DNA from: Patescibacteria group bacterium | GTDB taxonomy: Bacteria; Patescibacteriota; Minisyncoccia; UBA6257; 2-01-FULL-56-20 | Reading direction: 5' to 3' | Assembly (NCBI GenBank): GCA_038077975.1 | Contig: JBBUGM010000027.1 | Span: forward strand, 1-50,951 | DNA: 50,951 bases | Shown here: in pieces, positions 1-50,951 of the stretch | How the letters are laid out: each line of letters opens with the position of its first letter | Position numbering within the stretch: the stretch's first letter is position 1 | The notes under the pieces: generated by a model | Seen by the model: the letters and a program-made list of their open reading frames with translations, nothing else | The model's database searches: none | Told to the model about the DNA's origin: nothing | Program-made: the position numbers and the translations under genes

Positions 1-21
1 TTATAATCTGGAATTTGCCTT

Positions 22-49
22 CCCGCTTCGCGTTGCGAAGCAAGGCGGG
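22..49. repeat. REP-like GC-rich hairpin
   Basis: cccGCTTCGC-gtt-GCGAAGCaaggcggg; core stem 25-31/35-41. Confidence 0.5.
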
Positions 50-73
50 CGGGGAATTTGGCATATAGTACCA

Positions 74-107
74 AAAAAAACTGGCTGCGCTTGCAGCCAG
101 TTTTTTT
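74..107. terminator. Bidirectional intrinsic terminator-like hairpin
   Basis: A7-CTGGCTGC-gctt-GCAGCCAG-T7, a 15-bp perfect stem. Confidence 0.7.
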
Positions 108-304
108 GTGGGCCAGGAAGGAATCTCACTACTCGGCGCTCTGCGCCTGCGTTTTAAAACCCATCGGTTTTAACCCGCTTGCTTCGCAAGCTTTTCCGCC
201 ACGGGAAAACTTCCGTTTTCCCGACCCCTTTCACGTTCGAGTCCACCATACAAAATAAATTTGCGCATTTTTATGCGCAAATTTATTTTGTGGGCCAGGA
301 AGGA
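104..304. repeat. 19-bp direct repeat of the tRNA-Ile 3' end flanking a multi-hairpin spacer
   Basis: ttttgtgggccaggaagga at 104-122 and 286-304. Confidence 0.8.
251..290. terminator. 18-bp perfect hairpin directly 3' of tRNA-Ile
   Basis: caaaataaatttgcgcat-tttt-atgcgcaaatttattttg. Confidence 0.75.
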
Positions 305-363
305 CTCGAACCTTCGATCCTCAAGGTATAAGCTTGATGCTTTAGCCGCTAAGCTACTGGCCC
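291..363 (-). tRNA. tRNA-Ile (anticodon UAU), CCA not encoded
   Basis: Reverse complement folds fully: acceptor GGGCCAG/CTGGCCC+A, D arm GCTT/AAGC, anticodon arm TCAAG-CTTATAC-CTTGA, T arm GAAGG-TTCGAGT-CCTTC. Confidence 0.93.
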
Positions 364-368
364 TTCCA

Positions 369-418
369 ATTCGCTATTCGCATTATTAATGAATCCTCAA
401 TTCGCGTTATTAGCGAAT
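369..418. repeat. Imperfect palindromic element, ATTCG/CGAAT family
   Basis: attcgcta (369-376) / tagcgaat (411-418) with internal attcg units. Confidence 0.55.
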
Positions 419-422
419 ACTC

Positions 423-1019
423 TTAGTCATTCACTGCCGTATCAAACCTTTCCATCGCCTGCGTTGCCTGGTTGTTGAAATTGTTGATCGCACGCACTTC
501 AGAGTTTATCTGGTCGATGAGCCGTCCCGCCTCACCGTATGGCGCGTGGCCGCCGGTGAATCGCGAACTCAAGACATCCAAGAGCTGGCCGAGGTAGCCG
601 CTGTAATTTATAAGGCGGCTGATCAGGGCCAATCGGTTCGCGATCGATTCCAGCGCCGCTTGCCGCGCTTCGAATGAATCGATCTCAGAAAGCGCCTTGG
701 TCATTTTCTCCACTTCGGAAGCAAGGAGGACTGCCTGATCTCTAATTTCTTGGCTTTGTCTTATAACTTCAGTTGCGAGATTCAGTGCCTCGGTGTAATT
801 CCGGTTCTGGTCTAGCTTATTGATCTCAGCCAAGTCCAAAACCGATTCGTTCGAAAGGTTAACGATATTCTGCGCCACAAGCGCGCCCTGAAGACGGGCG
901 TTCGTAAACTCCGCCGGGATACCCCCCGTAATTCCCAAAAATTGTCCCAAAAAATAGCCCCCTCCGGCGAGGAGAACGAGCACGAGAACCAATGTGATGC
1001 GCTTGGATGTTCTAGACAT
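423..1019 (-). CDS. Membrane-anchored helical hypothetical protein
   Basis: ORF 423-1040; ATG at 1019 (MSRTSKRITLVLVLVLLAGGGYF) gives an N-terminal TM followed by amphipathic helices. Confidence 0.8.
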   Translation of the reverse strand: MSRTSKRITLVLVLVLLAGGGYFLGQFLGITGGIPAEFTNARLQGALVAQNIVNLSNESVLDLAEINKLDQNRNYTEALNLATEVIRQSQEIRDQAVLLASEVEKMTKALSEIDSFEARQAALESIANRLALISRLINYSGYLGQLLDVLSSRFTGGHAPYGEAGRLIDQINSEVRAINNFNNQATQAMERFDTAVND

Positions 1020-1068
1020 GATCAAGAATAGTTTTAACAAATTTCACAAAAAACCGCAAGGGTTTTTG

Positions 1069-1139
1069 AGCGGGATACCGGAATCGAACCGGCGTCTCCA
1101 CCTTGGAAGAGTGGCGTACTGCCATTGTACGAATCCCGC
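1069..1139 (-). tRNA. tRNA-Gly (anticodon UCC), CCA not encoded
   Basis: GCGGGAT/ATCCCGC+U discriminator; anticodon arm CCACT-CTTCCAA-GGTGG; T loop GGTTCGATTCC; upstream TTGAGA-17-TATCAT. Confidence 0.93.
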
Positions 1140-1222
1140 ATTACAAACTCAATGATACAAACTCCAGAATTTAATCTCAAGGCGAATAGACGAGGTCCCT
1201 CCGGAGAGGGACCTTTTGATAA

Positions 1223-1666
1223 TCAAAAGCCAATCAATATCTCTGCGCCACAGGCCTGTTTTTTCACGAAAAAATCCTCTAGGCAAAAGCTGACGCCGTT
1301 CTGGGTTTTGACCATAGAAAGAGTGCCAGCTTCTCCCAAAATCCAGCTCTTTCCGTCATCCTTGAGTAGCGCAACATGGGCATGGTTCTTCTCGACCTCC
1401 ACGAACTTTGAAACAATAATCCCTTGCACAAAACAAAGCGACCCCTCTCTGCCATCCGAGCTCTTGAGTATGCGGCACTCGGTGTTTTTGACCTTCCTGT
1501 CCCGACGAAACTTTCTGGTCTGCGTCAAGAATGGTTTCGTTTTCACGGCGCGCCATCCCTCAAAAGGAGGCATAAATCCTTCCGGTGTGTGCAGATTGTC
1601 TCCTTCCGCGAACAGAATGGTTGCCGACAAAATCAGTGCGCAAAACAGGCCAGTGATGAATTTCAT
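1223..1666 (-). CDS. Secreted hypothetical protein
   Basis: Signal peptide MKFITGLFCALILSATILFA; SD GGGAGG upstream of ATG. Confidence 0.75.
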   Translation of the reverse strand: MKFITGLFCALILSATILFAEGDNLHTPEGFMPPFEGWRAVKTKPFLTQTRKFRRDRKVKNTECRILKSSDGREGSLCFVQGIIVSKFVEVEKNHAHVALLKDDGKSWILGEAGTLSMVKTQNGVSFCLEDFFVKKQACGAEILIGF

Positions 1667-2002
1667 AACTATCCTCCCGAACTAATATGTTGATGTTCCT
1701 ACTGGGCATTTTAGCATAGTCGAATCGATATGTCAAAAAGAAAACGGACCCGCTCGTAAAGAGGGGGTCCGGGGTTTATGTGCGCAGCCAAAGCCGCGCG
1801 AGTATTAGTGCTGACAAGATTGCCAGCAGAAGAGATAAAAAGTATTTATGATTCAGTGGGCTGATTTAAAGATAGCAGTTCGGTTGGGACGCGCAAGGTT
1901 TCTCTTGGGGATAAGTCGCATTCATAAATCAAGGGGTTGAAAACGCCGCAATACTCTGTTAAGCTCAAGCCAGAATTTGTTTGACAACCGAGGGGGCACA
2001 AA

Positions 2003-3748
2003 GTGAACGAAGAATGCCGCTGCTTTCAAGAAGAAAACCTTGTTCCTCTGCCATTGGGCCTTTGGCGGAGCATCAACAGCAATCCTCAAAGAACCGCCAT
2101 TGATTTCTGCGGACGCGCGTTCAGCTATGAAGATCTTGGCCTTTGGGCGGCGACTTTTAAAAAAATATTCGCTGGCCTTGGCGGTTTGGGCACCCCGGGC
2201 GACGAGATTCCGCGCATATCGCTCCTCCTGCCGAACGTGCCACAGTTTATCTTTGCTTATTTTGGCGCGCTCCTGAACCGCCAGATCGTCTCGCCCGTAA
2301 ACTATGTTCCCTTGGCAAGCCAACTCAAGACAGCCAAACCGAAAAATATCAAAATTGATGAGAAACTAATCAAACAATTCGAACAAACGCGTCTGAGCAT
2401 CGTTGTTGTGGCCGAACCGTTCTGGCCGATTCTCGAAAAGGTCGGTTTGGAACTATTCCGCGATTCCGTGATTATTATCACGAGCCCGGCCGATTTTCTT
2501 CCGAAAACGAAAAGTGTGCTCTATCCCCTGAGCGCTCTTTGGAACTACGGATTTGTAAGAATTCCGAAACGAGGGAACGTCGTCCGGCTTCGCGACCTTC
2601 TGCAGAACGACTGGCGACCATCGTTTGGCGTCTTCGAGGAATACGCCGCAAGTCCTGCCGCGCTCGAGGATGTCTCCCACTTGCAATATACGGGCGGCAC
2701 AACCGGCGCTCCGAAGGGCGCGATGTTAACTCATGAAAATTTGGTCTCTAACCTCTGGCGATGCCGCGAATATCTTGGCGAGATCGTTGAAGACGGTGCC
2801 TCCATGCTAGCCGCTTTGCCGCTGTGCCACTCTTACGGATTCACAATGGCCATGACAACGCTCATCGGCCTTAAGGGGAAACTCGTGCTCTTGCCGAAAT
2901 TTTCTCCAAAAGAGGCCTGTAAACTGATCGAGAAACATAAGATCAAGCTTTTTCCCGGATCGGGAAAGATGTTCGAAGCGATCCGGCCGCTGGTCGGCCA
3001 CTACGATCTTTCATCGTTGACATTCTGCCCAACAGGAGCGGAAAAAACGCCAACCGAACTCATTTCTTCGCTCCGCAAACAAGGCGTTCCCGTTTATGAG
3101 GGGTATGGACAATCGGAAACATCTCCCGTGATTTCTTTCTGCAAACCCGGCGCGGATAAAATCGGCAGCGTCGGCAAACCCATACCGGGAACCGAAATCC
3201 GCATTGTTGACGTCGAAAGCGGCGAAGAAAAACCGGCGGGAGAAATGGGCGAAATAATCGTGCGCGGGCCGCAGGTAATGAAGGGCTATTACGGCAACCA
3301 GAAAGAATCGGCGGCAAAAATAAAAAACGGCTGGCTTTATACCGGCGATGTCGGAAAAATTGACGAAGACGGATTTCTTTGGTTTATCGATCGAGAAGAC
3401 AATTCCGGAAAAGTGGCCGGGGAGTGGGTTTACGGAGCCCCCGTCCGCGAGTTTTTGCTTAAATATTGGGACATCAAGAATTGTGTCGTATTCTGCGTAC
3501 TTGACGAAAAAACCGGCCAATCCCCGGCCCACGCGTTTATTCTGCCAGGCGCGTCATTTACGAAAGAAGGTCTTGCCGCGCATCTCCGCGACCTGCCAAA
3601 CCCTTACTGGAGACCCAAAAAGGTGGTCATTTTTGACGAACCGGCGTTCAATCAGTGGTTCGATCCCGTTTTAAACAAGGTGAACTTCAAGGCCGCGAAA
3701 AAGTATTATCTTGAAAATCGCGATACGCTCCGATCGATTTATCCTTAA
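2003..3748 (+). CDS. Adenylate-forming enzyme, long-chain acyl-CoA ligase (FadD-like)
   Basis: YTGGTTGAPKG, YEGYGQSE, RGPQVMKGY and YTGDVG motifs; SD GAGGGG before GTG. Confidence 0.88.
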   Translation: MNEECRCFQEENLVPLPLGLWRSINSNPQRTAIDFCGRAFSYEDLGLWAATFKKIFAGLGGLGTPGDEIPRISLLLPNVPQFIFAYFGALLNRQIVSPVNYVPLASQLKTAKPKNIKIDEKLIKQFEQTRLSIVVVAEPFWPILEKVGLELFRDSVIIITSPADFLPKTKSVLYPLSALWNYGFVRIPKRGNVVRLRDLLQNDWRPSFGVFEEYAASPAALEDVSHLQYTGGTTGAPKGAMLTHENLVSNLWRCREYLGEIVEDGASMLAALPLCHSYGFTMAMTTLIGLKGKLVLLPKFSPKEACKLIEKHKIKLFPGSGKMFEAIRPLVGHYDLSSLTFCPTGAEKTPTELISSLRKQGVPVYEGYGQSETSPVISFCKPGADKIGSVGKPIPGTEIRIVDVESGEEKPAGEMGEIIVRGPQVMKGYYGNQKESAAKIKNGWLYTGDVGKIDEDGFLWFIDREDNSGKVAGEWVYGAPVREFLLKYWDIKNCVVFCVLDEKTGQSPAHAFILPGASFTKEGLAAHLRDLPNPYWRPKKVVIFDEPAFNQWFDPVLNKVNFKAAKKYYLENRDTLRSIYP

Positions 3749-3753
3749 AAATA

Positions 3754-3783
3754 AAATCCGCCTCTCTAGCGAGGGGCGGATTT
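3754..3783. terminator. Bidirectional terminator between the convergent ligase and tyrS
   Basis: aaatccgcc...ggcggattt stem flanked by A and T runs. Confidence 0.7.
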
Positions 3784-4978
3784 ATATTTTTATTCTAAAA
3801 AACTTCTTTTTACCAATCCTAACAACTTCTCCGCCGCGCAATTCCAGTTTTTCCGTGGGATTCTTTATCGTACGTCCGTCAATCTCAAAACCACCCTGCT
3901 CGATAAGGCGCCTTGCTTCGCTGTTGCTGGAAGCTAACCCGCGCACCACAATAGCGAGCGGAGCCCCACTTCTTTCCATTTTTAATTCGGGCATATCGGT
4001 CGGTGCTTCTTTTTTCGAAAAAACTTTCTCGAAATTTTCCCGCGCTTCGCGCGCGGCTTTTTCACCATGATAAATCCTGACAATCTCAAACCCAAGCCGC
4101 TCTTTCAGATCTTTTGGTTGGAGCTCTTTTTGCAGTTTTTTGATGTCGCTTTCGCTCAAATCCGTGCAAAGCAAGAAGTATTTCTCGACAAGCTTATCCG
4201 GCGCGCTCATTATTTTTCCGAACATATCGGCCGGCGCGTCGTTCAAACCGATATAATTGTCGTAGCTCTTGGACATTTTGCGCGCGCCATCCGTGCCTTC
4301 AAGAAGCGGCGTGGTTAAAACATCTTGCCCTATTTCTCCGGGAAAGTTGTAATTTTGCATCGTACTTCGCCCCATGAGCAAGTTAAATATCTGATCAGTT
4401 CCGCCAATTTCTACGTCGGCTTTTACTGCGACAGAATCGTACGCTTGGAAAAGGGGGTATATGAACTCGTCGAGTCCGATAGGATTATCCTCCTCTAAAC
4501 GCTTTTTGAAATCTTTTCTTTTTAGCAAGTTTTGAACCGCAAACCGCGTCATCATTTTGTGCTCGCTCATAAAACTCCACAAGCTCATCTTGCCGTACCA
4601 CTCCGAGTTGTAGCTAATCTCAAAGTTTTTTGAAGAAAAAGAAACTATGCGTGAAGCTTGTTCTTTATATTTTTTCATATTTTCTTTTATCTCTTTTTCG
4701 CCGAGCGGCGGGCGGGTTTTGTCGCGGCCTGACGGGTCGCCGATGCGCGCGGTAAAGTCCCCTATTATCAAAACCGCCTTACACCCCAAATCTTGAAACT
4801 CGCGGAGTTTGCGCAAAACAACAGCGTGCCCAAGGTGAAGGTCAGGAGAGGTGGGGTCGATGCCAAGCTTCACGCGCAATTTTTCGCCCGCCAAAAGCCG
4901 CCGCTCCAAATGCGCGCGGTCGATCGCATCGACAACATTGCGTGATAAAAGCTGTTTAACTTGTTCCTCGCGAGACAT
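3782..4978 (-). CDS. tyrS: Tyrosine--tRNA ligase
   Basis: GIDPTSPDLHLGH (HIGH), GGTDQIFN, KMSKS, C-terminal S4-like domain. Confidence 0.97.
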   Translation of the reverse strand: MSREEQVKQLLSRNVVDAIDRAHLERRLLAGEKLRVKLGIDPTSPDLHLGHAVVLRKLREFQDLGCKAVLIIGDFTARIGDPSGRDKTRPPLGEKEIKENMKKYKEQASRIVSFSSKNFEISYNSEWYGKMSLWSFMSEHKMMTRFAVQNLLKRKDFKKRLEEDNPIGLDEFIYPLFQAYDSVAVKADVEIGGTDQIFNLLMGRSTMQNYNFPGEIGQDVLTTPLLEGTDGARKMSKSYDNYIGLNDAPADMFGKIMSAPDKLVEKYFLLCTDLSESDIKKLQKELQPKDLKERLGFEIVRIYHGEKAAREARENFEKVFSKKEAPTDMPELKMERSGAPLAIVVRGLASSNSEARRLIEQGGFEIDGRTIKNPTEKLELRGGEVVRIGKKKFFRIKI

Positions 4979-5049
4979 TGTAATTTATATTATTACATAA
5001 GCTCCAAAGTTTTACTTATGGGGCTTTTTCCTTAAGCACGACTAAGCAA

Positions 5050-5178
5050 GGTTTTTGCTTCGCGAGGAGCTATCGGAGGGCCGATAAGCTTGGCATCGCG
5101 GAGCGATTTATCGACCCGAGATGCAAGATCGCTCCACCGCAGGAGTGGAGCGAATCTGGTCATCGCGAAGCAAAAACC
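5050..5178. repeat. 129-bp MITE-like structured element with 16-bp perfect terminal inverted repeats
   Basis: ggtttttgcttcgcga (5050-5065) / tcgcgaagcaaaaacc (5163-5178); internal hairpins such as cgctccac...gtggagcg; no target-site duplication seen. Confidence 0.7.
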
Positions 5179-5183
5179 GAGCG

Positions 5184-5795
5184 CTACTTGCCTTCGCTCT
5201 TCGAGTTCTTGATGATCTCGTCTATTACGCCATAATCCTTGGCTTCTTTTGCGCCAAGCCAGAAATCGCGGTCGGTGTCTTTTTCAACCTGCTCAAGCGG
5301 CTGGCCGGTGTGCTTCGAAAGAAGCTGGTTCACTTTGTCTTTAGTTTTCACGATCTGCTTTGCGGTTATCTCGATGTCGATCGCCTGTCCCTCGGCGCCG
5401 CCCATCACTTGGTGCAGCAAGACCTCGGCGTTCGGCAGGGCAAATCTCTTTCCTTTTTTGCCCGAAGCCAAAAGGAAGGCGCCCATCGAAGCGGCGATGC
5501 CGACGCAGATCGTTGAAACATCCGGCTTAACGAATTGCATCGTGTCGTAAATCGCCATTCCGGCCGTTACCGACCCCCCTGGAGAATTGATATAAAGCTT
5601 GATGTCTTTTTTGGGGTCTTCGTGCTCCAAAAACAATAGTTGCGCGATAACCGTGTTCGCCACACCGTCGTGTATCGGTCCGCCCAAAAAAATTATGCGC
5701 TCGCGCAAAAGCCGCGAGTAAATATCATACGCCCGCTCCCCGAACTGGGATTTCTCGATAACCGTCGGGATCAAATATTGGTTGTGTTCCTCCAT
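5184..5795 (-). CDS. clpP: ATP-dependent Clp protease proteolytic subunit
   Basis: [37 protein letters not shown] (catalytic Ser), LHQ, DRDFW. Confidence 0.98.
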
Positions 5796-5802
5796 GATTG
5801 AA

Positions 5803-5831
5803 ATTCTAGCAAATTAAAATAAGAAAGACAA
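5803..5831 (-). promoter_or_regulatory. Sigma70-type promoter of clpP, likely leaderless
   Basis: TTGTCT-17-(TGc)TAGAAT, then 7 nt to ATG. Confidence 0.65.
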
Positions 5832-5849
5832 GCCGCGAATAGCTTCGCT

Positions 5850-5881
5850 AAAAAAATAATGGGGCGGACATTTGTCCGCCC
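5850..5881 (-). terminator. Terminator after the 5888-6268 gene
   Basis: gggcggac/gtccgccc stem followed by a T-rich tail on the minus strand. Confidence 0.6.
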
Positions 5882-5887
5882 AAAGGA

Positions 5888-6268
5888 TCACATTTGCAAA
5901 TCCTGCGCAAACTTATTGGCGGCATCTTGCCCAAATTCAGAAACAATCCACGAGTAAACTTCATGAAGCCAACCACAAGCCACGCTTATCGCCATTTCCT
6001 TCGCGCCCGCAAGAGACGCCGTGCCTCTCTCTCCTTCGACGTAGTAAACTCTATGACCGGGCCGGACAAGGCGGTTGCGCCCGGACATCGTCCTCTCTAT
6101 CGCATACCCACGCGGAAGATCCAGAACACGAGAACCGTTCAAATACACTCGGCGCAAGATCGCTTTTGCGATAACGGCCGCGTGCCTGCGCAACTTCAAA
6201 TTCCTGCCAGAGTCGGGATCTCCTTCTCTCTCCATGGCTTTCCTTGCATTCAGTCCCAGATTGGCCAT
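5888..6268 (-). CDS. Hypothetical protein (126 aa)
   Basis: SD GAGGTG before ATG and a downstream terminator favour this frame over the overlapping plus-strand ORFs. Confidence 0.65.
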   Translation of the reverse strand: MANLGLNARKAMEREGDPDSGRNLKLRRHAAVIAKAILRRVYLNGSRVLDLPRGYAIERTMSGRNRLVRPGHRVYYVEGERGTASLAGAKEMAISVACGWLHEVYSWIVSEFGQDAANKFAQDLQM

Positions 6269-6391
6269 ACACCACCTCGCGTTTAAGGTCCGCCGACCTA
6301 TTTCTCCGTTTTGAGGCGGAGGTCAAACTATGGCAATTATAATGCCAATTCTCAAATTATGCAATTATACAAGTAACGCAATACCACAATA

Positions 6392-6431
6392 CAAAGTGTC
6401 CTGTCTGACGATCGTCAGACAGGACACTTTG
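6392..6431. repeat. 40-bp perfect palindrome with no loop
   Basis: caaagtgtcctgtctgacga|tcgtcagacaggacactttg. Confidence 0.85.
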
Positions 6432-6585
6432 CTGCTACGAACAATTTTCAATTATTCTTATATTCAGCGATCGCTGAATATAAGAATGCGCCACGATCTC
6501 TTACGACAATCCCTTCGTGACCGCCTTTTGACCGCGCGGCGGCAAAGGAATAGATTGAAGCCAGTACTTACCAAAGAGGTGCGCC

Positions 6586-7476
6586 TTGAAAATCCGGGTT
6601 CTTTTACTCATCGCCGTGTTGATCTCTGCGACTGCTTGTGGCAAAACCCCCGAACCGCGGAGAAAATCCTACAATCACACGTGGCCACAGAGGCCGGTCG
6701 CGCTCGTCGTTGCCGAATGGAACGGCAGACCGTATATCATCGCTTCAGCTTTTTCCATAGACGAAAGCGGAAGATTTTTCACGGCCAAACACTTTACGGA
6801 CGAACTCTTTTCTCTTGGTATCGAAACTTGCACGCTGTTCTACAACGGTTCTGTCTATGAGGCCTCTGTTGCCAAAATCCCGCCGCTCCGTGACGCCGCA
6901 GCGCTAACCATCAACGGCAAATTCGATCCTTCGCCGTATCCCATGCCATACAAAAGAACCGCGCGCAAACTTAAGGTCGGTGAAAAAGTTTTCATCGAGG
7001 GCTTCCATCCCCACCCGTTCTACATACGCGAAGCAAACGCGGCGGAAGGATTCCCCGACACGGTGATCTCCATCCTCAAAGATTATTACGGCATCGAAAT
7101 GCACGACAAGAACCGCGAATCGGAAATTGTTTCCGACCGGCTCGAAGCAAGGGTGCTTGCGACAAGAGAGAAGATCAAACTAGCCGGGAAAGACGACGAG
7201 TGGGGCAAGGTGAAAGACGATATCAACTATTACATCAAGGTTAAAACCGACCGCAACCACAAGTTCTCATTCGGCGGCTTGAGCGGCGGCCCCGTAACGA
7301 ATGGTCGCGGAGAACTTATCGGTCTTATCACTGCAGAGCAGGTTGTACGCATGGAATTCGACGACCGGGGGATGCTCATAAACCCCTTTGCGGCACAATT
7401 CAAGGCCGTTTCCGACACAACTTACGTGACCCCGATCGAAGAGATCCTCGACCTCTACTCCAGCATCGGCAACTAA
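6586..7476 (+). CDS. Trypsin-like (S1) serine protease, predicted lipoprotein
   Basis: Lipobox-like ATAC-G; FTAKH (His), LRDAAAL (Asp), GGLSGGP (Ser); SD AGAGGT before TTG. Confidence 0.82.
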   Translation: MKIRVLLLIAVLISATACGKTPEPRRKSYNHTWPQRPVALVVAEWNGRPYIIASAFSIDESGRFFTAKHFTDELFSLGIETCTLFYNGSVYEASVAKIPPLRDAAALTINGKFDPSPYPMPYKRTARKLKVGEKVFIEGFHPHPFYIREANAAEGFPDTVISILKDYYGIEMHDKNRESEIVSDRLEARVLATREKIKLAGKDDEWGKVKDDINYYIKVKTDRNHKFSFGGLSGGPVTNGRGELIGLITAEQVVRMEFDDRGMLINPFAAQFKAVSDTTYVTPIEEILDLYSSIGN

Positions 7477-7486
7477 TAACGAATAT

Positions 7487-7515
7487 TCCCCGCCAAGCCA
7501 ATGGCGGGGATTTTT
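7487..7515 (+). terminator. Terminator after the protease gene
   Basis: tccccgcca/tggcgggga followed by ttttt. Confidence 0.7.
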
Positions 7516-7533
7516 GTCTCGAAATTCGGCCTT

Positions 7534-7562
7534 TTGACTGAACAACTTTCTCGCCGTATCCT
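7534..7562 (+). promoter_or_regulatory. Promoter of the moxR cluster
   Basis: TTGACT-17-TATCCT. Confidence 0.55.
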
Positions 7563-7599
7563 TATCTTAGATTTTCGACATTTGAAAAAGGAACTAAAA

Positions 7600-8724
7600 A
7601 TGGATGAAAAAACTGCAAGAGAAAAGATCTACGCAGTTGAACATGAAGTGAAAAAGTGGCTTTTCGGAATCGACCCCGCGATACACAATCTCTTAATGTG
7701 CCTTTTCACGTTGGTCCCCTACACCTCGAAAGCGGGACGAAAAGAGCTGGGCCAAGCCCACGCGCTCTTGATCGACCTGCCCGGCGTCGGCAAAACCGAC
7801 CTCATCCGAGGATTTGCTTTCGCAATTGGTGGCAAGTACGCCTTGATCACGGGCGGTCCGGAAAAAACAGAGGGTGAAGTCGTTGGCAAGAACATTTACA
7901 TCGCACCCTTAGGGAAGTTTATTCTCCAAAAAGGTCCTATCTTCAGAAACTTGATACTTTTTGACGAGATCAACAGAACCCACCCCAAGGGCCAGTCGGC
8001 TTTCCTCCAGGCAATGGAAGAAAGATTGGCAACGATCGGCTCGATCGACCTTGAAGCCGGCGGGCTCAAAGAAGATAATTTCCCGCTTTTCCCGATCTCC
8101 GACGATCCCAACGAAAAAGATATGTTCTTTTGGGTCATGGCGACCCAAAACCCGCTCGAGCAGCAAGGCACCTATCCTCTCCCCGAAGCTCAACGCGATC
8201 GCTTCACGGCATCCTTGAGCATCGGATTCCCGCAAAGAGAAAACGAGAAAATGATCAGAGCGCGCAACGTTTTGGTTGACGCGAAGGGTGAGCGGCTCCA
8301 GATCGAACAGGTACTTGACCTTAAGGAAGCAATTCTGATCAGTCAGCTCATACTTGAAACTGTGAGCGTTCCCGGAAGAGGCAACAACGGTTCGGACTTG
8401 GTTGACGAATACATCATGCGCCTCATCGAGAACTCGCGGCCCGGAAGCGACAAGCGCCTCCACTCCACAGACGAACTTAAAGAATTCGTCGACGAGAACT
8501 TGAAAGCCGGGATCTCGCCCCGCGCGAACTTCCATTTCGAAGCGCTGGCAAGAACACGGGCATTTTTCGAAGGAAGAATGCACGTTGATCTTAATGACAT
8601 AAAATATGTAGCGCCCCTTATCATGACTCACCGGCTGATAACGTCTCCCATAGCTACCGGAGCCAACATCAAAGAAGCAGACATTGTGAAGAAGATATTG
8701 GAAGGAACCGAGGTTCCGTCATGA
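7600..8724 (+). CDS. moxR: MoxR-family AAA+ ATPase
   Basis: Walker A DLPGVGKT, DEINRT, ATQNPLEQQGTYPLPEAQRDRF, GISPRA; start moved to ATG 7600 because 7501 lies inside a terminator. Confidence 0.92.
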   Translation: MDEKTAREKIYAVEHEVKKWLFGIDPAIHNLLMCLFTLVPYTSKAGRKELGQAHALLIDLPGVGKTDLIRGFAFAIGGKYALITGGPEKTEGEVVGKNIYIAPLGKFILQKGPIFRNLILFDEINRTHPKGQSAFLQAMEERLATIGSIDLEAGGLKEDNFPLFPISDDPNEKDMFFWVMATQNPLEQQGTYPLPEAQRDRFTASLSIGFPQRENEKMIRARNVLVDAKGERLQIEQVLDLKEAILISQLILETVSVPGRGNNGSDLVDEYIMRLIENSRPGSDKRLHSTDELKEFVDENLKAGISPRANFHFEALARTRAFFEGRMHVDLNDIKYVAPLIMTHRLITSPIATGANIKEADIVKKILEGTEVPS

Positions 8725-9620
8725 TCTACGATGAAGTCGTTGCCGCAATGCGACGCATCGAACGCGGCTTCCCCATCAAAACTCTTTCACGGAACAGACA
8801 GCTTGGCGAAAACCAAAGTTTGGCACAGGGCCGGGGCATCGACTTCTATCAATATCGGGAGTACGACCCCGGCACCGATTCTGTGGAACAGATCGCCTGG
8901 GGAGTCCAGGCCGGCTTCGGCGACGAGGTCTATGTTCGCGAAGCACGGCCGACGAGAGAATTCCCCCTGCTGATCTTGGCAGACACATCTTCGTCTCTAA
9001 GATTCGGCCCGGAACTTTTCCCCCCGAAACTCCGGCTTCTTCTAGAAGTCGCAGGAACGCTGGGACTCACGGCCGCGTACCAAAGAGACCGCGTCGGGCT
9101 TTTGGCTTTCGCGGATAAGGTCCTTATTGAAGAACGGCCACGCGGCGGAGAATCTAATGTTTATTATCTGATCCTCCAGCTCTGCAAATTTTTTGAAAAA
9201 TTTGCGGACGCGGAAAAACCGCGGAAAACCGACTTGTGGCAAGCTGTCGATTACGTCCGGAGAAATTTCCCCGAACCATGTTTGGTCGCGGTACTCTCCG
9301 ACTTCGTCGGTTGCGAAGCAATAGCCGACTCACCGCTTCTCCGCTCCCCACACGAATTCATCTTCTTTATCTTGGAAGACGAGGAAGAATTTTCTTCCTT
9401 GCCGCAATCGGGAATTCTGCACATGAGCGACATGGAAACGGGCAAAAGAACGGATATTTCTTTGGGCAAACTCCGAAAGCTTGAAGCCCATCTTAAAGAA
9501 AAACAGGATGATTTTCGCAAGCGGCTGCAAAAAAACGGCGTTGATTCGCTTGTCTTAAACTATGGCGGGCATTTTGAAGCGCTCGCCAAGTTTTCCGAAG
9601 AAAGGAGGTGGCAGGCATGA
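8721..9620 (+). CDS. DUF58-family (VWA-like) MoxR partner
   Basis: GRGIDFYQYREYDPG, DTSSSL, RDRVGLLAF, VLSDF; ATGA overlap with moxR. Confidence 0.88.
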   Translation: MIYDEVVAAMRRIERGFPIKTLSRNRQLGENQSLAQGRGIDFYQYREYDPGTDSVEQIAWGVQAGFGDEVYVREARPTREFPLLILADTSSSLRFGPELFPPKLRLLLEVAGTLGLTAAYQRDRVGLLAFADKVLIEERPRGGESNVYYLILQLCKFFEKFADAEKPRKTDLWQAVDYVRRNFPEPCLVAVLSDFVGCEAIADSPLLRSPHEFIFFILEDEEEFSSLPQSGILHMSDMETGKRTDISLGKLRKLEAHLKEKQDDFRKRLQKNGVDSLVLNYGGHFEALAKFSEERRWQA

Positions 9621-10633
9621 GACAGGCACTCGCGAAAACGGCTTTGATTTGCTTGATTTGCGCGCTTTTGGCGATCTTCGTCATTTCCGAAACGAGAACG
9701 TCTCCCTTGATCGTCGAAACGCAAAAACCGAGCACAACCGTTGTCAAAACAGGAGATCAATTCCAGCAAACCTACCGCGTGCGCTTTCTCGACCTTAGCC
9801 ACCGCGGAAAAGAGATCGAGATCCTCGCGGACGAAATGCAGCCCGATAAGCTCAATTTCGCTCCGTTCGAAGCGACCCGGCTTGAAATAACCAAAAACAA
9901 GAACGGCAAAGAATACGATTGGGATTTCACTTATACCCTCCGCGTCATCAACAAAGAAAAAGGCGAATACGCCATACCGAAAATAAAATTCCTCTGGGTC
10001 GTGAAGACCCTCGGCGGCAACGAAAAGGAAACGAAGGTCAGGGAATTCGAAACTGAAGGGGTGCGGATCAAGTACGTAAGCACGATCACGAAAGAACCGC
10101 ATCTCGATATCCGCGACGAAACCGACCTTGGAACTTTTTGGCCGTATGCCTACGCCTTCTGGGCGCTCTCTGTCCTCGTTGCGCTGCTCTTCTTGGGATA
10201 CCTTTGGCGCGAACTCCGCAAGAGTTCCGCCGAAAAAACTCCGGCAGAGCAAGCGCAAACAAGACGGCAGGCATATCGGAAGATCGAACGTCTGATCGCG
10301 GAGATCGAAACGCTCGGCAAGAATGAACCGACCGAAGATTCGATGGCGCTTTGCGTTCTCAAGTTCATGGAGCTTGAGAGAAAATTGCTTATGCTCGAAC
10401 TTCCCGAAGAATGCAATGCTTGGACGGCGCAGGAGATCCTCGGCCACGTGGACAAGCTCAAGAGCGGCAGGCGCAAAGCAACTTTGGCGCAACTCGCGGA
10501 AAGATACGCGTTTTACGAAAAAGCTGCCATATCCGGCAAAATCCCGCGGGTGGACGCGGGTGCGGACCTCAAGAACGCCAAAGCGATCTTCAGAAAACTA
10601 AAATTCTGGGGGTGGCTCAAATGGATCGCTTGA
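9617..10633 (+). CDS. Membrane protein, BatD-like position and architecture
   Basis: SD AGGAGG, ATGA overlap; N-terminal TM, beta-rich ectodomain (GEYAIPKIKF), second TM, helical tail. Confidence 0.7.
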   Translation: MRQALAKTALICLICALLAIFVISETRTSPLIVETQKPSTTVVKTGDQFQQTYRVRFLDLSHRGKEIEILADEMQPDKLNFAPFEATRLEITKNKNGKEYDWDFTYTLRVINKEKGEYAIPKIKFLWVVKTLGGNEKETKVREFETEGVRIKYVSTITKEPHLDIRDETDLGTFWPYAYAFWALSVLVALLFLGYLWRELRKSSAEKTPAEQAQTRRQAYRKIERLIAEIETLGKNEPTEDSMALCVLKFMELERKLLMLELPEECNAWTAQEILGHVDKLKSGRRKATLAQLAERYAFYEKAAISGKIPRVDAGADLKNAKAIFRKLKFWGWLKWIA

Positions 10634-11799
10634 TGGACGCCCTCATCCTGTTTCGAACGAAGATCGCCGAATTCGTCGGCACCGATTTCACTCAAGTTAA
10701 ATTTGAATCTCTGGCTTGGGCAGCGGGCATTGGGGCATCACTTGCCCTTCTCTTGCTGCTCAAGCTTCTTTTTTCCCGCAAAAGGACGAGGGCGCATTCC
10801 GGACATGTTATCCCGAAGAACTTTCGGCCGTCTTTATGGATAAAGGCGGTGCGAACGGCCCCGAAGATAATCCTCGCCGCGGGAACCGCGCTCCTTATCT
10901 TTGCCCTCGCCGATCCATATCTGCCACGCACAAAGAACGTGGAAGTGGTTGAATCGCGCGAACGAGTGGACCTTGTGGACGTCTCGGGCTCGATGGCGGA
11001 CGAATTCAGAGACACCGGGAAATCCGCAGGCGAGATCGCGAGGAACGCGCATCTAAAGTTCCTCATGCTCCGCCGGGGAAAAAAAGACAGGGTTTCGCTC
11101 TGGCTCTTCTCCGACAACCCTTATAAGGCCGAGGATTTCATCGTCGACGATGATACATATTTTTTCCAGGTCTTCGATGCGCCCTATTCATTTACCCCGC
11201 TGCCAGACTACTGTCTCAAAAATTCCGGCACGACATCCGTCGCGGAAGAAGATTTTTTCTCGGAGCTCGAAAGTTTCGGCACGACATATTCGAGATCAAC
11301 TATCGCTCCCTGCAATCGCATTCAACCGGTTCCGGACGAAGGTAGTACGGACCTCGCGAAAGCGCTCGCTGGAGTGATTCCTTATTTCGACCAAGAGTCG
11401 GACCCGCACATAAAACGAAAAACTCTTGTGATTTTCACCGATGCCGAAGTCGATGTTTACCCCGAGGCGGAACTTAAGCAGCTTAAGGAACGGAAGATCG
11501 TCCCCTACATCGTCTTCGTCGACCAAAGCGATGGCGAGGGTGGTGTGTCGTCCCGTGCCCAGCAACTGATCAGCACCATATCTTCGTTCGGTGGAAAGTA
11601 TTACCGCGCCACCGACGAAAAAGAGCTGGAAGAAGCGGTTCGGGACATCGACAAAACGGAAAAAGCGAGGATCGAGGTGGAAAAATATGCCTCGAAACTC
11701 TATATTTTCCAGCGGTTTTTGGCGATGGGACTGCTCTTGCTTCTCCTCGGCACGCTCGTTGGACTCACCGTTGAACTGCGTTGGACCGAATATCCATAA
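10621..11799 (+). CDS. VWA-domain membrane protein, BatA-like
   Basis: MIDAS DVSGS...GSTD...FTDAE; N-terminal TMs (ALADPY) and a C-terminal TM; start 10621 or 10633 (TGATG overlap). Confidence 0.85.
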   Translation: MDRLMDALILFRTKIAEFVGTDFTQVKFESLAWAAGIGASLALLLLLKLLFSRKRTRAHSGHVIPKNFRPSLWIKAVRTAPKIILAAGTALLIFALADPYLPRTKNVEVVESRERVDLVDVSGSMADEFRDTGKSAGEIARNAHLKFLMLRRGKKDRVSLWLFSDNPYKAEDFIVDDDTYFFQVFDAPYSFTPLPDYCLKNSGTTSVAEEDFFSELESFGTTYSRSTIAPCNRIQPVPDEGSTDLAKALAGVIPYFDQESDPHIKRKTLVIFTDAEVDVYPEAELKQLKERKIVPYIVFVDQSDGEGGVSSRAQQLISTISSFGGKYYRATDEKELEEAVRDIDKTEKARIEVEKYASKLYIFQRFLAMGLLLLLLGTLVGLTVELRWTEYP

Positions 11800-11804
11800 A
11801 AAAT

Positions 11805-11830
11805 ATCCCCGCTATTGAAGCGGGGATTTC
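11805..11830 (+). terminator. Terminator inside the MoxR/VWA cluster
   Basis: atccccgct/agcggggat followed by ttc. Confidence 0.6.
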
Positions 11831-11996
11831 ATTTTAGCTTGGTGAATAATGCGTTTTCCTTTGTCATTCTGCCGTGCATCGCCAAATGCTATGCCGGCGG
11901 CGCGAGGGCTTGAGCCCGAAGAATCTCGATGAATTTCCCGGCAATCTGAGATTCCTCGCAAAGCTCGGAATGACCATTTTTCACCAAGCTTTATAT

Positions 11997-12025
11997 TTGC
12001 CGCCCTGCAAAATAGGATTTAAACT
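11997..12025 (+). promoter_or_regulatory. Promoter for the batC-like/batB-like pair
   Basis: TTGCCG-17-TAAACT. Confidence 0.5.
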
Positions 12026-12059
12026 GAAATCAGTATTTTTGAATTCAGGGGTGTTTAAA

Positions 12060-12749
12060 ATGCAAAATCATGCGCGCGAGAATCCGAAAAGCAGATCAAG
12101 AAGGATACTGACTACTGTGCTCCTTGGGGCCATCGCGCTTTTCTGCTCTTACTGGTTCTACGAACTCGGGAATTTCTATTCCCGCCTCGATGATTTCAGC
12201 TCCGCAGTCAAGAGCAAAGACACGATTTCCGCGCGTGTAGCGCGAGAACATCTTTTGGAATTTTACGAGGTGGTCGGCTATCTCAAGATGCGCTGGCTCT
12301 TCGATCTCTTGGGCAACGACCGCCGTTACGCCGCAAGCTATCTCTATCTTGTCGGCGACTATGAAGGCGTCGGGCGCGAACTTGAAGGGGCGAACGATTA
12401 CATCGCATTCCATCTTCTCGGCAACGCGAAATTCCGTTTCGCAAAGGCGCTCTATCTTTCCGGACATAAAAAGGAAGGATTGGACTTTGCGATGCGGGAG
12501 GCGGCGCCAGAATACGAAAGAGCGGTTCGTGTCGGCCCGGATTCCAACTTCAACGACAAGTGGAACTACGACCTTTTGACCGATGAAGAATCGGCCAAAA
12601 AGGCGCTTGAGAACCAATCGCCTTCGCCGAAGTTCAAACTTGGCGAAGACGAACCAGGCGGACCTGATCCCGGAAAACTTCCCGAAAACGGCTCGAGCTT
12701 CGGCAACAAAAAACCGGGCAACTCTACCAACAAAAAAGGCAAGGGGTAA
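12060..12749 (+). CDS. TM-anchored TPR-like protein, BatC-like
   Basis: FHLLGNAKF, YERAVR, DKWNYDLL then a low-complexity tail; ATG 12060 with AGGGGT upstream. Confidence 0.72.
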   Translation: MQNHARENPKSRSRRILTTVLLGAIALFCSYWFYELGNFYSRLDDFSSAVKSKDTISARVAREHLLEFYEVVGYLKMRWLFDLLGNDRRYAASYLYLVGDYEGVGRELEGANDYIAFHLLGNAKFRFAKALYLSGHKKEGLDFAMREAAPEYERAVRVGPDSNFNDKWNYDLLTDEESAKKALENQSPSPKFKLGEDEPGGPDPGKLPENGSSFGNKKPGNSTNKKGKG

Positions 12750-12752
12750 AAC

Positions 12753-13826
12753 ATGGACGCGATCCGAGAATTTATCGCGAACATCAAATTTCTCGAATAC
12801 ACTTACCTCTGGCTCCTTTGTCTTGTAGCGATACTCTCTTTGCTTTGGACCGCGGTCGCAATTCGAAAACGGCTCAAAACCCCCCTGCGGACGCATTTGT
12901 CGCGCTATCCCATTTTCCCGAGGATAAAATTTTGGCTCGCGGCTACGCTTGTAGCACTGCTTACGATCGTGGCGCTTGGAAGGCCATTTCGGGAAGGCGG
13001 AGAAAACAAGCTCAAAGCCGGCGGCGTGGACGTTATCTCCATCATCGACCGGTCGCTTTCCATGGGCGCTGAAGATATCAACCCATCGCGGCTTGAAGCG
13101 GCCAAAAAAGAAAATTTGGAGCTTGCCGAGAAAATCCTCCGACCCGGAGACCGCGTGAGCGTCTTTGCGTTCGGCAAAGATTCTTTCCGTAAGCTTTATC
13201 TTTCGAATGACGTGAACAGATTCACGAGCGAAGTCGCAAGAATTCGTTTGCCCAAACGCTTGAAGGGCGAAGAAACCGTCTGGGATACGAATCTCGCGCT
13301 CACGCTTGAGCACGTCTACCAATCGCTCGACATTCAGGACTCGTTCGATGCTCTCGCCCACGGCGCCAAAGGAAGGCACGGCAGGATAGTTTTCATCTTC
13401 ACGGACGGCGATGACAGAATTAATACTCGCAAACAACTGGGTGCCGTGGCCAGTGAATTCCGCAGGCGCAACATCAAGGTTTTCGCTATCGGCGTTGGTA
13501 CTCGGCGCGGATATCCGCTTTTGTCCATCCTTAGCCGCTACAAAAAGGGGGAGGATTACGACGAAGAAGTCGAAAAAGAATGGCGCGGCGAACGCACTCG
13601 GCTTGAAACGAAATCCCTCGAATACGTAGCGCGGGCAACCGGCGGACAGTTATTCACCATCGAAGACGAAGGCGGGAGTGCCAAGGCGTTCATCGAAAAA
13701 GCAATAAACTCCCAAAGAAGTTTTTCCGTCGTTGAGGAAAACAAGACGGAAATACATACCGAATATTGGCGGTATGCCGTGATTGCGGCACTCATCTTGC
13801 TCGCACTGGCGATAATTTTCTATTAA
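12753..13826 (+). CDS. VWA-domain membrane protein, BatB-like
   Basis: DRSLSMGAEDINPSRLEAAK, DTNL, FTDGDD, IGVGT; N- and C-terminal TMs. Confidence 0.88.
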   Translation: MDAIREFIANIKFLEYTYLWLLCLVAILSLLWTAVAIRKRLKTPLRTHLSRYPIFPRIKFWLAATLVALLTIVALGRPFREGGENKLKAGGVDVISIIDRSLSMGAEDINPSRLEAAKKENLELAEKILRPGDRVSVFAFGKDSFRKLYLSNDVNRFTSEVARIRLPKRLKGEETVWDTNLALTLEHVYQSLDIQDSFDALAHGAKGRHGRIVFIFTDGDDRINTRKQLGAVASEFRRRNIKVFAIGVGTRRGYPLLSILSRYKKGEDYDEEVEKEWRGERTRLETKSLEYVARATGGQLFTIEDEGGSAKAFIEKAINSQRSFSVVEENKTEIHTEYWRYAVIAALILLALAIIFY

Positions 13827-13860
13827 AAAGGCACACTCTGACGAGTGTGCCGTTTTTCTT
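13827..13860. terminator. Bidirectional terminator between the VWA gene and hppA
   Basis: aaaaGGCACACT-ctgacg-AGTGTGCCgttttt. Confidence 0.7.
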
Positions 13861-13876
13861 CTGTGACAATCGCAAG

Positions 13877-15913
13877 CTACACAAACAACGCGACAAGCGC
13901 CAAGCTCAAGGTCGCCAAAAGCTTGATCAAGATGTGGATCGAGGGACCGGCCGTGTCCTTGAACGGGTCTCCGACAGTGTCGCCCGTAACCGATGCCTTG
14001 TGCGCTTCGGATTTTTTGCCGCCGAGATTGCCTTCCTCAATAAATTTCTTGGCGTTGTCCCAGGCGCCGCCGCTGTTGTTCAAAAACGTGGCCATAAGAA
14101 TTCCGGAGATCGTGCCCACGATCATCAAGCCCGCCACGGCTTCTGCTCGCAAGACGAGGCCGACAAAGATAGGAACGGCGACCGCGAGAACTCCGGGAAG
14201 AACCATTTGCCGCAAGGCGCCTCTCGTCGTGATGTCCACCGCCTTCGAGTAGTCGGGTTTTTCTGTTCCCGCCATAATGCCGGGGTGTTCTTTAAACTGC
14301 CTGCGCACCTCGTTGATGATAAAATAGGCCGCCTTGCTCACTGCGCGGATGGCAAGCGAAGAGAAAACGAAAACCAGCGCGCCGCCGATGAGCGCTCCGA
14401 CGAACACTTCTACCTTCCCTAGGTCAATGCTTTCGAGGTGCGCCTCTTCCATATAAGCGGCGACTAAGAGGAATGCCGCGAGCGCCGCCGAGCCAATGGC
14501 ATAACCCTTGGTCAGCGCCTTCGTCGTGTTGCCGGCGGAATCGAGTTTGTCCATCACCGTTCGCATTTGGCCGCTCTCGCCGGCCATCTCCGCGACTCCG
14601 GCGCCGTTGTCCACGATCGGGCCGAACGTATCCATCGCCAAAATATAAGCCGCGGTGGCGAGCATGCCCATCGTCGCGACAGCCGTGCCATAAAGGCCGC
14701 CGCCCTCAACTCCGCTTAGCACTCCGAGCTTATAAGACGCGAGAAGCGCGATGGAGATCACAATCACGGTCGGACCGGTCGATTCGAGTCCGACGGAAAA
14801 ACCGGTAATGATGTTGGTCGCGTGTCCGGTCTGCGACGCTTCCGCGATCTCTTTAACGGGCCTGAACTTAGATTCGGTGTAATACTGCGTGAGATAAACG
14901 AAAATAATGCTCGTCACGATACCGACAATTCCCGCCCAGAAAAACCACATATTGCCGAGCATCTGCTGCGTCACGAAATAAAACGCGACCGCGGCAAGCG
15001 CGCTCGTAACGAAATATCCTTTGTTCATCGCTTTCATCGGCGAGTCGGTCTCTTTCGCTCGCGCGAAAAATATTCCCACGATCGAGGCCAAAAGCCCGAA
15101 AGCCCGGAGCACGAGGGGGTAAAGGATCACCGAAGCGCCGAAGGTCGGGTACAACGCCACGCCCAAGATCATCGCGCCGATATTTTCCGCCGCGGTTGAT
15201 TCGAAGAGGTCGGCGCCACGGCCCGCGCAGTCGCCAACGTTGTCGCCGACAAGGTCGGCAACTACGGCCGGGTTCCTCGGATCGTCCTCCGGAATTCCCG
15301 CTTCAATTTTTCCGACCAGATCCGCGCCGACATCCGCCGCTTTCGTGTAAATTCCTCCGCCAAGCTGCGCGAAAAGGGCGATCAGCGAAGCGCCAAAAGC
15401 ATACGCGACGATAAGGGCCGGGATCTGCACATCGGCGTACCCAAGCCATTTGAATATCCCGAAAAGACCGGCAACGCCCAGTAAGCTTAGGGAAACTATC
15501 ATAAAGCCGGAAACTGCGCCGCCGCGGAGAGCAATGGTCAGCGCTTCGTTAAAACTTTTTTTCGCCGCGGAGGCGGAACGCAAATTACTGCGAACCGCGA
15601 TCGACATGCCGATTATTCCCGATACCGCCGAAGAAAAAGCTCCGAAAATAAAAGCAAGAGAAGTTTGCCAGCCGGTAGCCGATTGGCCAAGCAACTGATA
15701 AGTGAGCCAAAGGCCGGCGGCGATAAGAATGCCGATGATAGCGATGGTTTTATATTGGCGTTTCAAAAATGCCGACGCTCCCTCGCGGATCGCTCCGGCT
15801 ATTTCCTGCATCTTCGGGGTCCCCTGGTCCTTTTTCAAAAGCCAGAAAACAAGATAAACCGCAAAGCCGATGGCGATAAGCGGAATTAACAGCGGAATTA
15901 ATAATACATTCAT
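13877..15913 (-). CDS. hppA: Membrane-bound ion-translocating pyrophosphatase, K+-independent type
   Basis: GGIYTKAADVGADLVGKIEAGIPEDDPRNP, DNVGDNVGDC-like motif, GNTTKA, DTVGDPFKDTAGPS. Confidence 0.95.
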   Translation of the reverse strand: MNVLLIPLLIPLIAIGFAVYLVFWLLKKDQGTPKMQEIAGAIREGASAFLKRQYKTIAIIGILIAAGLWLTYQLLGQSATGWQTSLAFIFGAFSSAVSGIIGMSIAVRSNLRSASAAKKSFNEALTIALRGGAVSGFMIVSLSLLGVAGLFGIFKWLGYADVQIPALIVAYAFGASLIALFAQLGGGIYTKAADVGADLVGKIEAGIPEDDPRNPAVVADLVGDNVGDCAGRGADLFESTAAENIGAMILGVALYPTFGASVILYPLVLRAFGLLASIVGIFFARAKETDSPMKAMNKGYFVTSALAAVAFYFVTQQMLGNMWFFWAGIVGIVTSIIFVYLTQYYTESKFRPVKEIAEASQTGHATNIITGFSVGLESTGPTVIVISIALLASYKLGVLSGVEGGGLYGTAVATMGMLATAAYILAMDTFGPIVDNGAGVAEMAGESGQMRTVMDKLDSAGNTTKALTKGYAIGSAALAAFLLVAAYMEEAHLESIDLGKVEVFVGALIGGALVFVFSSLAIRAVSKAAYFIINEVRRQFKEHPGIMAGTEKPDYSKAVDITTRGALRQMVLPGVLAVAVPIFVGLVLRAEAVAGLMIVGTISGILMATFLNNSGGAWDNAKKFIEEGNLGGKKSEAHKASVTGDTVGDPFKDTAGPSIHILIKLLATLSLALVALFV

Positions 15914-16006
15914 AATGTTATTTTATTTTTTTGACGTTTTTGATTTCCAAATAGTTTAGCAAATGACGTTTGGATCGACAAGTCGCCCTTTGGGCGCGAG
16001 CGTGCG

Positions 16007-16531
16007 TCAAAACCCCATCGGCCTTTTCGGTTTTTCCTTCTCGACAAGAAGCTGTTTGATGGCGTCGAAGACGGCGCGGAACCGCTGATCATATTTTTTC
16101 TCCATTGCTTCAACCTTACGTTGTAGATCCTTATGAGCCAACAACATCTCGCGCAACTTTGTAAACGTTCGGATAATTTGTATGTTAACTTGAATCGCTC
16201 GTTCGCTGTTTAACACGCTCGAGAGCATTGCTACGCCCTGTTCTGTAAATGCATATGGCAAGTAGCGACGACCACCACGCCCATTGTTTGAGGTCACAAA
16301 TTGTGACCTCAAAGTTTCCATTTCTTTTTTCGTCAGCCGAAACATAAAGTCACCCGGAAAACGCCTGCTATTTCTTGCCACGGACTGGTTAAGCACCTTA
16401 GTTTCTACGCCGTACAATTCGGCGAGATCCCGGTCTACCATCACTTTTCTGCCTCTAATCAGAAAGATTTTACTAACTACGCGCTCGCTAGGCACCATAA
16501 CAAGTTCCTTACGCTTGTTGGAGATAGACAT
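16007..16531 (-). CDS. ORF6N-domain DNA-binding protein
   Basis: [54 protein letters not shown]. Confidence 0.9.
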
Positions 16532-16542
16532 AGATTTTTTAC

Positions 16543-17823
16543 CTACACCGACAAATCCTCTTTTTCCTCCGTTGGAAGTTCAACCGCTTCTCCGCCGGGC
16601 GGAGTTCCCGCAACTCCTCCTTCCTGCACTTCTTCCGGACGTGTCTGCGAGCGCACGTCTATTTTCCAACCGGTGAGACGCGCGGCCAGGCGCACATTCT
16701 GCCCGCCCCTGCCGATCGCCAGGCTTAATTGGTCCTCCGGCACGTAAACGCGGGCTTCGCGGCGTGGCAAGATCTCTACCGCCTGCACTTTTGCCGGCGA
16801 AAGCGAATTGCCGATGAATTTTTCCGGGTCCTCGGACCACTCGGCAATGTCTATTTTCTCATTACCGAGTTCGTTATTCACCGCCATGACGCGCGTCCCG
16901 CGCTGGCCGACGAGTGCTCCAACCGGATCAACTCCATCTTCCTTCGAAGAAACGGCCAGTTTTGTTCGGTTTCCGGGCTCTCTCGCGATGGCCTTAATTT
17001 CCACAATGCCTTCGGCAAGTTCGGGAACTTCCATCTTGAAAAGCTCGGCAACGAAGCGCGGATGCGAGCGCGAAAGCACGATACTCGGCAATCGCGTATC
17101 CTCCTGCACGGCCAAAACGAAAAATCGCAAGCGCTCCCCGGCGCGGTAGTGCTCGCCTGGAATTGATTCGTTCGCGAACATCACGCCAATCGTGCGTCCG
17201 AGATCGATATAAACATGCCCGCGCTCAAAACGCTGAACAACGCCGCTTACGATCGTTCCCTCCTTGTCGCGCCATTCGCCCAAAATCGAATCGCGTTCCG
17301 ATTCGCGCAATTTCTGCAAAATAACCTGTTTTGCAGTTTGTGCCGCAATGCGGCCGAAGTCCTCGCGCGTTTCAAGATCGAAAATAATTTCTTCATCGAG
17401 TTTCGCGCCTTTCTGTATTTTTTTCGCTTCTTCTAAAAGAATATGGCGATCGGGATTGTAACGCGGCAATTTTGGTTCATCGGAATCTTCCAGCTCGCCC
17501 TGAGCGTGTCGAATGGGCTCGGGCTCTTCTTTTTTTATCTTCCCCTCTTTTTTTGCGGCTTCCTCTGCGGCAATCTCTTCTTCGGTTTTTTCTTCAACAA
17601 AACGGACTGTGGTTTCATCAACTACGGTTTTTACCTGCCAGAACTTTAGGGCGCCGGTCTTAAGATCGAATTTGCATTTCACGATCGCGCCGCGTTCGGA
17701 GTATTCACGCTTGTAGGCGGCGGCGATCGCGGTCTCGATCGCATCCAAAACCGCCTCGGGAGTTAGGCCCTTTTCCTCGGCAACCTGTTTGAGGGCTTTG
17801 CCTATGTCTTTAATATTGAGCAT
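16543..17823 (-). CDS. nusA: Transcription factor NusA with an acidic NTD insertion
   Basis: [20 protein letters not shown]1 and two KH domains ([35 protein letters not shown]). Confidence 0.97.
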
Positions 17824-17829
17824 AAAAGT

Positions 17830-17930
17830 GTAATGCTAATCTGCGAATTCATGCGAATGCTGCTAATAGTTCTAATGAAAATGAGTGTTATTCGTTGCAT
17901 TCGTCGCGCATTAGTAATTAGTATTATGTT
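17830..17930. repeat. Imperfect palindromic element, CGAAT/ATTCG family, in the nusA leader
   Basis: atgctaatctgcgaat (17833-17848) is identical to 37750-37765. Confidence 0.7.
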
Positions 17931-17975
17931 TATAATTCGAAAACCCGCTTCATAAGCGGGCTTCTTTACTTTTCC

Positions 17976-18004
17976 AGCATAACATGTGGCGCTCTAGGGG
18001 TCAA
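17976..18004 (-). promoter_or_regulatory. nusA promoter
   Basis: TTGACC-17-(TGt)TATGCT. Confidence 0.6.
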
Positions 18005-18162
18005 GGATATTCGGCGGGGCTACGGTGACTGGCCACAATACGCTGATAAAGCACGGGGTCTACTTTCTTGGTTTCTTCGGCCCAAAACGAGTCAGCGAGT
18101 ATCAAGGGCGATGAGAAAACATTGAATCGCTTCGTTTTATATAGAAACTAAGTTGAGAGATT

Positions 18163-18789
18163 TTAATCTTCTGGCACTCCCGCGCGTTTTCGCAGTGCCT
18201 CAAAATATTCCGCGCGCTCATTTTCAAGACTCGGATGATCTGGCGCATACTCTTCCCGAAATTCCTCGGCGCGATCACAAATGGCCGTCGGTCCTTCCTG
18301 TTGCGGAAGCGCAGCGGCAATCGCATCCCACTTCTCCTTCATACTAGTCATATCGGTATCTTTTGGATAAAAACGTATTTGCCTAATCAGTTTATTCATC
18401 GGCAATCCTAATCCCGCCCCATCGAGAACTTCAGCGCCAAGTGCTCCAATTTTCCTTTTCGTCTCGTCGTCAATAAAAAAGTATCCGTCTACTGCTTGAA
18501 TTTCATTGTGGTCGCCGTAGAATCCAGACGATTGTGTCGCGTACCCCTTTCGATACATCTCGGCAACCGCATCGCGCATTTGCGGCTCGATCCATTCGTT
18601 AAATGCCGCCGAATGTAATTCTTCTTCTGTCGGCTTTGGATTTTCTTTCAGCCGTTTTTGTAGTTCTTCCGCCATTTCAGCGTGAATAACATCCCGCAAT
18701 TCTGCCATCTTCTCCCAAAATTCCAAAGAACCCACGTCGGCTTCCTCTTTGTCGGGTAGCGCTGATTCAAAAGGATTCTCGATGCTCAT
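18163..18789 (-). CDS. Acidic hypothetical protein (208 aa)
   Basis: Clean ORF with a 4-nt overlap with the upstream gene; contains IEPQMRDAVAEMYRKGYATQSSG. Confidence 0.78.
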   Translation of the reverse strand: MSIENPFESALPDKEEADVGSLEFWEKMAELRDVIHAEMAEELQKRLKENPKPTEEELHSAAFNEWIEPQMRDAVAEMYRKGYATQSSGFYGDHNEIQAVDGYFFIDDETKRKIGALGAEVLDGAGLGLPMNKLIRQIRFYPKDTDMTSMKEKWDAIAAALPQQEGPTAICDRAEEFREEYAPDHPSLENERAEYFEALRKRAGVPED

Positions 18790-19790
18790 TTTCCCTGCGG
18801 AGAAGATTCCTTTCCCCCTCCCTTCAGTTTCGATTTGAGTTTTTCGAAAGTTCCACCCGGTAGCTTGTCCACTCTCGCGACGTCTTCCACCTTAAGTCCG
18901 TAAAGTACGTTTGAACCACCCTTTTTAATCTTCGCGTCAGAGGCATATAGCAAACCTGTTTCCGGATCAATGTGGCTAAAGAAACATTCTCGTGGATGCT
19001 TCTCGTTAATATCCCATTTTTCGTACAACTTAATCTTGCTATTCGCATCAATTTCCTTCCCCTCGAATTCCTTGGTTAGGCGTCGTACGGACTCAAAAAT
19101 CTTTTGCCTCAATCCTTTCTCTATATCTTCTAAGCTCCTCGACTTTGAATTCTTTTCCGAAGGATTAGTGACCTCGTTTCTAAGGCGTAAATTCCACGTC
19201 GACTTGCGTTGCAGGGCATCCATTTCCCCCCGCAACTCATCAGACCATTCTGCCGCATCAAAACCCCATTTTTTTCTGCCCGCTTCGAGCGCTTTGACGT
19301 TAAGTTTTTTCCGCTCATCATTAATTTCTTTTCCTTCCTGATCAAGCTCCTCAACTATACTCTCTAAATGCCCCGGCTCAACCGATTCCTCGGTTTCCAT
19401 AAGTCCGGCCTCCTCCTCGCGCATGAAATATTTAATTTCTTGAACCCTACTTTGTAATTTATAAAGGCGTTCTTTTTCTTCAACTGACATCGTCATAAAG
19501 TGATACGGATTTTCCGATTCCGCTAAAAATTTCATATCATCGTCGCTAAAGCCGCCCCTGGCCCTCATGTCTTCATAATCAAGCCACTTATTCAAAGATC
19601 TCTCTACGTTCGTTAAAAGTTCCTTTTTCTGCGTCTCTGTAAGATTTTTCTGCAGGCCGAGCATAATTTTTGCTTCCCTCATCTGCTCGTCAAAAATCTC
19701 CGCCCTTTGCTCGGCGGCAGTTTTCGCCTCGGGTAGCTCAACTTGCGAAAGATCTTCTGTTTCTAAATTTTCCGGTCCTTTTGTCGCCAT
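18786..19790 (-). CDS. Acidic coiled-coil hypothetical protein (334 aa)
   Basis: Long E/K-rich ORF with a promoter directly upstream. Confidence 0.8.
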   Translation of the reverse strand: MATKGPENLETEDLSQVELPEAKTAAEQRAEIFDEQMREAKIMLGLQKNLTETQKKELLTNVERSLNKWLDYEDMRARGGFSDDDMKFLAESENPYHFMTMSVEEKERLYKLQSRVQEIKYFMREEEAGLMETEESVEPGHLESIVEELDQEGKEINDERKKLNVKALEAGRKKWGFDAAEWSDELRGEMDALQRKSTWNLRLRNEVTNPSEKNSKSRSLEDIEKGLRQKIFESVRRLTKEFEGKEIDANSKIKLYEKWDINEKHPRECFFSHIDPETGLLYASDAKIKKGGSNVLYGLKVEDVARVDKLPGGTFEKLKSKLKGGGKESSPQGK

Positions 19791-19798
19791 TTGGTTCT

Positions 19799-19827
19799 AT
19801 TATAACTGCAAAATATCGGAAAATCAA
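19799..19827 (-). promoter_or_regulatory. Promoter, likely leaderless
   Basis: TTGATT-17-TATAAT, then 8 nt to ATG 19790. Confidence 0.65.
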
Positions 19828-19841
19828 CGCCGCGATCGAAA

Positions 19842-20222
19842 TTACACGTTTTCATAATGTCTGATTGCCGGCTGCTTTCCCGGCAAAACCTCGATAGCAA
19901 CAACATCGATCCGCCAGCCCCGCCTTTCGTCTATCGATTCTTGATTCTTGGCGACAAACATTTCGCACGCACGCTTGAATTTCACGAGTTTCGCGGCGGT
20001 TATATTGTCCTCCGGCACAAGTTCCTGGGCAGACGCAAGCGGTCCCATAAAGGTTTTGACCTCGACAAACACCAACGTCTTGTCCTTAGCTCTCGCAACC
20101 ACGTCAATTTCCCCACCCTTAACCCGCCAATTCTGTCGCAAAATGACATAACCTTTATTCGTAAGGTATTCACATGCGATTGATTCTCCTGTTTTTCCTA
20201 GATTATCGGTTTTCTTTGCCAT
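19842..20222 (-). CDS. yraN: YraN (UPF0102) nuclease
   Basis: GKTGESIACEYL, NWRVKGGEIDVV, LVFVEVKT, RIDVVAI. Confidence 0.92.
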   Translation of the reverse strand: MAKKTDNLGKTGESIACEYLTNKGYVILRQNWRVKGGEIDVVARAKDKTLVFVEVKTFMGPLASAQELVPEDNITAAKLVKFKRACEMFVAKNQESIDERRGWRIDVVAIEVLPGKQPAIRHYENV

Positions 20223-20232
20223 CTATGTTGAG

Positions 20233-20581
20233 AAACAAAAATGTTTGTCAGAACCGTTTTTAAGACAAAATATGTTTGTATACAAACATATTTGGAATCA
20301 TTTAATTTGGAATAAACAATTTTTGATTTGCCTCCACAAATTTAAAAATCTATTTTCGTTGTGCATGCTGGAAACTTGGTGAATAATAATTCTACTCGTC
20401 ATTGCGAAGTAGCGAAACGACTGCGGCAATCTCAAAAAAAACAATAGGGTTGCTTCGCTTGATAGCTCGCAATGACCATAAAAAATGCATTATCCGTTGG
20501 CGATGTTTGGTGAATCCACATCTTATTAACATATCATAGTATATTTCATGCTTTTTCGCAACATGACAAACATTTTTGTTT
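20233..20581. repeat. 18-bp perfect inverted repeat pair plus a 26-bp palindrome upstream of yraN
   Basis: aaacaaaaatgtttgtca (20233-20250) / its reverse complement (20564-20581); aaatatgtttgtatacaaacatattt (20268-20293). Confidence 0.8.
20398..20476. repeat. REP-like element, GTCATTGCGA...TCGCAATGAC type
   Basis: 10-bp terminal inverted repeat with inner gcaatc/gttgc arms. Confidence 0.75.
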
Positions 20582-20869
20582 GTTTTATCCGAGATTTTGA
20601 ATTGCCGCATTCTTTGCCGTATAACTGAAAAGCTAGCAAAATTCGAATCCTAGCACTTGACAGTACTTCGCTACCGCATGATTTCTGTGGCGACAAACAA
20701 TCCATTTTGCGCAAGATCGACCCCACTACCTTACTACAATCCCTAATCGCCTCACCCCTATTTTAATATTTTCTTTTAATGCGGCATAGGCACTTGCCAA
20801 CCGATTAACAAGGCCGCAATATAAAACAAAGCTTCGTCTTCGAAATTTAATTATCGAAGCCCAATAAAT

Positions 20870-21211
20870 ATGGACAAACAAAAAATCGAAGATTATAAAA
20901 AACAGCTTGAAAGGGAAAAGTTGCGCCTTCTTGCGGAATTGAACAAAACAGAAAAAGGTGAAGATTATGGCTCGGATGTTGATATCGACGAAGAAACGGA
21001 TGAAGCGGAAAGTTTTTCTGAGGGCCTCGCGATCGGCCAAGGACTTAGAGAGCGCATTAACGAAATCGATTTGGCTCTCAAAAGAATACAAAATGGTAAA
21101 TTCGGCCTTTGTGAAAATTGTGGTAAAGAAATTGAGGAAGACATCTTAAAAATTTCTCCGGAATCTAAGCTTTGCAAAAACTGTAAAAGAAAAAATCACA
21201 TATCAGCATAA
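20870..21211 (+). CDS. TraR/DksA-family C4 zinc-finger protein
   Basis: DEETDEAE coiled-coil tip, ALKRIQNGKFGLCENC...CKNC. Confidence 0.9.
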   Translation: MDKQKIEDYKKQLEREKLRLLAELNKTEKGEDYGSDVDIDEETDEAESFSEGLAIGQGLRERINEIDLALKRIQNGKFGLCENCGKEIEEDILKISPESKLCKNCKRKNHISA

Positions 21212-21300
21212 ATCTGCCAAATCAGCATCTATCAGCGTTTAGAAATAAAATATGCGGCTTAATCGCCGATCTATGCTGATAAAGCTGATTTGTGCTGATG
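21200..21300. repeat. Periodic palindromic element, ATCAGC/GCTGAT family
   Basis: atcagc units on the left arm and gctgat units on the right; atatcagcataaatc is identical at 21200-21214 and 25197-25211. Confidence 0.75.
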
Positions 21301-21310
21301 GATTATATCA

Positions 21311-22849
21311 ATGATAAAAAATCTCTCGCGCGTTTATTCGGCAGAACTTGAGGGGATAAAAGCAAAATTGATAGAAGCTGAGGTCGACTTGAATGTCGGC
21401 CTTCATGCTTTTAATATCGTTGGCCTCGGTGATAAATCGATCAGCGAATCAAAAGAGCGGATAAATTCCGCGCTGAAAAATTCCGGCATCAAACCGCCAA
21501 CGCGCGAGAACAGGAAAATTACCGTTAATCTCGCTCCGGCCGACACCAAGAAACGCGGCTCACAATACGATCTTGCGATCGCTATTGGCTATTTGTTGGC
21601 GACAAAGCAAATCCAGGAATTCGATACGCAAGATAAAATCTTTTTGGGTGAGCTTGCGCTTGATGGTCGTTTGCGATCGATAAACGGCGCCCTGAACATT
21701 GCAGAATTGGCGCGTGAGAAAAAATTTTCTTATTTGCTTTTGCCGCGCGAAAATGCGAATGAAGCCGCCGCCGTGGAAGGAATAAAGGTTATTCCTCTTG
21801 AGAGTTTGGCGGATGCCATTGATTACCTTGAGGGGCGGAAAAACATCAAGCCCGAATCGTTCGAACCGATAACAACCGAAGACGTCCAGGCGCCCGATTT
21901 CTCCGAGATCAAGGGCCAGGAAAACGCGAAAAGGGCAATGATCATTGCCGCGGCAGGAGGGCATAATCTGCTGATGATAGGTCCGCCAGGGGTCGGAAAA
22001 AGCCTGCTGGCGCAAGCATTGATCGGTATCCTGCCGAATCTCACAATCGATGAAGCCATTGAAATTACTAGGGTTTGGAGCGCCGCGGGCCTGGCGCCGG
22101 GCGGACTTGTCAGCCAACGGCCTTTCCGACAGCCGCACCACACGGCGTCGATCGTGGCAATCGTCGGAGGCGGCACAGATCCGAAACCTGGCGAGATAAG
22201 CCTGGCGCACAGGGGGATCCTTTTCGCCGATGAATTGCCGGAGTTTCCTAAAAATGTTCTTGAATCGCTGCGCCAACCACTTGAATCAGGCATGGTGCAC
22301 GTTGCACGCGCAAAACAGTCATTGAAGTTCCCCGCAAAATTCACGCTTATCGCCGCGATGAATCCCTGTCCTTGCGGCTACTACGGCGATCCAGAAAAAG
22401 AATGCAAATGCTCTGCATATGAAGTTATCCGTTATCAGAAAAAGATCTCCGGACCGCTTTTGGATAGGATCGATCTCCAAATCCGCGTAGAAAGAATAGA
22501 TATCGAGAATTTAAGAGGAAAAAAGAAGGTGGAACCGCAAAGCCCCGCGATCAAAAAAGAAATAGAAGTAGCGCGAAAAGTTCAGGCAAAAAGATTTGCC
22601 GCGCATCGTACAACCAAGAACCTCTCTACTAATTCAGAAATGAGTTCAAAACAAACCGAGGACTTAATTGATCTCGAACCGGGCGCAGAAAAGTTTTTGG
22701 ATACACTGGGAAAATCGCGCCTCTCTCCGCGCGGATATTATCGCCTTCTAAAAGTTGCCCGCACTATAGCCGATTTAGAGCACAAAGAAAGGGTCTCGGG
22801 AGAACATTTGGCGGAAGCGTTCAGTTATCGGCTAAGGGAAGAAATATAA
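21311..22849 (+). CDS. comM: ComM/YifB Mg-chelatase-like AAA+ helicase
   Basis: ITVNLAPAD, YDLAIA, GELALDG, GPPGVGKS, PFRQPHHT, GEISLAHRGILFADE, AAMNPCPCG, SGPLLDRID. Confidence 0.95.
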   Translation: MIKNLSRVYSAELEGIKAKLIEAEVDLNVGLHAFNIVGLGDKSISESKERINSALKNSGIKPPTRENRKITVNLAPADTKKRGSQYDLAIAIGYLLATKQIQEFDTQDKIFLGELALDGRLRSINGALNIAELAREKKFSYLLLPRENANEAAAVEGIKVIPLESLADAIDYLEGRKNIKPESFEPITTEDVQAPDFSEIKGQENAKRAMIIAAAGGHNLLMIGPPGVGKSLLAQALIGILPNLTIDEAIEITRVWSAAGLAPGGLVSQRPFRQPHHTASIVAIVGGGTDPKPGEISLAHRGILFADELPEFPKNVLESLRQPLESGMVHVARAKQSLKFPAKFTLIAAMNPCPCGYYGDPEKECKCSAYEVIRYQKKISGPLLDRIDLQIRVERIDIENLRGKKKVEPQSPAIKKEIEVARKVQAKRFAAHRTTKNLSTNSEMSSKQTEDLIDLEPGAEKFLDTLGKSRLSPRGYYRLLKVARTIADLEHKERVSGEHLAEAFSYRLREEI

Positions 22850-22863
22850 AATTTCATTTAAGA

Positions 22864-23793
22864 ATGGAAAAAATTCAAATTGCCGGGGCTTCGCCAGAAG
22901 AAAAGACACGCACCGAGCGCGGGGCGCAAAATTACGATGAAGAGGGGGGGCTTAAACAGATCGAGGGGGAATCGGAGAAAACAGGGCGGGAGAGATGGAT
23001 AATCGAAAAAATAAACGAATATTTAAATAAAGAGCTCTCTCTTTTGGGAATAAAAGAAGGTGTCGCGCTCCCGCAAGAAAATTTCCATTTTCTGTCGCAA
23101 GAAGTTTATAAAAAATTCGCCGCGTCGCAAAAATTTGCAGAAGGCATTAACGCCGAAAATATTCCTGCTTTCTATTCTTCGGATTACGGTGCCGCATATA
23201 TAAACAAAGATCAAGGGACAGATTTACAGCGCTTCGTTCGCTTGTTCCACGAGGCCGTACACAAGGCATCTGCCGTCGTAGCGCACACGAATCTTGATAA
23301 AAAAATATCCCGTAGGCGGCTAGGATACAGAATAACAAGAAATCCGAATGGCGGCGAAGGAGACGCGATTCGGCTTTATGGTTTTAATGAAGCCGTTACC
23401 GAAACCGCGACAAGAGAAATATTAAGCAAGCACAGAAATGAGCTAGAGGGAACGTTGGCAACCGACGAAGAAAAAAGTGATCCGAAATTATTTACTTACG
23501 ATACGGAGCGCTATATTATTGACCTGATAATCCAAAAAATTGCGGAGGCGGACGGCGAAGGTCGGGAGATTGTTTGGAATCGTATAAAACGCGGCTTATT
23601 TACGGGGGAAATGATGCACTTAAGACAAGTTGAGAAAATTTTTGGAAGAAAATCTCTGAAAATGTTGTCCTTGCTCGGAACGAGCGGCGGAAAGCTTTCT
23701 AGAAAGGAAACTACTAAAAAAATTACTGCCTATTTCGAAGCCGACGACACAAACATGCGACAGCAAATAGCCGAGGATCTTCTTGGAGCGTAA
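22864..23793 (+). CDS. Putative zinc metallopeptidase (gluzincin-like)
   Basis: FHEAVH (HExxH) plus downstream GFNEAVTE. Confidence 0.7.
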   Translation: MEKIQIAGASPEEKTRTERGAQNYDEEGGLKQIEGESEKTGRERWIIEKINEYLNKELSLLGIKEGVALPQENFHFLSQEVYKKFAASQKFAEGINAENIPAFYSSDYGAAYINKDQGTDLQRFVRLFHEAVHKASAVVAHTNLDKKISRRRLGYRITRNPNGGEGDAIRLYGFNEAVTETATREILSKHRNELEGTLATDEEKSDPKLFTYDTERYIIDLIIQKIAEADGEGREIVWNRIKRGLFTGEMMHLRQVEKIFGRKSLKMLSLLGTSGGKLSRKETTKKITAYFEADDTNMRQQIAEDLLGA

Positions 23794-23805
23794 TTCTGCT
23801 GACTG

Positions 23806-24063
23806 CTACCCCTTCAAAACATATCCCCTGAGCTTTTCGTCCCATTCAATGTGTCCCTCGCTGACTAGTTTATCGAGCGCGGTTTTTAAGACAACTTCGT
23901 CCACCTCTTTTCCGTGCTGTTTCTTGAAAAATTCTTTGATTTCGGCAACCGTAGCTCCATCCATCTCGTCAAACATTGAAAGGAGAATGTCATCTTCAAA
24001 ACCCGTTTCACCCGTTGTTTTTGGTCCTTTTTCGCCTCCCATAAAAACAGATAAAAATCCCAT
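23806..24063 (-). CDS. Small winged-helix-like protein
   Basis: ATVAEIKEFF...VLKTALDKLVSEGHIEWD...GYVL pattern; 9 nt downstream of the M23 gene. Confidence 0.62.
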   Translation of the reverse strand: MGFLSVFMGGEKGPKTTGETGFEDDILLSMFDEMDGATVAEIKEFFKKQHGKEVDEVVLKTALDKLVSEGHIEWDEKLRGYVLKG

Positions 24064-24072
24064 TTTGCTGAT

Positions 24073-25059
24073 TTATTTCGCAAGCGGGTTCGCCGCGCCA
24101 TAAACCTCAAAGTGCAAGTGGCAGCCGGAAGAATCGCCTGTCTGTCCCATCGTGCCCAAAACTTCTCCTTGCTCAACATAATCGCCGGCGGAAACCGAAA
24201 TTTTCGCCATGTGCGCGTAGCGGGTTCGCACGCCATCGCCAAAAGGATGTTCGATCAAAACGAATCTGCCATAGCCGCCGTTCCAGCCATCGCGCCCATC
24301 GCCGAAGCTGGAGTCGGGAATTACAAGGCCTTCCGCCGCGGCGCGTATCGGGGTGCCGCAAACATTTGCAACGTCAACTGCGTTATAGTTGTGAAGCCGT
24401 CCCCAGTTAAATCCTTCCGCGGGTCGCGTGAAGTGGTCTCCGAAACTTGGGAGTGAAGCGGATTTGTTCTGAACCAAATTGAAACTTTTTGCTCCCGGGA
24501 TTATTAAAGAAATTCCGACTCCCAAACTTCCGAAATCAATGCCTTCGTTATATTGGATTATTTGACTTTCGGAAACGCTGAAATACGCCGAGATCGATTC
24601 AAGCGTGTCGCCGTCCTTCGTGGTGTAAACGACGCCCGAAACCGGCAAAACGTTAAGCTCGTCTCCCGCCTTGATGAATCGCGCCCGAATTCCCGGGTTC
24701 GCGTTAATAAGCGTTTCAAGCGATACGCCGAAGTAAGCGGCGATGCCGGAAAGCGTGTCTCCCGCTTGCACTCTGTAGACCAAAAGATTCCCGCGGCTCT
24801 CGGGGCCGATCGGCTGGCCGGGATCGGAAATCTGGCCCGAAGAAAGGTCGGCGTCGGGATCGCCATAGCCGCCATCAAGAACGTTTATGAATATCGAAGA
24901 CCTGTTATAAAGCTCGAATTCCGGCGGAGAGTAGGCGACATCTTCTTCTGCGACCGCTTCCGGTCCTCCTAAAACCCCATATTCTTCACCCGAAGAAACA
25001 CTTGCGGAGGACGCAAAAAAGCCGACGAGGAAAAGCGCCCCTAGCAAAAAAAGAGCCAT
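24073..25059 (-). CDS. LysM-domain M23 peptidase
   Basis: Two LysM repeats (YRVQAGDTLSGIA, YTTKDGDTLESIS), HNYNAVD, YAHM, GCHLHFEV; start uncertain, but the TTG at 25143 lies upstream of a TG-TATAGT -10, so ATG 25059 is preferred. Confidence 0.88.
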   Translation of the reverse strand: MALFLLGALFLVGFFASSASVSSGEEYGVLGGPEAVAEEDVAYSPPEFELYNRSSIFINVLDGGYGDPDADLSSGQISDPGQPIGPESRGNLLVYRVQAGDTLSGIAAYFGVSLETLINANPGIRARFIKAGDELNVLPVSGVVYTTKDGDTLESISAYFSVSESQIIQYNEGIDFGSLGVGISLIIPGAKSFNLVQNKSASLPSFGDHFTRPAEGFNWGRLHNYNAVDVANVCGTPIRAAAEGLVIPDSSFGDGRDGWNGGYGRFVLIEHPFGDGVRTRYAHMAKISVSAGDYVEQGEVLGTMGQTGDSSGCHLHFEVYGAANPLAK

Positions 25060-25144
25060 TACAAGTGGCTTTTTATCCTTATTAAATTGACCTAAGATTG
25101 TACTGATAACTTGACTATAGCACATCGTTATTCCGAGGAACAAC

Positions 25145-25238
25145 GCGCGGATTTATGCGGATTTGCGTCCGCTCACGGCCGCTGATACGTGCGGAAATAT
25201 CAGCATAAATCGGTTAAAATCAGCATTAATCAGCGCAA
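25145..25238. repeat. Periodic palindromic element (GCGGAT/ATCAGC family) before pcrA
   Basis: gcggattt units followed by atcagc units; homologous to 21200-21237. Confidence 0.7.
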
Positions 25239-25239
25239 C

Positions 25240-27312
25240 ATGCAAGACCTAAATCCACAACAAAAAAAGGCGGCCGAGGCGGCGGTCGGGCCGCTTATAA
25301 TAGTGGCCGGCGCCGGAACCGGAAAAACGCGCACATTAACGCACCGCATCATTCATTTAATAAATGAAGGGGTGCCGCCCGAGAGGGTCTGCGCGATAAC
25401 CTTCACGAATAAAGCGGCGGAAGAAATGCGTTCACGCATTTCTTTATCAACGAATAACGAATCAATTGCGAATAAACGAATTCGTAAATTCGAAACAAAT
25501 TTGTTATTCGCTGATTTGCCTTTTATAGGCACCTTCCACTCTCTTGGCGCGAAAATTTTACGGAAAGAAGCGCGCGCCCTTGGTCGAGCGCCGAACTTCG
25601 TTATTTTCGATAGCGACGATTCTTTTTCGCTCATTAAAAGAATCGTTAAAAAATTTTTCCCGAAAGAAGATCACAAAAAAGTTCTTCGACAAGCTCAGGA
25701 TAAAAAATCTCCGGCGTATTTCGCAAGAAAGATCGGTGAGATAAAAAATTTATATAATGCTGATGGCGATGATTATCGCCTGAGCGAACGGAGCGAGTCG
25801 AAGGCCAACCATCTAAAAACCCTTCGACAAGCTCAGGGAATAAACTGTGTTAAAATTTATAACGAATACGAGAACGAATTGAAAAAAAATAATGCATTCG
25901 ATTTTGATGACCTTATCGAAAAACCGGTTTCGCTTTTCGAAAAACATCCGGAGATCCTTGAAAAATATCAGAAAAAATTTGACGCCATCCTTGTCGACGA
26001 ATATCAAGATGTGAATCCGAAGCAATATGATTTCGTGCGCTTGCTTTCCGGCGGTCACAGAAACTTGAGCGTAGTAGGGGACGATGAGCAGATGATCTAT
26101 GGCTGGAGATATGCCGATGTAAAAATATTTTTGAATTTCGACCGTGATTGGCCTGGCGCGCAAATCGCATTCCTCGAAGAAAATTATCGTTCGACCGCGA
26201 ACATCATCAATGCCGCGGCCGCCGTCGCGAAAAATAATTTATTGCGGACACCGAAAACCCTTTGGACAAAAAGCGAGGCCGGCGCTCCGATAAAGATCAT
26301 CGAGATTGCGGATGAAGAGCAGGAAGCGGAATATATCGCGCGGGCAATATATAATGCCGATGATGCGGACGGAAACAATGCGGATGATGCCGATAACCAT
26401 CCGCAACATCCGCATAAAACATTCGTAGATCCGCATTATGAAAGCATCGCCGTGCTCTATAGGACCAACGCCCAGTCGCGGGCGCTAGAACAGGCGCTTA
26501 TCCGGCACCAAATTCCCTATAAGATATTCGGCGGAGTGCGGTTTTACGAGAGAAAAGAGATCAAGGATATAATTGCTGCCTTGCGCTGGGTTTTTAATCC
26601 GAAAGACACGATAAGCCGCGAAAGATTGGAGAAAAACCTGCCGAAATTCAAGTTTCGGGCGCTTGAAGACGCCCTAATTGAAACCAAAAATGAGCTCGCC
26701 GCGCCAAAGACGAACGGCGGAGGCGGGCTACCGACAGAACTTATCAAGACGTTTCTCGAAGCAACCGATTACCTCGAATATCTTGACAGGAGCTACTTAA
26801 ACGCCGAGGAAAGGCGGGAGAACATCAAGGAATTGGTGGGGTTTGCCGCCGGATTTGATGACTTGGAACGTTTTTTGGAAGAAGTGGCGCTGGTGCAACC
26901 CCTCGATCAATCTGGCGACAACAATAAAAATCGGGGTATCATCCAAAAAAATCAAGAAAATCATTCGGGGCATTCGGATGTATTTGTAGATTCGGATCGC
27001 GGCAGGTGGCCGGAGGTCCACCTGATGACCATCCACCTTGCGAAGGGGCTGGAGTTCGATCGCGTATTCATCGCCGGTTGCTCCGAGGGATTAATGCCCC
27101 ATGCGATGTCTATGGACAAGAGCGAACAACTCGAAGAAGAGAGGCGGCTGATGTACGTCGCGATGACGCGCGCGAAAAAAGAATTGAATATCAGTTTCTA
27201 CAACATTCCGTCGCGATTTATCGGCGAAATCCCGCAGGAACTTGCCGAATATAAAACCGCCGCGGATAATGCGGCGGGAAACGAAGAGGAGGAAATCGTT
27301 TTCTTGGATTAA
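25240..27312 (+). CDS. pcrA: SF1 helicase PcrA/UvrD with several repeat-derived insertions
   Basis: GAGTGKT, TFTNKAA, DEYQD, VGDDEQ, LEENYRS, LYRTNAQS, AKGLEF, EERRLMYVAMTRAK; ATG 25240. Confidence 0.95.
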   Translation: MQDLNPQQKKAAEAAVGPLIIVAGAGTGKTRTLTHRIIHLINEGVPPERVCAITFTNKAAEEMRSRISLSTNNESIANKRIRKFETNLLFADLPFIGTFHSLGAKILRKEARALGRAPNFVIFDSDDSFSLIKRIVKKFFPKEDHKKVLRQAQDKKSPAYFARKIGEIKNLYNADGDDYRLSERSESKANHLKTLRQAQGINCVKIYNEYENELKKNNAFDFDDLIEKPVSLFEKHPEILEKYQKKFDAILVDEYQDVNPKQYDFVRLLSGGHRNLSVVGDDEQMIYGWRYADVKIFLNFDRDWPGAQIAFLEENYRSTANIINAAAAVAKNNLLRTPKTLWTKSEAGAPIKIIEIADEEQEAEYIARAIYNADDADGNNADDADNHPQHPHKTFVDPHYESIAVLYRTNAQSRALEQALIRHQIPYKIFGGVRFYERKEIKDIIAALRWVFNPKDTISRERLEKNLPKFKFRALEDALIETKNELAAPKTNGGGGLPTELIKTFLEATDYLEYLDRSYLNAEERRENIKELVGFAAGFDDLERFLEEVALVQPLDQSGDNNKNRGIIQKNQENHSGHSDVFVDSDRGRWPEVHLMTIHLAKGLEFDRVFIAGCSEGLMPHAMSMDKSEQLEEERRLMYVAMTRAKKELNISFYNIPSRFIGEIPQELAEYKTAADNAAGNEEEEIVFLD

Positions 27313-28535
27313 ATGCTCGTCCCGGCAATAGAAAACAAGCTTCCTGTTCCAATTACGGTACAAAATGGAGGGGTCGCAAAAATTAGCTGAACGCACGGCT
27401 TGGCAAAAGAATAATTTCCCAACCAAATTGCGCCAATTCTCATGGATTCAAACGGATAGAAAAATGGAGGGAATACCATGCTAAGCGGCATAACAAGGGA
27501 ATCCGAAACGGGCGGTGGCGTTGGTAGCGTGATACCAAACCAAAAATTTGCACTGCAAATGCAAAATGGTGGCCAGCCGTAAATTGGCCCGCCCGGAGGA
27601 AGAGTGATGGCCCCGCCAAATCCCGGCAACTGTGCAAATGCTCGCTTTGGCACACCTAAAAATTCTGCCAGTTTCTGAAAAATGCCGGTGGAATCGTAAG
27701 AAAGAACATTCAATTGATCCAAAAATTTTTCATTTTCGAATAAGGATGTTGTTCGAAAGCGAGCAAAAAACAGTGTAAGTTCCTGCACGCTAATTCTGCC
27801 TTCGATTGTGGCGATAGCCTTATCGATCAACTCAATTGTTAAATCGTTCAAAGAAATTACCAATTTATTAGTCGTGGCTCCATCTCCAAAAACAGAGATA
27901 GATCTGGCGAATTCCTTACGGGCTTCCATAAAATCACGATAGATAAGCAAAGAATTTTTTATTTCCGGCGATCTTGCTCCATCTAATACTTTTTGGACAA
28001 GTTCATTCGGCAAAAGAGGACCGCTGCTTGCGTTTAATGCCAAATTTGCAAAACGAAGATTGTCAAATTCGATGCTTTCATAGCCGGAAGAAAACGCTTC
28101 AGCGTAATCAAGTGCTGTTTTCACACCGGCACTATCTATTCGCAGAATTTCATCGGCGATTACTGGCAGTTTAAGAAGTTCTTCGGCAGGCGGCGGCACG
28201 GTTATACCCGGCTGCCCCAGGGCATCTTGAACAGCCCTTGTCACGTCTTCTATCGACGGCACTTTTATGTCGAATTTAGGCGGTGAAATCGGCTCAAAAA
28301 CGCTTTTCCCGTCCTCGAGAGAGGGGATTCCGAGTGGGCCGGATGGGATGGATTCTGGCGGCAAAAACGCGCTCCCAGAGGGCTTAAATTCTGGTACGGA
28401 AACCGGCGGCAATCCGCCCCCGGGAGCTACGGCTTCCTTGGGCGCGGTGAATGGCGGAAAAACGAATATTAAAATTAAAAGAAGTCCTAGGCCGGCCACG
28501 GCAACAACGATCAAAAATTTGGGAGAATTAAGCAT
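27309..28535 (-). CDS. Membrane-anchored two-module surface protein
   Basis: N-terminal TM, Pro-rich linker, helical module, internal PKRAFA, Cys-containing C-terminal domain; stop codon shares TTAA with pcrA. Confidence 0.8.
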   Translation of the reverse strand: MLNSPKFLIVVAVAGLGLLLILIFVFPPFTAPKEAVAPGGGLPPVSVPEFKPSGSAFLPPESIPSGPLGIPSLEDGKSVFEPISPPKFDIKVPSIEDVTRAVQDALGQPGITVPPPAEELLKLPVIADEILRIDSAGVKTALDYAEAFSSGYESIEFDNLRFANLALNASSGPLLPNELVQKVLDGARSPEIKNSLLIYRDFMEARKEFARSISVFGDGATTNKLVISLNDLTIELIDKAIATIEGRISVQELTLFFARFRTTSLFENEKFLDQLNVLSYDSTGIFQKLAEFLGVPKRAFAQLPGFGGAITLPPGGPIYGWPPFCICSANFWFGITLPTPPPVSDSLVMPLSMVFPPFFYPFESMRIGAIWLGNYSFAKPCVQLIFATPPFCTVIGTGSLFSIAGTSI

Positions 28536-28564
28536 CTTATAAAATTATAATAGCACAATTCCAG

Positions 28565-28682
28565 ACAAATTTTCAATTATCAATTCTCAATTTTCAATCA
28601 AACCTCAAGCATTAATGCGCAATTGAAAATTAAACCATTTTGGAACTTTATTGATAATTGCTCATTGAAAATTGATAATTAA
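28565..28682. repeat. 7-nt periodic palindromic element (TCAATT/AATTGA family)
   Basis: Left arm ttttcaa-ttatcaa-ttctcaa-ttttcaa; right arm ttgaaaa/ttgataa units. Confidence 0.8.
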
Positions 28683-28685
28683 GCC

Positions 28686-29573
28686 ATGAGTCGCCTTGGC
28701 CAACATTTTTTAAAAGATAAAGTCGCGCTCAAAAAAATTGTTGATGCGCTGGATTTGCGCTCCGGTGACATCGTTATTGAGATTGGAGCGGGACACGGAG
28801 AGCTCACTAGAAAAATTATCAATTTTCAATTATCAATTTTCAAAAACGATGCGCAAAAAATTAAAATTATTGCAATCGAAAAAGACAATGGTCTCGCAAA
28901 AGAATTTGCGAGAAATTTTCAATGTCCAATTTCCAAGTTTCAAGAAAATGCTGATAAATTACTAAATGAAAATTTCGTGCTCTTTAATGATGATGTTTTG
29001 AAAATTCTAGCGCCCTTGATCGAATTTCTAAATTTGAAAATTGAAAATTGTAAATTGAAAATTTGCGGGAATATTCCCTACTACATCACCGGAAAACTTT
29101 TGCGTATTTTGAGCGAGCTGGAAAATAAGCCGGAGGTTTCCGTTTTCACAATCCAAAAAGAGGTTGCCGAAAGAATGTGCGCCTTGCCGCCGCGTAATAA
29201 CCGCTTGGCCGCAATAACACAGTTCTGGACAGAGCCAAAAATCCTCGAATATCTCGCGCCCGGGGCGTTTAATCCGCCGCCGGAGGTGGAGTCCGCCATC
29301 ATTAGATTAAAAATCAAAGATCAAAATGCAAAATTGATCGACGCGTGGAAATACTACGAAACCGTAAGAATTTTGTTCCAACAGCCGCGCCAAACAATTT
29401 TGAACAACCTCGCGCGGGCGACTAAACAAAAAAGGGCCATCGGCACAAATCAGCCCAATCGGCATAAATCAGCGATTATAGAAAAGCTTTCCGCAATAGA
29501 GATCGATCCCGAAAGCCGGCCACAAAATTTGAGCGTTGGAGAAATAATTCAAATCAGCTCCTTAAACCTTTGA
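28686..29573 (+). CDS. rsmA: 16S rRNA dimethyladenosine transferase with repeat-derived insertions
   Basis: LGQHFL, IEIGAGHGELT, AIEKD, GNIPYYIT, QKEVAERM, FNPPPEVESA, RPQNLS. Confidence 0.95.
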   Translation: MSRLGQHFLKDKVALKKIVDALDLRSGDIVIEIGAGHGELTRKIINFQLSIFKNDAQKIKIIAIEKDNGLAKEFARNFQCPISKFQENADKLLNENFVLFNDDVLKILAPLIEFLNLKIENCKLKICGNIPYYITGKLLRILSELENKPEVSVFTIQKEVAERMCALPPRNNRLAAITQFWTEPKILEYLAPGAFNPPPEVESAIIRLKIKDQNAKLIDAWKYYETVRILFQQPRQTILNNLARATKQKRAIGTNQPNRHKSAIIEKLSAIEIDPESRPQNLSVGEIIQISSLNL

Positions 29574-29764
29574 TCGGTCAATCCGGCATCGCGAATAATT
29601 CCGCGAAGGGTGTAGGGGTTAAGACGAGTATGTCGCGGTATAGTCACCCTGCGTCGTCCATCCGTCATGCCAATGTGTTTTTTCCCGCGACCTTCTGAAA
29701 TCCAGAAGCCGACTTTTTTTAAAGCCCTGACCAACCGATCGGATGAAATATCCGTAAAAAGCAT
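29549..29764 (-). CDS. hicA: HicA-family toxin
   Basis: LVRALKKVGF...GKKH...VTIPRH...TLRGIIRDAGL; TGATG coupling to hicB. Confidence 0.88.
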   Translation of the reverse strand: MLFTDISSDRLVRALKKVGFWISEGRGKKHIGMTDGRRRVTIPRHTRLNPYTLRGIIRDAGLTDQRFKELI

Positions 29765-29970
29765 CAGCCAGCGGCGATTTCCAACTCTCGAACCTTAACA
29801 TTGGTTCCTTCGGTCTCTGCCAAATCCATCCCAATATATGTCTTAATCGCGTCCCCGATGTTCTCTAGTGCCTCTTTTTCGGTTTTCCCTTGGCTGTGAC
29901 ACCCGGGAAAAGCGGGGACGTGGACATCGTAGCCATATTTGCTTTTCCGCAAAATAACAGTGTATTTCAT
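29764..29970 (-). CDS. hicB: Short HicB-family antitoxin
   Basis: VPAFPGCHSQGKTEKEALENIGDAIKTY; no C-terminal DNA-binding domain. Confidence 0.9.
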   Translation of the reverse strand: MKYTVILRKSKYGYDVHVPAFPGCHSQGKTEKEALENIGDAIKTYIGMDLAETEGTNVKVRELEIAAG

Positions 29971-29977
29971 TGCTTTT

Positions 29978-30005
29978 ATGCTAACAGGCCTAAAAAAAAA
30001 GTCAA
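29978..30005 (-). promoter_or_regulatory. hicBA promoter, likely leaderless
   Basis: TTGACT-16-(TGt)TAGCAT, then 7 nt to ATG. Confidence 0.6.
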
Positions 30006-30094
30006 GTTTTTGAGAGGCCGGCCTGCCCGAAACCGCTGTGTATAGTTTGGGAATTTCCTGGGTATAAAAGATATATAATGAATGTAAACGCCCC

Positions 30095-30228
30095 TTTCCG
30101 GCGATTGGTTTACGGTTTCGACGCCCGTATGGGATATCGGTTTACGGCGTATGGTTTCGAAGCCCGAATAACTTTCAACGTATAACGTATAACGATACGC
30201 GCTTCGTAAACGCACAACGTATAACGAT
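30095..30228. repeat. Long imperfect hairpin element, copy 1
   Basis: 30143-30187 matches 48105-48149 at 42 of 45 nt; tandem tataacg units. Confidence 0.8.
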
Positions 30229-30234
30229 GCTCAA

Positions 30235-32412
30235 ATGGTTGATATAAAAAAACTTATAACAGGATTTTTGATCTTGGCCGCAGTCGCGAGTTCTTCGGCC
30301 TTATTCCTGTCGAGCATAATTCCGTCCAAAAACGTTGCGCTTCAAAGCGAACCCCTAATCGAGGAATCATCCAATAACTCGCTCCCCCCTCTTTTGTCGC
30401 AAAATGCTTTCGTCGAGTCCCTGCCCGCATCCAAACCAGCTACTACACCCACACCATCTGCCTATGCTTCCAGCGACGGCCTGCCCCCGGTAATTCCAAC
30501 CGACAACCTCACGGAAAATCTCGCCCAACAGCTTACGCGTGGCATTTTCGCATCAAATCCCAACGGGCCGGGCGAAGTGGGCGGCGAAGCGGCATTTCTT
30601 TTACCGTCGGGAGAAGAGCTCGACTCCATGCTCGGGCAAAGCCTTGCGGCAAACAACCAGATCGGCGCATTGCCGGATTTTAACAATCCAATCTCGGATG
30701 TAAATCTAAAAATAATATCAAACGCAAGCCAGAAAGACGCCGAAAAATATTTTGAGGCGGTGGACAAGGCCCTTGGGCTGACTCTCTTCAACCAGAACTT
30801 TGACAGTTTGTTGGCGCAGGAGCCAAGTTTGAACGCGGCGGCAAGCGCTCGGCTTGTCTACGATGAAGCTGTTATAAAACTAGAAAATGCTTCTGTCCCC
30901 AAAGAACTCGTCTCGTTTCATAAATCGCTTCTCGCCCTCGTTTCCAATCAGAAAAAATTTACCGAAATTCTGACGAGCCATCTCGACGATCCGGCAAGAG
31001 CAATAGCTTTGGCAAGGACCGCGCAGGGAAAAATTGACGATGTAGCCGCTCGCGATGTTGAAAACTACCGAAAGGAATTTGAAAAACTGGGGACTATTTC
31101 TTTCTCCGGCAAAAACTCTTTGTCAATCTTCCAAGATTCATTCGGCATAAAAACGGCACATGCTTTTATCTTTGTTCCTATTAATCGTGCCTTAACGACT
31201 GATCCCATAGCAATCGCCGAAAAAGTTTCCACTTGGGGCAACTGGATACATAATCTTTATACATGGGTCCAGGACTATTTATTGGGCATACTCCAAAATC
31301 AACTGATTTCGTTAATCCAGAGACAGCTGATCAATTGGATACAAGGTGGCGGAAACCCCAAATTTATCACGGACTGGAAGAGCTTTTTGGGAGATATTTT
31401 CAATCAGGCGGCGGGGGCGGCGATAGACGAGCTTACTGATGGAGCATTGTGCAGTGCTTTCGGGCCGTTTATACGACTTAACCTTCGCAATACCTTTTCC
31501 GGCGGCGGCAGTTTGAATATAACGAGTTGCACGTTGGATCGAATAGTCGGCAATCTAAGGGGATTTTTCCAAGATTTCAGTTCTGGTGGATGGTTGGCAT
31601 ATGGGGCAATGTTGCAACCGGAAAACGATTTTTACGGCAAATATGCCATTGCATCTGAGTTCGCGCTTAGAAAAGCTGAAGACGCTAAAGAAGCCGCGAA
31701 AAACACCGGCCTTGCCGGTTCGGGCTTCTTGGGCACACAATCCTGCAGCGATGGTTCCGAAGCGCACCAGGGTAGATGCGCAGACGGTTCTACTCCTCAA
31801 ACGCGAACACCGGGAGAAACGGTAGCGAGCGCGCTTTCCGATTCGCTCAGCTTGCCGGGTCAGCGCATAGTCAATTCCAAACGCTTGGAGAACCTTATTG
31901 CCGCACTGGTGGACGCGGCGATAAACCGCATAATACAAAGCGGCCTTGCGGGCCTCTCGGGATTTTCTTTCAGCGGCTCCGGCCCGTCTCCCGGCGCATT
32001 GCCAACTATTCCCACCGAGCAACAGGGAACCCAACCGTCGGGCTCAACGCCTGCAACGGGTAATGCCGGCGGATGGACTGGCGGAGGGTCGAGCGGTGGC
32101 GGCGCGGTCTGCGGCAACGGCTCGTGTGAAACCGGCGAAACAATAATAAGTTGTCCCGCCGATTGCGGTGGCGGCGAAGGGGGCGGTGGAGGATTGGCCT
32201 GCACGCCGTCGACACAAAACGTTGCTGCGGGAAGCCCGGCAGCGCTTACGGCACAAAACGGAACTGGTAATTACTCCTGGGGTGCACCGGGCGGCTCACC
32301 ATCGAACGGCACTGGCCCATCTTTCTCCGTTACATATCTCTTCACTGGGCTAAAAACCGTCCTTCTTGGAGACGGCGTAAGCAGTGTCAGCTGCCAGGTT
32401 ACCGTCCAATAA
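30235..32412 (+). CDS. Large membrane-anchored surface protein, first gene of the T4SS-like cluster
   Basis: N-terminal TM, helical module, internal GIKTAHA, Gly-rich linker, CGNGSCETGETIISCPADC repeat, terminal Ig/PKD-like domain. Confidence 0.85.
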   Translation: MVDIKKLITGFLILAAVASSSALFLSSIIPSKNVALQSEPLIEESSNNSLPPLLSQNAFVESLPASKPATTPTPSAYASSDGLPPVIPTDNLTENLAQQLTRGIFASNPNGPGEVGGEAAFLLPSGEELDSMLGQSLAANNQIGALPDFNNPISDVNLKIISNASQKDAEKYFEAVDKALGLTLFNQNFDSLLAQEPSLNAAASARLVYDEAVIKLENASVPKELVSFHKSLLALVSNQKKFTEILTSHLDDPARAIALARTAQGKIDDVAARDVENYRKEFEKLGTISFSGKNSLSIFQDSFGIKTAHAFIFVPINRALTTDPIAIAEKVSTWGNWIHNLYTWVQDYLLGILQNQLISLIQRQLINWIQGGGNPKFITDWKSFLGDIFNQAAGAAIDELTDGALCSAFGPFIRLNLRNTFSGGGSLNITSCTLDRIVGNLRGFFQDFSSGGWLAYGAMLQPENDFYGKYAIASEFALRKAEDAKEAAKNTGLAGSGFLGTQSCSDGSEAHQGRCADGSTPQTRTPGETVASALSDSLSLPGQRIVNSKRLENLIAALVDAAINRIIQSGLAGLSGFSFSGSGPSPGALPTIPTEQQGTQPSGSTPATGNAGGWTGGGSSGGGAVCGNGSCETGETIISCPADCGGGEGGGGGLACTPSTQNVAAGSPAALTAQNGTGNYSWGAPGGSPSNGTGPSFSVTYLFTGLKTVLLGDGVSSVSCQVTVQ

Positions 32413-32424
32413 AAATTTCTTGAA

Positions 32425-34806
32425 ATGTCCATTCTGAAAATAAATAAAAAATATTGGCTGGCGTTTATTCTTCTGGCGGTCGTTTTTATGGTCGCGACTC
32501 CACTAAATTTAGCGCGCGCGCAAGAACTTCCGAGCGCCCGTTCATGCGCCGGTAATCTTGTTGGTTGCGGAGTATATGTCACCGCATTGCTTGCAAATAA
32601 AATCAGTGGGTTGCTGGTATCCGGCGGGGCCTATCTTTTTGAGATTTCCCTGGAATTTAGCGCGGGGGCCGCTCGTATGCCGGTCGTTGAAAATGGTTTC
32701 AGCACGGCTCTTGCAATAGCCAATCTTGGATTTGTTCTTGGCATTATAGTAATCGCTATTGCAACAATTCTTCGCAATCAGACGTATGGCATCAAACAGC
32801 TTCTTTGGAAACTGGTAGTCGCGGCAATACTTGTTAACTTCTCTTTAGTAATAGGAAGAACTATTGTGGAGTCCGCGGATAATTTAACGAAGTCGTTTTT
32901 ACCGAACAGAAGCGTGCTGGCGGCGAGATTAGCCGATGCCCTCAAACCGCAGGCCGCCAATATTCCCCCGGTGCTTGCTTCTGCGGGCTCGAGCGGAGCA
33001 TGGTCGGCAAGTGTATGCGCCGATCAAGCAAGCAAGCTTGGAACCGACGCATTAAGAAAAGCGGCCGCTGCCACGTGTTCATTTATGGCCACAATACTAG
33101 ATCCGGTTTCAACTATACAAAATTTTACCTGGTTCTGGGGGCTTGGTCTGGGGGATTTATTCAGGGCGGCGCTAAATATGGTGATGGTGGTCTTTGTCAA
33201 TATGGTAATTGCATTTACTTTGTTGGCCGCCGCCATAATGTTAATTATCAGATTCTTTTACATAGGCATTTTGCTTATATTAATGCCGTTCGCGTGGCTG
33301 ATGTGGATTTTCCCGAACTTCAAATATCTGTGGACAAAGTGGTGGGGCTTGTTTTTAAGGTGGACGATGTTCGCGCCTGTCGTCGTAATTTTCTTGTTCC
33401 TTGCTTCTGAAACAGCTCAAATCGAATTTATCGACAATATAATCGGTGGCGCTGGAAACTTAAACAGTAGCGCTGCCATAGCTTTGTCTGCCGGAACCGG
33501 CAATCCCGCGCTCACCTTCTCTGTTGCGTCGCAAATAATGGTTGCCGCCTTTGCCCTCGGCGGGCTTTTCGCGGCTAACTCTCTAGGCATCCACGGAGCG
33601 TCATTCGCAATGGGCATCGCGAAAAGCGCGGGCACGATGGCGGCGGGGTATGTGGGGAAGCAAACCAAAAAGGGCGGCAGGGCTATACTGCGTAGCACGG
33701 GCATTGCGGAGAGAATGAGAACCAGTCCGTTGAGGCCGGTAGCTATTGCGGGCAGAGCGTTAGCTGGCATCAGTACGAACGAGGCGATGGTCGCGGAAGC
33801 CGCAAAAAAAGTGCTGGACAGAAAAGAGGATGTAATGGCAGGCCTTAGGGGCTCAATGAACACCGAAACACGGATGGCATATCTGCAAAAAGCTCAGAAG
33901 GAGGGCTGGATCAAACCGGATACGGAGGTGGGCGGTATGAGTGTGGGCGAATTTCTGAATCGGAATAGGGAAAAATTCAAGGGTTACGGGCAAAGCGGGG
34001 AAGGAAGTTTGGAAGAAAAATTAAGGGAGGACACGAAGTTGGCAGAACAAGATTGGACAAATGAAGAAAAAACAATCAATGCAAGAAACGGGGAACTAAA
34101 CAAAAAACGCAGTCTTTCCGACGAGGATGCCGCAAAGCAGGCCGGTTTGGGCGACGACGATAGGAATTTCTATTTGGCCGCAGAAAAAGAGAGCGAATAT
34201 GAATTTGCCTTGCGATCCGAAAAAGACAAAGAGAGGTTCTCTCAACTCCGCAGCAAGGCGCAGGAAGCCAGAGAAAAAGGCGGCCTCTCGCCCGAAGAAC
34301 AAAGAGAATTTGAAGAAAACCAGAGAAAACTTGGCGACATCGAAAGGAAGCGCAGTAAATACGTTTCAAAAAATCCGGATGCCGCCGCGGCAACTTTCCA
34401 AGACCACGAAGCGGCGCGCGCCAAACTTGCAGCCGAAGGCAAGCCGATTCCGGCAACGCTGGAGAAGGAATCGATAGAACGTATGCAAGAGGCAATGTTA
34501 AGCGCGATGGCTAAGGGTTTTTCTCCTCACACTGCCCGCGCCCTACTTGATGCCATTGGGAAAGCTAACAACCTTAAGCACTTTGAGGCCGCCGTAATGC
34601 GCCTAAAAGAAGGTAAAACGCCGGAGGATAAAAAGAAATTCGACCAAATACAGATGGCTCTCAACGCTAACACAGAACTCAAGCGCTGGATGCAAAACAG
34701 CGCGGGCCGGGCGCTTTTCGGCAACATTCATGAATTGTTCGGGCTTAAGAAGCTTAAGAATAAGAAGCGGAAGATAGAGGACGAAGAAGATGAAGAAGAA
34801 GCATAA
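32425..34806 (+). CDS. VirB6/TrbL-like polytopic membrane protein with a charged coiled-coil tail
   Basis: Signal peptide (LARA-Q), multiple TMs (IILLILMPFAW-like, WWGLFLRW), long K/E-rich C-terminus; context upstream of prgI and virB4. Confidence 0.72.
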   Translation: MSILKINKKYWLAFILLAVVFMVATPLNLARAQELPSARSCAGNLVGCGVYVTALLANKISGLLVSGGAYLFEISLEFSAGAARMPVVENGFSTALAIANLGFVLGIIVIAIATILRNQTYGIKQLLWKLVVAAILVNFSLVIGRTIVESADNLTKSFLPNRSVLAARLADALKPQAANIPPVLASAGSSGAWSASVCADQASKLGTDALRKAAAATCSFMATILDPVSTIQNFTWFWGLGLGDLFRAALNMVMVVFVNMVIAFTLLAAAIMLIIRFFYIGILLILMPFAWLMWIFPNFKYLWTKWWGLFLRWTMFAPVVVIFLFLASETAQIEFIDNIIGGAGNLNSSAAIALSAGTGNPALTFSVASQIMVAAFALGGLFAANSLGIHGASFAMGIAKSAGTMAAGYVGKQTKKGGRAILRSTGIAERMRTSPLRPVAIAGRALAGISTNEAMVAEAAKKVLDRKEDVMAGLRGSMNTETRMAYLQKAQKEGWIKPDTEVGGMSVGEFLNRNREKFKGYGQSGEGSLEEKLREDTKLAEQDWTNEEKTINARNGELNKKRSLSDEDAAKQAGLGDDDRNFYLAAEKESEYEFALRSEKDKERFSQLRSKAQEAREKGGLSPEEQREFEENQRKLGDIERKRSKYVSKNPDAAAATFQDHEAARAKLAAEGKPIPATLEKESIERMQEAMLSAMAKGFSPHTARALLDAIGKANNLKHFEAAVMRLKEGKTPEDKKKFDQIQMALNANTELKRWMQNSAGRALFGNIHELFGLKKLKNKKRKIEDEEDEEEA

Positions 34807-34819
34807 ATTCTAGCTAAAC

Positions 34820-36358
34820 ATGACTAATATCACCACGCAACAAGCAAGGGCGCGCTTCACAACAATTCCGCAAATCTTGCAGAACGAGGTTTTTTCCGTA
34901 CAAAACGCGGAAGTTATCGAGCAAATCTCGAAGCAAAATAATTTACCCGACGAGAAAATAGGAGAAGTTGCGGAAGTTGTTGGTTTCGCTCTTTTGGGGT
35001 TCATCCATCCCGAAGATGTGGCGAAAGAAGTAGAAGAACGGGCCGAAATTCCGCCCGCGCTTGCAACCGCGATATCCGAAGCGATAAATAAAAAAATATT
35101 CGCTTCTTTAAGAAACCAGTTAGATGAAATCTATGCTCCGGCTCCCCACGATCACGAACTCGAAGAAAAACCGCCGGTCTTTGTGGAAGAAATTAGGCCG
35201 CCGGTGGCGACTGCTCCTTCCGCTCCGAAAATGCCGACGGCGGTGCAACCCGTTGATATCAACAAAATTTTTGGCCCTTCGGCTGGCTCAGGGCAGGCGA
35301 TGACGCGACCCATTCCGCCGCCAGCGGTAAAACCTTTCGGCGCAATACAGGTTAAACCGCCGATGCCGCCTGCGCCGTCAACCGCAACAGGAATGAAAGT
35401 AGAGCCGCCCAAGCCGCCAGTATCGCAAATCTCTCCGATAAAGCCCGCCTCATCGACGCCTACATCAAAACCGCCCGGCAAGGAGGGATTGAGCGAATTT
35501 GAACGCCTCGGACTCGCCAAAAAATTAGGAGAGGCAACAGAACCAACGGTGCTTTACAAAGCACCAGAGGCAAAACTCGGCGAAAAAGTATCGAGTTTCA
35601 AGATCGAAACGCCGATCCCGAAATTCGACAAAGGAAAGCCCTTCGACTCCGCTCGGGGTATAACCGCTCCCCTAAGGCCGGCAGTACTCGAATTCGGGAC
35701 GGGCAAGCCGCCAGCCGCCCCTCCTTCGCCCAAAGCCGCGGAGGGCAAGGCGAGAATTGTGAACTATTCGGATCTAAAAACGACTCTTCCCCCGGTGGCA
35801 CCAAAACCGGCTCCAGAAAGAGAAATTAGGGAATTCACCGCGAAAGAAGCCGGACTCCCGACTTCACCCTCCAAAATTTCTGAAAGAAATTTAGGAGGGC
35901 AGGCGTCGGGAATGACAGAGAGGCCAGCGGCCGTGGCGCCATCGCCAATTAAACCCTTCGACTTCGCTTCCGCCGACGCCAGGGCTTTGGCGGACAGGCA
36001 GGGAATAAAAGCTCCAGAAAAACCAGCGGCTACACCCATGTCCAGACCACTCTTGGGGGACGAGAAAGCGATGCACCCCTCCCTTGAACCGTTGATGAAA
36101 AAAAGCGAGCCGCCCTCGCCTCCGGCTACGGCGAGCCAAAGACCGCCGGCTCCGCCGCCTTCCCCTTCGACAAGCTCAGGGAATAACGGAAGTTTATCGC
36201 CTGAGCGAGCTTCACGAGTCGAAGGCCGCCCTGCGACAAGCCCGGGAAATAACTCGACAAGCTCGGAGAATAACACCCCGCTGGCTTCTCCTCGCCCAAG
36301 AATCGAGCCACCACCCGTTCGTCGGCCAGAAAATCCATCCGACGAACGCAAGCTCTAA
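34820..36358 (+). CDS. Protein with a folded N-terminal helical domain and a Pro-rich disordered tail built partly from REP-like repeats
   Basis: Ordered first ~105 aa, then P/S/A-rich; repeat copies detailed in findings. Confidence 0.8.
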   Translation: MTNITTQQARARFTTIPQILQNEVFSVQNAEVIEQISKQNNLPDEKIGEVAEVVGFALLGFIHPEDVAKEVEERAEIPPALATAISEAINKKIFASLRNQLDEIYAPAPHDHELEEKPPVFVEEIRPPVATAPSAPKMPTAVQPVDINKIFGPSAGSGQAMTRPIPPPAVKPFGAIQVKPPMPPAPSTATGMKVEPPKPPVSQISPIKPASSTPTSKPPGKEGLSEFERLGLAKKLGEATEPTVLYKAPEAKLGEKVSSFKIETPIPKFDKGKPFDSARGITAPLRPAVLEFGTGKPPAAPPSPKAAEGKARIVNYSDLKTTLPPVAPKPAPEREIREFTAKEAGLPTSPSKISERNLGGQASGMTERPAAVAPSPIKPFDFASADARALADRQGIKAPEKPAATPMSRPLLGDEKAMHPSLEPLMKKSEPPSPPATASQRPPAPPPSPSTSSGNNGSLSPERASRVEGRPATSPGNNSTSSENNTPLASPRPRIEPPPVRRPENPSDERKL

Positions 36359-36485
36359 ATCCTAAGCCCTAAATCCTAAACAAAATCAAAATTCTAATGT
36401 TCCAAAACGCTAAAAACTTTTGGAATTTAGGATTTGTGGTTTGGGGCTTGTTTAGAATTTAGAATTTAAATATTAGAATTTAAAC
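36355..36485. repeat. 7-nt periodic palindromic element (CTAAAT/ATTTAG family)
   Basis: ctaaatc-ctaagcc-ctaaatc-ctaaaca left arm; ttagaat-ttagaat right arm. Confidence 0.8.
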
Positions 36486-36487
36486 TG

Positions 36488-36979
36488 ATGCAATTCCAAG
36501 TTCCCCAATTCATCGAAACGGAAGACAAGATAGTCGGGCCTTTTTCCATAAGGCAATTCATTTATATAGGCGCGGCCGGCATTGTGAGCTTCTTCCTTTA
36601 TTTCACGGTCGAGCTCTGGCTTTGGGTTTTGGGCACCGTTTTTTCGCTGGCGCTCGCAATGGGATTCGCCTTCATCAAGATAGAAGGGCGCGATTTAACG
36701 CATGTTCTCGCCGCGGCTTTGAACTTTTACTGGAAGCCACAAACCTACGTCTGGCAGCCGGAACATCCGGAAGTGCCGAAAAGCGAGGCGCTCGAAAAGG
36801 AAGCGGGAATTTCACTTGAAGACGTCCTTTCCGGTGCCGCGCTTCGAAACGCCTGGCGTGGGCTACAGACCGGCACGAAAGTTTCGCCTAGACAGGTCCT
36901 CGAGAAAGGAGAGAAATATCAGATCTTTCAAAAATTGAGCGGAGAACGCCGCGCCGCAAGGCGCATAGATTACAGATAA
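36488..36979 (+). CDS. prgI: PrgI-family (VirB3-like) membrane protein
   Basis: MQFQVPQFIETEDKIVGPFSIRQF followed by two TMs. Confidence 0.85.
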   Translation: MQFQVPQFIETEDKIVGPFSIRQFIYIGAAGIVSFFLYFTVELWLWVLGTVFSLALAMGFAFIKIEGRDLTHVLAAALNFYWKPQTYVWQPEHPEVPKSEALEKEAGISLEDVLSGAALRNAWRGLQTGTKVSPRQVLEKGEKYQIFQKLSGERRAARRIDYR

Positions 36980-37068
36980 TGCAAAAATCAAAATGCAAAA
37001 ACTGATTTCGAATGATAGAATTAATTAAACTTCATTTTGAATTTTGATTTTTTAATTTTGATCTAATT
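36978..37068. repeat. 7-nt periodic palindromic element (CAAAAT/TTTTGA family)
   Basis: atcaaaatgcaaaa is shared with 43143-43156 and with rsmA 29320-29333. Confidence 0.78.
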
Positions 37069-37070
37069 TT

Positions 37071-37742
37071 ATGCCCAAAGATCTCGGCAACACACAAGAC
37101 CTCGTGGCCATCGAGGAAATAAAAGAGGACACGGTGGTCCTCAAAGGCGGCGCCCTGCGGCAAATCATTATGGTGAGCGGCGTTAACTTCGCCTTGAAAT
37201 CGGAGGTAGAACAAAACGTGATAACGCAGTCGTATCAGAATTTTTTAAACGGACTCGATTTCAACATCCAGATCGTCATCCATTCGAGAAAAGTGAATGT
37301 GGAAAAATATCTTGGGATCATCACGCGCTTCGAAGAGATGGCAACGGTGCCCCTCATCAAAAACCAGGCGAGCGAATACAAAGAATTCATCCGCAGTTTC
37401 GTTTCCAAGAACGCGATCATGGAGAAAACGTTTCTTGTGCTCGTGCCTTTCGCCTCTGTTGCCTTGCCGAGCGCGGAATCCGTAACTTCCGGCATTTCTC
37501 TGCCGTTCTTCAAAAAGAAGGACGCGAAAGAAACGGAGGCGAAAGCGAAAGAGGCATCCGAAGAGCGCTTCAAGGAGGATCTGGCGCAACTTCGCCAGCG
37601 CACAACGCAAGTTGTGGACGGCCTTTACTCTGTCGGCCTTGAATCGGTGGTTCTGAACACTGAACAATTGATCCAGCTTTTCTATAATTTTTACAATCCG
37701 GAAACGATCGAAAGGGAGAATATGGAAATACCAAATCAATAA
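37071..37742 (+). CDS. T4SS-associated protein resembling the VirB4/TraE N-terminal region
   Basis: IIMVSGVNFALKSEVEQ...YQNFLNGLDFNIQIVIHSRK; lies between prgI and virB4. Confidence 0.72.
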   Translation: MPKDLGNTQDLVAIEEIKEDTVVLKGGALRQIIMVSGVNFALKSEVEQNVITQSYQNFLNGLDFNIQIVIHSRKVNVEKYLGIITRFEEMATVPLIKNQASEYKEFIRSFVSKNAIMEKTFLVLVPFASVALPSAESVTSGISLPFFKKKDAKETEAKAKEASEERFKEDLAQLRQRTTQVVDGLYSVGLESVVLNTEQLIQLFYNFYNPETIERENMEIPNQ

Positions 37743-37744
37743 AG

Positions 37745-37830
37745 TATCGATGCTAATCTGCGAATGAATACTAATTATACTAATGAATTTTTATTCGTAT
37801 CATTAGCATAATTCGTATATTCGTATCGAT
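37745..37830. repeat. Palindromic element, CGAAT/ATTCG family
   Basis: 16-nt identity with 17833-17848. Confidence 0.72.
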
Positions 37831-37839
37831 ACAATATCT

Positions 37840-39555
37840 ATGCCTGAAAATAATTTCAAAAACATCGCGAAGATAATAGCGCCCTCCGGCGTGCAGGTGC
37901 AGTCGAACAAGGCGAAGATCGGCAACAAAATCGCCAAGGCGTTCTTCGTTTTTTCTTATCCGCGCTATCTCGCGACCGGATGGTTCGAGCCCCTGATCAA
38001 CCTCCCCTACCTTTTCGATGCCTCCGTCTTCATAGACCCGATAGACACGGGCACGGCTTTGAAAAACCTACGAAAAAAGGCGGCGCAGATCGAGTCGCAG
38101 ATCAACGACCAGCAGGAAAAAGGGCTCGTGCGCGACCCCCTGCTCGAAACCGCCCTCCAGGACGTGGAGACCCTGCGCGATACACTCCAAACCTCGCAGG
38201 AAAAGCTCTTTGATGTCGGCCTTTATGTGACGATCTATGCCGACACCGACGACGAACTTGCGAAAGTCGAGTCGAAGCTTATCTCTCTTCTCGAAGCAAA
38301 GCTTGTCTACTTGAAGCCGGCGCTTTTCGAACAGCTTGAGGGCATTTTCTCGACCCTCCCCTTGGTTGACGACAAGTTGAAGATACACACGCCGATGAAC
38401 TCGGGGCCGGTTTCGTCTTTCTTCCCGTTCGTCTCCGAAGATCTTTCTTCCAACGAAGGAATTCTCTACGGCGTGAACCTCCACAACCAAAGTTTGGTCA
38501 TCTTCGACAGATTCTCGCTTGAAAACGCGAACCAGGTAGTTTTCGCGAAATCCGGCGCCGGAAAATCGTACGCCACGAAACTCGAGATCATCAGAGCCCT
38601 GATGACTGATGTCGAAAACATTATCATCATCGACCCCGAGAACGAATACAAAAAACTGGCGGAGACGTTCGGCGGCAGCTGGTTCAATATCTCGCTCTCT
38701 TCGAAAGAGCATATCAACCCATTCGACATACCCATGGTTCCCGAAGATGAATCTCCCGCAGACGTTTTGCGCTCTCACATCGTGAACCTTACGAGCTTAC
38801 TCAAGCTCATGCTCGGAAAGATCGCCCCGGAAGAAGAGGCGCTCCTCGACCGCGCCGTCACGGAAACCTACGCTTCGCGTGAGATCTCACCGAACAGGGA
38901 TTTCTCGGGCATCGAGCCGCCACTCCTCGAAGACCTCGAAACGGTTCTCCGCAATCTTGAGGGCGGCCGTTCGATGGCGGAGAGATTATACAAATACACA
39001 AAGGGTAGTTTTTCCGGCTTCATCAACCAGCCGACGAACGTGGACATGTCTAACCGGCTTATCGTTTTTTCCATCCGCGATCTTGAGGAAGAGCTACGGC
39101 CGATCGCTATGTTCGTCATTTTGAACTTTATTTGGAACCTTATACGCGCAAAACTTTCAAAGCGCCTACTTTTGATTGACGAGGCGTGGATCATGATGAA
39201 GAACGAAGACGCCGCCACTTTCCTTTTCGGAATGGTGAAACGCGCGAGAAAATATTATTTGGGCGTGACGACGATTACGCAGGACGTGGAGGACTTCTTG
39301 CGTTCGCCTTACGGCAGGCCGATCATCACAAACTCTTCTCTCCAGCTTTTATTAAAACAGGCGCCGGCAACGATCGAGCTTGTGGCGAAAGCTTTTAATT
39401 TAACTGAAACGGAAAAGAATTTCCTTCTGGGCTCCGAGGTCGGAACCGGACTTTTCTTCGCCGGCCGCAGGCACGTGGCGATCCAGATCGTCGCGTCTTA
39501 TTTCGAGGATCAGATAATCACGACAAACCCGGCGGAACTTTTGGAAGGAAAGTAG
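37840..39555 (+). CDS. virB4: VirB4-like T4SS ATPase
   Basis: ILYGVN, FDRFSLENAN, Walker A FAKSGAGKS, IIDPENEY, INPFD, Walker B LLIDEAW, RARKY, TITQDVEDF. Confidence 0.93.
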   Translation: MPENNFKNIAKIIAPSGVQVQSNKAKIGNKIAKAFFVFSYPRYLATGWFEPLINLPYLFDASVFIDPIDTGTALKNLRKKAAQIESQINDQQEKGLVRDPLLETALQDVETLRDTLQTSQEKLFDVGLYVTIYADTDDELAKVESKLISLLEAKLVYLKPALFEQLEGIFSTLPLVDDKLKIHTPMNSGPVSSFFPFVSEDLSSNEGILYGVNLHNQSLVIFDRFSLENANQVVFAKSGAGKSYATKLEIIRALMTDVENIIIIDPENEYKKLAETFGGSWFNISLSSKEHINPFDIPMVPEDESPADVLRSHIVNLTSLLKLMLGKIAPEEEALLDRAVTETYASREISPNRDFSGIEPPLLEDLETVLRNLEGGRSMAERLYKYTKGSFSGFINQPTNVDMSNRLIVFSIRDLEEELRPIAMFVILNFIWNLIRAKLSKRLLLIDEAWIMMKNEDAATFLFGMVKRARKYYLGVTTITQDVEDFLRSPYGRPIITNSSLQLLLKQAPATIELVAKAFNLTETEKNFLLGSEVGTGLFFAGRRHVAIQIVASYFEDQIITTNPAELLEGK

Positions 39556-39604
39556 CCCGCCAATGGACGCTAATATTACCGCTAATTTACGCTAAAAATT
39601 AAAG

Positions 39605-40333
39605 ATGAACGAGGCCGAAGGAGAGAAAAAAATAGATCTGGTATTAGGAATCATTCTGATGCTTCTCGCCCTGCTTTCAGACGGGACGGACGCGTTAGCC
39701 GCCGCCGCTTTCGCGATCCCTGTTTTAGGCCAAATCACATACCTTTTAAACGCCTTTCTTATATCGCCCGTCGTTTGGGCGATCATACAATTTTCATTTA
39801 TAATGAAAATGGGGTTTGCGGGAAGAGTTGGCTTGATGAATTTGACCGGCGGAATTTTGAATGTGATAGGCATCCCCGGAAGTGAAACTTTAGCAACTTC
39901 CATCGCAATTTGGTTCGCCAACCATCCGAAGGCAGCGGCTGTAGCGCAGGTCGCAACTGGAAAAGTTGGAGCGGCGGGTGGCAAAGCGGCGGCGGCAGAA
40001 AAAGCAGGCGCCGTTGCGGGAGGCGGCGCGGTCGCGGAAAAAACAGCCGCCGGAGCCGCGGGAGCGGCAAGGGCCGAACGCGGAGCCGAAGCGGCGGTAG
40101 AGGCCGAACGCGGAGTGGCCGGCGCAGAACGCGCGGCGGTTTCGGAGGGCAGAGCAGCCGAAGGCGCGCCGAGAGAACCGGGCAAGGGTGTCTCGGAAGA
40201 AGCAATGGGCGTCAAACCGGAAGAAGCGGAAAATCTGCCGAGAAAACTTTTGGAGGAGTTCCCCGAAGCCAAAAGAGAAGAAGAAGCCGAAAGCGAGGGC
40301 GAAGGAGAGGAGGAGTTGCCGAAGGCAGTATAG
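39605..40333 (+). CDS. Membrane protein with an Ala/Gly-rich then Glu-rich tail
   Basis: Hydrophobic N-terminal half followed by low-complexity AAGGKAAAAEK...EEE. Confidence 0.78.
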   Translation: MNEAEGEKKIDLVLGIILMLLALLSDGTDALAAAAFAIPVLGQITYLLNAFLISPVVWAIIQFSFIMKMGFAGRVGLMNLTGGILNVIGIPGSETLATSIAIWFANHPKAAAVAQVATGKVGAAGGKAAAAEKAGAVAGGGAVAEKTAAGAAGAARAERGAEAAVEAERGVAGAERAAVSEGRAAEGAPREPGKGVSEEAMGVKPEEAENLPRKLLEEFPEAKREEEAESEGEGEEELPKAV

Positions 40334-40339
40334 ACACAA

Positions 40340-40480
40340 AAAACCAAAATTGTAAATCACAAATTACAAGCACCAAATTACAAACAAATTCCAATAACCA
40401 AAATAAAAATTCCAAACCTTTCGAATTTCGGATTTATAATTTTGATATTGTTTGTGATTTGAAATTTGTAATTTACCTAT
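40340..40480. repeat. 7-nt periodic palindromic element (CAAATT/AATTTG family)
   Basis: 32-nt taaatcacaaattacaagcaccaaattacaaa is identical at 40353-40384 and 41208-41239. Confidence 0.85.
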
Positions 40481-40503
40481 GGGGTAGTTGAAAAAATTTA
40501 AAA

Positions 40504-41199
40504 ATGGCAACACAAAATTTAGCAATTAAGTTTATTGTAGTTGCGGCGCTTGTCGCCCTGTTTTTTGCCGCGCAGTTCTTGAGCGCGCAGGCACAAGCGC
40601 AGCCATATCTTTGGATAACATGGCACGCGGAAAGCTACGCGCCGCCCGGCTTCGGAGGGAAAATCTTGCCGACGGCCGGCTCGCCCATCACCGCGTCTTT
40701 TGAAGTGATCGGCGGCGGCAAACCGGCTAACGTTTCCGCGCAAACCGTTTATTGGTATTTGAATAATGAGCTTATTTCGAACAAGGCGGGTACAAAAACC
40801 GTGAAATTCAACGCACCCTCAAGAACTTCCGCGCTTTTGGATCTGCGCATCGAGCTTCCCACATATCCTGGGGGACTTCTTCTTCGAACGGCGCGGATTC
40901 CTGTCGTCTCACCGGAAGCCGTAATTGAAGCGCCTTATCCGGATAAAGCGTTTTCCGGCGCGCAAATAAAAGCAACGGGAAGGCCTTACTTTTTCAACAT
41001 ACAAAACATTTCAGAGCTTAACTTTTCATGGAGCGTTGACGGACAAACTCCGGGTTCTCTCGAGCGCCCGCAGGAACTTATCGTTAATCTCGACCCTAGC
41101 TCGCCGATGGGAACCGCCGTGAACCTCGCCCTCACTATCCTCAACGCGAAAAACCAAGCGGAGTCGGGCTCCGGATTCCTAATATTGAGAAAACAATAG
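40504..41199 (+). CDS. Secreted protein with two Ig/PKD-like beta domains
   Basis: Signal peptide ending AQA; VYWYLNN and FSWSVDG motifs. Confidence 0.78.
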   Translation: MATQNLAIKFIVVAALVALFFAAQFLSAQAQAQPYLWITWHAESYAPPGFGGKILPTAGSPITASFEVIGGGKPANVSAQTVYWYLNNELISNKAGTKTVKFNAPSRTSALLDLRIELPTYPGGLLLRTARIPVVSPEAVIEAPYPDKAFSGAQIKATGRPYFFNIQNISELNFSWSVDGQTPGSLERPQELIVNLDPSSPMGTAVNLALTILNAKNQAESGSGFLILRKQ

Positions 41200-41204
41200 C
41201 AGTC

Positions 41205-41432
41205 GGTTAAATCACAAATTACAAGCACCAAATTACAAATTAATATTAAAAGTCAAAAACATCTGTCATTCTCGGACTCGATCCGAGAATTCAGGATCGT
41301 CCAAGAAACTAGATTCCCGCTTTCGCGGGAATGACAGGGAATATCATTTTGGTCATTGAAATTTGTTTGTGATTTGTAATTTCGAATTTGTGATTTTAGC
41401 CGCTTGGGATTTGATTAGGTCAATTAGAAATT
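41205..41432. repeat. Composite: heptamer palindrome with a nested REP (41264-41336), then a 29-nt dispersed repeat
   Basis: tgtcatt...gattcccgctttcgcgggaatgaca between heptamer arms; ttgggatttgattaggtcaattagaaatt is identical at 41404-41432 and 44477-44505. Confidence 0.8.
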
Positions 41433-41433
41433 T

Positions 41434-41799
41434 ATGAGTAATAATATTATCATTTATCTGCCCCTGTTTCTTTTTCTGCTTTTGTTTCTGCCTTCTGCAA
41501 GCGTGCACGCGGTTGATTTTTCGCTTCCGGGCGGAATACACACAGAAGCCGAGGGCACACCGGGGATCATTGATGATATTTACAGATTTTCACTGTTCTC
41601 CGCCGGAATCCTTGCGTTCGGCGCGATCGTCTACGGAGGAATCAAATACACTTTTGCGGCGGGGAATCCTTCGGGGCAAAGCGAGGGAAAAGAATGGGTG
41701 AAGGGCGCGCTTTTGGGCCTCCTGCTCCTTGCTGGAGCGTATCTCATACTCCGAACCATCAACCCGCAATTAGTACAATTAAGATTACCGACACTATAA
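41434..41799 (+). CDS. TrbC/VirB2-like T4SS pilin
   Basis: Signal peptide (SVHA-V); AFGAIVYGGIKYTFAAGNP...GKEWVKGALLGLLLLAGAYLILRTINP. Confidence 0.85.
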   Translation: MSNNIIIYLPLFLFLLLFLPSASVHAVDFSLPGGIHTEAEGTPGIIDDIYRFSLFSAGILAFGAIVYGGIKYTFAAGNPSGQSEGKEWVKGALLGLLLLAGAYLILRTINPQLVQLRLPTL

Positions 41800-41925
41800 T
41801 TTAATCTCTAAACTCAAAACCCTAATCTCTAAACAATTTCAAATGTCGAAATCCGAAACGGTTAGTTTTTGAAATTTGAGTTTTGGATTTGTTTAGAAAT
41901 TAGAAATTAGGATTTAGAAATTTGT
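41800..41925. repeat. 7-nt periodic palindromic element
   Basis: tttgagttttggatttgtttaga is identical at 41875-41897 and 44421-44443. Confidence 0.8.
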
Positions 41926-41931
41926 TTTACC

Positions 41932-43128
41932 ATGAAGCGCCTATCTTATCTCATAATCATTCTCGCGGTCGTGGCTTTGGTCGTTCTCATCGGCTATTTC
42001 TTGCGCTACAGAGCCGGCGAGCCGGCCACCTCCGGCGAGCCATCTCCGGGAGGACTTCCGGCGATCCCGACCGAGCCGATTTCCCAGCCCGGCGGGGAGG
42101 AGGGGGGCGGAGCCGTTACGCCACCGGCAGAAGTCGTCCAGCCGGGTGAGCAGAAGTTCGGGGTGATAGCGCAGAACCAGGTGTTCGACTTTTTTGTCGA
42201 CGCACAAAATAATACCGTTCTTATCCAGCCCGACGGGCAGGTTGTAAAAGTAGTAAAAGGAGAAGCGTCTGTCTTAAGTTCGTCAGTAATCAACAACTTA
42301 CGGCGGGCGGAGTTCTCTTATGACGGCAAATTCATCCTTGCTTCATTCGGCGGCGCAAGTGGACAAGAACACAGCATCTTTAATATCGATGCAAAATCCT
42401 GGAGCCCGCTTTCAGGGGGGATCTCGTCGCCAACATGGTCGCCGATGAACTACCAAATCACATATTTCCGCGAAAATGCCGGCGTAAAAACGCTTGAAAC
42501 GCTTAATACCGCCGATCCAAAAGCCAAACCGCAGGAGCTCACGCGTTTGAACGCCGAAGACCTGTTGCTCTCTTGGATAAGCCCGAACCAAATGATAATT
42601 GGCGAAAGGGGAAGCGCGCTTGTCGCGGGATCGCTTTGGAGCTTCGATACGCAGAAGAAAACCATGTCGTTATTCATGGATGGCGTACTTGGCCTTAATT
42701 CCGCATGGAGCGGTGAGGCATCAACTGGCCTTGTCTTTAGAACCGATGTCTCTCGCCGCGGAGGCACGCTTTCCTTATATGACGTGGCCGGCAATGCGCT
42801 TGCGAACCTTTCGTTCCTTTCCCTCCCTTCAAAATGCGCGTTTGACGCAGTCCCTGCGAATGGAACCGGAACGGCCGCCTCAAAATTCCTTTACTGCGCG
42901 ATCCCGGCAAATGCTGAAAGTTTCGGGAATTCCATGCTGCCGGATGATTACGAAAAACGCGCGCTCTTTGCTCGCGATGGATTCTTTAGGGTGGACCTTG
43001 CGGAGGGTGGCATTAAAGAACTTCTCACGGGACAGCTTGTTGACGGAAATCGGCTGAAGATCTTCGGAAAGAATCTGTTCTTCATAAACCGGCTTGATGG
43101 AAGATTGTACGCGCTGGCGCTAGAATAA
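41932..43128 (+). CDS. Membrane-anchored beta-propeller-like protein
   Basis: N-terminal TM, Pro/Gly linker, TolB-like FSYDG, WSP and WISP blade motifs. Confidence 0.72.
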   Translation: MKRLSYLIIILAVVALVVLIGYFLRYRAGEPATSGEPSPGGLPAIPTEPISQPGGEEGGGAVTPPAEVVQPGEQKFGVIAQNQVFDFFVDAQNNTVLIQPDGQVVKVVKGEASVLSSSVINNLRRAEFSYDGKFILASFGGASGQEHSIFNIDAKSWSPLSGGISSPTWSPMNYQITYFRENAGVKTLETLNTADPKAKPQELTRLNAEDLLLSWISPNQMIIGERGSALVAGSLWSFDTQKKTMSLFMDGVLGLNSAWSGEASTGLVFRTDVSRRGGTLSLYDVAGNALANLSFLSLPSKCAFDAVPANGTGTAASKFLYCAIPANAESFGNSMLPDDYEKRALFARDGFFRVDLAEGGIKELLTGQLVDGNRLKIFGKNLFFINRLDGRLYALALE

Positions 43129-43222
43129 TGCAAAATGCAAAAATCAAAATGCAAAATGACAATGTAAAAATTTTTAGATTAAAGATTTGTGTTTTTGATC
43201 TTTGATTTTTAAATTTTGATTT
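43128..43222. repeat. 7-nt periodic palindromic element between convergent genes
   Basis: tgcaaaa-tgcaaaa-atcaaaa-tgcaaaa left arm; ttttgat units on the right. Confidence 0.78.
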
Positions 43223-43643
43223 AAAGTGGTTTTATGACCACGCTTCTTTCTTTTCCGATACCGAAACTTTCGGTTTTTACTTCCGGATGCACCGCAAGCG
43301 TTACGTGCACGATTCGCCTTTCATAGGAATTCATCGCCGGTAAAGAAACGCTTTCTTTGGTTGAAACCGCTTTTTTGGCGGCGGCTTTCGCAAGTTCGGC
43401 TATCAAATTTTCTCTCTCTTGCCGGTAATTATTGATGTCGAAAAAAACCGACGATTCATTGTTCTTCTTCGCCACCATGTGGGCGAGATGATTAATGCTC
43501 TCCACCAGTATCGGCAAATTATCCTTGACGAGATTGGGGCTGTCATAAATAAATATCTGCCCCCGCTTTTCTTCCGGCTTCAATTCCACGCGAAAATCGC
43601 CGAATCCCATAAACTCAATTATTTTTTTGATCAAATTTTCCAT
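43221..43643 (-). CDS. jag: Jag/KhpB-like KH-R3H RNA-binding protein lacking the Jag-N domain
   Basis: FFDINNYRQERE, LPAMNSYERRIVH, ESFGIGKERSVVI. Confidence 0.85.
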   Translation of the reverse strand: MENLIKKIIEFMGFGDFRVELKPEEKRGQIFIYDSPNLVKDNLPILVESINHLAHMVAKKNNESSVFFDINNYRQERENLIAELAKAAAKKAVSTKESVSLPAMNSYERRIVHVTLAVHPEVKTESFGIGKERSVVIKPL

Positions 43644-44340
43644 CGTTCTTTAATTGCCTATTAATGATGATCTGCTGGAACACTGAAAAAAGGGAGGTCG
43701 CCGCCCAGTAAAGCGCGACAGCGGCCGGGAAATTGAAAAAGATGACGACCGTGATGATCGGGCCCACAAAAACCATGTTGTGAGCCATCTTTTCCTGCGT
43801 CGTCTGCGGCTTTTCACCTTTTTTCCACAGGGCCAGTTTTCCTTGAAAATACTGGGCTAAAGCGGCCAAACTCACAATAAGAATACTTGATTCGCCGAGG
43901 TTTATCAAACCAAAAAGGGTGTTGTGGATAACTTCCGGCCGCGCCACAAAAGGATATAAGCTGTCCAAAAATTCGGGTTTGAGCGTGTTCAAGAAAATCC
44001 TGTAAAGCGCGATCAATATCGGGAGCTGCACCAGGAGTATAAAAAATCCGGAAAAGGGATTGACGTTGTGTTCGCGATAAAGATGGAGCATCGCCTCCGC
44101 CTGTTTTTCTTTGTTAGCTTTATGCTCGTCTTGGATCTTTTTTACTTTCGGCTGAAGGCGCTGCATCACCATTTGATGCTTCGCGCCTTTGTGGAAGAGC
44201 GGATAAAGTATCAGCCGGACGATTATTGTAAGAATAATGATTGCGAGTCCAAGGTCTTCGAAGGCAACTGTGTTGTAAAGAAAAACCAACAAATTCAAAA
44301 GCGGCCTGTTAAGAATTTCGTTGTAGAGGAAAGAGAACAT
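43615..44340 (-). CDS. yidC: Membrane protein insertase YidC (short, monoderm type)
   Basis: GLAIIILTIIVRLILYPL, LQPKVKKIQ, NPFSG, LVQLPILIALY, AVALYWAAT. Confidence 0.93.
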   Translation of the reverse strand: MFSFLYNEILNRPLLNLLVFLYNTVAFEDLGLAIIILTIIVRLILYPLFHKGAKHQMVMQRLQPKVKKIQDEHKANKEKQAEAMLHLYREHNVNPFSGFFILLVQLPILIALYRIFLNTLKPEFLDSLYPFVARPEVIHNTLFGLINLGESSILIVSLAALAQYFQGKLALWKKGEKPQTTQEKMAHNMVFVGPIITVVIFFNFPAAVALYWAATSLFSVFQQIIINRQLKNDGKFDQKNN

Positions 44341-44344
44341 AGTA

Positions 44345-44512
44345 AGGGCAAAAAATTTCTAAATCCTAATTTCTAATCTCTAAATAATCTCAAACATCAA
44401 AGTTCAAAGGGGTTTTGGGGTTTGAGTTTTGGATTTGTTTAGAGATTAAGGTTTAGAGATGAGAGATTTCAAACTGTTGGGATTTGATTAGGTCAATTAG
44501 AAATTAGATTAA
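44345..44512. repeat. Heptamer palindromic elements between rnpA and yidC
   Basis: ttctaaa-tcctaat-ttctaat-ctctaaa left arm; identities with 41875-41897 and 41404-41432. Confidence 0.78.
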
Positions 44513-44839
44513 TTAGAAATTTTGCTTGATTTTTTCTCCAAACGTCCGAAGCGCTTCCTTAACTTCTTCCGCGGTTGCTTCGTTAATTTTTTTGAAAACT
44601 ATGACCAGAATGTCTTTTTGATTCTCTGCGGATTTTTTAATTTCATCGGCGATGATCCTTCTCCAAAAATTCCTCCTTGCGGCGTTTTTCACTGCCGCGG
44701 AAGAAATGATGATCCCGAATCTGGGGTGGACTACTTCGTTTTCGAAAACCTTTATCAAAAAGAATGGCAGCGAGATCGTTTGCTTCGGCTTTTTCCTTTT
44801 CGTTTCTTCTACGGCCAGACGAAATTTTTTGGAATACAT
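44513..44839 (-). CDS. rnpA: Ribonuclease P protein component
   Basis: RFGIIISSAAVKNAARRNFWRRII (RNR-like), DILVI; position after rpmH. Confidence 0.85.
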   Translation of the reverse strand: MYSKKFRLAVEETKRKKPKQTISLPFFLIKVFENEVVHPRFGIIISSAAVKNAARRNFWRRIIADEIKKSAENQKDILVIVFKKINEATAEEVKEALRTFGEKIKQNF

Positions 44840-44844
44840 ACGCT

Positions 44845-44933
44845 AACGCAAGCGATGCTAAACTACGAATCTCATGCGAATCTACGAAAAATAATTCGCG
44901 GCATTCGCATGTATTTGAAGATTCGAATCGCGA
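44845..44933. repeat. CGAAT/ATTCG-family element between rpmH and rnpA
   Basis: 44894-44931 matches pcrA 26963-27000 at 34 of 38 nt. Confidence 0.78.
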
Positions 44934-45068
44934 TTAAACCGTGAGTCGCCGCCTCCCTTTCTGCCTCCGGCGCGAAAGAACGCGTCTGCCTCCCGGACTT
45001 CTCCTTCTCCGCAAGAAGCCGTGGGTTCTGCTCCTTTTTCTTTTCTTTGGTTGGAACGTTATCGACAT
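44934..45068 (-). CDS. rpmH: 50S ribosomal protein L34 (not in the ORF track)
   Basis: [44 protein letters not shown], 44 aa. Confidence 0.95.
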
Positions 45069-45075
45069 GGAAATC

Positions 45076-45104
45076 ATCGTATCACAGAGGAATCGTGCTG
45101 CCAA
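45076..45104 (-). promoter_or_regulatory. rpmH promoter, likely leaderless
   Basis: TTGGCA-17-(TGa)TACGAT, then 7 nt to ATG. Confidence 0.6.
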
Positions 45105-45134
45105 ATGAGGCAAGCGTGAATTGAGCTAAAAAAG

Positions 45135-45323
45135 TTATCAACAAATAATCCCCAAAAGCGTCTTTTTTCCTTTTGACCGTGAGAGAAATAAAACTAAAAT
45201 TAATCTATTGACTTCAAGAATATCGCAGGTGAAGGAAGTTCGACAGGATGTTCCACTCAAAAAAGCCCCGTTTCTATTGGCTTTCACCTCTTGCGCTTCA
45301 CAAAATATTTGTTTTGTGTAAAA
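45135..45323. promoter_or_regulatory. DnaA-box-like sites upstream of dnaA
   Basis: TTATCAACA at 45135-45143 (1 mismatch); TGTGTAAAA at 45315-45323 (fits TTWTNCACA). Confidence 0.5.
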
Positions 45324-45463
45324 ATTAGAAAAATTTCTGTTGTTTAAAAAGCGCGCGTAGGACCGGTAAATAGTTTCACGGACTCGCATCTCTACGAGCT
45401 ACTCTTGTGCCGATGCGGGCACACGAAAGCGGTAAAACTTAGGATCAATTAAAAAGTAAAATC

Positions 45464-46819
45464 ATGAACCTCGAAGAGCTTTGGCAAACCACCTTGGGAG
45501 AAATGGAAGTTCAGCTTTCGAGGGCTAATTTTGCCACTTGGCTCAAGAACAGCCGCCTTGTCGACAGCAAGAACGGCATTTTCTATGTTGCGCTGCCGAA
45601 CAACTTCGCAAAAGAATGGGTTGCGAACAAATATCAGAAAAATATTCTCGGCATCTTACGAAATATGGACAGTTCGGCAAAAAAATTAGAATTCACGGTG
45701 GAGGGTAAAAACCCCCCTTCAGCTGCCAAACTTCAGACAACTACTACTCCTCCGCTTGAGGAAGGATTTGAAGTCGAATTCAGAGTTGACCCCGAGACAA
45801 ATTTGAACCCTCGTTATCTTTTAAGCTCATTCGTCGTCGGTTCATCGAATGAGCTTGCGTATGCCGCGGCAACGGCGATCGTGGAGAGCATCGGGAAAAA
45901 ATATAATCCTTTCTTCGTTTACGGCGGAGTAGGACTCGGCAAAACGCATTTGGTGCAAGCTATCGGCAACGAGATAAAAGTAAAATATCAAAATAAAATA
46001 AAGCCGCGATACGTTCCTTCGGAAAAATTCGTCAGCGATGTCGTTTGGGGAATTAAGAATAAGAGGATGGAGGACATGAAGCAGAAATATAGGGACGTTG
46101 ACGTTCTCATCATCGACGACATTCAGTTCATCGGTGGCAAAGAGAAGACCGAGGAAGAGTTCTTCCACACCTTCAACGCCCTTTACGAGGCCAATAAACA
46201 AATTATCATCTCTTCCGACAGGCCTCCACAATCTATCCCCACCCTTGAGGAACGCTTAAGATCGCGTTTTGAAGGGGGTTTAATAGCGGATATCGGCTAC
46301 CCGGACTATGAAACGCGCGTTGCTATATTGAAAAGCAAGCTCCAGGAGGTCCAAAGGAACCTAAGCGACGACGTTATAGACCTTATCGCTAAAAAAGTTA
46401 AGAAAAACGTAAGAGAGCTTGAGGGGGTGTTAAAAAAGATACTGTTTTTTGCCGAAAAGAAGAATCTTGAGGTTAGCGTCAAACTTGCCGCGGAAATCAT
46501 AGAAAAATCTGTACAAAACTCTGCAAAGAGGGTCGCCGATACGCAAATACTTAAGTCCGTGGCTGAATTTTTCAATATCACGCTTGATGACCTTATTAGC
46601 CACAATAGGAGGAAAGAAGTTGTTTTGCCGCGGCAGATAGCGATGTATCTTCTTCGGGATATGTTGGAGCTATCATATCCATATATTGGGGAAAAAATGG
46701 GTAGAGATCACACGACTGCTATCCATTCTTATGAAAAGATCAACCAAGAGGTCAATCGCAATCCCGGACTAAATAACAAGATACTACTTATTAGAGAGGC
46801 GATATACAAAACTAATTAA
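45464..46819 (+). CDS. dnaA: Chromosomal replication initiator DnaA
   Basis: YNPFFVYGGVGLGKTHL, DVLIIDDIQF, EEFFHTFNAL, RLRSRFEGGL, RQIAMYL, RDHTT. Confidence 0.98.
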   Translation: MNLEELWQTTLGEMEVQLSRANFATWLKNSRLVDSKNGIFYVALPNNFAKEWVANKYQKNILGILRNMDSSAKKLEFTVEGKNPPSAAKLQTTTTPPLEEGFEVEFRVDPETNLNPRYLLSSFVVGSSNELAYAAATAIVESIGKKYNPFFVYGGVGLGKTHLVQAIGNEIKVKYQNKIKPRYVPSEKFVSDVVWGIKNKRMEDMKQKYRDVDVLIIDDIQFIGGKEKTEEEFFHTFNALYEANKQIIISSDRPPQSIPTLEERLRSRFEGGLIADIGYPDYETRVAILKSKLQEVQRNLSDDVIDLIAKKVKKNVRELEGVLKKILFFAEKKNLEVSVKLAAEIIEKSVQNSAKRVADTQILKSVAEFFNITLDDLISHNRRKEVVLPRQIAMYLLRDMLELSYPYIGEKMGRDHTTAIHSYEKINQEVNRNPGLNNKILLIREAIYKTN

Positions 46820-46943
46820 CCGCATTTACACAGAGAGGCGCAGCGAAAAGAATTTAAAGAAAGGATAATTTTAACTTATCCACAAAAACAACTCTTACTA
46901 ATAACTAAAACAATAATTTTATATATACTTATTTATTATAGTT
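46820..46943. other. Probable oriC unwinding region
   Basis: Perfect DnaA box TTATCCACA at 46876-46884, then nTA triplets (tta-cta-ata, 46895-46903) and an AT-rich tract. Confidence 0.78.
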
Positions 46944-48056
46944 ATGAAATTAGTCGCTGTGAAAAATAATTTAAAAGAGGCCATTTCTTCCGTAGAAAAA
47001 ATTTCTAGGGAAAACCTAAGTTTGCCGATATTGAAAAACGTCCTTTTTGAAGCCACCGATAGCAAATTAAAAATAATCACGACTAATTTAGAATTGGCTA
47101 TTACTTGTTCGGTAGCCGGAAAAATCATCGAAAAAGGAAAACTAACAATTCCTGTAAGCATTTTTTCCGGAATCATTAATAATTTGCAAACAGAAAGGAT
47201 AAATCTCGAAACAAAAGACAACAAATTAGTAGTCACAACCGATAATTATGAAGCTGAAATACAGGGAACAACGGCGGAAGATTTTCCCATAACCCCGAAA
47301 ATAAAAGACACTTCTGAATACATTGAGATAAAAGGCAACGTTTTAAAGACCGCTTTAACCAAGGTTTTGGTTGCCACGCAATTTTCCGATCTCCGGCCGG
47401 AACTGAACAGTATTTTCTTTAATTTCTTCGAGAACGGACTTAAACTTGCCGCGACGGACAGTTTCCGGCTGGCGGAAGCAACAATAAACAAAGAACAGTT
47501 CAATTCGAGCAAAAAAGATAGATCGAGTTTTCTTGTGCCGCTGCGTACGGTCCACGAATTTGTCCGTGTCATAAAAGACGAAGACATCGTAAAAATTTAC
47601 AATGACGACAGCCAAGTGCTTTTCAAAACAGAACAACTGGAACTCCTTTCGCGTTTAGTTGAGGGAAATTTTCCCGATTATGAAGCGATCATACCGAAAA
47701 AATTTATTACCGAAGTACTTGTTGACCGTCAGGAATTCACTTCGGCTTTGAGGCTGGTCGGCGTATTTGGAACGAAAAACAGCGAGATCAAAATAAGATC
47801 AAAAGAAGGAAAAAAAGTTTTAGAGATCAGTTCTGCCGATCCGGCGGTAGGGGAGAATAAATATCTTTTACCGGCAAAGATCCAAGGCAAGCTCGATGAG
47901 ATTATTTTTAACTGGAGATATTTAATGGACGCTCTGAAGGCCGTTGAAGGGCAAGAGATATTTTTCGGAATAAACAAAGAGAACGAACCGGCCGAGTTGA
48001 AACAAGTGGGGGACAGTTCCTACGTCTATATTTTGAAGCCAGTGTCGAGCGCATGA
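46944..48056 (+). CDS. dnaN: DNA polymerase III beta clamp
   Basis: ITTNLELAI, DFP, LAATDSFRLAE, LVEGNFPDYEAIIP, IFNWRYLMDAL. Confidence 0.97.
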   Translation: MKLVAVKNNLKEAISSVEKISRENLSLPILKNVLFEATDSKLKIITTNLELAITCSVAGKIIEKGKLTIPVSIFSGIINNLQTERINLETKDNKLVVTTDNYEAEIQGTTAEDFPITPKIKDTSEYIEIKGNVLKTALTKVLVATQFSDLRPELNSIFFNFFENGLKLAATDSFRLAEATINKEQFNSSKKDRSSFLVPLRTVHEFVRVIKDEDIVKIYNDDSQVLFKTEQLELLSRLVEGNFPDYEAIIPKKFITEVLVDRQEFTSALRLVGVFGTKNSEIKIRSKEGKKVLEISSADPAVGENKYLLPAKIQGKLDEIIFNWRYLMDALKAVEGQEIFFGINKENEPAELKQVGDSSYVYILKPVSSA

Positions 48057-48067
48057 TGCGAGTTAAA

Positions 48068-48213
48068 CGGTGTACGTTAGAGATGCCCGTTTCGGATATC
48101 ATCCTACGGCGTACGGTTTCGAAGCCAGAATAACTTTCAACGAATAACGATACTCACTTCCAAACCGTACAGCGAAAAACGATTGGCGATACGGGCTTCC
48201 AAAACGTACACCG
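48068..48213. repeat. Long imperfect hairpin element, copy 2, between convergent dnaN and the PBP gene
   Basis: cggtgtacgtt/aacgtacaccg (11 bp); tacggtttcgaag/cttccaaaccgta (12 of 13). Confidence 0.8.
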
Positions 48214-48223
48214 ATAGCCGCTC

Positions 48224-50695
48224 CTACTGTTCGTAAACCACCACGCTTTTTTTAGCGGTAAGACCGTAAACGTCGACAGCTTCTATCTCCAAAAGGTTTT
48301 GCGGAGAGAAAATTTGCGGTTCAAGCTGCCAATTTAGAGTGAAAGCATTTCCGGCATTGACAACGAACCCCTGGAGTTGGACGCCGTTCCAGTAAATATT
48401 CGCCTTATCGAGATTGTTCGACGCCGCAAGGTCTGCTATTATTTGGATCCTCTTGCCGACAAAACTCCCCGCCGTGGGAGATTTTATTTCTATTTTTGGC
48501 GGCAAAGCCAAGCCCGGAATGGCGGCGCTTGAAGTTGATTGCTGGTTATAAAGTTGCAAATTAGGAACATTTGTTTGAGCCCAAGTTAATATCCCTGTTT
48601 CCCAGTTAATGAACTGCGGATCAGTTGACGCCGCTCCCGGCTCGGGTCCCAAAAGGTCGTTTTTATTCACATGGTAGAGTATCGAACGGATTTGATTGTT
48701 CGCGAGGTAATCTCCGGCAAAGATAGGTTTTGCAGGTACGATCGGCTCCGGCCGCGGGAAAGTTTCTTTCGGGAATTTATTGATCGCCTCGCGCATGAAT
48801 TTGCTCCAGATCGGTATCGCCGCAAGCAAGCTCGAGCCGCGCCTTTGCATCGGCGAATTATCATTATTCCCGGCCCAGACGCCGACTACAAAAGCAGGGG
48901 TGTATCCCACTGCCCAGGCATCGCGGTAGTCGTTCGAAGTTCCTGTCTTCAGCGCCACGTCGTATTCGGGAAATATAGTTAAAGACAAACTGCTTTGGAA
49001 AAGTCCGGAGCGGACGACCGTATCCGAAAGAATGTTGTTCACAAGGCGCACCGGCTGGGTAGCAACAACCTTTTTTTCTTGCTCCTGCGGTTCATGGGAT
49101 TCAAGAACGTTCCCGGAGGAGTCCCTGACTTCCAGTATCATCGTTTGATCGCGGTGAGTGCCGTCCTGGGCAAGAACGGAATATGCTTCAACAAGATCGG
49201 CAAGGCGCACTGCTCCGCCTCCCAAAACCAACGATAGGCCGTATAGATCGGGACTGGTCAACGTGTCGAGCCCAAGCTCGTTAGCGTTTTCGACTACGTC
49301 GCGGAGTCCCGCAAGGTAAAGCATCTTCACTGCAGGAATGTTGATCGATTGGCCGAGTGCCTGTCGCAGGGTCACGGGGCCGCGGAATTGTTCATCGAAG
49401 TTTTCCGGGTGGAAGCAGTTGGGGTCAAAATTTTCGAAATTAACGATCGGCGGACAAACGGGATTGTTCGCGGCAAATTCTGTTGGCACATCGAAGACGA
49501 CTGTGTCAGGCGTATAGCCCTTATCGAAAGCTGTCATGTAAACAAAAGGTTTCAAGGCGGATCCCGGTTGGCGCAGACCCTGGATAGCGACATTAAAATT
49601 CGGTTCGAACTGGCAGGTCGCTCCTGGCGTACAGCCTTCAGGAAGCGATGTTGTAGCAAAATAATCCCGGGAGCCCACAAGCGCCAATATTTCTCCGGTT
49701 TTCGGGTCCTCGGCCACAAGAGAGGCGTTTCTGCCGTTATAGAGGCGGTCATTCTCTCCCGCGCCTTCCTTCACGACCATTTCCGCTACCTGCTGGAGCT
49801 CCCAGTCGAGGGTTGTAAGCACCCTTAGCCCACCTGCCGCGACAAGGTTTTCGCCATATTTTTGCACAAGCTGATCGCGCACGGCCAAAGTGAAGTGCGG
49901 AGCCCGAAGTCCCTCATCCTGCGGCTGAAAATCGATCTTTTCATGCATCGCTTTGTCGAATTTATCCTGGTCAATTTTCTCCAACGAAAGCATTTTTTCG
50001 AGGATAAGCTTTTGCCGCGAGAGAAGTTCGCTTGCGTGGCTACCCCAAGGCGAATAATAACTCGGCGCCTTCGGCAGCGCCGCAAGGATAGCGGCTTCCG
50101 CCAAAGAAATATCCTTCACGGATTTTCCGAAATATGCTTCGCTCGCCGCCTCGACGCCGTAGATCGTCGGGCCGTAAGGGATCTCGTTTAAATAAAGCTC
50201 AAGGATCTGATCCTTCGTGTAATAGCGGGAGATGCGGACAGAGAGTATCAACTCCTTGAATTTTCTCACGAGGGTGCGCTCGGAAGTTAAAAAAGCGTTC
50301 CGCGAAAGCTGTTGCGTGATAGTAGACGCTCCTTGGCCGGAAAAGGGATTCCCGGTATTTTTGAAATTTGTCCAAAGCGCCCGCGCGATCGCCTTGGCAT
50401 CGAAGGCGGGCGATTCGTAAAAGCGCTGGTCTTCAATCGCGATCGTCGCGTCTTTAAGGGATTGCGGCATCTCAGCCAAAGGCACGACAGTTCTTTCTTG
50501 TCCGTTCGAGACCTCGTATAAAAGCACTTCTCCCGCTCGGTCAAAAATTTTTGTTGATTGGCTGATCTGCCGCGAAGTTATTTCTTCGATAGTCGGCAAC
50601 GCTTTCGCGATGTAAAAAAATGCGAGCACGCCGGCGACGAGCGCGAACGCTCCGGCAACGAACAAGAAAAGAAAAAAGTTTCGGACGGGAGTCAT
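48224..50695 (-). CDS. Class A penicillin-binding protein (PBP1A-like) with a C-terminal Ig-like domain
   Basis: Transglycosylase AIEDQRF, GASTITQQL, YLNEIPYG; transpeptidase QPGSALK, SIN, KTGT. Confidence 0.95.
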   Translation of the reverse strand: MTPVRNFFLFLFVAGAFALVAGVLAFFYIAKALPTIEEITSRQISQSTKIFDRAGEVLLYEVSNGQERTVVPLAEMPQSLKDATIAIEDQRFYESPAFDAKAIARALWTNFKNTGNPFSGQGASTITQQLSRNAFLTSERTLVRKFKELILSVRISRYYTKDQILELYLNEIPYGPTIYGVEAASEAYFGKSVKDISLAEAAILAALPKAPSYYSPWGSHASELLSRQKLILEKMLSLEKIDQDKFDKAMHEKIDFQPQDEGLRAPHFTLAVRDQLVQKYGENLVAAGGLRVLTTLDWELQQVAEMVVKEGAGENDRLYNGRNASLVAEDPKTGEILALVGSRDYFATTSLPEGCTPGATCQFEPNFNVAIQGLRQPGSALKPFVYMTAFDKGYTPDTVVFDVPTEFAANNPVCPPIVNFENFDPNCFHPENFDEQFRGPVTLRQALGQSINIPAVKMLYLAGLRDVVENANELGLDTLTSPDLYGLSLVLGGGAVRLADLVEAYSVLAQDGTHRDQTMILEVRDSSGNVLESHEPQEQEKKVVATQPVRLVNNILSDTVVRSGLFQSSLSLTIFPEYDVALKTGTSNDYRDAWAVGYTPAFVVGVWAGNNDNSPMQRRGSSLLAAIPIWSKFMREAINKFPKETFPRPEPIVPAKPIFAGDYLANNQIRSILYHVNKNDLLGPEPGAASTDPQFINWETGILTWAQTNVPNLQLYNQQSTSSAAIPGLALPPKIEIKSPTAGSFVGKRIQIIADLAASNNLDKANIYWNGVQLQGFVVNAGNAFTLNWQLEPQIFSPQNLLEIEAVDVYGLTAKKSVVVYEQ

Positions 50696-50865
50696 CCCGT
50701 TAGAGGCAGGAAACGCTTCGCCGCGCAGGCAAAGCCGTTTTCTGCTTGCTAATTGTCGATATAAAAAATAACATGATTTTGCATTGGCGTTTCCGTCGAG
50801 GCGAAGCGGCCTCTAACGGGATCATGATTTATCAATTATCAATGAATAACCGCAAAACTGCAAAC

Positions 50866-50897
50866 AAAAACTGCGCCGTTTGCGGCGCAGTTATTTA
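50866..50897. terminator. Terminator-like hairpin
   Basis: aaaaACTGCGCCG-tttg-CGGCGCAGTtattt. Confidence 0.55.
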
Positions 50898-50951
50898 TTG
50901 CCTTTCCAAGATGGAAACCCCGCGCTTTCAGCGCGAGGCTTTCAGCATCAA

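Follow-up and report, generated by a model that had tools for sequence, protein, structure and literature searches.

A tRNA-Ile gene with a UAU anticodon in a lineage of Patescibacteria in which tilS was not found

The gene at positions 291..363 (minus strand) of the window, by which we mean the whole 50,951-nucleotide stretch of Patescibacteria DNA analysed here, encodes a tRNA-Ile with the anticodon UAU. We consider it very likely that this gene is a working decoder of AUA, with U34 pairing directly with the A of the codon, in a lineage, with relatives of the Parcubacteria/Paceibacteria type, that does not use TilS and the lysidine-modified tRNA-Ile2(CAU). Across the phylum tilS and a UAU tRNA are mutually exclusive, and about 60% of the sampled Patescibacteria genomes have the TilS-less UAU-tRNA arrangement.

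ARAGORN places a tRNA-Ile(tat) at 290-363 on the minus strand, as one of two tRNA genes in the window, and the tRNA family of Rfam (RF00005) gives a full-length hit of 72 bits to 291-363 (minus), compared with a gathering score of 29 (E 7e-14). In the ARAGORN cloverleaf all stems are fully paired, with 7 bp in the acceptor stem, 4 bp in the D stem and 5 bp in each of the anticodon and T stems. The anticodon loop CUUAUAC occupies 332->326 and the anticodon itself 330->328, the discriminator base is A73 (position 291), position 37 is an A, CCA is not encoded and there is no intron. The fully paired cloverleaf with a C-U-U-A-U-A-C loop in the original prediction was thereby confirmed, the strand, which had been left unstated, being the minus strand. 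The identity elements of the E. coli-type IleRS, said to have been worked out by Nureki et al. in 1994, are reportedly A73, A37, A35, U36, C4-G69, U12-A23 and C29-G41. All of these are present in the tRNA-Ile(UAU) except the last, since pair 29-41 is A-U and not C-G; the list, however, refers to a type-1 IleRS, whereas the enzyme of this genome is of type 2. The tRNA, which we call type B, has the acceptor stem GGGCCAG and the D arm GCUUAG..AAAGC. An assembly error at the wobble base, which would have undermined the prediction, is unlikely because G005 and G030, genomes of two other genera, carry this tRNA with its anticodon unchanged at 99-100% identity (87% in G010), and because a pattern for UAU tRNAs is matched in 53 of the 61 genomes of the order.

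It had been suggested that this particular organism may have lost tilS. The gene was not found in its genome with PF01171 or TIGR02432, but the assembly (772 kb in 33 contigs, of which the window is contig 27) is 88.6% complete. It holds 38 tRNAs, among them a single CAU tRNA, which groups with the elongator-Met type in the tRNA tree. An Ile2-type CAU tRNA was not found among these 38, a set that is itself incomplete, for the assembly also lacks tRNA-Ile(GAU), the initiator tRNA-Met and the tRNAs for Asn, Cys and Tyr. Likewise mnmA (TIGR00420) is missing from the assembly, though 57 of the 61 order genomes have it. Core translation genes must thus lie in the unassembled 11%, and an absence seen in this genome alone should not be relied on. 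Hence the search for tilS and an Ile2-type CAU tRNA, which could have overturned the prediction, turned up neither, yet the DNA of this one organism could not have shown a loss, and the absence of both rests on the clade.

The cut-off of TIGR02432 was reached in none of the 61 genomes of the family and order (the genome itself and 60 relatives, 54 of the 61 being at least 90% complete), the best score being 28 bits, while the same kind of search found mnmA in the 57 genomes mentioned above, which served as a control of sensitivity. The 28-bit matches lie in open frames of about 390 aa, which were identified as mnmA. Elsewhere in the phylum tilS was readily found, over the cut-off with 129-208 bits in 114 of 301 genomes, each at least 85% complete. 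These results support the proposed loss of tilS, which is, however, shared by a very large clade and not peculiar to this organism.

The survey of UAU tRNA-Ile against tilS that the original prediction had called for was carried out on the same 301 genomes. The UAU pattern, TTATAM N13-14 GTTCRANNC, which reaches from the anticodon loop to the T loop, is matched in 177 of them. When the two results were combined by hand, giving totals that agree with the program tallies, 162 genomes had the pattern but no tilS, 99 had tilS but no pattern, 15 had both and 25 had neither, so that the pattern is matched in 162 of the 187 genomes without tilS and the other 25 are without a match. All 30 matches that were fetched, having been chosen for a tRNA-like T arm, were tRNA(TAT) by ARAGORN. 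In contrast, none of the 13 matches fetched from genomes with tilS are tRNAs (13 of the 15, G237 and G252 being left out). The two systems therefore exclude each other. Furthermore, the pattern for CAU tRNAs is matched on average 2.88 times per genome with tilS (mode 3) but 1.61 times per genome without it, and a difference of about 1.3 matches fits the loss of one CAU tRNA, namely Ile2. In the genomes with tilS the Ile2-type tRNAs are highly uniform (GGGCCCGTAGCTCAG...GGCTCATAACC...), and the tRNA-Ile2 gene often adjoins tilS.

These results also bear on whether the UAU gene could be a redundant copy, with tilS and tRNA-Ile2(CAU) hidden in the unassembled 11% and the UAU tRNA serving as an extra decoder, as in the cases of Lactobacillus casei and some Cyanothece described by Taniguchi et al. 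(PMC3575796). The incompleteness of this genome, without an mnmA that nearly all of its relatives have and without several tRNAs, leaves room for such an arrangement. However, with tilS found in 0 of 61 genomes of the order, 54 of them at least 90% complete, and with no tRNA among the inspected matches of tilS-containing genomes across the phylum, we regard it as very improbable.

In G209, which belongs to an otherwise tilS-less family, two tilS-like fragments were seen at contig ends with 87 and 63 bits, below the cut-off. They could be a decaying tilS or contamination. The UAU tRNA of this genome keeps the Ile2-type acceptor stem GGGCCCG.

The origin of the UAU tRNAs was approached with a maximum likelihood tree of 71 tRNAs in which the anticodon was masked, the alignment being only 71 columns long. 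The Ile tRNAs (UAU, Ile2(CAU) and GAU) form one group apart from the Met and fMet tRNAs with support 98/97. Within this tree the UAU tRNAs tentatively fall in at least three places: ten group with Ile2(CAU) (support 99/100), ten with the GAU tRNAs (94/87), and eight, including that of the window, form a clade of their own (98/87). The best identity of the window tRNA is 0.74 to an Ile2(CAU) tRNA, 0.63 to a GAU tRNA and 0.60 to an elongator tRNA-Met. Other UAU tRNAs of the order differ from it, so that at least three sequence types are present. G001, a genome of the same genus, carries an Ile2-like UAU tRNA (type A) instead of type B, and this type was not found in the genome under study by blastn. 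The UAU tRNAs of G047, G036 and G040 (type C), all of them full-length genes, share the D arm and the anticodon arm with the GAU tRNAs of the order while being only 53-74% identical to the other UAU types compared, and that of G047 is 86% identical to one GAU tRNA. Judged from these sequences, type C clearly derives from tRNA-Ile(GAU). It is probable, therefore, that the UAU tRNA has been recruited more than once in the phylum, by a change of C34 to U in Ile2(CAU) in some lineages and of G34 to U in the GAU tRNA in others.

For the first of these routes, the gene order in three genomes is suggestive. Two sampled families of the same class keep tilS, represented by G135 and G337, the closest relatives that have the gene. 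G135 has a full Ile2-type CAU tRNA within a Leu-Val-Phe-X-Gly tRNA cluster and G337 has the start of one, cut by the contig end, beside Phe-Val-Leu genes, and in the tilS-less G275 the UAU tRNA adjoins Val(UAC) and Leu(GAG). The arrangement in these three genomes, the only ones on which the comparison is based, fits a change of the anticodon in place in some lineages.

A tandem pair of GAU and UAU genes in G025 was considered as proof of duplication and rejected, since the "UAU" part is a stranded tRNA 3' half. At G025:C10:900-1300 there is an intact tRNA-Ile(GAU) and, 28 nt beyond it, the 3' half of a type-C tRNA-Ile(UAU), comprising positions 33-76 and differing in its acceptor stem. A UAU tRNA gene resident at this site appears to have had its 5' part replaced by a tRNA cassette.

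In the window, the tRNA-Ile(UAU) gene is surrounded by several features on the same strand. Directly 3' of it, at 251..289 (minus), is an A/T-rich hairpin of 18 perfect base pairs, identified from the sequence and its fold, which is terminator-like on both strands, although it does not appear in the output of a simple terminator scan. Upstream, an ORF from the ORF list at 423..1040 (minus) encodes a small protein of 205 aa from a TTG start with an N-terminal hydrophobic segment, and lies between the tRNA-Ile and a tRNA-Gly(UCC) at 1069..1139 (minus; ARAGORN and Rfam). A promoter scan found a promoter-like site at 1180->1152, upstream of the tRNA-Gly(UCC); it found no sigma-70 promoter directly upstream of the tRNA-Ile(UAU), promoter-like sites being present only upstream of the tRNA-Gly. 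An Rfam search of window positions 1-460 at permissive thresholds gave nothing credible except the tRNA.

Next to the 18-bp hairpin, at 108..250 (minus), is a tRNA-linked repeat element, separate from the tRNA itself, which was recognised from the sequence and by nhmmer (C27:255->100, E 3.5e-41). It is 140 nt long and rich in hairpins. At its 5' end (247->235) stands a T loop in inverted copy (GGTGGACTCGAAC), a conserved core of four hairpins comes next, and the 15 nt at its 3' end (122->108) repeat the 3' end of the tRNA-Ile(UAU) exactly (TCCTTCCTGGCCCAC), or 18 nt with the following AAA. A second terminator-like hairpin, again from sequence and fold, lies 3' of the element at 63..107 (minus) and consists of CTGGCTGC AAGC GCAGCCAG and then a T run. 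By nhmmer the genome contains 11 loci of the element, that of the window and 10 others (C31:38229-38427, C31:16713-16544, C11:57101-57233, C11:12503-12354, C11:2735-2595, C19:22877-22764, C12:2179-2289, C11:49857-49984, C30:581-667 and C16:494-710), with lengths in the family of roughly 110-170 nt. Seven of the 11 are directly 3' of tRNA genes, for Ile, Ala, Arg, Asp, Thr, Glu and Pro. These tRNA-linked elements begin with an inverted T-loop copy of the adjoining tRNA, and most end in a 15-20-nt copy of its 3' end. The conserved core of the family reads GAAAGGGGTCGGGAAAAC..GTTTTCCCGTGGCGGAA..TTAAAACCGNTGGGTTTTAAA.., and copies of it are also found in relatives; the copy on C30 adjoins a protein gene's 5' end that has been duplicated. 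The element has no match in Rfam. The family looks like a small mobile element directed at the ends of genes.

The presence of such an element, with a copy of the tRNA 3' end, directly downstream of the gene might indicate that the tRNA is a recent import, carried in by a mobile element, and not a decoder native to the lineage. That G001 of the same genus has another UAU type, while G005 and G030 of other genera have a tRNA that is 99-100% identical, would agree with such an import. However, a tRNA-Gly(UCC) lies about 0.7-0.9 kb upstream of the tRNA-Ile(UAU) in four genera, that is in G005, G030 and G010 as well as here, though on the opposite strand in G030 and G010. Moreover, the element is absent 3' of the tRNA-Ile(UAU) in those three genomes, and every type of the tRNA that was found keeps the UAU anticodon. 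We therefore think a recent import improbable, and favour a decoder that belongs to the lineage.

The statement that ATA codons are freely used was borne out, with 251 in the window ORFs of at least 150 aa (16.8 per 1000 codons) and a genome-wide frequency of 14.9 per 1000, or 22.5% of the Ile codons. On the scale of PMC12514573 the ATA usage of the genome is "high". The meaning of the codon was examined in an alignment of 75 IleRS genes, from this genome and 74 relatives. The residues aligned to the eight ATA codons of the genome's own IleRS, ignoring those that are themselves encoded by ATA, were I (54%), L (20%) and V (14%), and M was not among the top six residues. Over all IleRS sequences ATA has a profile of I 31%, V 22% and L 15%, in agreement with the profiles of ATT and ATC. 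Since ATA aligns like ATT and ATC and not with M, AUA is read as Ile and not as Met. A reassignment of AUA, with the UAU tRNA charged with Met or ambiguously as in many mitochondria, is conceivable in so far as the loss of the lysidine system is one route to it and the anticodon is one base from that of tRNA-Met. Against the alignment profile, and with the tRNA grouping among Ile and not Met tRNAs in the tree, it must be judged extremely improbable.

The IleRS that would have to charge this tRNA is encoded at C14:5650-9306. It is a protein of 1218 aa of type 2, with PF19302 at its C-terminus and no zinc-binding domain. It scored 737 bits against the T. thermophilus enzyme (1ILE), 719 bits against P. 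megaterium IleRS2 (8C8W) and about 550 bits against eukaryotic cytoplasmic IleRS, compared with 328-345 bits against IleRS1 (1FFY, 8C9F; 328 for 1FFY). The type of the enzyme was considered as a sufficient explanation of the switch and rejected, since PF19302, which marks type 2, is present in 285 of the 301 phylum genomes whatever their tilS status. Genomes with tilS make up 107 of the 149 best scorers against PF19302 and 89 of the top 100, a comparison that is confounded by phylogeny and has no control domain. The anticodon-reading C-terminal domain of IleRS2 may thus have diverged in UAU users, co-evolving with the anticodon, or the pattern may just reflect phylogeny.

The same protein contains a complete histidine-phosphatase domain (PF00300, with an RHGES motif) inserted at residues 523-692, between the two halves of the catalytic core. 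The lengths of tblastn matches suggest that this insert is common to many Parcubacteria relatives.

As for modification of the anticodon loop, TsaD is present in the genome, which makes t6A at A37 likely. MnmG was found in 0 of the 61 genomes of the order, and MnmE and TmcAL were not found in the genome itself (88.6% complete). With MnmG absent from the order and MnmE from the genome, the known xm5U pathway would be unavailable for U34, which probably carries no xm5U. MnmA, responsible for s2U, is present in the order; this enzyme acts on the Lys, Glu and Gln tRNAs. We propose that the tRNA-Ile(UAU) would be charged by the type-2, eukaryote/archaea-like IleRS, whose C-terminal domain would read the anticodon, as Taniguchi et al. 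(2013) proposed for the TilS-less Bifidobacterium and Neorickettsia, and that, as the complement of enzyme genes predicts, its A37 would bear t6A and its U34 would be without xm5U. Misreading of AUG could then be limited in one of three ways: tRNA-Met may compete for the codon, the ribosome may discriminate as it does in Mycoplasma mobile, or U34 may bear a modification of a new kind.

The last of these would amount to a different system, in which an undescribed modification of U34 would limit its pairing to A, so that a new modification pathway and not an unmodified U would be at work. In its favour, the high frequency of AUA would make misreading of AUG costly, neither of the known U34 enzymes MnmG and MnmE was found, and the eukaryotic tRNA-Ile(UAU) carries a pseudouridine at position 34 (cited in PMC3575796). 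On the other hand, no candidate enzyme was identified, and M. mobile copes with an unmodified U34 (PMC3575796). We consider this system less likely than not. More broadly, it is a tentative proposal, to which we give somewhat short of an even chance, that the UAU tRNA in most Patescibacteria was recruited several times from Ile2(CAU) and GAU tRNAs and that AUG is avoided by undescribed means, whether through a new modification of U34, through adaptation of the decoding centre or through remodelling of the C-terminal domain of IleRS2.

UAU tRNA-Ile without TilS has been reported from nine species in three clades (Taniguchi et al. 2013, PMC3575796), and a 2026 paper still speaks of "rare cases". 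The closest of the known systems are those of the TilS-less Bifidobacterium and Neorickettsia, in which a type-2 IleRS was proposed to be able to accept UAU (PMC3575796). As in these bacteria, no tilS was found here, there is a tRNA-Ile gene with the anticodon TAT, and the IleRS is of type 2 without the zinc-binding C-terminal domain. Unlike there, where few species are concerned, the trait here extends over whole orders and about 60% of the sampled phylum genomes, and the IleRS has the inserted histidine-phosphatase domain. In M. mobile the ribosome itself discriminates against AUG and U34 is unmodified (PMC3575796). The present system resembles it in that AUA is read by UAU without lysidine and U34 is probably unmodified by known pathways, as the gene content suggests, so that discrimination against AUG must lie elsewhere. 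It differs in that the type-1 IleRS of M. mobile was adapted by a single Arg (R865) in the zinc-binding domain, a domain that is absent here.

In a suppressor of a tilS deletion in B. subtilis, the G34 of tRNA-Ile1 has become a U (Fabret et al. 2011, as discussed in PMC3575796; Koehrer et al. 2014, PMC3919564). The type-C tRNAs are like this suppressor in that a UAU decoder arose from tRNA-Ile(GAU) by one base change, but unlike the laboratory strain the type-C genes of the order are natural and fixed, and the window tRNA differs from it in being closer to Ile2(CAU) than to GAU (0.74 vs 0.63). The minor tRNA-Ile(UAU) of eukaryotes shares the UAU anticodon and a type-2-like IleRS (cited in PMC3575796), but its pseudouridine-A-pseudouridine anticodon depends on an intron and a Pus enzyme, and there is no intron here. 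The canonical system of TilS and tRNA-Ile2(LAU) performs the same task, the reading of AUA as Ile, and is kept in about 40% of the sampled Patescibacteria, whereas neither tilS nor the Ile2-type CAU tRNA was found in this genome or order.

We found no paper that links lysidine or tilS with Patescibacteria or describes the UAU trait there. TilS is regarded as essential and nearly universal in bacteria, and TIGR02432 (tilS) is a single-copy marker in some bacterial marker sets. Where it is used as a marker of completeness, its absence would lower the completeness estimates of these lineages. In organisms in which AUA is often used (22% of Ile codons), MnmEG was not found and the IleRS is of type 2, the trait makes it possible to ask in nature how a plain UAU anticodon reads AUA but not AUG. 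If the broader proposal made above is true, a sizeable part of bacterial diversity could dispense with a system described as near-universal and essential.

Follow-up and report, generated by a model that had tools for sequence, protein, structure and literature searches.

Palindromic repeats of four families in five loops of a PcrA helicase gene from a Patescibacteria genome

How can the gene of an essential-type repair helicase contain several stretches of DNA that also recur between genes and still be read in one frame? The question is raised by a contig of a Patescibacteria group bacterium (JBBUGM010000027.1; the window, that is, the whole stretch of 50,951 nucleotides that was analyzed), in which the pcrA gene had been predicted to carry about five in-frame insertions derived from intergenic repeat families. 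The genome is metagenome-assembled, with 0.77 Mb in 33 contigs and 88.6% completeness. Our analysis indicates that pcrA has very probably been colonized at five variable surface loops by non-autonomous palindromic repeats of families A, C, D, and E (Table 1).

Table 1. Positions in the window of the pcrA gene, its five inserts, and related repeats.
Feature	Position	Strand	Description
Intergenic palindrome of a further repeat family	25146..25236	.	GCGGATTTATGCGGATTT...AAATCAGCATTAATCAGCGC; 4 nt before the pcrA ATG; z = −2.67
pcrA/uvrD-type SF1 helicase gene	25240..27312	+	690 aa, stop included; Pfam domains, 1PJR match
Insert (a)	25447..25514	+	Family A palindrome ATCAACGAATAACGAAT...ATTCGCTATTCGCTGAT; aa 70-92, STNNESIANKRIRKFETNLLFA; nhmmer E = 1e-16
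Insert (b)	25679..25710	+	Solo family C arm; VLRQAQDKKS (aa 147-157)
Insert (c)	25773..25843	+	Full family C hairpin: CCTGAGCGAACGGAGCGAGTCGAAGG, loop, CCCTTCGACAAGCTCAGGG; nhmmer E = 1e-17
Insert (d)	26351..26439	+	Family D palindrome AATGCCGATGATGCGGA...ATCCGCAACATCCGCAT...; nhmmer E = 2e-20
Insert (e)	26925..27003	+	Family E element; right arm 26960-27001 conserved, left arm decayed; nhmmer E = 7e-13
Family C copies in another frame	36132..36273	+	PSTSSGNN, LSPERASRVEG; inside Pro-rich gene 34820-36358
rnpA	44513-44839	-	Flanks the family E hairpin
Reference family E hairpin	44852..44932	.	Intergenic, between rnpA and rpmH; nhmmer matches on both strands
rpmH	44934-45113	-	Flanks the family E hairpin

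The open reading frame, with candidate starts at 25189 and 25240, encodes a UvrD/PcrA helicase (Pfam UvrD-helicase, 7.7e-82; UvrD_C, 1.5e-62; also UvrD_C_2), and PcrA of entry 1PJR is the top PDB match to positions 25240-27312 (3e-100). The GTG at 25189 was rejected as the start, and the ATG at 25240 fits the N termini of orthologues. An N-terminal UvrD-helicase domain followed by a C-terminal UvrD_C domain places the protein among the SF1A helicases, whose UvrD/PcrA/Rep membership is defined by motifs Q, I, Ia, II, III, IV, V, and VI. The helicase motifs had been predicted to remain intact, as the Pfam domains and alignments of 20 and 45 sequences confirm (conserved segments GAGTGKT, TFTNKAA, DEYQD, VGDDEQ.IY.WR, YRTNAQSR, T.H.AKGLEF, and VAMTRA). 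The frame is open across all 690 codons despite five inserts of 68, 32, 71, 89, and 79 nt [(a) to (e)], none of which is a multiple of three in length.

A comparison of positions 25100-27400 with the whole genome (blastn, non-self matches) located repeated DNA in pcrA at five sites and no others (25441-25515, 25674-25714, 25770-25846, 26352-26419, and 26963-27003), in exact agreement with the sites predicted. Insert (a), predicted as a palindrome at 25449-25511, is a family A palindrome at 25446-25515, with 35-nt arms that are 77% complementary (fold z = −3.67, DNA) and an encoded peptide STNNESIANKRIRKFETNLLFAD; another in-frame family A copy, 89% identical to it, lies in tsaD (C32:6325-6392). 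The hairpin predicted at 25773-25843, insert (c), is a full family C element that reads YRLSERSESKANHLKTLRQAQGI (aa 178-202; fold z = −3.77), in a loop of 39 aa compared with a median of 25. Insert (d), also predicted as a palindrome, reads NADDADGNNADDADNHPQHPHKTFVDPHY (aa 371-400; fold z = −3.2) and has a full intergenic copy, 82% identical, at C21:4524-4611; a direct repeat (D5) is internal to it. Two claims needed amendment. At LRQAQD (25684-25701), insert (b), the DNA does belong to a repeat family, with 31 of 32 bases and the reading frame (VLRQAQDKKS) shared with C31:15751-15782, but a clear net insertion did not emerge, as this variable loop has 20 aa compared with a median of 21 in close homologues. 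The family C core 16-mer, CTTCGACAAGCTCAGG, has three exact copies in the window versus 0.03 expected. For the segment predicted at 26921-27000, insert (e), the match to the rpmH-rnpA element stands (34 of 38 bases over the span first given, 40 of 45 against the spacer copy 44888-44932), and the element is now seen to be half decayed: it reads KNRGIIQKNQENHSGHSDVFVDSDRG (aa 562-588), its arm at 26960-27001 forms no hairpin alone (z = +0.47), and its left arm (about 26925-26959) aligns weakly to an intact hairpin in the gene of another PcrA, P0004.

In each insert the frame used is open, and, except in (a), at least one other sense frame contains a stop. Repeat-derived DNA amounts to about 339 nt, or 113 codons; compared with the median homologue, the net surplus is about 66 aa. 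The first estimate had been on the order of 100 aa. Peptides predicted within the inserts or across their junctions include NNESIANK, LSERSESK, TLRQAQGINCVK, and TFVDPHYESIAVLYR. Mapped onto an AlphaFold model of PcrA (mean pLDDT, 79), all five inserts fall in low-confidence loops: of the nine segments in which pLDDT drops below 50, five correspond to the inserts, which are also gaps relative to 1PJR. The low-confidence residues are aa 78-89 in (a), whose residues are extra relative to 1PJR; aa 147-149 in (b), which corresponds exactly to an 8-residue gap; aa 176-186 in (c); aa 386-398 in (d), with a 19-aa gap; and aa 555-587 in (e). The modeled inserts would therefore sit at the surface or in loops, where the fold can accommodate them. 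A sixth loop that exceeds the median length (aa 478-498, containing GGGG) was rejected as repeat-derived and left out of the count because its DNA matches nothing elsewhere in the genome.

Across the genome, families A, C, D, and E have about 148 loci, the majority of them intergenic. According to gene calls from a home-made hexamer model, which are approximate for short open reading frames, 3 of 23 loci of family A (68 nt), 29 of 54 of family C (a hairpin), 1 of 9 of family D (88 nt), and 9 of 62 of family E (arm of about 40 nt) lie wholly inside coding sequences. The 31 genes that contain the 42 in-frame copies include many core genes (DnaK, IleRS, LeuRS, UvrA, TsaD, and MurC/D-type ligases among them), in support of the original prediction that several repeat families are spreading into core proteins. 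Unrelated proteins read the same repeat DNA in differing frames (PSTSSG 16 times, LRQAQG 10 times, PELVEG twice), which argues for insertion at the DNA level rather than protein homology. Three frames of the family C 16-mer core are used and its stop frame never is, and within genes the cores lie in the sense orientation 26 times versus 2 antisense. As an 18-mer, this core is conserved across many bacterial phyla, which suggests either recognition by conserved machinery or frequent horizontal spread. The elements are composed of repeated words with variable spacers; they are palindromes over their whole length, so terminal inverted repeats are present, and the flanks of family A copies share no common duplication. 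At two loci, family C is nested in the center of family D. Partial copies of the further palindrome upstream of pcrA occur at C32:20825-20866 and C8:4412-4474, along with short matches. A search of the repeats against Rfam gave no family at the gathering score, with only sub-threshold matches to microRNA-precursor-like hairpins.

Comparison with relatives agrees with insertion. The PcrA orthologue from the same genus (L014, genome G001) lacks all five inserts, and the insert peptides are not retained by orthologues that lack the repeats, as the prediction had implied; likewise, the PSTSSGQ insert is missing from 9 of the 11 orthologues of DnaK. The closest PcrA among 5.8 billion proteins is 61% identical, and none is near-identical, so that no empty site is available and the insertion boundaries are approximate. 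In other PcrA lineages, these loops are filled by different repeat families. Among them is P0035, a PcrA from an unrelated sample that is not a sister of the present one; its family A insert shares codon and reading frame with insert (a), and the two copies are 82% identical at the DNA level, compared with 59.5% for the rest of the gene. P0035 and its sister protein P0098 are 72% identical overall but unrelated in loops a, d, and e, while loops b and c are homologous. Family E occupies loop e here, loop a in P0004, and a tsaD loop in genome G010. Family A is patchily distributed across the class (22 of 151 genomes), with full-length copies (82 to 86% identical) in genomes of other families, and family D was found in this genome only among the 151. 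This genome has 44 copies of the family C core; the same-genus genome has one, and 29 other relatives have 0 to 11. The expansion of family C is lineage specific and looks recent.

We propose that short palindromic repeats have spread through the 0.77-Mb genome, mostly between genes, and that the copies surviving inside genes would be those that keep the frame, are read in a stop-free and mostly hydrophilic frame, and fall in loops tolerant of extra residues. From the sequence, we infer that insertion was the originating event and that the inserts are translated into the PcrA protein, where they would add disordered loops to a helicase that is otherwise intact. None of the element lengths is divisible by three, and simple cut-and-paste of a fixed unit is not enough to account for the kept frame. 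Searches of this 88.6% complete genome gave no match to the Y1/RAYT domain (PF01797; control genomes were positive), and neither DDE_Tnp_1 nor DDE_3 transposases were found; the flanks of the two rve-type genes present are unrelated to the repeats.

The most serious competitor to insertion, although an unlikely one, is templated patch replacement, in which recombination, gene conversion, or template switching at hairpins rewrites the same landing loops repeatedly, with genomic copies as donors, instead of transposition. It would suit the unrelated loops a, d, and e beside homologous loops b and c in P0035 and P0098, the shared codon and frame of family A in two PcrAs that are not sisters, the higher identity of that insert than of its host gene, the shifting positions of family E, the nesting of C in D, and the failure of the searches to find a candidate transposase. 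Donor-recipient tracts exceeding the element length were not seen, however, and the patchiness of family A fits mobile DNA equally well. A related and somewhat more doubtful conjecture is that an active hairpin- or loop-targeting process in Patescibacteria returns to the same tolerant loops of core proteins and overwrites them, each time with any palindromic family resident in the genome. Pointers toward such a process are the recurrence of family A at one codon, the loop replacement between the 72% identical sisters, the C-in-D nesting, and the 18-mer found across phyla.

The remaining explanations fare worse. A selected function, whether of hairpins acting in mRNA (pausing or stability) or of peptides that add to the helicase, seems improbable: the sense bias of family C cores, element DNA that is better conserved than the host gene, and the report by Di Nocera et al. 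(PMC3733652) that intragenic REPs are overrepresented in repair genes speak for it, but loop content differs wholly between close relatives, the inserts lie in low-confidence loops, the host genes are functionally unrelated, and the hairpin of insert (e) has decayed. Strongly disfavored, and with very little probability in our estimate, is an origin in place, through local slippage of 5- to 11-nt words (CGAAT, GCGGATGATGC), with the likeness to intergenic DNA stemming from shared mutational bias. The word-like composition with variable spacers and the internal repeat of (d) would be expected from it; matches over 68 to 89 nt between unlinked loci that agree in the order of their words and in their termini (E = 1e-16 to 1e-20), the 31 of 32 bases matched by insert (b), and the full-length family A copies in other families of the class would not. 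Least credible of all is that the inserts are mis-assembled or that pcrA is a pseudogene. The genome is, admittedly, a fragmented metagenomic assembly, and the coverage of the second assembly, ERZ1292638, is low (cov 5.3). Nevertheless, that independent assembly reproduces the pcrA region over 6073 bp, gap-free and with a single mismatch, the frame stays open through five inserts of lengths not divisible by three, the motifs are intact, P0035 shares an insert, and 25240-27312 is the sole full-length match in the genome (88.6% complete), with no second pcrA found. Both concerns, mis-assembly and another intact copy, had been raised with the original prediction.

Insertion of palindromic repeats into genes has known counterparts. 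Rickettsia palindromic elements (RPEs) comprise several short palindromic families of about 100 to 150 bp in a reduced genome, with no dedicated transposase known, and many of their copies extend unrelated housekeeping genes in frame, adding peptides that the fold can accommodate (Ogata et al. 2000 Science, as summarized in PMC10969869). The present families resemble them in being multi-copy palindromes with in-frame copies in unrelated open reading frames and, as far as the structural model indicates, in being accommodated at low-pLDDT segments and gaps relative to 1PJR. They differ in their host, in their shorter elements (about 30 to 90 nt), in having five inserts of four families in one gene, in the different families held by the same loops in sister lineages, and in one family core that spans many phyla; they may also be unrelated in sequence. 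The host belongs to Patescibacteria and not to Rickettsiales, and we tentatively class the pcrA repeats as RPE-like in behavior rather than as RPE members.

GTAG/CGTC REPs are likewise small palindromes, mostly extragenic and near gene ends, of which a minority lie inside open reading frames, often of replication and repair genes (UvrD/Rep helicases, UvrABC, and RecBCD), and CGTC REPs have no dedicated transposase (Di Nocera et al. 2013, PMC3733652). REPs mobilized by RAYT are stem-loops of 20 to 40 bp that end in a GTAG or CGTC tag. The families here share the small palindromes, the mostly extragenic location, and a minority of copies in genes that include a UvrD-type helicase. Families A, C, and D, however, lack the terminal GTAG/CGTC tag and E has only an internal GTAG, a RAYT gene was not found here, the intragenic share is far higher (more than half of family C loci), and SLSK, FDKLR, LRQAQ, and STSSG are not among the peptides of the PMC3733652 supplement. 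Identification of family C as a CGTC/GTAG REP was rejected on the missing tags and peptides. MITEs such as ERIC, BOX, and QMITE1 also give in-frame fusions (PMC10969869) and are similarly non-autonomous, dispersed, bounded by inverted repeats, and sometimes intragenic with the frame kept open. The elements here differ in being whole-length palindromes of short words rather than terminal inverted repeats around a core, and a related insertion sequence or parent transposase with matching ends was not found (DDE_Tnp_1, DDE_3; the two rve genes are unlinked).

The original prediction knew of no description of such a process in CPR bacteria, and our literature search retrieved no paper joining CPR/Patescibacteria with in-frame palindromic repeats and none on bacterial repeats that contained the repeat DNA or peptide words, the full-text matches being unrelated and mostly concerned with lactoferrin peptides. 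The kind of insertion itself has been published for other phyla, including UvrD/Rep helicases (PMC3733652, PMC10969869); with RPEs and intragenic REPs already known, this is not a new category, and what seems to be undescribed is limited to the occurrence in CPR bacteria and the load of several families.

The spread of repeats with no recognizable transposase and with one core across phyla poses a question shared with RPEs and CGTC REPs. The loops used provide a natural map of insertion-tolerant sites in SF1 helicases, DnaK, TsaD, and other core proteins. Repeat DNA makes up about 113 codons of this essential-type repair helicase, and such inserts have consequences for annotation, homology searches, structure prediction, and phylogenetic alignment across a large uncultivated radiation. 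DNA-level repeat dynamics, not protein selection, seem to be behind much of the length variation of core proteins in ultra-small CPR bacteria.

All five repeat-derived segments that the original prediction placed in pcrA are present at their positions, and its "about five" is exactly five, because blastn of 25100-27400 against the whole genome gave non-self matches at five sites only. Its match of insert (e) to the rnpA-rpmH spacer (34 of 38 nt) is also correct. Insert (a), 70 nt long, is palindromic, its two 35-nt arms being 77% complementary (DNA fold, z = −3.67). Inserts (c) and (d) likewise form more stable folds than their shuffled controls (z = −3.77 and −3.21), while (e), whose conserved part is the right arm only, does not (z = +0.47). 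A 16-mer common to (b) and (c) has 3 exact copies in the window versus 0.03 expected, and 31 of the 32 bases of (b) are shared, in the same frame, with a copy in another gene.

The gene encodes a UvrD/PcrA-type SF1 helicase of 690 aa (Pfam UvrD-helicase, 7.7e−82; UvrD_C, 1.5e−62; and UvrD_C_2), for which Geobacillus PcrA (1PJR) is the top solved relative (3e−100) and whose ATG at 25240 fits the N-termini of orthologues. Its named homologues belong to Candidatus Liptonbacteria, Paceibacterota, and Patescibacteria. It is the single full-length pcrA match in the genome (G000; 771,694 bp, 33 contigs, 88.6% complete). The assembly of pcrA is sound, as a second assembly (ENA sample ERZ1292638, NODE_610, 31,409 bp) matches window positions 23240-29312 with 1 mismatch and 0 gaps.

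Positions of the features in G000 (the window is its contig C27) and in related genomes; loop lengths are for the window's PcrA and, as median, for 44 homologues
Feature	Location	Details
pcrA ORF	G000:C27:25189/25240-27312 (+)	
Palindrome of another repeat family	G000:C27:25146-25236	91 nt; occupies the spacer 5′ of pcrA, ends 4 nt from the ATG
Insert (a), family A	G000:C27:25447-25514	blastn 25441-25515; loop 27 aa, median 16.5 aa; pLDDT < 50 at aa 78-89
Insert (b), solo family C arm	G000:C27:25679-25710	blastn 25674-25714; loop 20 aa, median 21 aa; pLDDT < 50 at aa 147-149
Insert (c), family C	G000:C27:25773-25843	blastn 25770-25846; loop 39 aa, median 25 aa; pLDDT < 50 at aa 176-186
Insert (d), family D	G000:C27:26351-26439	blastn 26352-26419; loop 33 aa, median 15.5 aa; pLDDT < 50 at aa 386-398
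Insert (e), family E	G000:C27:26925-27003	blastn 26963-27003; loop 38 aa, median 24 aa; pLDDT < 50 at aa 555-587
Sixth loop of PcrA	G000:C27:26671-26730	aa 478-498, LIETKNELAAPKTNGGGGL; twice the homologue median length; pLDDT < 50 at aa 491-495; its DNA has no repeat copies elsewhere in G000
Family C cores in the window	G000:C27:25684; 25822; 36165	
Family C nested in family D	G000:C21:7722-7884; G000:C31:27104-27269	intergenic; D left arm, full C hairpin, D right arm
rve-type (DDE integrase) ORFs	G000:C2:8502-9581 (−); G000:C1:26060-27097 (+)	divergent, 33% mutual identity
IleRS (L021)	G000:C14:5650-9306	His_Phos_1 (histidine-phosphatase) domain at aa 523-692 splits the catalytic-domain halves; family C insert at aa 739-749
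LeuRS (L022)	G000:C11:62224-65832	Ser_hydrolase and NUDIX domain insertions; two family C inserts (aa 472-486, aa 788-804)
Family A in PcrA of another Liptonbacteria genome (L185; GCA_030650255.1)	JAUSEL010000084.1:3211-3278	same codon and frame as in the window's PcrA
Extra family A copy, L185	2904-2993	just upstream of that pcrA start
In-frame TGA, one each in dnaK and tsaD of G024 (same order)	G024:C61:156-2018; G024:C28:5977-7011	could be recoding or sequencing error
Family C core in Candidatus Staskawiczbacteria (L050)	MHOU01000011.1:415-432	directly after a putative tRNA 3′ end; junction ...GGTTCAAATCCCGATGGGACCGC / CCTTCGAC...

The segments had been described as in-frame insertions. An alignment with 19 orthologues of related genomes bears this out in that the same-genus orthologue (L014 of genome G001) lacks all five, but (b) brings no net gain in length. 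Since its loop is about as long as the homologue median, (b) is a repeat patch in a loop that was variable beforehand. HMMER alignment to 1PJR leaves gaps at (a) and (c), of exactly VLRQAQDK for (b), and of 19 residues at (d). That alignment places (a) between motif Ia and the TFHS strand, (b) and (c) in the 1B region, (d) directly before motif IV, and (e) in the linker preceding motif V. Mapping onto a structure model, as the original prediction had proposed, puts the five inserts in predicted low-confidence segments: an AlphaFold2 model from a 45-sequence alignment (mean pLDDT 79, pTM 0.75) has nine segments with pLDDT < 50, of which five are the inserts and the others are a Gly-rich loop (491-495), a three-residue loop (286-288), and the C-terminal tail (678-685 and 687-690).

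The same loops carry repeats in other PcrA lineages. In the homologue P0035, family A occupies the same codon and reading frame, with 82% DNA identity to the window's insert versus 59.5% for the remaining gene. In homologue P0004, loop a is occupied by family E (NSGRSDVFVDSGRG), and in many homologues loops a, d, and e contain peptides recognizable as other repeats (IHNSQFII, SNFQFSIF/ENCKLKIEN, TNDKRLMTND...ISHKSLV). A maximum-likelihood tree built after the loops were removed from the alignment groups the window's PcrA with P0002 and P0003 (98/92), both without family A, and P0035 with P0098 (100/100); the latter two are 72% identical overall, with unrelated loops a, d, and e. Loop content thus changes far more quickly than the protein itself. 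The family A insert shared with P0035 reflects either an independent second hit at this site or exchange with other copies that keeps the two similar.

The repeats are dispersed well beyond pcrA. We searched the genome iteratively with nhmmer, using each insert as a seed, and merged the matches into loci; the pcrA copies have E-values of 1e−16 (A), 1e−17 (C), 2e−20 (D), and 7e−13 (E). By our own gene calls (803 genes, 84% coding), in which short host ORFs are possibly spurious, 3 of 23 family A loci (68 nt, ATCAACGAATAACGAAT...ATTCGCTATTCGCTGAT), 29 of 54 family C loci (left arm CCTGAGCGAACGGAGCGAGTCGAAGG, loop, right arm CCCTTCGACAAGCTCAGGG), 1 of 9 family D loci (88 nt; the pcrA copy), and 9 of 62 family E loci (~40-nt arm TTCGCGGCATTCGSATGTATTTGTAGWTTCGRATCGCG, frequently paired with a complementary left arm) lie wholly within coding sequences. 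The 31 host genes include those for IleRS, LeuRS, UvrA, DnaK, a GatA-type amidase, two Mur ligases, alanine racemase, TsaD, MiaA, transketolase, RsmE, and MreC. The predicted spread into core proteins is thus genome-wide, and pcrA bears the heaviest load (five segments, four families). DnaK has SPSTSSGQAE inserted in a hairpin loop; 9 of 11 relatives pass there directly from VKMG to DKWY, whereas DnaK of G019, from another family, has DPSAGSGQGR at the same spot, and that of G002 has yet another insert. In TsaD, family A follows YYLRD and is read in the pcrA frame (STNNELSANKRIRKFVKNSLFAD); the same loop in TsaD of G010 contains the family-E-like NSEHSDGFVVSNRV. At two unlinked intergenic loci, family C is nested in the exact center of the family D palindrome, suggesting that hairpin tips are preferred.

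Reading frames bear on whether these peptides arose as protein or as DNA. In every pcrA insert the used frame is open and hydrophilic, and for each insert but (a), one or both of the remaining sense frames contain a stop. Of 44 family C cores in the genome (≤1 mismatch), 28 are in coding sequences, read as PSTSSG (16 times), LRQAQG (10), or PELVEG (2); among these 28, the stop-bearing frame is never used, nor is the PFDKLR frame, though open. From these sequence patterns, we infer DNA insertion rather than protein homology. Such frame use would be expected if elements land everywhere and only harmless ones persist, which does not explain the orientation of the coding cores (26 sense versus 2 antisense).

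Family D occurs in 1 of 151 genomes of the class, G000 only, and family A has a patchy distribution (22 of 151 genomes); its full-length copies in other taxonomic families of that class are 82 to 86% identical. The family C 16-mer numbers 44 in G000, 1 in the same-genus genome, and 0 to 11 in 29 other relatives, a lineage-specific burst. Of 201 Patescibacteria genomes, 65 contain its core (reversed-sequence controls, near zero), and the core recurs as the exact 18-mer CCTTCGACAAGCTCAGGG in at least 120 contigs from many phyla (~17 chance matches estimated for the 596-Gb collection). Among the matches listed (L041-L160), these include Proteobacteria, Chloroflexota, Actinomycetota, Bacteroidota, Cyanobacteria, Acidobacteriota, and others, and the usual setting is a long GC-rich hairpin, CCGTTCG-GGCTGAGCTTGTCGAAGCC...CCCTTCGACAAGCTCAGGG-CGAACGG. 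We found no Rfam family and no paper covering this cross-phylum repeat, and no Rfam family covers any of the four repeats.

A search of G000 for Y1/RAYT, DDE_Tnp_1, and DDE_3 genes returned none and matched in control genomes; this absence is provisional because the genome is 88.6% complete. Two rve-type ORFs are the sole transposase-like genes found, and their flanks do not resemble the repeat families. Since no element length is a multiple of three and no empty site is available for comparison, the repeats may spread by transposition or by templated patch replacement. Rickettsia palindromic elements (RPEs) are the classic in-frame palindromic repeats (Ogata 2000, as cited in PMC10969869). 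Intragenic REPs are reported from many bacteria, with stress on replication and repair genes and UvrD/Rep helicases named (Di Nocera et al. 2013, PMC3733652). The G000 families have no terminal GTAG or CGTC tags, no RAYT (the Y1 transposase tied to REPs) was found in G000, and the repeat peptides are absent from that paper's tables. Our literature search found no paper on in-frame palindromic repeats in CPR or Patescibacteria. In-frame repeats are therefore of an already known kind, of which the CPR setting and the multi-family load look new. We propose that these palindromic repeats are very probably selfish elements that selection filters where they land in genes.

Follow-up and report, generated by a model that had tools for sequence, protein, structure and literature searches.

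The stretch of DNA analysed here (the window, 50,951 nucleotides) belongs to a groundwater member of the Patescibacteria whose metagenome-assembled genome comprises 0.77 Mb in 33 contigs and is 88.6% complete. Two genes in the window, coding for a UvrD/PcrA helicase and for a proline-rich protein, carry copies of the same short repeat (Table 1). The 24-mer CCCTTCGACAAGCTCAGGGAATAA is found exactly at 25820-25843 and 36163-36186, and the bipartite motif TTATCGCCTGAGCGA-N6-CGAGTCGAAGGCC at 25773-25806 and 36194-36227. These matches are exact, with a chance expectation of 0, and the frames given in a preliminary description of this DNA, TLRQAQGI in PcrA and PSTSSGN in the 512-aa ORF, are correct. 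No other match to the 24-mer with up to 3 mismatches was found in the window (expected 0, 100 shuffles).

The three PcrA units sit in a variable stretch between SLIKRI and FDFDDLI. The 512-aa ORF has no Pfam match, and the label "T4SS-cluster gene" is a fair one because it lies directly upstream of genes for PrgI (36488-36979), a TraC-like protein and a VirB4/TraG-type ATPase (37840-39555). Within it, the exact 24-mer and the neighbouring long-loop unit form a tails-in R..L pair, and the overlapping units that follow look like local partial duplications. Copies additional to those first described are present at 25682-25705 in pcrA and at 35639-35658, 36229-36252 and 36250-36273 in the 512-aa ORF.

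Table 1. Host genes and repeat units in the window.
Feature	Position	Strand	Basis
Host gene 1, UvrD/PcrA helicase, 707 aa	25189..27312	+	Translation; Pfam UvrD families on identical protein
Solo R unit, slightly diverged, TTCT-TCGACAAGCTC-AGGA-TAAAA, read VLRQAQDK	25682..25705	+	Family search
L unit (R-type on minus strand), long loop, TTATC-GCCT-GAGCGAACGGAGCGAGTCGA-AGGC, read YRLSERSESKA	25773..25806	-	
R unit, CCCT-TCGACAAGCTC-AGGG-AATAA, read (T)LRQAQGI; one of 8 exact genomic copies	25820..25843	+	
Tails-out composite L-13 nt-R, 71 nt	25773..25843	+	ssDNA fold; cassette layout
Host gene 2, 512-aa proline-rich ORF; units in disordered C-terminal part	34820..36358	+	
R-type unit, 12-nt loop, CCCT-TCGACTCCGCTC-GGGG, read PFDSARG	35639..35658	+	
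R unit, exact 24-mer, read PSTSSGN	36163..36186	+	
L unit, long loop, TTATC-GCCT-GAGCGAGCTTCACGAGTCGA-AGGC, read LSPERASRVEG	36194..36227	-	
Two overlapping degenerate R units, CCCTGCGACAAGCCCGGGAAATAA and TAACTCGACAAGCTCGGAGAATAA (36229-36252, 36250-36273)	36229..36273	+	83% and 75% identity to reference unit

A hairpin repeat dispersed through the genome

The shared 24-mer is a hairpin repeat. Exact copies in the genome number 8, spread over 6 contigs, and allowing up to 3 mismatches raises the count to 37; about 84 units in total are dispersed over 25 contigs. In each unit, a covarying stem of 4 bp (N-CCT/AGG-N') encloses an 11-nt loop (TCGACAAGCTC), and an AATAA tail follows. For 48 units picked by their loop and inner stem, position four of the stem forms a Watson-Crick pair in 44 (C-G 25, T-A 15, G-C 4), against a mean of 19.1 and a maximum of 31 in 5000 shuffles; no pairing past stem position 4 was found in the same set. 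The isolated unit hairpin is marginal (-1.1 kcal/mol, z = -0.36), and the 71-nt pcrA composite folds as single-stranded DNA at -14.1 kcal/mol (z = -3.96).

According to ORF calls made with a crude longest-ORF heuristic, 45 of the 84 units lie in ORFs in sense and 19 in antisense orientation, 19 are intergenic and 1 is at an ORF edge. Thus ~76% of the units are inside ORFs (about three quarters in frame), and about 44 ORFs carry them, in readings that cover three frames and both strands; genes with in-frame units include those for PcrA, LeuRS, IleRS, UvrA, EF-P, RecR and MurD. Short-loop units in ORFs are biased towards the sense orientation (41 vs 9 antisense, p = 5.6e-6). Inspection of the unit flanks revealed neither a target-site duplication nor a target motif. 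Searches of Rfam with the whole window at gathering thresholds and with both sites at E<=10 returned only two tRNAs and noise, and full-text searches of the literature with the motif DNA and its peptides (LRQAQGE, FDKLRAN, SLSKGE and others) returned nothing relevant. Likenesses to the tRNA T-loop and D-loop, to loop C of 5S rRNA, to the inverted repeat of Tn3 and to integron attC sites are weak and partial, and these were dropped as possible relatives.

Comparison with orthologues and relatives

The PcrA orthologues of 28 relatives (600-650 aa) are devoid of all three units; among these orthologues are the PcrA of a same-genus genome and the closest protein among 5.8 billion (61% identity). 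The stretch between SLIKRI and FDFDDLI is 96 aa long here and 79-85 aa in five relatives. Insertions relative to homologues are also seen in Alr, MurD, EF-P (14-15 extra residues at the unit compared with solved homologues) and RecR (10 residues). The lack of units in orthologues therefore supports insertion at the DNA level rather than protein homology, as first proposed for the two sites, and the occurrence of units in three frames, on both strands and in ~44 ORFs points the same way. PcrA has gained a net +14 aa and +2 aa, values that differ from unit lengths, so that simple cut-and-insert is not demonstrated.

With up to 1 mismatch allowed, the core 17-mer of the unit has 41 occurrences in this genome, 0-10 in each of 60 relatives and a single one in the same-genus genome; a reversed-pattern control gave 0 matches in every genome. 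Copy positions are not conserved with respect to the same-genus genome, and the expansion of the family is lineage-specific. The 17-mer itself is found across many phyla, with unit flanks of TTATT/AATAA in this genome and of CGAACGG, TGAC or GACCG elsewhere. Tandem arrays also occur, for example at locus L190 and in genome G023, where four copies are spaced with a period of 24 nt. The 23-mer that includes the AATAA tail gave 0 matches in viral contigs.

Repeat units bracket a GIY-YIG nuclease gene

Elsewhere, in metagenome contigs of CPR bacteria and in one genome of the Eremiobacterota, an ~87-aa single-domain GIY-YIG gene lies between two units arranged as inverted ends. When ORFs no more than 700 nt from the motif were clustered without bias (236 loci), this gene was the top recurrent family. 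Units lie on both sides of it in 7/7 motif-selected loci (6 independent), the upstream ones 19-146 nt from the start codon and the downstream ones 1-27 nt from the stop codon; the layout L-gene-R is seen at loci L225, L208, L227, L147, L251, L261 and L114. The cassette ORFs are 87-100 aa long, and the family HMM spans the whole protein. With this HMM, 7 of 13 GIY-YIG matches were within 150 nt of the motif, compared to about 1.2 expected. When loci were selected by protein (n = 30), 29 units were found in 14.6 kb of proximal sequence vs 3 in 65.9 kb of distal sequence, a 44-fold enrichment, and in 12 of these loci units are no more than 250 nt away. Outside the units, perfect inverted repeats around the gene were not above control in 30 loci. 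Fuller copies from CPR metagenomes do carry outer terminal inverted repeats; these vary among organisms, and the double-hairpin core is conserved. The solved structures nearest to the cassette nuclease are UPF0213 proteins in the PDB, and it has no NCBIfam match.

Across 301 Patescibacteria genomes, copies of the repeat and the nuclease gene co-occur with an odds ratio of 4.9 (p = 2e-9), a statistic that ignores phylogenetic relatedness. The nuclease is encoded in 24 of the 26 genomes with at least 5 copies and in all 12 with at least 8. Conversely, the 17-mer is absent from 76 of 143 nuclease-positive genomes, and 24 motif-positive genomes are without the nuclease at E<=1e-8.

The genome studied here has one member of this nuclease family, at C14:1223-1462, with matches to PF01541. 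It is diverged, with a long branch and 43% identity to the query, and 20 nt upstream of it lies a degenerate L-like hairpin (C14:1232). A cassette bounded by canonical L and R ends was not found in this genome; the gene at C14:1223-1462 is a candidate for the partner nuclease, and the ~11% of the genome that is unassembled may harbour a closer copy. For the other six small GIY-YIG genes, the nearest unit is 760 nt or more away. Other small GIY-YIG genes of this genome sit in loops of unrelated perfect inverted repeats. The preliminary description had suggested a mobilising enzyme of the HUH/RAYT type, acting in trans and encoded outside the window. The recurrence of a GIY-YIG nuclease beside the units upholds this in spirit; the enzyme type named is not supported, since a search of the genome for unit-flanked nucleases or Y1 transposases yielded the small gene with its degenerate hairpin and no Y1 gene.

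We propose, as a probable if far from certain reading, that the hairpin repeat represents the ends of a GIY-YIG cassette and that the nuclease spreads the units in trans. The unit (N-CCT, loop TCGACAAGCTC, AGG-N', AATAA tail) would form the terminal inverted repeats of a cassette of ~330 bp, composed of TTATT-N-CCT-GAGCTTGTCGA-AGG-N', the ~87-aa GIY-YIG gene and N-CCT-TCGACAAGCTC-AGG-N'-AATAA. The pcrA element (L, 13 nt, R) would then be a gene-less miniature of this cassette, and the remaining copies solo ends or end mosaics. By analogy with the Ssn enzymes considered below, the nuclease may recognise the unit as a single-stranded hairpin and, acting in trans, drive or accompany its spread; that it mobilises the repeat is what we infer from this analogy. 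In a gene-dense genome of 0.77 Mb, the surviving copies would be those in frame and in tolerant surface loops or disordered tails. Under this proposal, inserts of the PSTSSGN and LRQAQGI type would be found in essential proteins because only tolerated in-frame copies survive.

Relation to Ssn nucleases and NTS repeats

Ssn nucleases are single-domain GIY-YIG proteins of about 90-100 aa, of CDD family cd10448, encoded in an NTS–ssnA–NTS layout (Chenal et al. 2025, Nat Commun 16:2388, PMC11893778). On single-stranded DNA they bind the hairpin repeats that flank their genes, cutting beside them in a strand-specific manner, and have been shown to cut ssDNA and to modulate transformation in Neisseria, not to transpose (PMC11893778). 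Patescibacteria are absent from the text of that study (PMC11893778).

The system described here resembles Ssn in several respects: the partner is a single-domain GIY-YIG protein of similar length; its gene has an inverted hairpin repeat on either side, further copies of which are scattered over the genome, a layout not cleanly present in the genome studied here; high repeat counts accompany the presence of the gene; and gene-less inverted doublets exist. The repeats also have a partial stem in common (ATTCCC...GGGAAT), with the lead-in GTTATTCCC here and GTCATTCCC in NTS. They differ in architecture, the present unit having a 4-bp core stem and an 11-nt conserved loop and the SRM a 7-9-bp stem and a 3-6-nt loop, and in placement, with ~76% of units in ORFs as against 2% of NTS in N. 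meningitidis (PMC11893778). The SRM pattern HGTCWYN(0-2)YYVSBRHN(0-5)WNVSBRGN(0-2)RNCYNB, applied to both strands, fails to match the L and R units of pcrA, the full CPR hairpin and the cross-phylum consensus, although it does find 10 canonical NTS-like copies in the same genome. Identity of the proteins to canonical Ssn is only about 35%, and this branch is known from sequence alone. Canonical Ssn genes between NTS-like repeats are present in relatives (loci L300, L304 and L312); they form a clade with 100/99 support nested among the unit-flanked proteins.

If the proposal is correct, the Ssn/hairpin-repeat system, described in 2025 and mainly from Neisseria, would reach the Patescibacteria and include a type of hairpin not captured by the published pattern. 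The behaviour of these repeats is also new, in that they colonise essential coding sequence (aminoacyl-tRNA synthetases, EF-P, the zinc finger of RecR, UvrA) and not just intergenic DNA. A cross-phylum motif that in many genomes gives rise to spurious ORFs and to odd inserts in peptides thereby gains a testable candidate enzyme, and in annotation such inserts should be regarded as repeat-derived rather than as lineage-specific protein features. The pair of nuclease and hairpin could bring a new specificity to the proposed Ssn toolbox for cutting ssDNA. A bolder generalisation, which we advance as speculation and consider doubtful, is that Ssn-like single-domain GIY-YIG nucleases may be the transposition enzymes of the smallest known bacterial mobile DNA, with 24-nt ends, ~70-nt doublets, single-stranded intermediates, spread across phyla on a ~330-bp cassette, and loops of 8-25 codons written into essential proteins of reduced genomes. 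Were this true, the FDKLRAN, LRQAQGE and SLSKG pseudo-peptides of various phyla, and perhaps in-frame palindromes like those of Rickettsia, would share one enzymatic cause.

Alternative explanations and other known systems

The nuclease might mark the repeats rather than move them. Hairpins would then be spread by host processes (replication slippage, template switching, short-patch recombination or uptake of foreign DNA), and the GIY-YIG gene would be a separate selfish homing element entering the spacers of pre-existing L..R doublets. The position of the gene is exactly that of the doublet spacer, other small GIY-YIG genes of this genome likewise occupy loops of inverted repeats, the partial duplications and tandem arrays (36229-36273, G023, L190) suggest slippage, and replacement fits the length changes in PcrA better than clean insertion does. 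Nevertheless, the cassettes are very compact, with gene-to-end spacings of 0-17 nt, the nuclease is present in every genome with at least 8 copies, and host processes alone leave unexplained an identical 17-mer with a covarying stem in many phyla. We consider this explanation possible but rather unlikely.

A host function, as opposed to selfish spread, is improbable. The repeat would then act as a hairpin in transcripts (stability or termination), as a recognition signal in transformation or as a useful peptide insert. Competence-type DNA uptake has been proposed for CPR bacteria, which would suit a signal of this kind, as does the modulation of transformation by Ssn and NTS in Neisseria (PMC11893778), and the covariation of the stem and the sense bias of short-loop units are compatible with a selected role. 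The bias could equally arise from tolerated peptides or from a strand-specific ssDNA mechanism, however, and three frames of one DNA give unrelated peptides, orthologues of every protein checked are without copies, copy positions differ from those of the same-genus genome, the hairpin of the unit is of marginal thermodynamic stability, and Rfam has no match for it.

Still less probable is a REP/REPIN-type element moved by a RAYT or an IS200/IS605-type Y1 (HUH) transposase whose gene is unassembled or lost. The general appearance fits, since REP, REPIN and BIME sequences are short imperfect palindromes that form mosaics of alternating orientation and inverted doublets, the likely mobile unit, and RAYT genes are single-copy enzyme genes between repeats (PMC2817692, PMC3116915, PMC3333891). 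Y1 transposases are encoded in 7 of 31 relatives, 6 of which have at least one 17-mer. However, PF01797 (Y1/HUH) has no match in the present genome, the one with most copies (88.6% complete), tblastn with three Patescibacteria Y1 proteins detected none in it or in 1.64 Mb around 260 motif copies (236 loci), and the Y1 loci of the relatives are without units within about 1.2 kb. Moreover, the units have no GTAG or CGTC tag, REPs are extragenic and the units mostly genic and in frame, and the enzyme class is GIY-YIG, not HUH/Y1. The outer terminal inverted repeats of the fuller CPR copies recall bacterial MITEs (PMC3184786). Inverted ends and a longer form that bears a gene are present here; no target-site duplication was detected, the outer repeats vary, and the gene encodes a nuclease, not a DDE or other known transposase.

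An assembly or binning artefact, that is, a chimeric join at a repeat or contaminant sequence, is a concern in a metagenome-assembled genome of 33 contigs, the more so as the repeats are often at contig ends in other genomes, and can be practically dismissed: copies lie mid-contig and in intact ORFs on 25 contigs, and independent assemblies reproduce both loci exactly, an independent ENA contig being 99.994% identical over 16.2 kb (1 mismatch), pcrA copies included, and the exact 512-aa protein being encoded on 6 contigs of other assemblies. The sole near-identical contig at strain level has the same repeats, so that no polymorphism shows movement or the recent activity that the preliminary description had suggested. 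The two matches in the window are thus neither the only copies in the genome nor the product of a local chimera, the outcome that the preliminary description had named as fatal to its reading.

Two further kinds of repeat are comparable in behaviour. The palindromic elements of Rickettsia (RPE), about 100-150 bp long and restricted to that lineage, are reportedly found in frame in essential genes of a reduced genome, and we know of no enzyme partner for them. Like the present units they are in-frame palindromic insertions in conserved genes, absent from orthologues, read in differing frames and tolerated at surface positions, as we propose here; what is common is this behaviour and not membership in a sequence family, the units being 24 nt long or 71-nt doublets, with a 17-mer in many phyla and a candidate nuclease partner. 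The small dispersed repeats (SDR) of Nostocaceae, which are said to be about 20-30 nt long, to nest in each other and to be able to sit in genes, are similar in being very small nesting repeats for which genic positions are possible.

Two repeat sites in the window and their host genes

The preliminary description had pointed to a 24-mer, CCCTTCGACAAGCTCAGGGAATAA, identical at two places but read in different frames, and to a second motif, TTATCGCCTGAGCGA-N6-CGAGTCGAAGGCC, likewise present twice. Positions and readings are all correct (see table), and the 24-mer matches are exact, with 0 expected (100 shuffles). The second host gene matches no Pfam family and is directly followed by genes for PrgI, a TraC-like protein and a VirB4/TraG-type ATPase. 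A local assembly chimera, which had been named as an alternative, is excluded because independent assemblies carry both loci: over 16.2 kb an ENA contig differs at a single position, and the identical 512-aa protein is encoded by six contigs of independent assemblies.

Location of repeat units and related features (window positions unless a genome, contig (C) or search locus (L) is named; G000, host genome)
Feature	Location	Remarks
24-mer, first site	25820-25843	in 707-aa UvrD/PcrA helicase; read TLRQAQGI
24-mer, second site	36163-36186	in 512-aa proline-rich ORF; read PSTSSGN
TTATCGCCTGAGCGA-N6-CGAGTCGAAGGCC	25773-25806, 36194-36227	
Additional diverged copies	25682-25705, 35639-35658, 36229-36252, 36250-36273	
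Low-complexity insert in PcrA	~26400-26470	NADDADGNNADDADNHPQHPH
Canonical NTS-like doublet	41264-41337	CTGTCATTCTCGGACTCGATCCGAGAATTCAGG, 13 nt, CTAGATTCCCGCTTTCGCGGGAATGACAG
Perfect 40-nt palindrome	6392-6431	CAAAGTGTCCTGTCTGACGA/TCGTCAGACAGGACACTTTG
81-nt repeat	30107-30187, 48069-48149	81% identity
Inverted repeat	48068-48213	64-nt arms
Period-7 spacers	28557-29065, 36350-36482, 40339-40520, 41208-41432, 41803-41926, 44350-44521	
miaA	G000 C6:31363-32553	composite L/R elements at 5' and 3' ends
Candidate GIY-YIG family member	G000 C14:1223-1462	diverged
Other small GIY-YIG genes	G000 C31:19610-19795, C8:218-403, C11:10295-10507	
R-unit tandem array	G023:C1:3896-3984	four copies, 24-nt period
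R-unit tandem array	L190:1525-1640	minus strand; three copies, 45-nt period
MITE-like copies	L203:5866-5985, 7061-7201	~120-140 nt, with L/R core

Structure of the repeat unit

In the 24-nt repeat (R unit), the 4-bp stem N-CCT / AGG-N' encloses an 11-nt loop, TCGACAAGCTC, and is followed by the tail AATAA. In 48 units picked on loop and inner stem alone, the outermost stem pair is Watson-Crick in 44 (shuffle mean 19, maximum of 5000 shuffles 31), as C-G in 25, T-A in 15 and G-C in 4; switches between C-G and G-C also occur at stem positions 2 and 3, and the same check detected no pairing past position 4. The partner motif is an R-type unit on the opposite strand with a longer loop, GAGCG...GTCGA (L unit). 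In pcrA the two units of this doublet face outward (TTAT...ATAA) across a 13-nt spacer, and the 512-aa ORF has the order R, L and two degenerate R copies. The pcrA doublet folds as single-stranded DNA at -14.1 kcal/mol (z = -3.96), and a single unit folds marginally (-1.1 kcal/mol). N and N' of the doublet are complementary within each unit and non-complementary across units, and each unit therefore retains its own symmetry.

A dispersed family within essential genes

The host genome G000 (771,694 bp in 33 contigs, 49% G+C, 88.6% complete; the window is on contig C27) contains 8 exact copies of the 24-mer on 6 contigs, and 37 within three mismatches, rather than just two. Relative to ORFs called by a crude longest-ORF heuristic (864 ORFs, 88% of the genome), of the 84 units on 25 contigs, 45 lie within ORFs in sense and 19 in antisense orientation, 19 fall between ORFs and one lies at an ORF edge. 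Short-loop units in ORFs favour the sense strand (41 versus 9 antisense, p = 5.6e-6) and are read mainly as PSTSS (26) or LRQAQ (12). Their hosts include three tRNA synthetases (LeuRS with 4 units, IleRS and ValRS), UvrA (3), GyrB, RecR and PcrA, MurC (2), MurD, Ddl and Alr, as well as MiaA, EF-P, transketolase and RsmE. Inverted neighbour pairs number 18, 12 of them tails-out and 6 tails-in.

The proposal of insertion at the DNA level is supported by comparison with orthologues. PcrA measures 600-650 aa in 28 of 31 relatives; all three of its units are missing from the same-genus genome and from the closest database protein (61% identity), and the stretch from KNx to ALKIF spans 31 aa in G000 versus 17 aa in relatives. 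Compared with solved homologues, EF-P has 14-15 additional residues (PLRQAQGKPGSAQAL) in a loop and RecR 10 (NPSTSSGQIK) within its zinc finger, and Alr and MurD carry their units ahead of the first aligned residue, in an N-terminal segment that exceeds its counterpart by ~15-20 aa. A clean cut-and-insert event cannot be shown, since the net length gains of PcrA do not equal unit lengths. What the comparisons show is a family of hairpins, dispersed and with covariation in the stem, that lie in frame in many essential genes and are absent from the orthologues. The family is greatly expanded in G000: the 17-mer core of the R unit, at up to one mismatch, has 41 copies there versus 0-10 in 60 relatives (1 in the same genus), and a reversed-pattern control gave 0 copies in each genome. 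A second lineage-specific insert in PcrA, of low complexity and without a hairpin unit, is missing from every relative examined.

Distribution in other genomes

The exact 17-mer was found in at least 120 stretches among one-genome-per-species contigs, a count that alone proves little because the estimated chance yield is ~70 matches in 596 Gb. The phyla include Bacteroidota, Cyanobacteria, Pseudomonadota, Actinomycetota, Chloroflexota, Nitrospirota, Planctomycetota, Acidobacteriota, Verrucomicrobiota, Eremiobacterota and Patescibacteria. The flanks of these copies are non-random: the N/N' closing pair is present in 124 of 138, there are few types of 3' tail (GCGAACGG, GTGAC, ATGAC, GACCG), and several loci hold 2-5 copies. 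The AATAA-tailed version matched at least 115 metagenome contigs, chiefly of groundwater CPR organisms, and zero viral contigs. In these metagenome copies the R unit usually caps a longer hairpin, GCCAAAAAGTTA-C-CCT...AGG-G-AA-TAACTTTTTGGC (-12.2 kcal/mol, z = -5.6), and the L/R pair often lies inside organism-specific outer inverted repeats, much like a MITE. The CPR contig L203 carries two MITE-like copies with outer inverted repeats GAGGTCATTTCAAAA…, which flank, in inverted orientation, the genes for 5S rRNA and a membrane protein.

A GIY-YIG gene bracketed by the units

An HUH/RAYT-type transposase acting in trans had been suggested as the mobilising enzyme; it finds no support. PF01797 had no match in G000, tblastn with three Patescibacteria Y1 proteins matched neither G000 nor the 1.64 Mb surrounding 260 motif copies, and no units adjoin the Y1 genes of relatives. 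When all ORFs lying up to 700 nt from the motif at 236 loci were clustered without prior hypothesis, the top recurrent family was a GIY-YIG protein of ~87 aa. Its gene is bracketed by units at 7/7 loci (six independent), with an L-type unit (R-type in one case) 19-146 nt upstream of the start, an R unit beginning 1-27 nt past the stop, and TTATT/AATAA tails pointing outward; one of the seven loci is in an Eremiobacterota genome and has TGAC tails. In other genomes, then, the units form the inverted termini of a cassette with a GIY-YIG gene.

The association of units and gene holds both locally and at genome level. A family HMM detected 13 members in the motif loci, 7 of them within 150 nt of the motif versus an estimated ~1.2 expected. 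Reciprocally, 30 Patescibacteria loci selected by protein contained 29 units in 14.6 kb near the gene versus 3 in 65.9 kb farther away, a 44-fold difference. Motif and gene are also associated across 301 Patescibacteria genomes (odds ratio 4.9, p = 2e-9), a statistic that ignores phylogeny; the gene is present in 24/26 genomes with at least 5 motif copies and in 12/12 with at least 8.

Comparison with Ssn nucleases

The Ssn nucleases (cd10448), ~94 aa in length, consist of a single GIY-YIG domain; they bind to NTS/SRM hairpin repeats in single-stranded DNA and cleave it beside the repeat (Chenal et al. 2025, PMC11893778). Their genes have at least one flanking repeat in 71% of cases and repeats on both sides in 42%, and the NTS-ssnA-NTS layout was compared by the authors to an insertion sequence; Patescibacteria are absent from the phyla mentioned (PMC11893778). 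The ~87-aa gene with its units shares with ssn the arrangement of a GIY-YIG gene flanked by inverted dispersed hairpin repeats. However, the units of G000 lie mostly within ORFs, whereas NTS are intragenic in just 2% of cases (PMC11893778).

On neither strand do the units match the published SRM search pattern. Applied to G000, this pattern retrieves 10 canonical NTS-like copies. Among them is a tails-out doublet in the window that encloses no gene, like the one in pcrA, but consists of hairpins of the published type. The relatives G047, G011, G028 and G017 have 8-24 such motifs. Three loci in Patescibacteria relatives (L300, on G059:C3; L304 and L312 (G008)) carry classic Ssn-type genes between inverted TGTCATTCCCGCG… repeats; the 94-aa products have the protein motifs …GFTxRYxVHxLVYFE…REKQLKKWNRxWK…NPxWxDL. 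When 45 small GIY-YIG proteins were placed in a tree, the canonical Ssn-type proteins formed a clade (support 100/99) nested among unit-flanked proteins, and 10/14 members of the main clade, that of L251, carry units; canonical SRM occurred within 400 nt at 0/30 protein-selected loci. The solved structures nearest to the family are UPF0213 proteins. Since the units fail the SRM pattern, the canonical clade nests among unit-flanked proteins and no SRM was found at the 30 loci, the units may represent a second dialect of hairpin, paired with a separate branch of Ssn-like nucleases.

Spread of the units

We infer that the nuclease would recognise the unit as single-stranded DNA and would be responsible for the spread of the units. 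Against this reading, the sole family member in G000 is a diverged candidate (upstream unit degenerate, no downstream unit), the one near-identical contig carries the same repeats, and the known activity of Ssn enzymes is cleavage, not transposition. In the main rival explanation, existing doublets are targets for homing of the nuclease gene, and the hairpins spread by slippage or recombination. As tandem arrays in G023 and at locus L190 show, R units can evidently also amplify locally, which points to slippage; all 12 Patescibacteria genomes with at least eight copies encode the GIY-YIG gene, which speaks against the rival.

Other repeats in the host genome

For each of three other small GIY-YIG genes of G000, the gene forms the loop between the arms of a perfect inverted repeat (at least 16 nt): CCGAGCACATAAGTTAT…ATAACTTATGTGCTCGG and CCCCCTCACTCGAAAA…TTTTCGAGTGAGGGGG. 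Placing a nuclease gene inside a hairpin may thus be a general design that exists in several repeat dialects. The composite elements at both ends of miaA are read …HPLSLSKGT… and …SSLSLSKGGVQKCYPSTHSGNN…, a repeat-gene-repeat layout that recalls NTS clusters around Neisseria genes. The window also holds a perfect palindrome and an 81-nt repeat, the second copy of which belongs to an inverted repeat; the intergenic spacers listed in the table are made up of arrays of period-7 words (AAATTGA, TCTAAAT and similar) that form long imperfect hairpins.

Follow-up and report, generated by a model that had tools for sequence, protein, structure and literature searches.

Why should two exported proteins each carry, some 300 residues from the N-terminus, a motif that resembles a signal-peptidase cleavage site and has no hydrophobic core ahead of it? 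The question is raised by two genes, here called A and B, in a 50,951-nucleotide stretch of DNA (the window) from a Patescibacteria group bacterium; the source organism is an ultra-small groundwater bacterium. The original prediction ascribed to both genes a common layout, i.e. an N-terminal TM, a Pro-rich linker and a similar helical module, followed by a matching AxA junction without an h-region and by unrelated Cys-containing C-terminal domains, and proposed that a conserved carrier presents variable cargo at the head of a T4SS-like cluster. Both open reading frames and their shared layout are confirmed. Gene A was taken to start at the ATG at 28535, since its homologues retain the N-terminal TM; on the same ground the shorter public gene call P0003 (311 aa), which begins inside the gene, was rejected. 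Structure was modelled with AF2, once for B and once for A, and both models are of low confidence overall (pLDDT 58 for B and 51 for A).

Gene A and its parts:
27309..28535, minus strand: gene A (408 aa), comprising TM anchor, linker, helical module, AxA seam and secreted FGG/CxC domain
28455..28523, minus strand: N-terminal signal-anchor helix, residues ~5-27 (AF2 helix 5-25), the sole hydrophobic segment of A
28359..28373, minus strand: linker motif SAFLP (family consensus P-x-N-A-F-[LV]-P)
27708..28175, minus strand: helical module, residues ~121-276, judged homologous to the B module and to stand-alone modules
27633..27692, minus strand: seam, with amphipathic helix GIFQKLAEFLG, then VPKR and AFA; AxA at 27633-27641, predicted cut after A301
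27312..27632, minus strand: C-terminal FGG...CxC...GTS domain, residues 302-408, with four conserved Cys

Gene B and its parts:
30235..32412, plus strand: gene B (725 aa), comprising TM anchor, linker, helical module, AHA seam, B-type helical domain, Gly/Ser/Pro linker and PKD/Ig domain
30256..30324, plus strand: N-terminal signal-anchor helix, residues ~8-30 (AF2 helix 4-25), the sole hydrophobic segment of B
30403..30414, plus strand: linker motif NAFV, from comparison with homologues
30505..31095, plus strand: helical module, residues ~91-287 (AF2 pLDDT 70-87), judged homologous to stand-alone modules
31111..31164, plus strand: seam NSLSIFQDSFGIKTAHA; AHA at 31156-31164, predicted cut after A310
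31165..31974, plus strand: B-type secreted helical domain, with a WIQGGGxPKFITDW motif and a conserved Cys
32191..32409, plus strand: C-terminal PKD/Ig-like domain (Pfam, AF2, Foldseek)

Context:
28686..29573, plus strand: rsmA (Pfam RrnaAD, E 1.2e-39), a neighbour in the conserved block
32425..39555, plus strand: downstream T4SS core (VirB6-like 793-aa polytopic protein, 512-aa protein, PrgI, TraC-like protein, VirB4), in the same order in nine related loci
36488-36979, plus strand: PrgI (Pfam PrgI, 8.9e-10)
37840-39555, plus strand: VirB4 (Pfam TraG P-loop, 5.9e-27 / AAA_10)

A conserved block at the head of the T4SS locus

The predicted position at the head of a T4SS-like cluster is supported both by Pfam and by synteny in nine loci, which read pcrA-rsmA-[FGG or A]-[module]-[B-type]-VirB6-like-PrgI-TraC-like-VirB4. 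As expected of an MPF_FATA-like T4SS, a VirB4 ATPase lies near PrgI/VirB3, and the A-type, module and B-type genes are co-located with this core. Pfam gives no match for the VirB6-like 793-aa protein; all nine loci carry a counterpart at this position, matched by phmmer at 1e-7 to 1e-50. Across 301 genomes of the class, a sample of related genomes whose counts are not independent, the genes typically run pcrA-rsmA-[small secreted FGG/CxC protein]-[TM-anchored module]-[B-type secreted protein]-VirB6-like-PrgI-VirB4. VirB4 itself was found in 292 of the 301 genomes at ~60% identity, with the B-type gene 5-7 kb away in more than 20.

In most relatives the parts of A and B are separate genes. The stand-alone module occurs in 239/301 genomes as open reading frames of ~270-390 aa, and the B-type domain in 203/301, mostly as its own signal-peptide-bearing gene immediately before the VirB6-like one. 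The FGG/CxC domain was found in far fewer genomes (roughly 30/301); in ~20 loci it stands alone behind a plain signal peptide, in open frames of 116-150 aa. Among the 30 best loci, 29 encode the module and the B-type domain as separate adjacent frames with the module immediately upstream, and the B-type frame of these unfused loci opens with a classical signal peptide whose last residues are AxA.

That the two parts are separate genes in most relatives could mean that an assembly or frameshift error has joined them in the window. This already disfavoured possibility is barely credible given that the twelve fused B proteins come from independent samples, that aligned database homologues are 26-43% identical to the window's B, and that eleven of the twelve form a single clade (support 100/100) that sits inside a set of unfused sequences from their own order. 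Family A fusions, for their part, comprise 121 clusters at 50% identity, and the systematic decay of the h-region in the fused forms is not what a recent error would produce. On these comparisons, A and B are best described as fusions of an anchored extracytoplasmic helical module with one of two secreted T4SS-locus proteins.

One module and two unrelated cargos

The similarity between the A and B modules is remote, since neither direct BLASTP nor a two-sequence profile of A against B gave a significant result. With a deep family-A profile, hhalign aligned A125-303 with B152-312 (Prob 94.7%, E 6.4e-8; 93.9% in another comparison) in a collinear alignment that terminates at AxA in both proteins and pairs the same three stretches that the original prediction had matched. 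The module-only score was 37.1; none of 40 column shuffles exceeded 20.8, and reversing the alignment gave 17.0. Without the junction the score was still 30.2 (E 3.8e-4). Stand-alone proteins connect the two: the family-A module profile matches 31 stand-alone modules without the junction (Prob 93.1%, E 3.2e-7), the B module matches the same 31 at Prob 99.6%, and both module HMMs detect the stand-alone frames L054 (4.2e-8 for A, 4.4e-12 for B) and L060 (5.6e-6 and 7e-14). The AF2 models place the secondary-structure elements of both modules in the same order, with pLDDT 80-94 for A helices 190-212, 218-244 and 250-276.

Could the N-terminal regions nonetheless be unrelated helical segments that happen to precede a coincidental AxA? 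The negative BLASTP result would fit this, as would the failure of single HMMs to cross-detect A and B in this genome and the return of only generic helical bundles by Foldseek. Profile-profile probabilities of 93-95% with far lower shuffle controls, the intermediate sequences matched by both HMMs, and the shared order of secondary structure and synteny make chance, already disfavoured, highly improbable. We therefore regard the modules as homologous, a paralogous carrier identified through remote profile-profile scores. In the family A linker, the conserved positions are F57 (83/111), A56 (67/111) and N55 (60/111), and the same P-x-N-A-F-[LV]-P motif is present in 9/11 fused B proteins and 0/18 stand-alone modules.

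Behind the module the two proteins are unrelated, as had been predicted: hhalign of the C-terminal domains gave Prob 2%. The A domain has conserved G307, G308, C325, C327, C381, C392 and G405-T406-S407, and AF2, given a three-sequence alignment, returned no fold for it. The C-terminus of B scores 21.2 bits against Pfam PKD, under the cut-off of 23.5; AF2 models it at pLDDT 78-89, and Foldseek matches it to PKD/Ig domains (E ~0.02, prob 1.0, TMt 0.5-0.6).

The notion of a conserved carrier with variable cargo holds for the shared carrier and its unrelated cargos, but the cargo is not open-ended. Rather than the C-terminal diversity anticipated, only two cargo types were found. The 121 family A representatives, nearly all 370-420 aa long, have a single uniform architecture, while the B-type domain is the same in every fused and unfused form, with variation confined to a far C-terminal appendage. 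The system is therefore best viewed as T4SS accessory proteins, encoded side by side and probably binding one another, that have become fused.

The AxA seam and its likely fate

The seam lies at residues 299-301 of A and 308-310 of B, behind a TM anchor and a module that is folded in the AF2 models. Its conservation among homologues agrees with what had been proposed. Family A sequences have Ala at -1 in 112/116 cases (97%) and a small or aliphatic residue at -3 in 106/115 (92%; A86/V14/T4/S2); position -2 is free, with more than 12 residue types. Gly occupies -8 in 77/89 and Gln +1 in 63/116; Phe/Leu at -9 and a hydrophobic residue at -7 are likewise conserved. Fused B proteins keep A-x-A in 12/12 cases despite branch lengths of 0.4-2.8, and A308 and A310 are invariant among 15 B sequences. 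In both the A and the B type, the internal AxA of the fused forms aligns with the true signal-peptide ends of unfused homologues, including, for B, those of the short homologues P0014-P0017, and directly after it comes the conserved N-terminus of the mature protein, which reads (P)FGG in A and VP/IF in B. These alignments identify the internal AxA as the former signal-peptidase site of the secreted partner, and we read the -3/-1/-2 pattern with Gly at -8 as the mark of selection typical of SPase I.

Compared with a Sec signal peptide, the seams of A and B have small or neutral residues at -3 and -1 and a variable -2; they have neither an N-terminal location with a basic n-region nor an h-region of ~7-15 residues immediately upstream. 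No TM-like or hydrophobic segment precedes the internal AxA in A or in the window's B, as predicted, and the single such segment of each protein is N-terminal. The maximal 10-residue Kyte-Doolittle window before AxA averages 1.28±0.5 in 108 fused A proteins versus 3.1±0.36 in 20 stand-alone signal peptides. The A seam helix is amphipathic (hydrophobic moment 0.43 versus a background of 0.29). A search for Met codons in the B seam segment found none. Weak threshold hydrophobic segments do occur ahead of AxA in the fused B homologues P0005, P0010 and P0011.

The explanation that we favour on balance starts from the state seen in most relatives, a separate module gene and cargos that each have their own Sec signal peptide. 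In A the module is joined to the small FGG/CxC protein and in B to the B-type helical protein. The N-terminal TM of the module then already carries the entire chain outside, and a hydrophobic core in the cargo's old signal peptide would flip the cargo back to the cytoplasm. On this view the core has decayed into a short amphipathic helix, while selection has preserved the Gly that breaks the helix and the AxA box at -3/-1. Most likely the exported chain is then cut behind AxA, the probable enzyme being the genome's one type I signal peptidase, acting at the membrane surface. The products would be an anchored module and a free mature cargo that may remain bound to the module or pass to the T4SS. 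The genome encodes one SPase I gene (C21:2564-3037, Peptidase_S26, E 7e-38), and conservation of the seam suggests cleavage after AxA, putatively by this enzyme.

A possible, though less probable, alternative is that the chain stays uncut and the module tethers its cargo on the surface, with AxA and the preceding helix kept for structural reasons as a helix cap or hinge. No h-region presents the site to SPase I, the pre-AxA helix continues the helical module in the AF2 models, and in a monoderm cell, which has no outer membrane, a tether would stop the cargo from diffusing off. A hinge, however, is not expected to mimic the -3/-1 rule with a free -2 in more than 100 diverged sequences, nor to coincide precisely with the true cleavage sites in unfused homologues and be followed directly by their mature N-termini.

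If the chain is cut, as we favour, is SPase I the enzyme? SPase I normally requires a membrane-spanning h-region to position its site, which counts against it here. Removal of the amphipathic AgrD leader by SpsB is reportedly a precedent. Reconstitution and knockout work contradicts this, the real protease having proved to be MroQ (PMC9388083). A different protease with AxA as its specificity determinant, for example a membrane enzyme dedicated to this task or a peptidase associated with the T4SS, might act at or near the seam, in line with the lack of a secure known in vivo precedent for h-region-less SPase I substrates and with conserved positions (-9 Phe/Leu, -8 Gly, -7 hydrophobic, +1 Gln) that exceed a minimal SPase box. 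We consider this improbable: the motif descends from genuine Sec signal peptides, and the conserved block, consisting of pcrA, rsmA and T4SS genes only, contains no candidate for such a protease. The LysM-M23 gene encodes a wall hydrolase.

Relation to known systems

The locus shares its core (VirB6-like, PrgI/VirB3, TraC/TrsD-like, VirB4) with the Patescibacteria T4SS (PMC12102498; reviewed in PMC12857230), and like it is chromosomal, highly conserved and has no relaxase nearby. Neither the three families at the head of the block (FGG/CxC protein, anchored helical module and B-type protein) nor their fusions are named in the sections of the first account that were consulted. In the one cultivated model, this T4SS is indispensable for growth as an epibiont (summarised in PMC12857230). 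Three unnamed families are placed at the head of the T4SS locus in most genomes of one class, and their fusions constitute a natural Rosetta stone, an argument that predicts binding of the anchored module to each secreted partner.

With a Sec signal peptide cut by SPase I the seam shares Ala at -1, a small or aliphatic -3, a free -2 and an upstream helix breaker; it differs in being internal, ~300 residues in, behind a folded extracytoplasmic domain and without a hydrophobic core. Bradyrhizobium japonicum FbcH (cytochrome b/c1) is a polyprotein split at an internal signal peptide. In that type of precursor the first part has its end in the cytoplasm, and a true membrane-spanning helix serves as the internal signal. 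A and B likewise each encode, in one gene, two proteins that are separate in relatives and meet at a signal-peptidase-type seam. Unlike in FbcH, the upstream part of A and B is already outside, and hence the hydrophobic helix is lost and the cleavage box alone remains. The seam illustrates the fate of a signal peptide fused behind an exported domain, its core lost and its cleavage box kept. If cleavage is confirmed, the accepted substrate rules of SPase I widen, and annotators are warned that internal maturation sites of this kind escape signal-peptide predictors.

The conjugative pilins TraA, TrbC and VirB2 have long leaders of 36-51 residues with a normal hydrophobic core, removed by LepB after AxA. 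A and B resemble them in being surface proteins of a T4SS whose N-terminal extension ahead of AxA is exceptionally long; unlike the pilin leaders, this 'leader' of ~300 residues contains a folded domain and is itself a conserved stand-alone protein elsewhere. Tentatively, the module could be a dedicated membrane-anchored escort for T4SS surface subunits (a VirB5-like tip or adhesin and the FGG/CxC protein), and the seam a new class of SPase I substrate, cut after translocation under the guidance of an amphipathic interfacial helix and a Gly-x(4)-AxA box instead of a transmembrane core.

Finally, B-type proteins are, like VirB5/TrbJ and Bacteroides TraI (DUF4141), secreted, mainly helical (AF2) and encoded directly upstream of the VirB6-like gene, and they often carry adhesin-like C-terminal appendages, e.g. 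PKD/Ig. Sequence and profile searches of the PDB, Foldseek and plasmid tblastn returned no VirB5-like match for the B type. Kinship to VirB5/TrbJ/TraI is a lead rather than a membership: DUF4141 matches 2/15 B-type members, the best at 22.6 bits, below the Pfam cut-off of 30. One weak match, in P0018 (residues 298-333, E 6.9e-5), falls exactly at the seam and the mature N-terminus.

Architecture of the two proteins and the shared module

The two genes encode anchored proteins that we refer to as A and B:

27309-28535, minus strand: gene A, an open reading frame of 408 aa
30235-32412, plus strand: gene B, an open reading frame of 725 aa

Each protein has a single hydrophobic segment, located at the N terminus, with no TM-like stretch beyond it. 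Together with the reading frames and the hhalign comparison, this confirms the layout of the original prediction: an N-terminal TM, a linker, a helical module, an AxA motif (residues 299-301 in A, 308-310 in B; together with the short helix before it, the seam) and unrelated C-terminal domains (hhalign Prob 2%). In the public annotation, A (P0003, 311 aa) begins at an internal codon, with Val98 read as Met, and lacks the TM anchor and linker encoded at 28242-28535 (minus strand); since the TM and the NAF linker motif are conserved in homologues, translation probably starts at the ATG at 28535. This motif has the form P-x-N-A-F-[LV]-P and follows the TM by about 25-35 residues (28359-28373, minus strand, in A; 30403-30414, plus strand, in B). 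Its Phe is present in 83 of 111 family A sequences, and the motif is found in 9/11 fused B proteins and 0/18 stand-alone modules; a role as a genome-wide sorting signal was rejected on a genome-wide test.

BLASTP detected no significant similarity between A and B, and a two-sequence profile comparison was not significant either (1.8%), so that a deep profile was needed. An exhaustive HMMER search seeded with A and one close homologue yielded 121 cluster representatives (family A), nearly all of 370-420 aa and of one architecture. Using hhalign, A125-303 aligns with B152-312 as a single collinear block that ends at the AxA in both proteins (Prob 94.7%, E 6.4e-8; 93.9% in a second run), and the module stretches quoted in the original prediction are exactly those that are paired. 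The module-only score was 37.1 and remained at 30.2 without the last 25 residues; 40 column shuffles reached at most 20.8, and the reversed alignment scored 17.0. Furthermore, a profile of 31 stand-alone modules, i.e. separate ORFs that have no seam at all, matched both the family A module profile (93.1%, E 3.2e-7) and the B module (99.6%), and two stand-alone ORFs, L054 and L060, were each matched by the A and the B module HMMs. The AF2 models of A and B show the same order of secondary structure: a short strand, short helices, three long helices and a helix of ~10 residues right before AxA. We accept the homology of the two modules as remote but real.

Neither Pfam nor NCBIfam recognised a family in A or B, except for a sub-threshold PKD match at the C-terminal end of B, and a PDB profile search gave no match. 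Foldseek on the AF2 models returned only PKD/Ig for B and only generic four-helix bundles for A, for which AF2 was run with a three-sequence alignment and left the C-terminal FGG/CxC (FGG) domain unfolded. No third module-bearing paralogue was found in the genome of the window, and a homologous-protein search with a 69-sequence alignment returned two proteins only.

Stand-alone relatives and gene fusion at the T4SS locus

On the 3' side of B lie genes for a 793-aa polytopic protein, a 512-aa Pro-rich protein, PrgI (VirB3-like), a TraC-like protein and the VirB4 ATPase. The locus is the known T4SS of Patescibacteria, described as chromosomal and MPF_FATA-like (PMC12102498); the available portion of that account does not name the three families at the head of the locus. 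A and B are separated by rsmA and a HicA toxin/HicB antitoxin pair, the latter in the gap between rsmA and B (29549-29970, minus strand; Pfam 4.7e-11 and 3.1e-8). The pair seems to have entered the conserved block recently, since rsmA directly adjoins the fused B gene in the closest syntenic contig, L062. The same contig carries a 23S-rRNA-IVP/bAvd-like four-helix-bundle gene (1698-2060, minus strand) inside the T4SS operon, between PrgI and the TraC-like gene.

We surveyed 301 genomes of the class to which the window belongs; these genomes are related to one another and form a sample, and their counts reflect prevalence and not independent events. VirB4 is present in 292 of the genomes. The stand-alone-module profile matches 239, almost always in ORFs of 270-390 aa, and the B profile matches 203, mostly from the seam onward only. 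In 29 of the 30 best loci, separate neighbouring ORFs, often with an overlap of a few bases, encode the module and the B-type domain, and the second ORF of such an unfused pair opens with a textbook signal peptide (e.g. MKFFNKKIVVSVFLFLIVFSTAPNAAFA followed by AVP). The A profile matches 58 genomes, of which only some six have full-length A. The FGG...CxC...GTS domain stands alone in about 20 loci, mostly as a small protein (116-150 aa in open frames; a few have extra C-terminal parts), each time with a plain signal peptide whose AxA end falls just before (P)FGG. The conserved gene order is pcrA-rsmA-(FGG gene, alone or as A)-(module)-(B-type gene)-VirB6-like-(512-aa protein)-PrgI-TraC-like-VirB4. 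A phylogeny of the B-type domain places 11 of the 12 fused proteins in a single clade (100/100), which is embedded in unfused sequences from the order of the window; the B fusion is therefore derived and arose once or twice. One genome of this order (G237) has A already fused and B unfused.

Conservation and possible cleavage of the seam

The AxA motif is strongly conserved in both families. Family A has Ala at -1 in 112/116 sequences and, of 115 sequences, Ala in 86, Val in 14, Thr in 4 and Ser in 2 at -3; over a dozen different residues occur at -2, whereas Gln stands at +1 in 63/116 and Gly at -8 in 77/89. A-x-A is present in all 11 homologues of fused B and in the fused B of L062, preceded by hydrophobic-hydrophobic-x-x-hydrophobic-F-G-hydrophobic. 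Judged from these alignments, the pattern is that expected for a type I signal peptidase (SPase I) site. As originally noted, a hydrophobic h-region is missing: the best 10-residue Kyte-Doolittle window before AxA averages 1.28±0.5 in 108 fused A proteins versus 3.1±0.36 in 20 true signal peptides belonging to the same domain. The stretch is instead amphipathic (hydrophobic moment 0.43 versus 0.29 for the rest of the module). Compared with a Sec signal peptide, the seam is a c-region by descent but lacks both an h-region and an N-terminal position. One family A protein (P0124, 609 aa) carries an insert of ~190 residues that follows the seam helix and precedes the FGG domain, which implies that the seam tolerates large inserts.

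The observation of two paralogous proteins is hence confirmed, and its interpretation as a carrier presenting variable cargo is partly supported: the shared module and the conserved AxA speak for it, but in the 301-genome survey the cargos are mostly separate genes of the T4SS locus with signal peptides of their own.

We propose that the N-terminal helix serves as a signal anchor and so places the module outside the membrane. Were the signal peptide of a fused neighbour to span the membrane, it would return the cargo to the cytoplasmic side; loss of the signal peptide's hydrophobic core is thus to be expected, and is observed. More than 100 diverged family A clusters, and also the fused-B clade, retain the Gly breaker and the -3/-1 box, and the simplest explanation, which we favour by a small measure, would be that the chain is still cut at the seam. 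The active site of SPase I is at the outer membrane surface, where an amphipathic interfacial helix could present the seam to the enzyme, encoded by a single gene in this genome (contig C21, 2564-3037). Cleavage would restore the ancestral pair, with the module anchored and the mature protein free. The alternative that the seam is an uncleaved tether agrees with the lost core and leaves the retained -3/-1 box to be explained; we consider it rather unlikely. That a protease other than SPase I cuts there we regard as improbable. These assessments reflect the fact that we found no firm example of SPase I cutting a substrate that lacks an h-region: AgrD, taken as a case of SpsB cutting after an amphipathic helix, was dropped because a role of SpsB has been argued against (PMC9388083). 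Independent translation of the cargo from an internal start was rejected, as the B seam lacks a Met and a short leader would be without a hydrophobic core.

A and B resemble polyproteins that are divided at an internal signal peptide, for example FbcH. In the FbcH type the part upstream of the internal signal ends on the cytoplasmic side, and this signal is accordingly a true membrane helix. That module and cargo are fused suggests that they bind each other, which would agree with the module being an escort or dock for surface components of the T4SS, in a cell without an outer membrane. Signal-peptide processing, fusion of neighbouring genes and the Patescibacteria T4SS are each known, and the finding yields a concrete biochemical prediction. 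Cleaved B is predicted to give the N-terminal semi-tryptic peptide FIFVPINR, versus TAHAFIFVPINR if B is uncleaved.

Cargo and linker variants

The B-type domain may be an analogue of VirB5/TrbJ/TraI, given its position before VirB6, its secreted and helical character, its adhesin-like appendages and a weak DUF4141 match at its mature N terminus; the PDB profile search, Foldseek and plasmid tblastn of the domain gave no significant match. Beyond the conserved domain, B-type proteins are very variable (about 290 to about 1800 aa, with ORFs of 1500-1800 aa e.g. in G072, G101, G129 and G259) and carry PKD/Ig appendages in 5/15 of an annotated set, as well as others, a variety as expected for a host-contact or adhesin part.

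Many stand-alone modules (L054:168-1217, L045, L047, L049, L052, L060, L064 and L066-L068) have thrombospondin-type-3-like calcium-binding repeats in the TM-to-module linker, of the pattern DxDxDGLxDWEE...DTDGDG (Pfam TSP3_bac 1.4e-7 on L054); fused forms are without them. In five loci (L010, L012, L017, L022 and L030) the FGG gene is an open frame of 231-310 aa with a Gly-rich hydrophobic C-terminal extension that has no Pfam match and ends in a conserved KKPPSLGSAYPII(H/R/Q)IGT. Finally, an FGG/CxC domain with a plain signal peptide is followed by a C-terminal Phage_lysozyme domain in genome G171 (L025:1444-2502, plus strand; Pfam 3e-5, above cut-off), which links the FGG/CxC domain to cell-wall opening, a VirB1-like task.

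Follow-up and report, generated by a model that had tools for sequence, protein, structure and literature searches.

Short-period repeats encode five variable surface segments of RsmA in a tiny groundwater bacterium

Five variable surface segments of the rRNA methyltransferase gene rsmA are encoded by short-period repeats in a tiny groundwater bacterium of the Patescibacteria group. Repeats of three families are read in frame at five sites of the gene, and the first family also forms a fold-back 5' of it (Table 1; coordinates refer to the window, the whole analysed stretch of 50,951 nucleotides, contig JBBUGM010000027.1). Since relatives carry other repeats at the same five sites, we prefer a local DNA-copying process to a mobile element or to selection on the protein. 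With moderate confidence we propose that the arrays arose by slippage seeded from flanking codons and by inverted copying over short distances, and that a filter kept the frame open. With the same confidence we take this repeat-making process to be local and to operate throughout this group of Patescibacteria, rather than to distribute copies of one mobile element. As this case illustrates, repeat DNA can sit within a core gene without being an invading element; in many lineages one set of five RsmA loops appears to have been rewritten repeatedly with different 7-nt words.

The rsmA gene, its repeats and the upstream fold-back

The identification of the gene as RsmA/KsgA in the earlier note was borne out by matches above curated cut-offs to PF00398 (RrnaAD; E = 1.2e-39, 136.5 bits against a cut-off of 24) and to TIGR00755 (172.3 bits against a cut-off of 171). 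The latter score barely passes its cut-off because of the inserts, so the repeats explain why a gene that is normal in other respects scores so near the limit of its family. The SAM-binding GxGxG, the acidic residues of motifs II/III and the catalytic N-I-P-Y motif are all present, and G34, G36, G38, E65, D103 and N129-I130-P131-Y132 are invariant in an alignment of 21 sequences. An AF2 model of the protein (pLDDT 88.2, pTM 0.85) was matched by Foldseek to the KsgA proteins of Coxiella and E. coli with E = 5e-22 and a target TM of 0.85, and has the two-domain KsgA fold. Decay of the gene, a prospect raised in the earlier note, is ruled out by the invariant catalytic motifs and the modelled and matched fold. 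The gene probably encodes a working RsmA/KsgA, predicted to be the 16S rRNA (A1518/A1519) dimethyltransferase, and is probably transcribed without a leader. The 16S rRNA gene, with the helix 45 target, is absent from this assembly.

Table 1. Repeat arrays and associated features at the rsmA locus
Feature	Position	Strand	Description
U1, left fold-back arm	28566..28598	+	AATTTTC/AATTATC/AATTCTC units; TRF period 7, 4.4 copies
U2, right fold-back arm	28648..28680	+	degenerate array TTGATAA TTGCTCA TTGAAAA TTGATAA; TTGATA 28651-28656, GATAAT 28674-28679
rsmA/ksgA CDS	28686..29573	+	295 aa, intact; Pfam RrnaAD and TIGR00755
G1 array, loop 1 (aa 43-54, KIINFQLSIFK)	28813..28846	+	units AATTATC/AATTTTC; TRF period 14, 100% match
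Perfect 9-bp hairpin TCTCGCAAA-AGAA-TTTGCGAGA	28892..28913	+	within codons LAKEFAR, immediately 5' of the loop-2 array; terminator scan
G2 array, loop 2 (aa 76-86, NFQCPISKFQ)	28913..28943	+	partly decayed AATTTTC array; TRF period 7, 3.9 copies
G3 array, loop 3 and start of strand 4 (aa 115-127, LNLKIENCKLKIC)	29030..29065	+	GAAAATT units, complement of G1/G2/U1; TRF 4.9 copies
R4, interdomain linker (aa 207-217)	29304..29334	+	AAAATCA/AAAATGC-family heptamers, shared with intergenic fold-backs 36980-37070 and 43127-43220
R5, C-terminal-domain loop (aa 251-263)	29438..29474	+	four ~9-10-nt units (AATCRGCAY), shared with 21220, 25146, 25218

The repeats described in the earlier note were all recovered. 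The 18-mer AATTTTCAATTATCAATT occurs exactly at 28568-28585 and 28821-28838, and when up to three mismatches are allowed, 12 of its 13 matches in the window fall within 28568-29063, where 0.24 would be expected. Tandem Repeats Finder (TRF) returned the heptamer runs as period-7 arrays at 28568-28598, 28814-28843, 28914-28941 and 29030-29063; the second has period 14 in addition, with a match of 100%, and the last, which encodes LNLKIENCKLKI, is opposite in orientation to the other heptamer arrays. The word ATCAAAATGCAAAA of the second family is found exactly at 29320, 36987 and 43143 (0.09 expected). The ATCAGC-family unit is AATCGGCATAAATCAGCG at 29457 with relatives at 29438, 21220, 25146 and 25218, i.e. 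five matches of this family against 0.04 expected, and the unit of this third family is 9-10 nt, not 7 nt.

In the AF2 model, G1 forms the end of helix A and the loop after it, and pLDDT dips at residues 211-220 (R4) and 251-260 (R5). Over 32 nt G1 is 91% complementary to 29033-29064, whereas U1 is complementary both to 28650-28680 (88%) and to 29034-29065 (91%); G3 takes part in the inverted-repeat pairs I1, I2 and I4. A codon alignment shows that an in-frame TGA of G3 is replaced by TGT. G2 is part of an insert of about 15 codons that is missing at the loci L035, L119, L041 and L003.

U2 holds a likely leaderless promoter of rsmA, with a predicted start at the A of the ATG. The pair TTGATA-17-GATAAT lies where it had been reported, at 28651-28679, with GATAAT ending 6 nt 5' of the ATG (28686); these are sigma-70-type hexamers with a 17-nt spacer and score 10/12 in a promoter scan. 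Genome-wide, leaderless-type -10 boxes number 18, 14, 8 and 7 at distances of 6-9 nt, against a background of ~2. The mode is 6 nt, and the promoter idea is supported by the position of GATAAT at this modal distance. As for the earlier proposal that the repeat was co-opted as a promoter, this distance favours it, as does the preservation of the U2 arm in L033 (35/38 identical, in contrast to the diverged spacer between the two arms). Against it stand the lack of any upstream repeat at the sister locus L031, the equal match to the promoter consensus of all arrays of this unit, on both strands and within the gene, and the rarity of such cases. Arrays as a general source of promoters are ruled out, because an array contains only one of the genome's 51 leaderless-type -10 boxes. 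Equally, the upstream repeat may have grown out of an older promoter.

Distribution of arrays among orthologues and in the genome

Among 186 rsmA orthologues from related Patescibacteria, 111 lag-7 arrays were counted in the coding sequences, compared with 17 at lag 8 and zero or one at each other lag from 3 to 12. Chance or low complexity is ruled out by this restriction to lag 7 (weakly lag 8). All 111 arrays fall within five segments and none within the conserved core; 61% of the orthologues have no array. At corresponding sites the units vary by lineage. On a protein tree of 200 columns, which is weakly resolved, the fewest changes come near the number of carriers, e.g. 23 changes for 25 carriers. 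Due to this weak resolution, the differing units are preferred as evidence of repeated origin.

Loops 1, 2 and 5 here have 21, 35 and 25 residues, compared with medians of 15, 22 and 14 in array-free orthologues, and loop 2 is a clean insert. Loop 3 (20 versus 20 residues) and the interdomain linker (17 versus 18) carry arrays without lengthening. The claim that repeats grow into loops with the frame kept therefore stands for loops 1, 2 and 5, which are longer and in frame, but not for loop 3 and the linker, which were overwritten at equal length; the alignment of orthologues for indels, suggested in the earlier note, gave discrete inserts in loop 1, loop 2 and the C-terminal loop and none at loop 3 or the linker. 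In practical terms, the array loops mark insertion-tolerant places of RsmA.

The arrays are local in character. A common unit is shared by 20 of 48 within-gene array pairs, against 12% of between-cluster pairs, and by 12 of 40 gene-versus-flank pairs, against 9%. AATTWTC is almost confined to the rsmA locus, which holds 8/11 and 6/6 of its triple-unit matches, and arrays of one locus have a private unit; many dispersed copies of one consensus element were not found. Orientation is also characteristic. An inverted match (score ≥14) between the loop 1/2 and loop 3 segments was obtained in 21 of 163 lineages and a direct match in three, compared with 0.05 for shuffles and 0.9 for cross-gene pairs; a composition artefact is ruled out by reverse-complement shuffling and cross-gene pairing.

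Local seeding is suggested by the loop-3 arrays: of 47, 40 stop no more than two codons from K125, a nearly invariant residue, and 25 take it in. Some arrays, (CTATAAG)n among them, share the register of YKL codons. In line with filtering for an open frame, the sole broken position of the GAAAATT array is the would-be TGA, which reads TGT, TTG, TAC or TCG in close relatives. Arrays that abut or include conserved flanking codons fit a local origin better than import, and the main family is nearly private to the locus, so that the word 'invaded', with which the earlier note had described the gene, is not supported. Insertion of a single fold-back element into rsmA is also ruled out, since the complementary arms flank invariant catalytic codons and hence are not one insertion.

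In the whole genome, after subtraction of 33 contig-spacer artefacts, 51 segments were found at lag 7, 23 at lag 14 and 0-5 at other lags, and the 201 period-7 arrays comprise at least 40 canonical units. Of the 706 ORFs, rsmA carries the heaviest array load, ~7 times that of its flanks.

Origin of the arrays

We envisage that a 7-nt proto-repeat in K/I/L-rich codons beside a loop, for instance AAA TTG AAA ATT (KLKI), would be extended by slippage. Neighbouring arrays, within a few hundred bases of each other, would then copy one another, for the most part as inverted sequence, by template switching of the quasipalindrome kind, which could give rise to the locus-private unit, the fold-backs and the short perfect hairpins, with loops often overwritten at constant length. 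Selection would retain only stop-free, in-frame results in loops that tolerate change. The pattern, position, orientation, locality and conservation of the arrays are observed, and from these we infer the slippage and template-switch steps. Nearby inverted repeats which are perfect or being perfected, with little change of length, are quasipalindrome features of rsmA that point to such mutation events. Single steps of 7 or 14 nt break the frame, hence arrays could grow inside the gene only by 21-nt steps, by block copying or through inactive intermediates, none of which was seen. Period 7 is without explanation in terms of slippage and copying, and the excess of arrays in rsmA is only loosely explained by its K/I/L-rich strands.

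Neutral copying alone also leaves unexplained the conservation of array DNA and the double changes in a hairpin, for which selection on nucleic-acid structure could be responsible. Identical codons in array DNA number 79 of 89, against 48.1 expected from a residue-matched control based on synonymous sites of the catalytic core; between species, array DNA is thus conserved more than those sites, and the control rules out codon bias as the cause. A 9-bp hairpin is present in all carriers of the AATTTTC-type loop-2 array, in two registers; in each register there are three double changes in which both sides have changed and the pairing has stayed perfect, and the hairpin decays along with the array. 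In the present gene the hairpin at 28892-28913 has a G+C-containing stem followed by a U-rich tract and was flagged by the terminator scan, although such sites are not above the shuffle count; the terminator-like form also occurs in eight other carriers.

On these grounds, the strongest competing explanation, though an unlikely one, is selection for RNA or single-stranded DNA structures, formed by the inverted arrays and by the hairpin with its U-rich tract, that would control rsmA. Either a 32-bp duplex of loop-1 and loop-3 codons would be cut by RNase III, or an attenuator early in the coding sequence of a leaderless mRNA would sense ribosome-polymerase spacing. Besides the conservation beyond codon bias and the double changes with joint decay, the excess of inverted over direct matches, with lineage-specific units, speaks for such structures; the minimum-free-energy fold pairs 28813-28844 with 29033-29064, and RNase III is encoded in the genome. 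The leaderless layout leaves no 5' UTR for regulation and rsmA is the most array-rich gene, and if the structures are functional, a leaderless gene would be regulated from inside its own coding sequence. However, the folds barely outdo those of shuffled sequence (gene segment, z = -1.9; upstream fold-back, z = -0.53), so that strong RNA structure at rsmA is not favoured by the energies. The inverted pair exists in ~13% of lineages, most orthologues have no array at all, and the arrays of the linker and the C-terminal domain are without a partner. Two registers of the hairpin indicate repeated origin, not one inherited structure, and recurrent templated perfecting can mimic RNA covariation as well as purifying selection at synonymous sites, which is a caution for comparative methods in general.

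A combination of copying and control is somewhat less probable again. Here, a templated copying of short range, clade-wide in Paceibacteria-type Patescibacteria and perhaps unleashed by loss of hairpin nuclease and single-strand exonucleases, would continually write and re-perfect private inverted 7-nt arrays and hairpins, both in spacers and in tolerant loops of core genes; its products in rsmA would now be cis-regulatory, as a site for RNase III or as an attenuator coupled to translation. A cis-regulatory device would explain why, within rsmA, no DNA is better conserved than the repeats, as well as the hairpin covariation and the unequalled repeat richness of the gene. The preferred copying process is itself made more plausible by the genome, in which MutS, SbcD and RecJ were not found and the match to the large subunit of exonuclease VII is broken and below threshold; the genome is 88.6% complete, which weakens these absences.

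An origin of the arrays from small mobile palindromic elements, of the Rickettsia palindromic element or MITE type, that transposed into genes and left remnants only where a tolerant loop stayed in frame, is improbable. Such inserts are well known in Rickettsia (PMC10969869), and some import from elsewhere is likely in our case, because families 2 and 3 have exact words of 14-18 nt in common with distant intergenic fold-backs within the window. Discrete inserts make up loop 2 and the loop of the C-terminal domain, and in this genome private arrays, inverted and periodic, enclose genes of IVS-type four-helix bundles (PF05635), which makes a parent cassette conceivable. However, the locus-private main unit, the variation of units between lineages, the constant length of loop 3 and the linker, the catalytic codons between the complementary arms and the register of arrays with conserved flanking codons all argue against these elements; moreover, no consensus element was seen, and the junctions as read showed neither terminal inverted repeats nor target duplications.

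Selection of the repeat peptides themselves (NFQFSIF, LKIENxKLKI) as protein features, e.g. for extra contacts with a reduced ribosome, is very improbable. These peptides recur at matching loops in orthologues of 48-66% identity, and loop 2 is modelled confidently (pLDDT 91-93), but unrelated peptides occupy these sites in other lineages, inserts are missing in most orthologues, third codon positions are kept beyond what the peptide needs, and in L034 the peptide decayed when the DNA periodicity decayed. Heptanucleotide switches are known in other bacteria, and since 7 is not a multiple of 3, one unit more or less would put the gene out of frame, but a slipped-strand on/off switch of rsmA (phase variation) is hardly credible, given that the tracts are short (4-5 units) and interrupted, that frameshifted orthologues number 0 of 194, and that a second assembly of the locus is identical over 3,888 nt.

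Comparison with known repeat systems

Rickettsia palindromic elements share with rsmA the reading of hairpin-forming DNA in frame in housekeeping genes, at fold-compatible sites and in a small reduced genome (PMC10969869). They are dispersed families of ~150 bp, each with a consensus and a conserved peptide (PMC10969869), while the pieces in rsmA measure 28-37 nt, have units of 7 nt (or 9-10 nt) that vary by lineage, with a main unit private to the locus, and leave the length unchanged at two of five sites.

Heptamer repeats have been described as TAACTGA in Beggiatoaceae, Cyanobacteria and Bacteroidetes (PMC4679880) and as GGGNATC in Xanthomonas and Nostoc (PMC4692102). As here, these are abundant 7-nt tandem arrays of few units, mostly intergenic, often near start codons and rarely read through in ORFs. 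In contrast, those genomes use one unit genome-wide instead of at least 40 locus-private ones, and TAACTGA arrays in ORFs encode protein ends, whereas those of rsmA encode internal loops of a conserved enzyme and form inverted pairs. Searches of the literature found no description of heptamer repeats, or of repeats read in frame, for Patescibacteria or the Candidate Phyla Radiation.

In quasipalindrome mutation (the Ripley model, with reporters in E. coli), inverted repeats are perfected by templating from the opposite arm (PMC6357072, PMC7202029). rsmA resembles this in its perfect 9-bp hairpin, its inverted arrays within ~250 nt and its overwritten loops with little change of length. Quasipalindrome mutagenesis is, however, a rare hot-spot mechanism of the laboratory; a clade-wide shaping of orthologue loops by it is undescribed, and rsmA displays the pattern, not the events. 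The arrays may be a natural record of slippage and template switching acting on protein evolution in unculturable organisms.

Like ORF-bearing intervening sequences of rRNA (PF05635 genes), the rsmA locus has long stems from inverted flanks in a genome with RNase III, but the arms enclose conserved coding sequence instead of a cassette, and there is no sign of excision. PARCELs, too, are repeats within coding sequence whose DNA has dyad symmetry; they are tandem domains of 25 residues in surface proteins of unknown function and spread horizontally, whereas the repeats of rsmA are short inserts in loops of a core enzyme.

The rsmA gene and its repeats

Protein matches of the window fall in Liptonbacteria, Wolfebacteria and Jorgensenbacteria (Patescibacteria, Paceibacteria type), and rsmA is one of the less conserved factors in these bacteria (PMC12641178). 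In the alignment of RsmA proteins the SAM-binding and catalytic residues G34, G36, G38, E65, D103 and N129-I-P-Y132 are invariant, and an AlphaFold model (pLDDT 88.2, pTM 0.85) gives target TM values of at most 0.85 against solved KsgA structures. Because of these invariant residues, the resemblance of the model to KsgA and the family-profile matches listed in the table, the gene is, as judged from sequence and predicted fold, not decaying; a decaying enzyme, which the earlier note had named as evidence against its reading, is thus not what we find. No 16S rRNA gene was found in the genome assembly (G000; 771,694 bp, 33 contigs), in which the window makes up contig C27.

The gene is divergent from an opposite-strand gene of 408 aa, with a spacer of 150 nt between them. 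Directly 3′ of rsmA lies a hicA/hicB toxin–antitoxin pair (29549-29970, minus strand), of which hicA overlaps the final 25 nt of rsmA. At the sister locus L031 this position is occupied by a small GIY-YIG gene, likewise overlapping the 3′-end of rsmA, so that small accessory genes are acquired at this junction.

The earlier note described rsmA as invaded by three repeat families, and all three were recovered. The 18-mer of the first family (AATTWTC heptamers) is exact at 28568 and 28821, 12 of its 13 near-matches across the window are located in 28568-29063 (0.24 expected), and Tandem Repeats Finder reported period-7 arrays at 28568-28598, 28814-28843, 28914-28941 and 29030-29063. ATCAAAATGCAAAA is exact at 29320 within rsmA and at 36987 and 43143, the latter two being arms of intergenic fold-backs made of AAAATGC/AAAATCA heptamers. 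The third family, AATCRGCAY with a unit length of 9-10 nt, has four units at 29438-29474 and occurs again at 21220, 25146 and 25218. The spacer 5′ of a pcrA-like helicase gene contains a fold-back (25146-25235) with arms built of AATCRGCAY, the unit in which the C-terminal loop of RsmA is also written.

Period-7 arrays in five segments of RsmA

From rsmA loci of relatives and of metagenomes we retained 186 distinct complete genes, and counted as an array any 21-nt window in which 17 or more positions matched the sequence 7 nt downstream, with the other lags from 3 to 12 as comparison. The signal is specific to the period: 111 arrays in 72 genes at lag 7, 17 at lag 8 and 0 or 1 at every other lag. 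None of the 111 period-7 arrays lies in the conserved core of the gene; all of them fall in five hot spots, which are exactly the five sites named in the earlier note.

Features of rsmA in the window and segments carrying period-7 arrays among 186 orthologues (residues in the numbering of this RsmA)
Feature	Position	Strand	Arrays	Remarks
rsmA/ksgA ORF	28686-29573	+		295 aa; Pfam RrnaAD E = 1.2e-39; TIGR00755 172.3 bits, cut-off 171
Perfect 9-bp hairpin	28892-28913			in codons LAKEFAR, 5′ of the loop-2 array
Loop 1	residues 41-63		25	
Loop 2	residues 67-103		11	
Loop 3	residues 105-128		47	
Interdomain linker	residues 204-223		19	
C-terminal loop	residues 242-268		9	

In the model, loops 1-3 each lead from a helix end to the next Rossmann-fold strand, on the face away from the active site, the other two segments being the interdomain linker and, in the helical domain, a loop; model confidence drops at residues 51-60, 211-220 and 251-260. 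The units vary widely by lineage (e.g. AACTACG, CTATAAG, GAATTAA, AAACCCT and AAATCTT), and on a tree built without the array columns, which is weakly resolved, the minimum number of changes is about the number of carriers (e.g. 23 changes for 25 carriers).

Carriers have longer segments than non-carriers at loop 1 (17 versus 15 residues), loop 2 (28 versus 22) and the C-terminal loop (20 versus 14), and loop 3 (20 versus 20) and the linker (17 versus 18) are length-neutral. Loop 2 of this RsmA is a clean insert of ∼15 codons, absent in four relatives (L035, L119, L041 and L003), and the loop-3 array fills a segment of ancestral length. The earlier note held that repeats grow into the loops in frame, which loops of equal length in orthologues would contradict; therefore growth stands at three sites, and at loop 3 and the linker equal length speaks against it. 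In rsmA of L035 (2501-3442), an AATTTTC array in loop 1 is interrupted by the G+C-rich 33-nt piece GCCTACTCCGCCGAAGCGGCTGCGAAGGCCGGG, encoding AYSAEAAAKAG, and thus a second kind of insert is nested inside the first.

Conservation, private units and inverted matches

In comparisons of this gene with its four closest relatives the arrays are conserved, being 85-95% identical versus 43-55% at third positions of identical residues outside the five segments. With residue types matched, 79 of 89 array codons are identical versus 48.1 expected, the four comparisons not being independent. The GAAAATT array of loop 3 has all its codons fixed except where the repeat would give TGA; this stop codon is patched in close relatives by TGT, TTG, TAC or TCG. 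In L034, decayed periodicity is accompanied by a decayed peptide.

Every gene with a loop-2 array of the AATTTTC type has a hairpin of 8-9 bp beside it, in two registers, one per clade, with three positions altered on both sides in each register; the amino acids change accordingly (A-R, S-E, S-K and G-E), and the hairpin is reduced to 7 of 9 pairs in L034 and L056, both with a decayed array. Genome-wide, 10.8% of arrays are next to a perfect hairpin of 8 bp or more, versus 0.9% of random places. Arrays and hairpin might be a selected RNA structure, either a target of RNase III, which G000 encodes, or an attenuator within a leaderless mRNA, and array conservation and the paired changes fit. Against this stand weak folding energies (z = −1.9 and −0.53), a patchy distribution and the two registers, which argue for repeated origin; the explanation keeps a low, though not negligible, probability.

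Similar units cluster locally. The same unit is found in 20 of 48 array pairs within a gene versus 12% of pairs from different lineages, and in 12 of 40 pairs of gene and flank versus 9%. In G000, AATTWTC is nearly private to the rsmA locus (of its triple-unit matches, 8 of 11 and 6 of 6 lie within 28568-29063), unlike other units, which occur at 13-40 separate places each. Among 706 ORFs of G000, rsmA has the highest array load, with four arrays making up 16.3% of its length (coding mean, 0.33%). Clade-wide, array density is 0.73 per kb in rsmA (111 in 152 kb), 0.10 per kb in its flanks (38 in 375 kb) and 0.44 per kb in the first 100 nt upstream.

Moreover, neighbouring arrays tend to be inverted. 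Orientations of the first family alternate, from the left (+) and right (−) arms of the fold-back upstream of rsmA to loops 1 (+), 2 (+) and 3 (−), and the 32-nt arrays of loops 1 and 3 are 91% complementary. Across 163 lineage representatives, coding segments of loop 1 or 2 match loop 3 with a score of at least 14 in inverted orientation in 21 genes and directly in 3; shuffled reverse complements gave 0.05 genes per round and segments paired across genes 0.9. The complementary units are lineage-specific: AAGATTT/AAATCTT in L059, GAATTAT/ATAATTC in L085 and L113, and AGCTTTT/AAAAGCT in L068.

In-frame palindromic inserts are known in Rickettsia, and a mobile palindromic element of that kind would account for both minor families and for the discrete inserts, but for neither the private unit, nor arms surrounding catalytic codons, nor the length-neutral sites. 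The codons of the G-N-I-P catalytic motif (29067-29078), GGGAATATTCCC, form a perfect 12-nt palindrome abutting the loop-3 array; in relatives the motif is written with different synonymous codons.

Probable origin of the arrays and the putative rsmA promoter

The most likely reading of the rsmA arrays combines slippage, inverted templating and selection. Heptamer proto-repeats in K/I/L-rich codons beside loops, such as AAA TTG AAA ATT G, which is already nearly two units, would be extended by slippage; neighbouring arrays would then template each other, chiefly in inverted orientation, in the style of quasipalindrome template switching, by which inverted repeats are perfected from the opposite arm (PMC6357072), and selection would weed out frameshifts and stops. 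Period 7, the strong array conservation and the preference for rsmA are left unexplained by this reading. Peptide-level selection as cause of the repeats is unlikely, and so is phase variation through them. MutS (domain V), SbcD and RecJ were not found in G000, which is 88.6% complete, and the large subunit of exonuclease VII gave only a broken, sub-threshold match.

The earlier note also suggested that the upstream repeat may supply the rsmA promoter, and TTGATA-17-GATAAT does occupy 28651-28679, with its end 6 nt from the ATG. In G000, −10-like hexamers peak 6-9 nt before the ATG (18, 14, 8 and 7 versus a background of ∼2), and only 72 of 451 genes (long ORFs) have a Shine–Dalgarno-like word, a pattern bearing the mark of leaderless mRNAs. 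The GATAAT of rsmA lies at the modal distance (box to ATG, 28674-28688), so its position supports the promoter reading, and both hexamers are within units of the right arm, which is 35/38 identical at locus L033, where the inter-arm spacer is divergent. Relatives without the upstream repeat keep a −10-like box at equal distance. Co-option is weakened by three points: every array of AATTWTC units yields the same consensus match on either strand, also within rsmA; only 1 of 51 such −10 boxes in G000 lies in an array; and, since arrays at other sites keep the register of the conserved sequence beside them, the upstream repeat may be an outgrowth of the promoter instead of its source.

Heptamer arrays are known in Beggiatoaceae, Cyanobacteria and Bacteroidetes (a single unit, TAACTGA, mostly directly 5′ of genes) and in Xanthomonas and Nostoc (GGGNATC); in the literature on heptamer and in-frame repeats we found none describing such arrays in Patescibacteria. 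Elsewhere in G000, genes of PF05635 (23S-rRNA-intervening-sequence protein), a four-helix-bundle family familiar from rRNA intervening sequences, are flanked by periodic arrays whose units, 7-9 nt long, are private to each locus, on three other contigs (C31:23789-24100, C16:7130-7420 and C32:18205-18348). As these private arrays are inverted at the C31 and C16 loci, either the process proposed for rsmA or a parent cassette would act there too.
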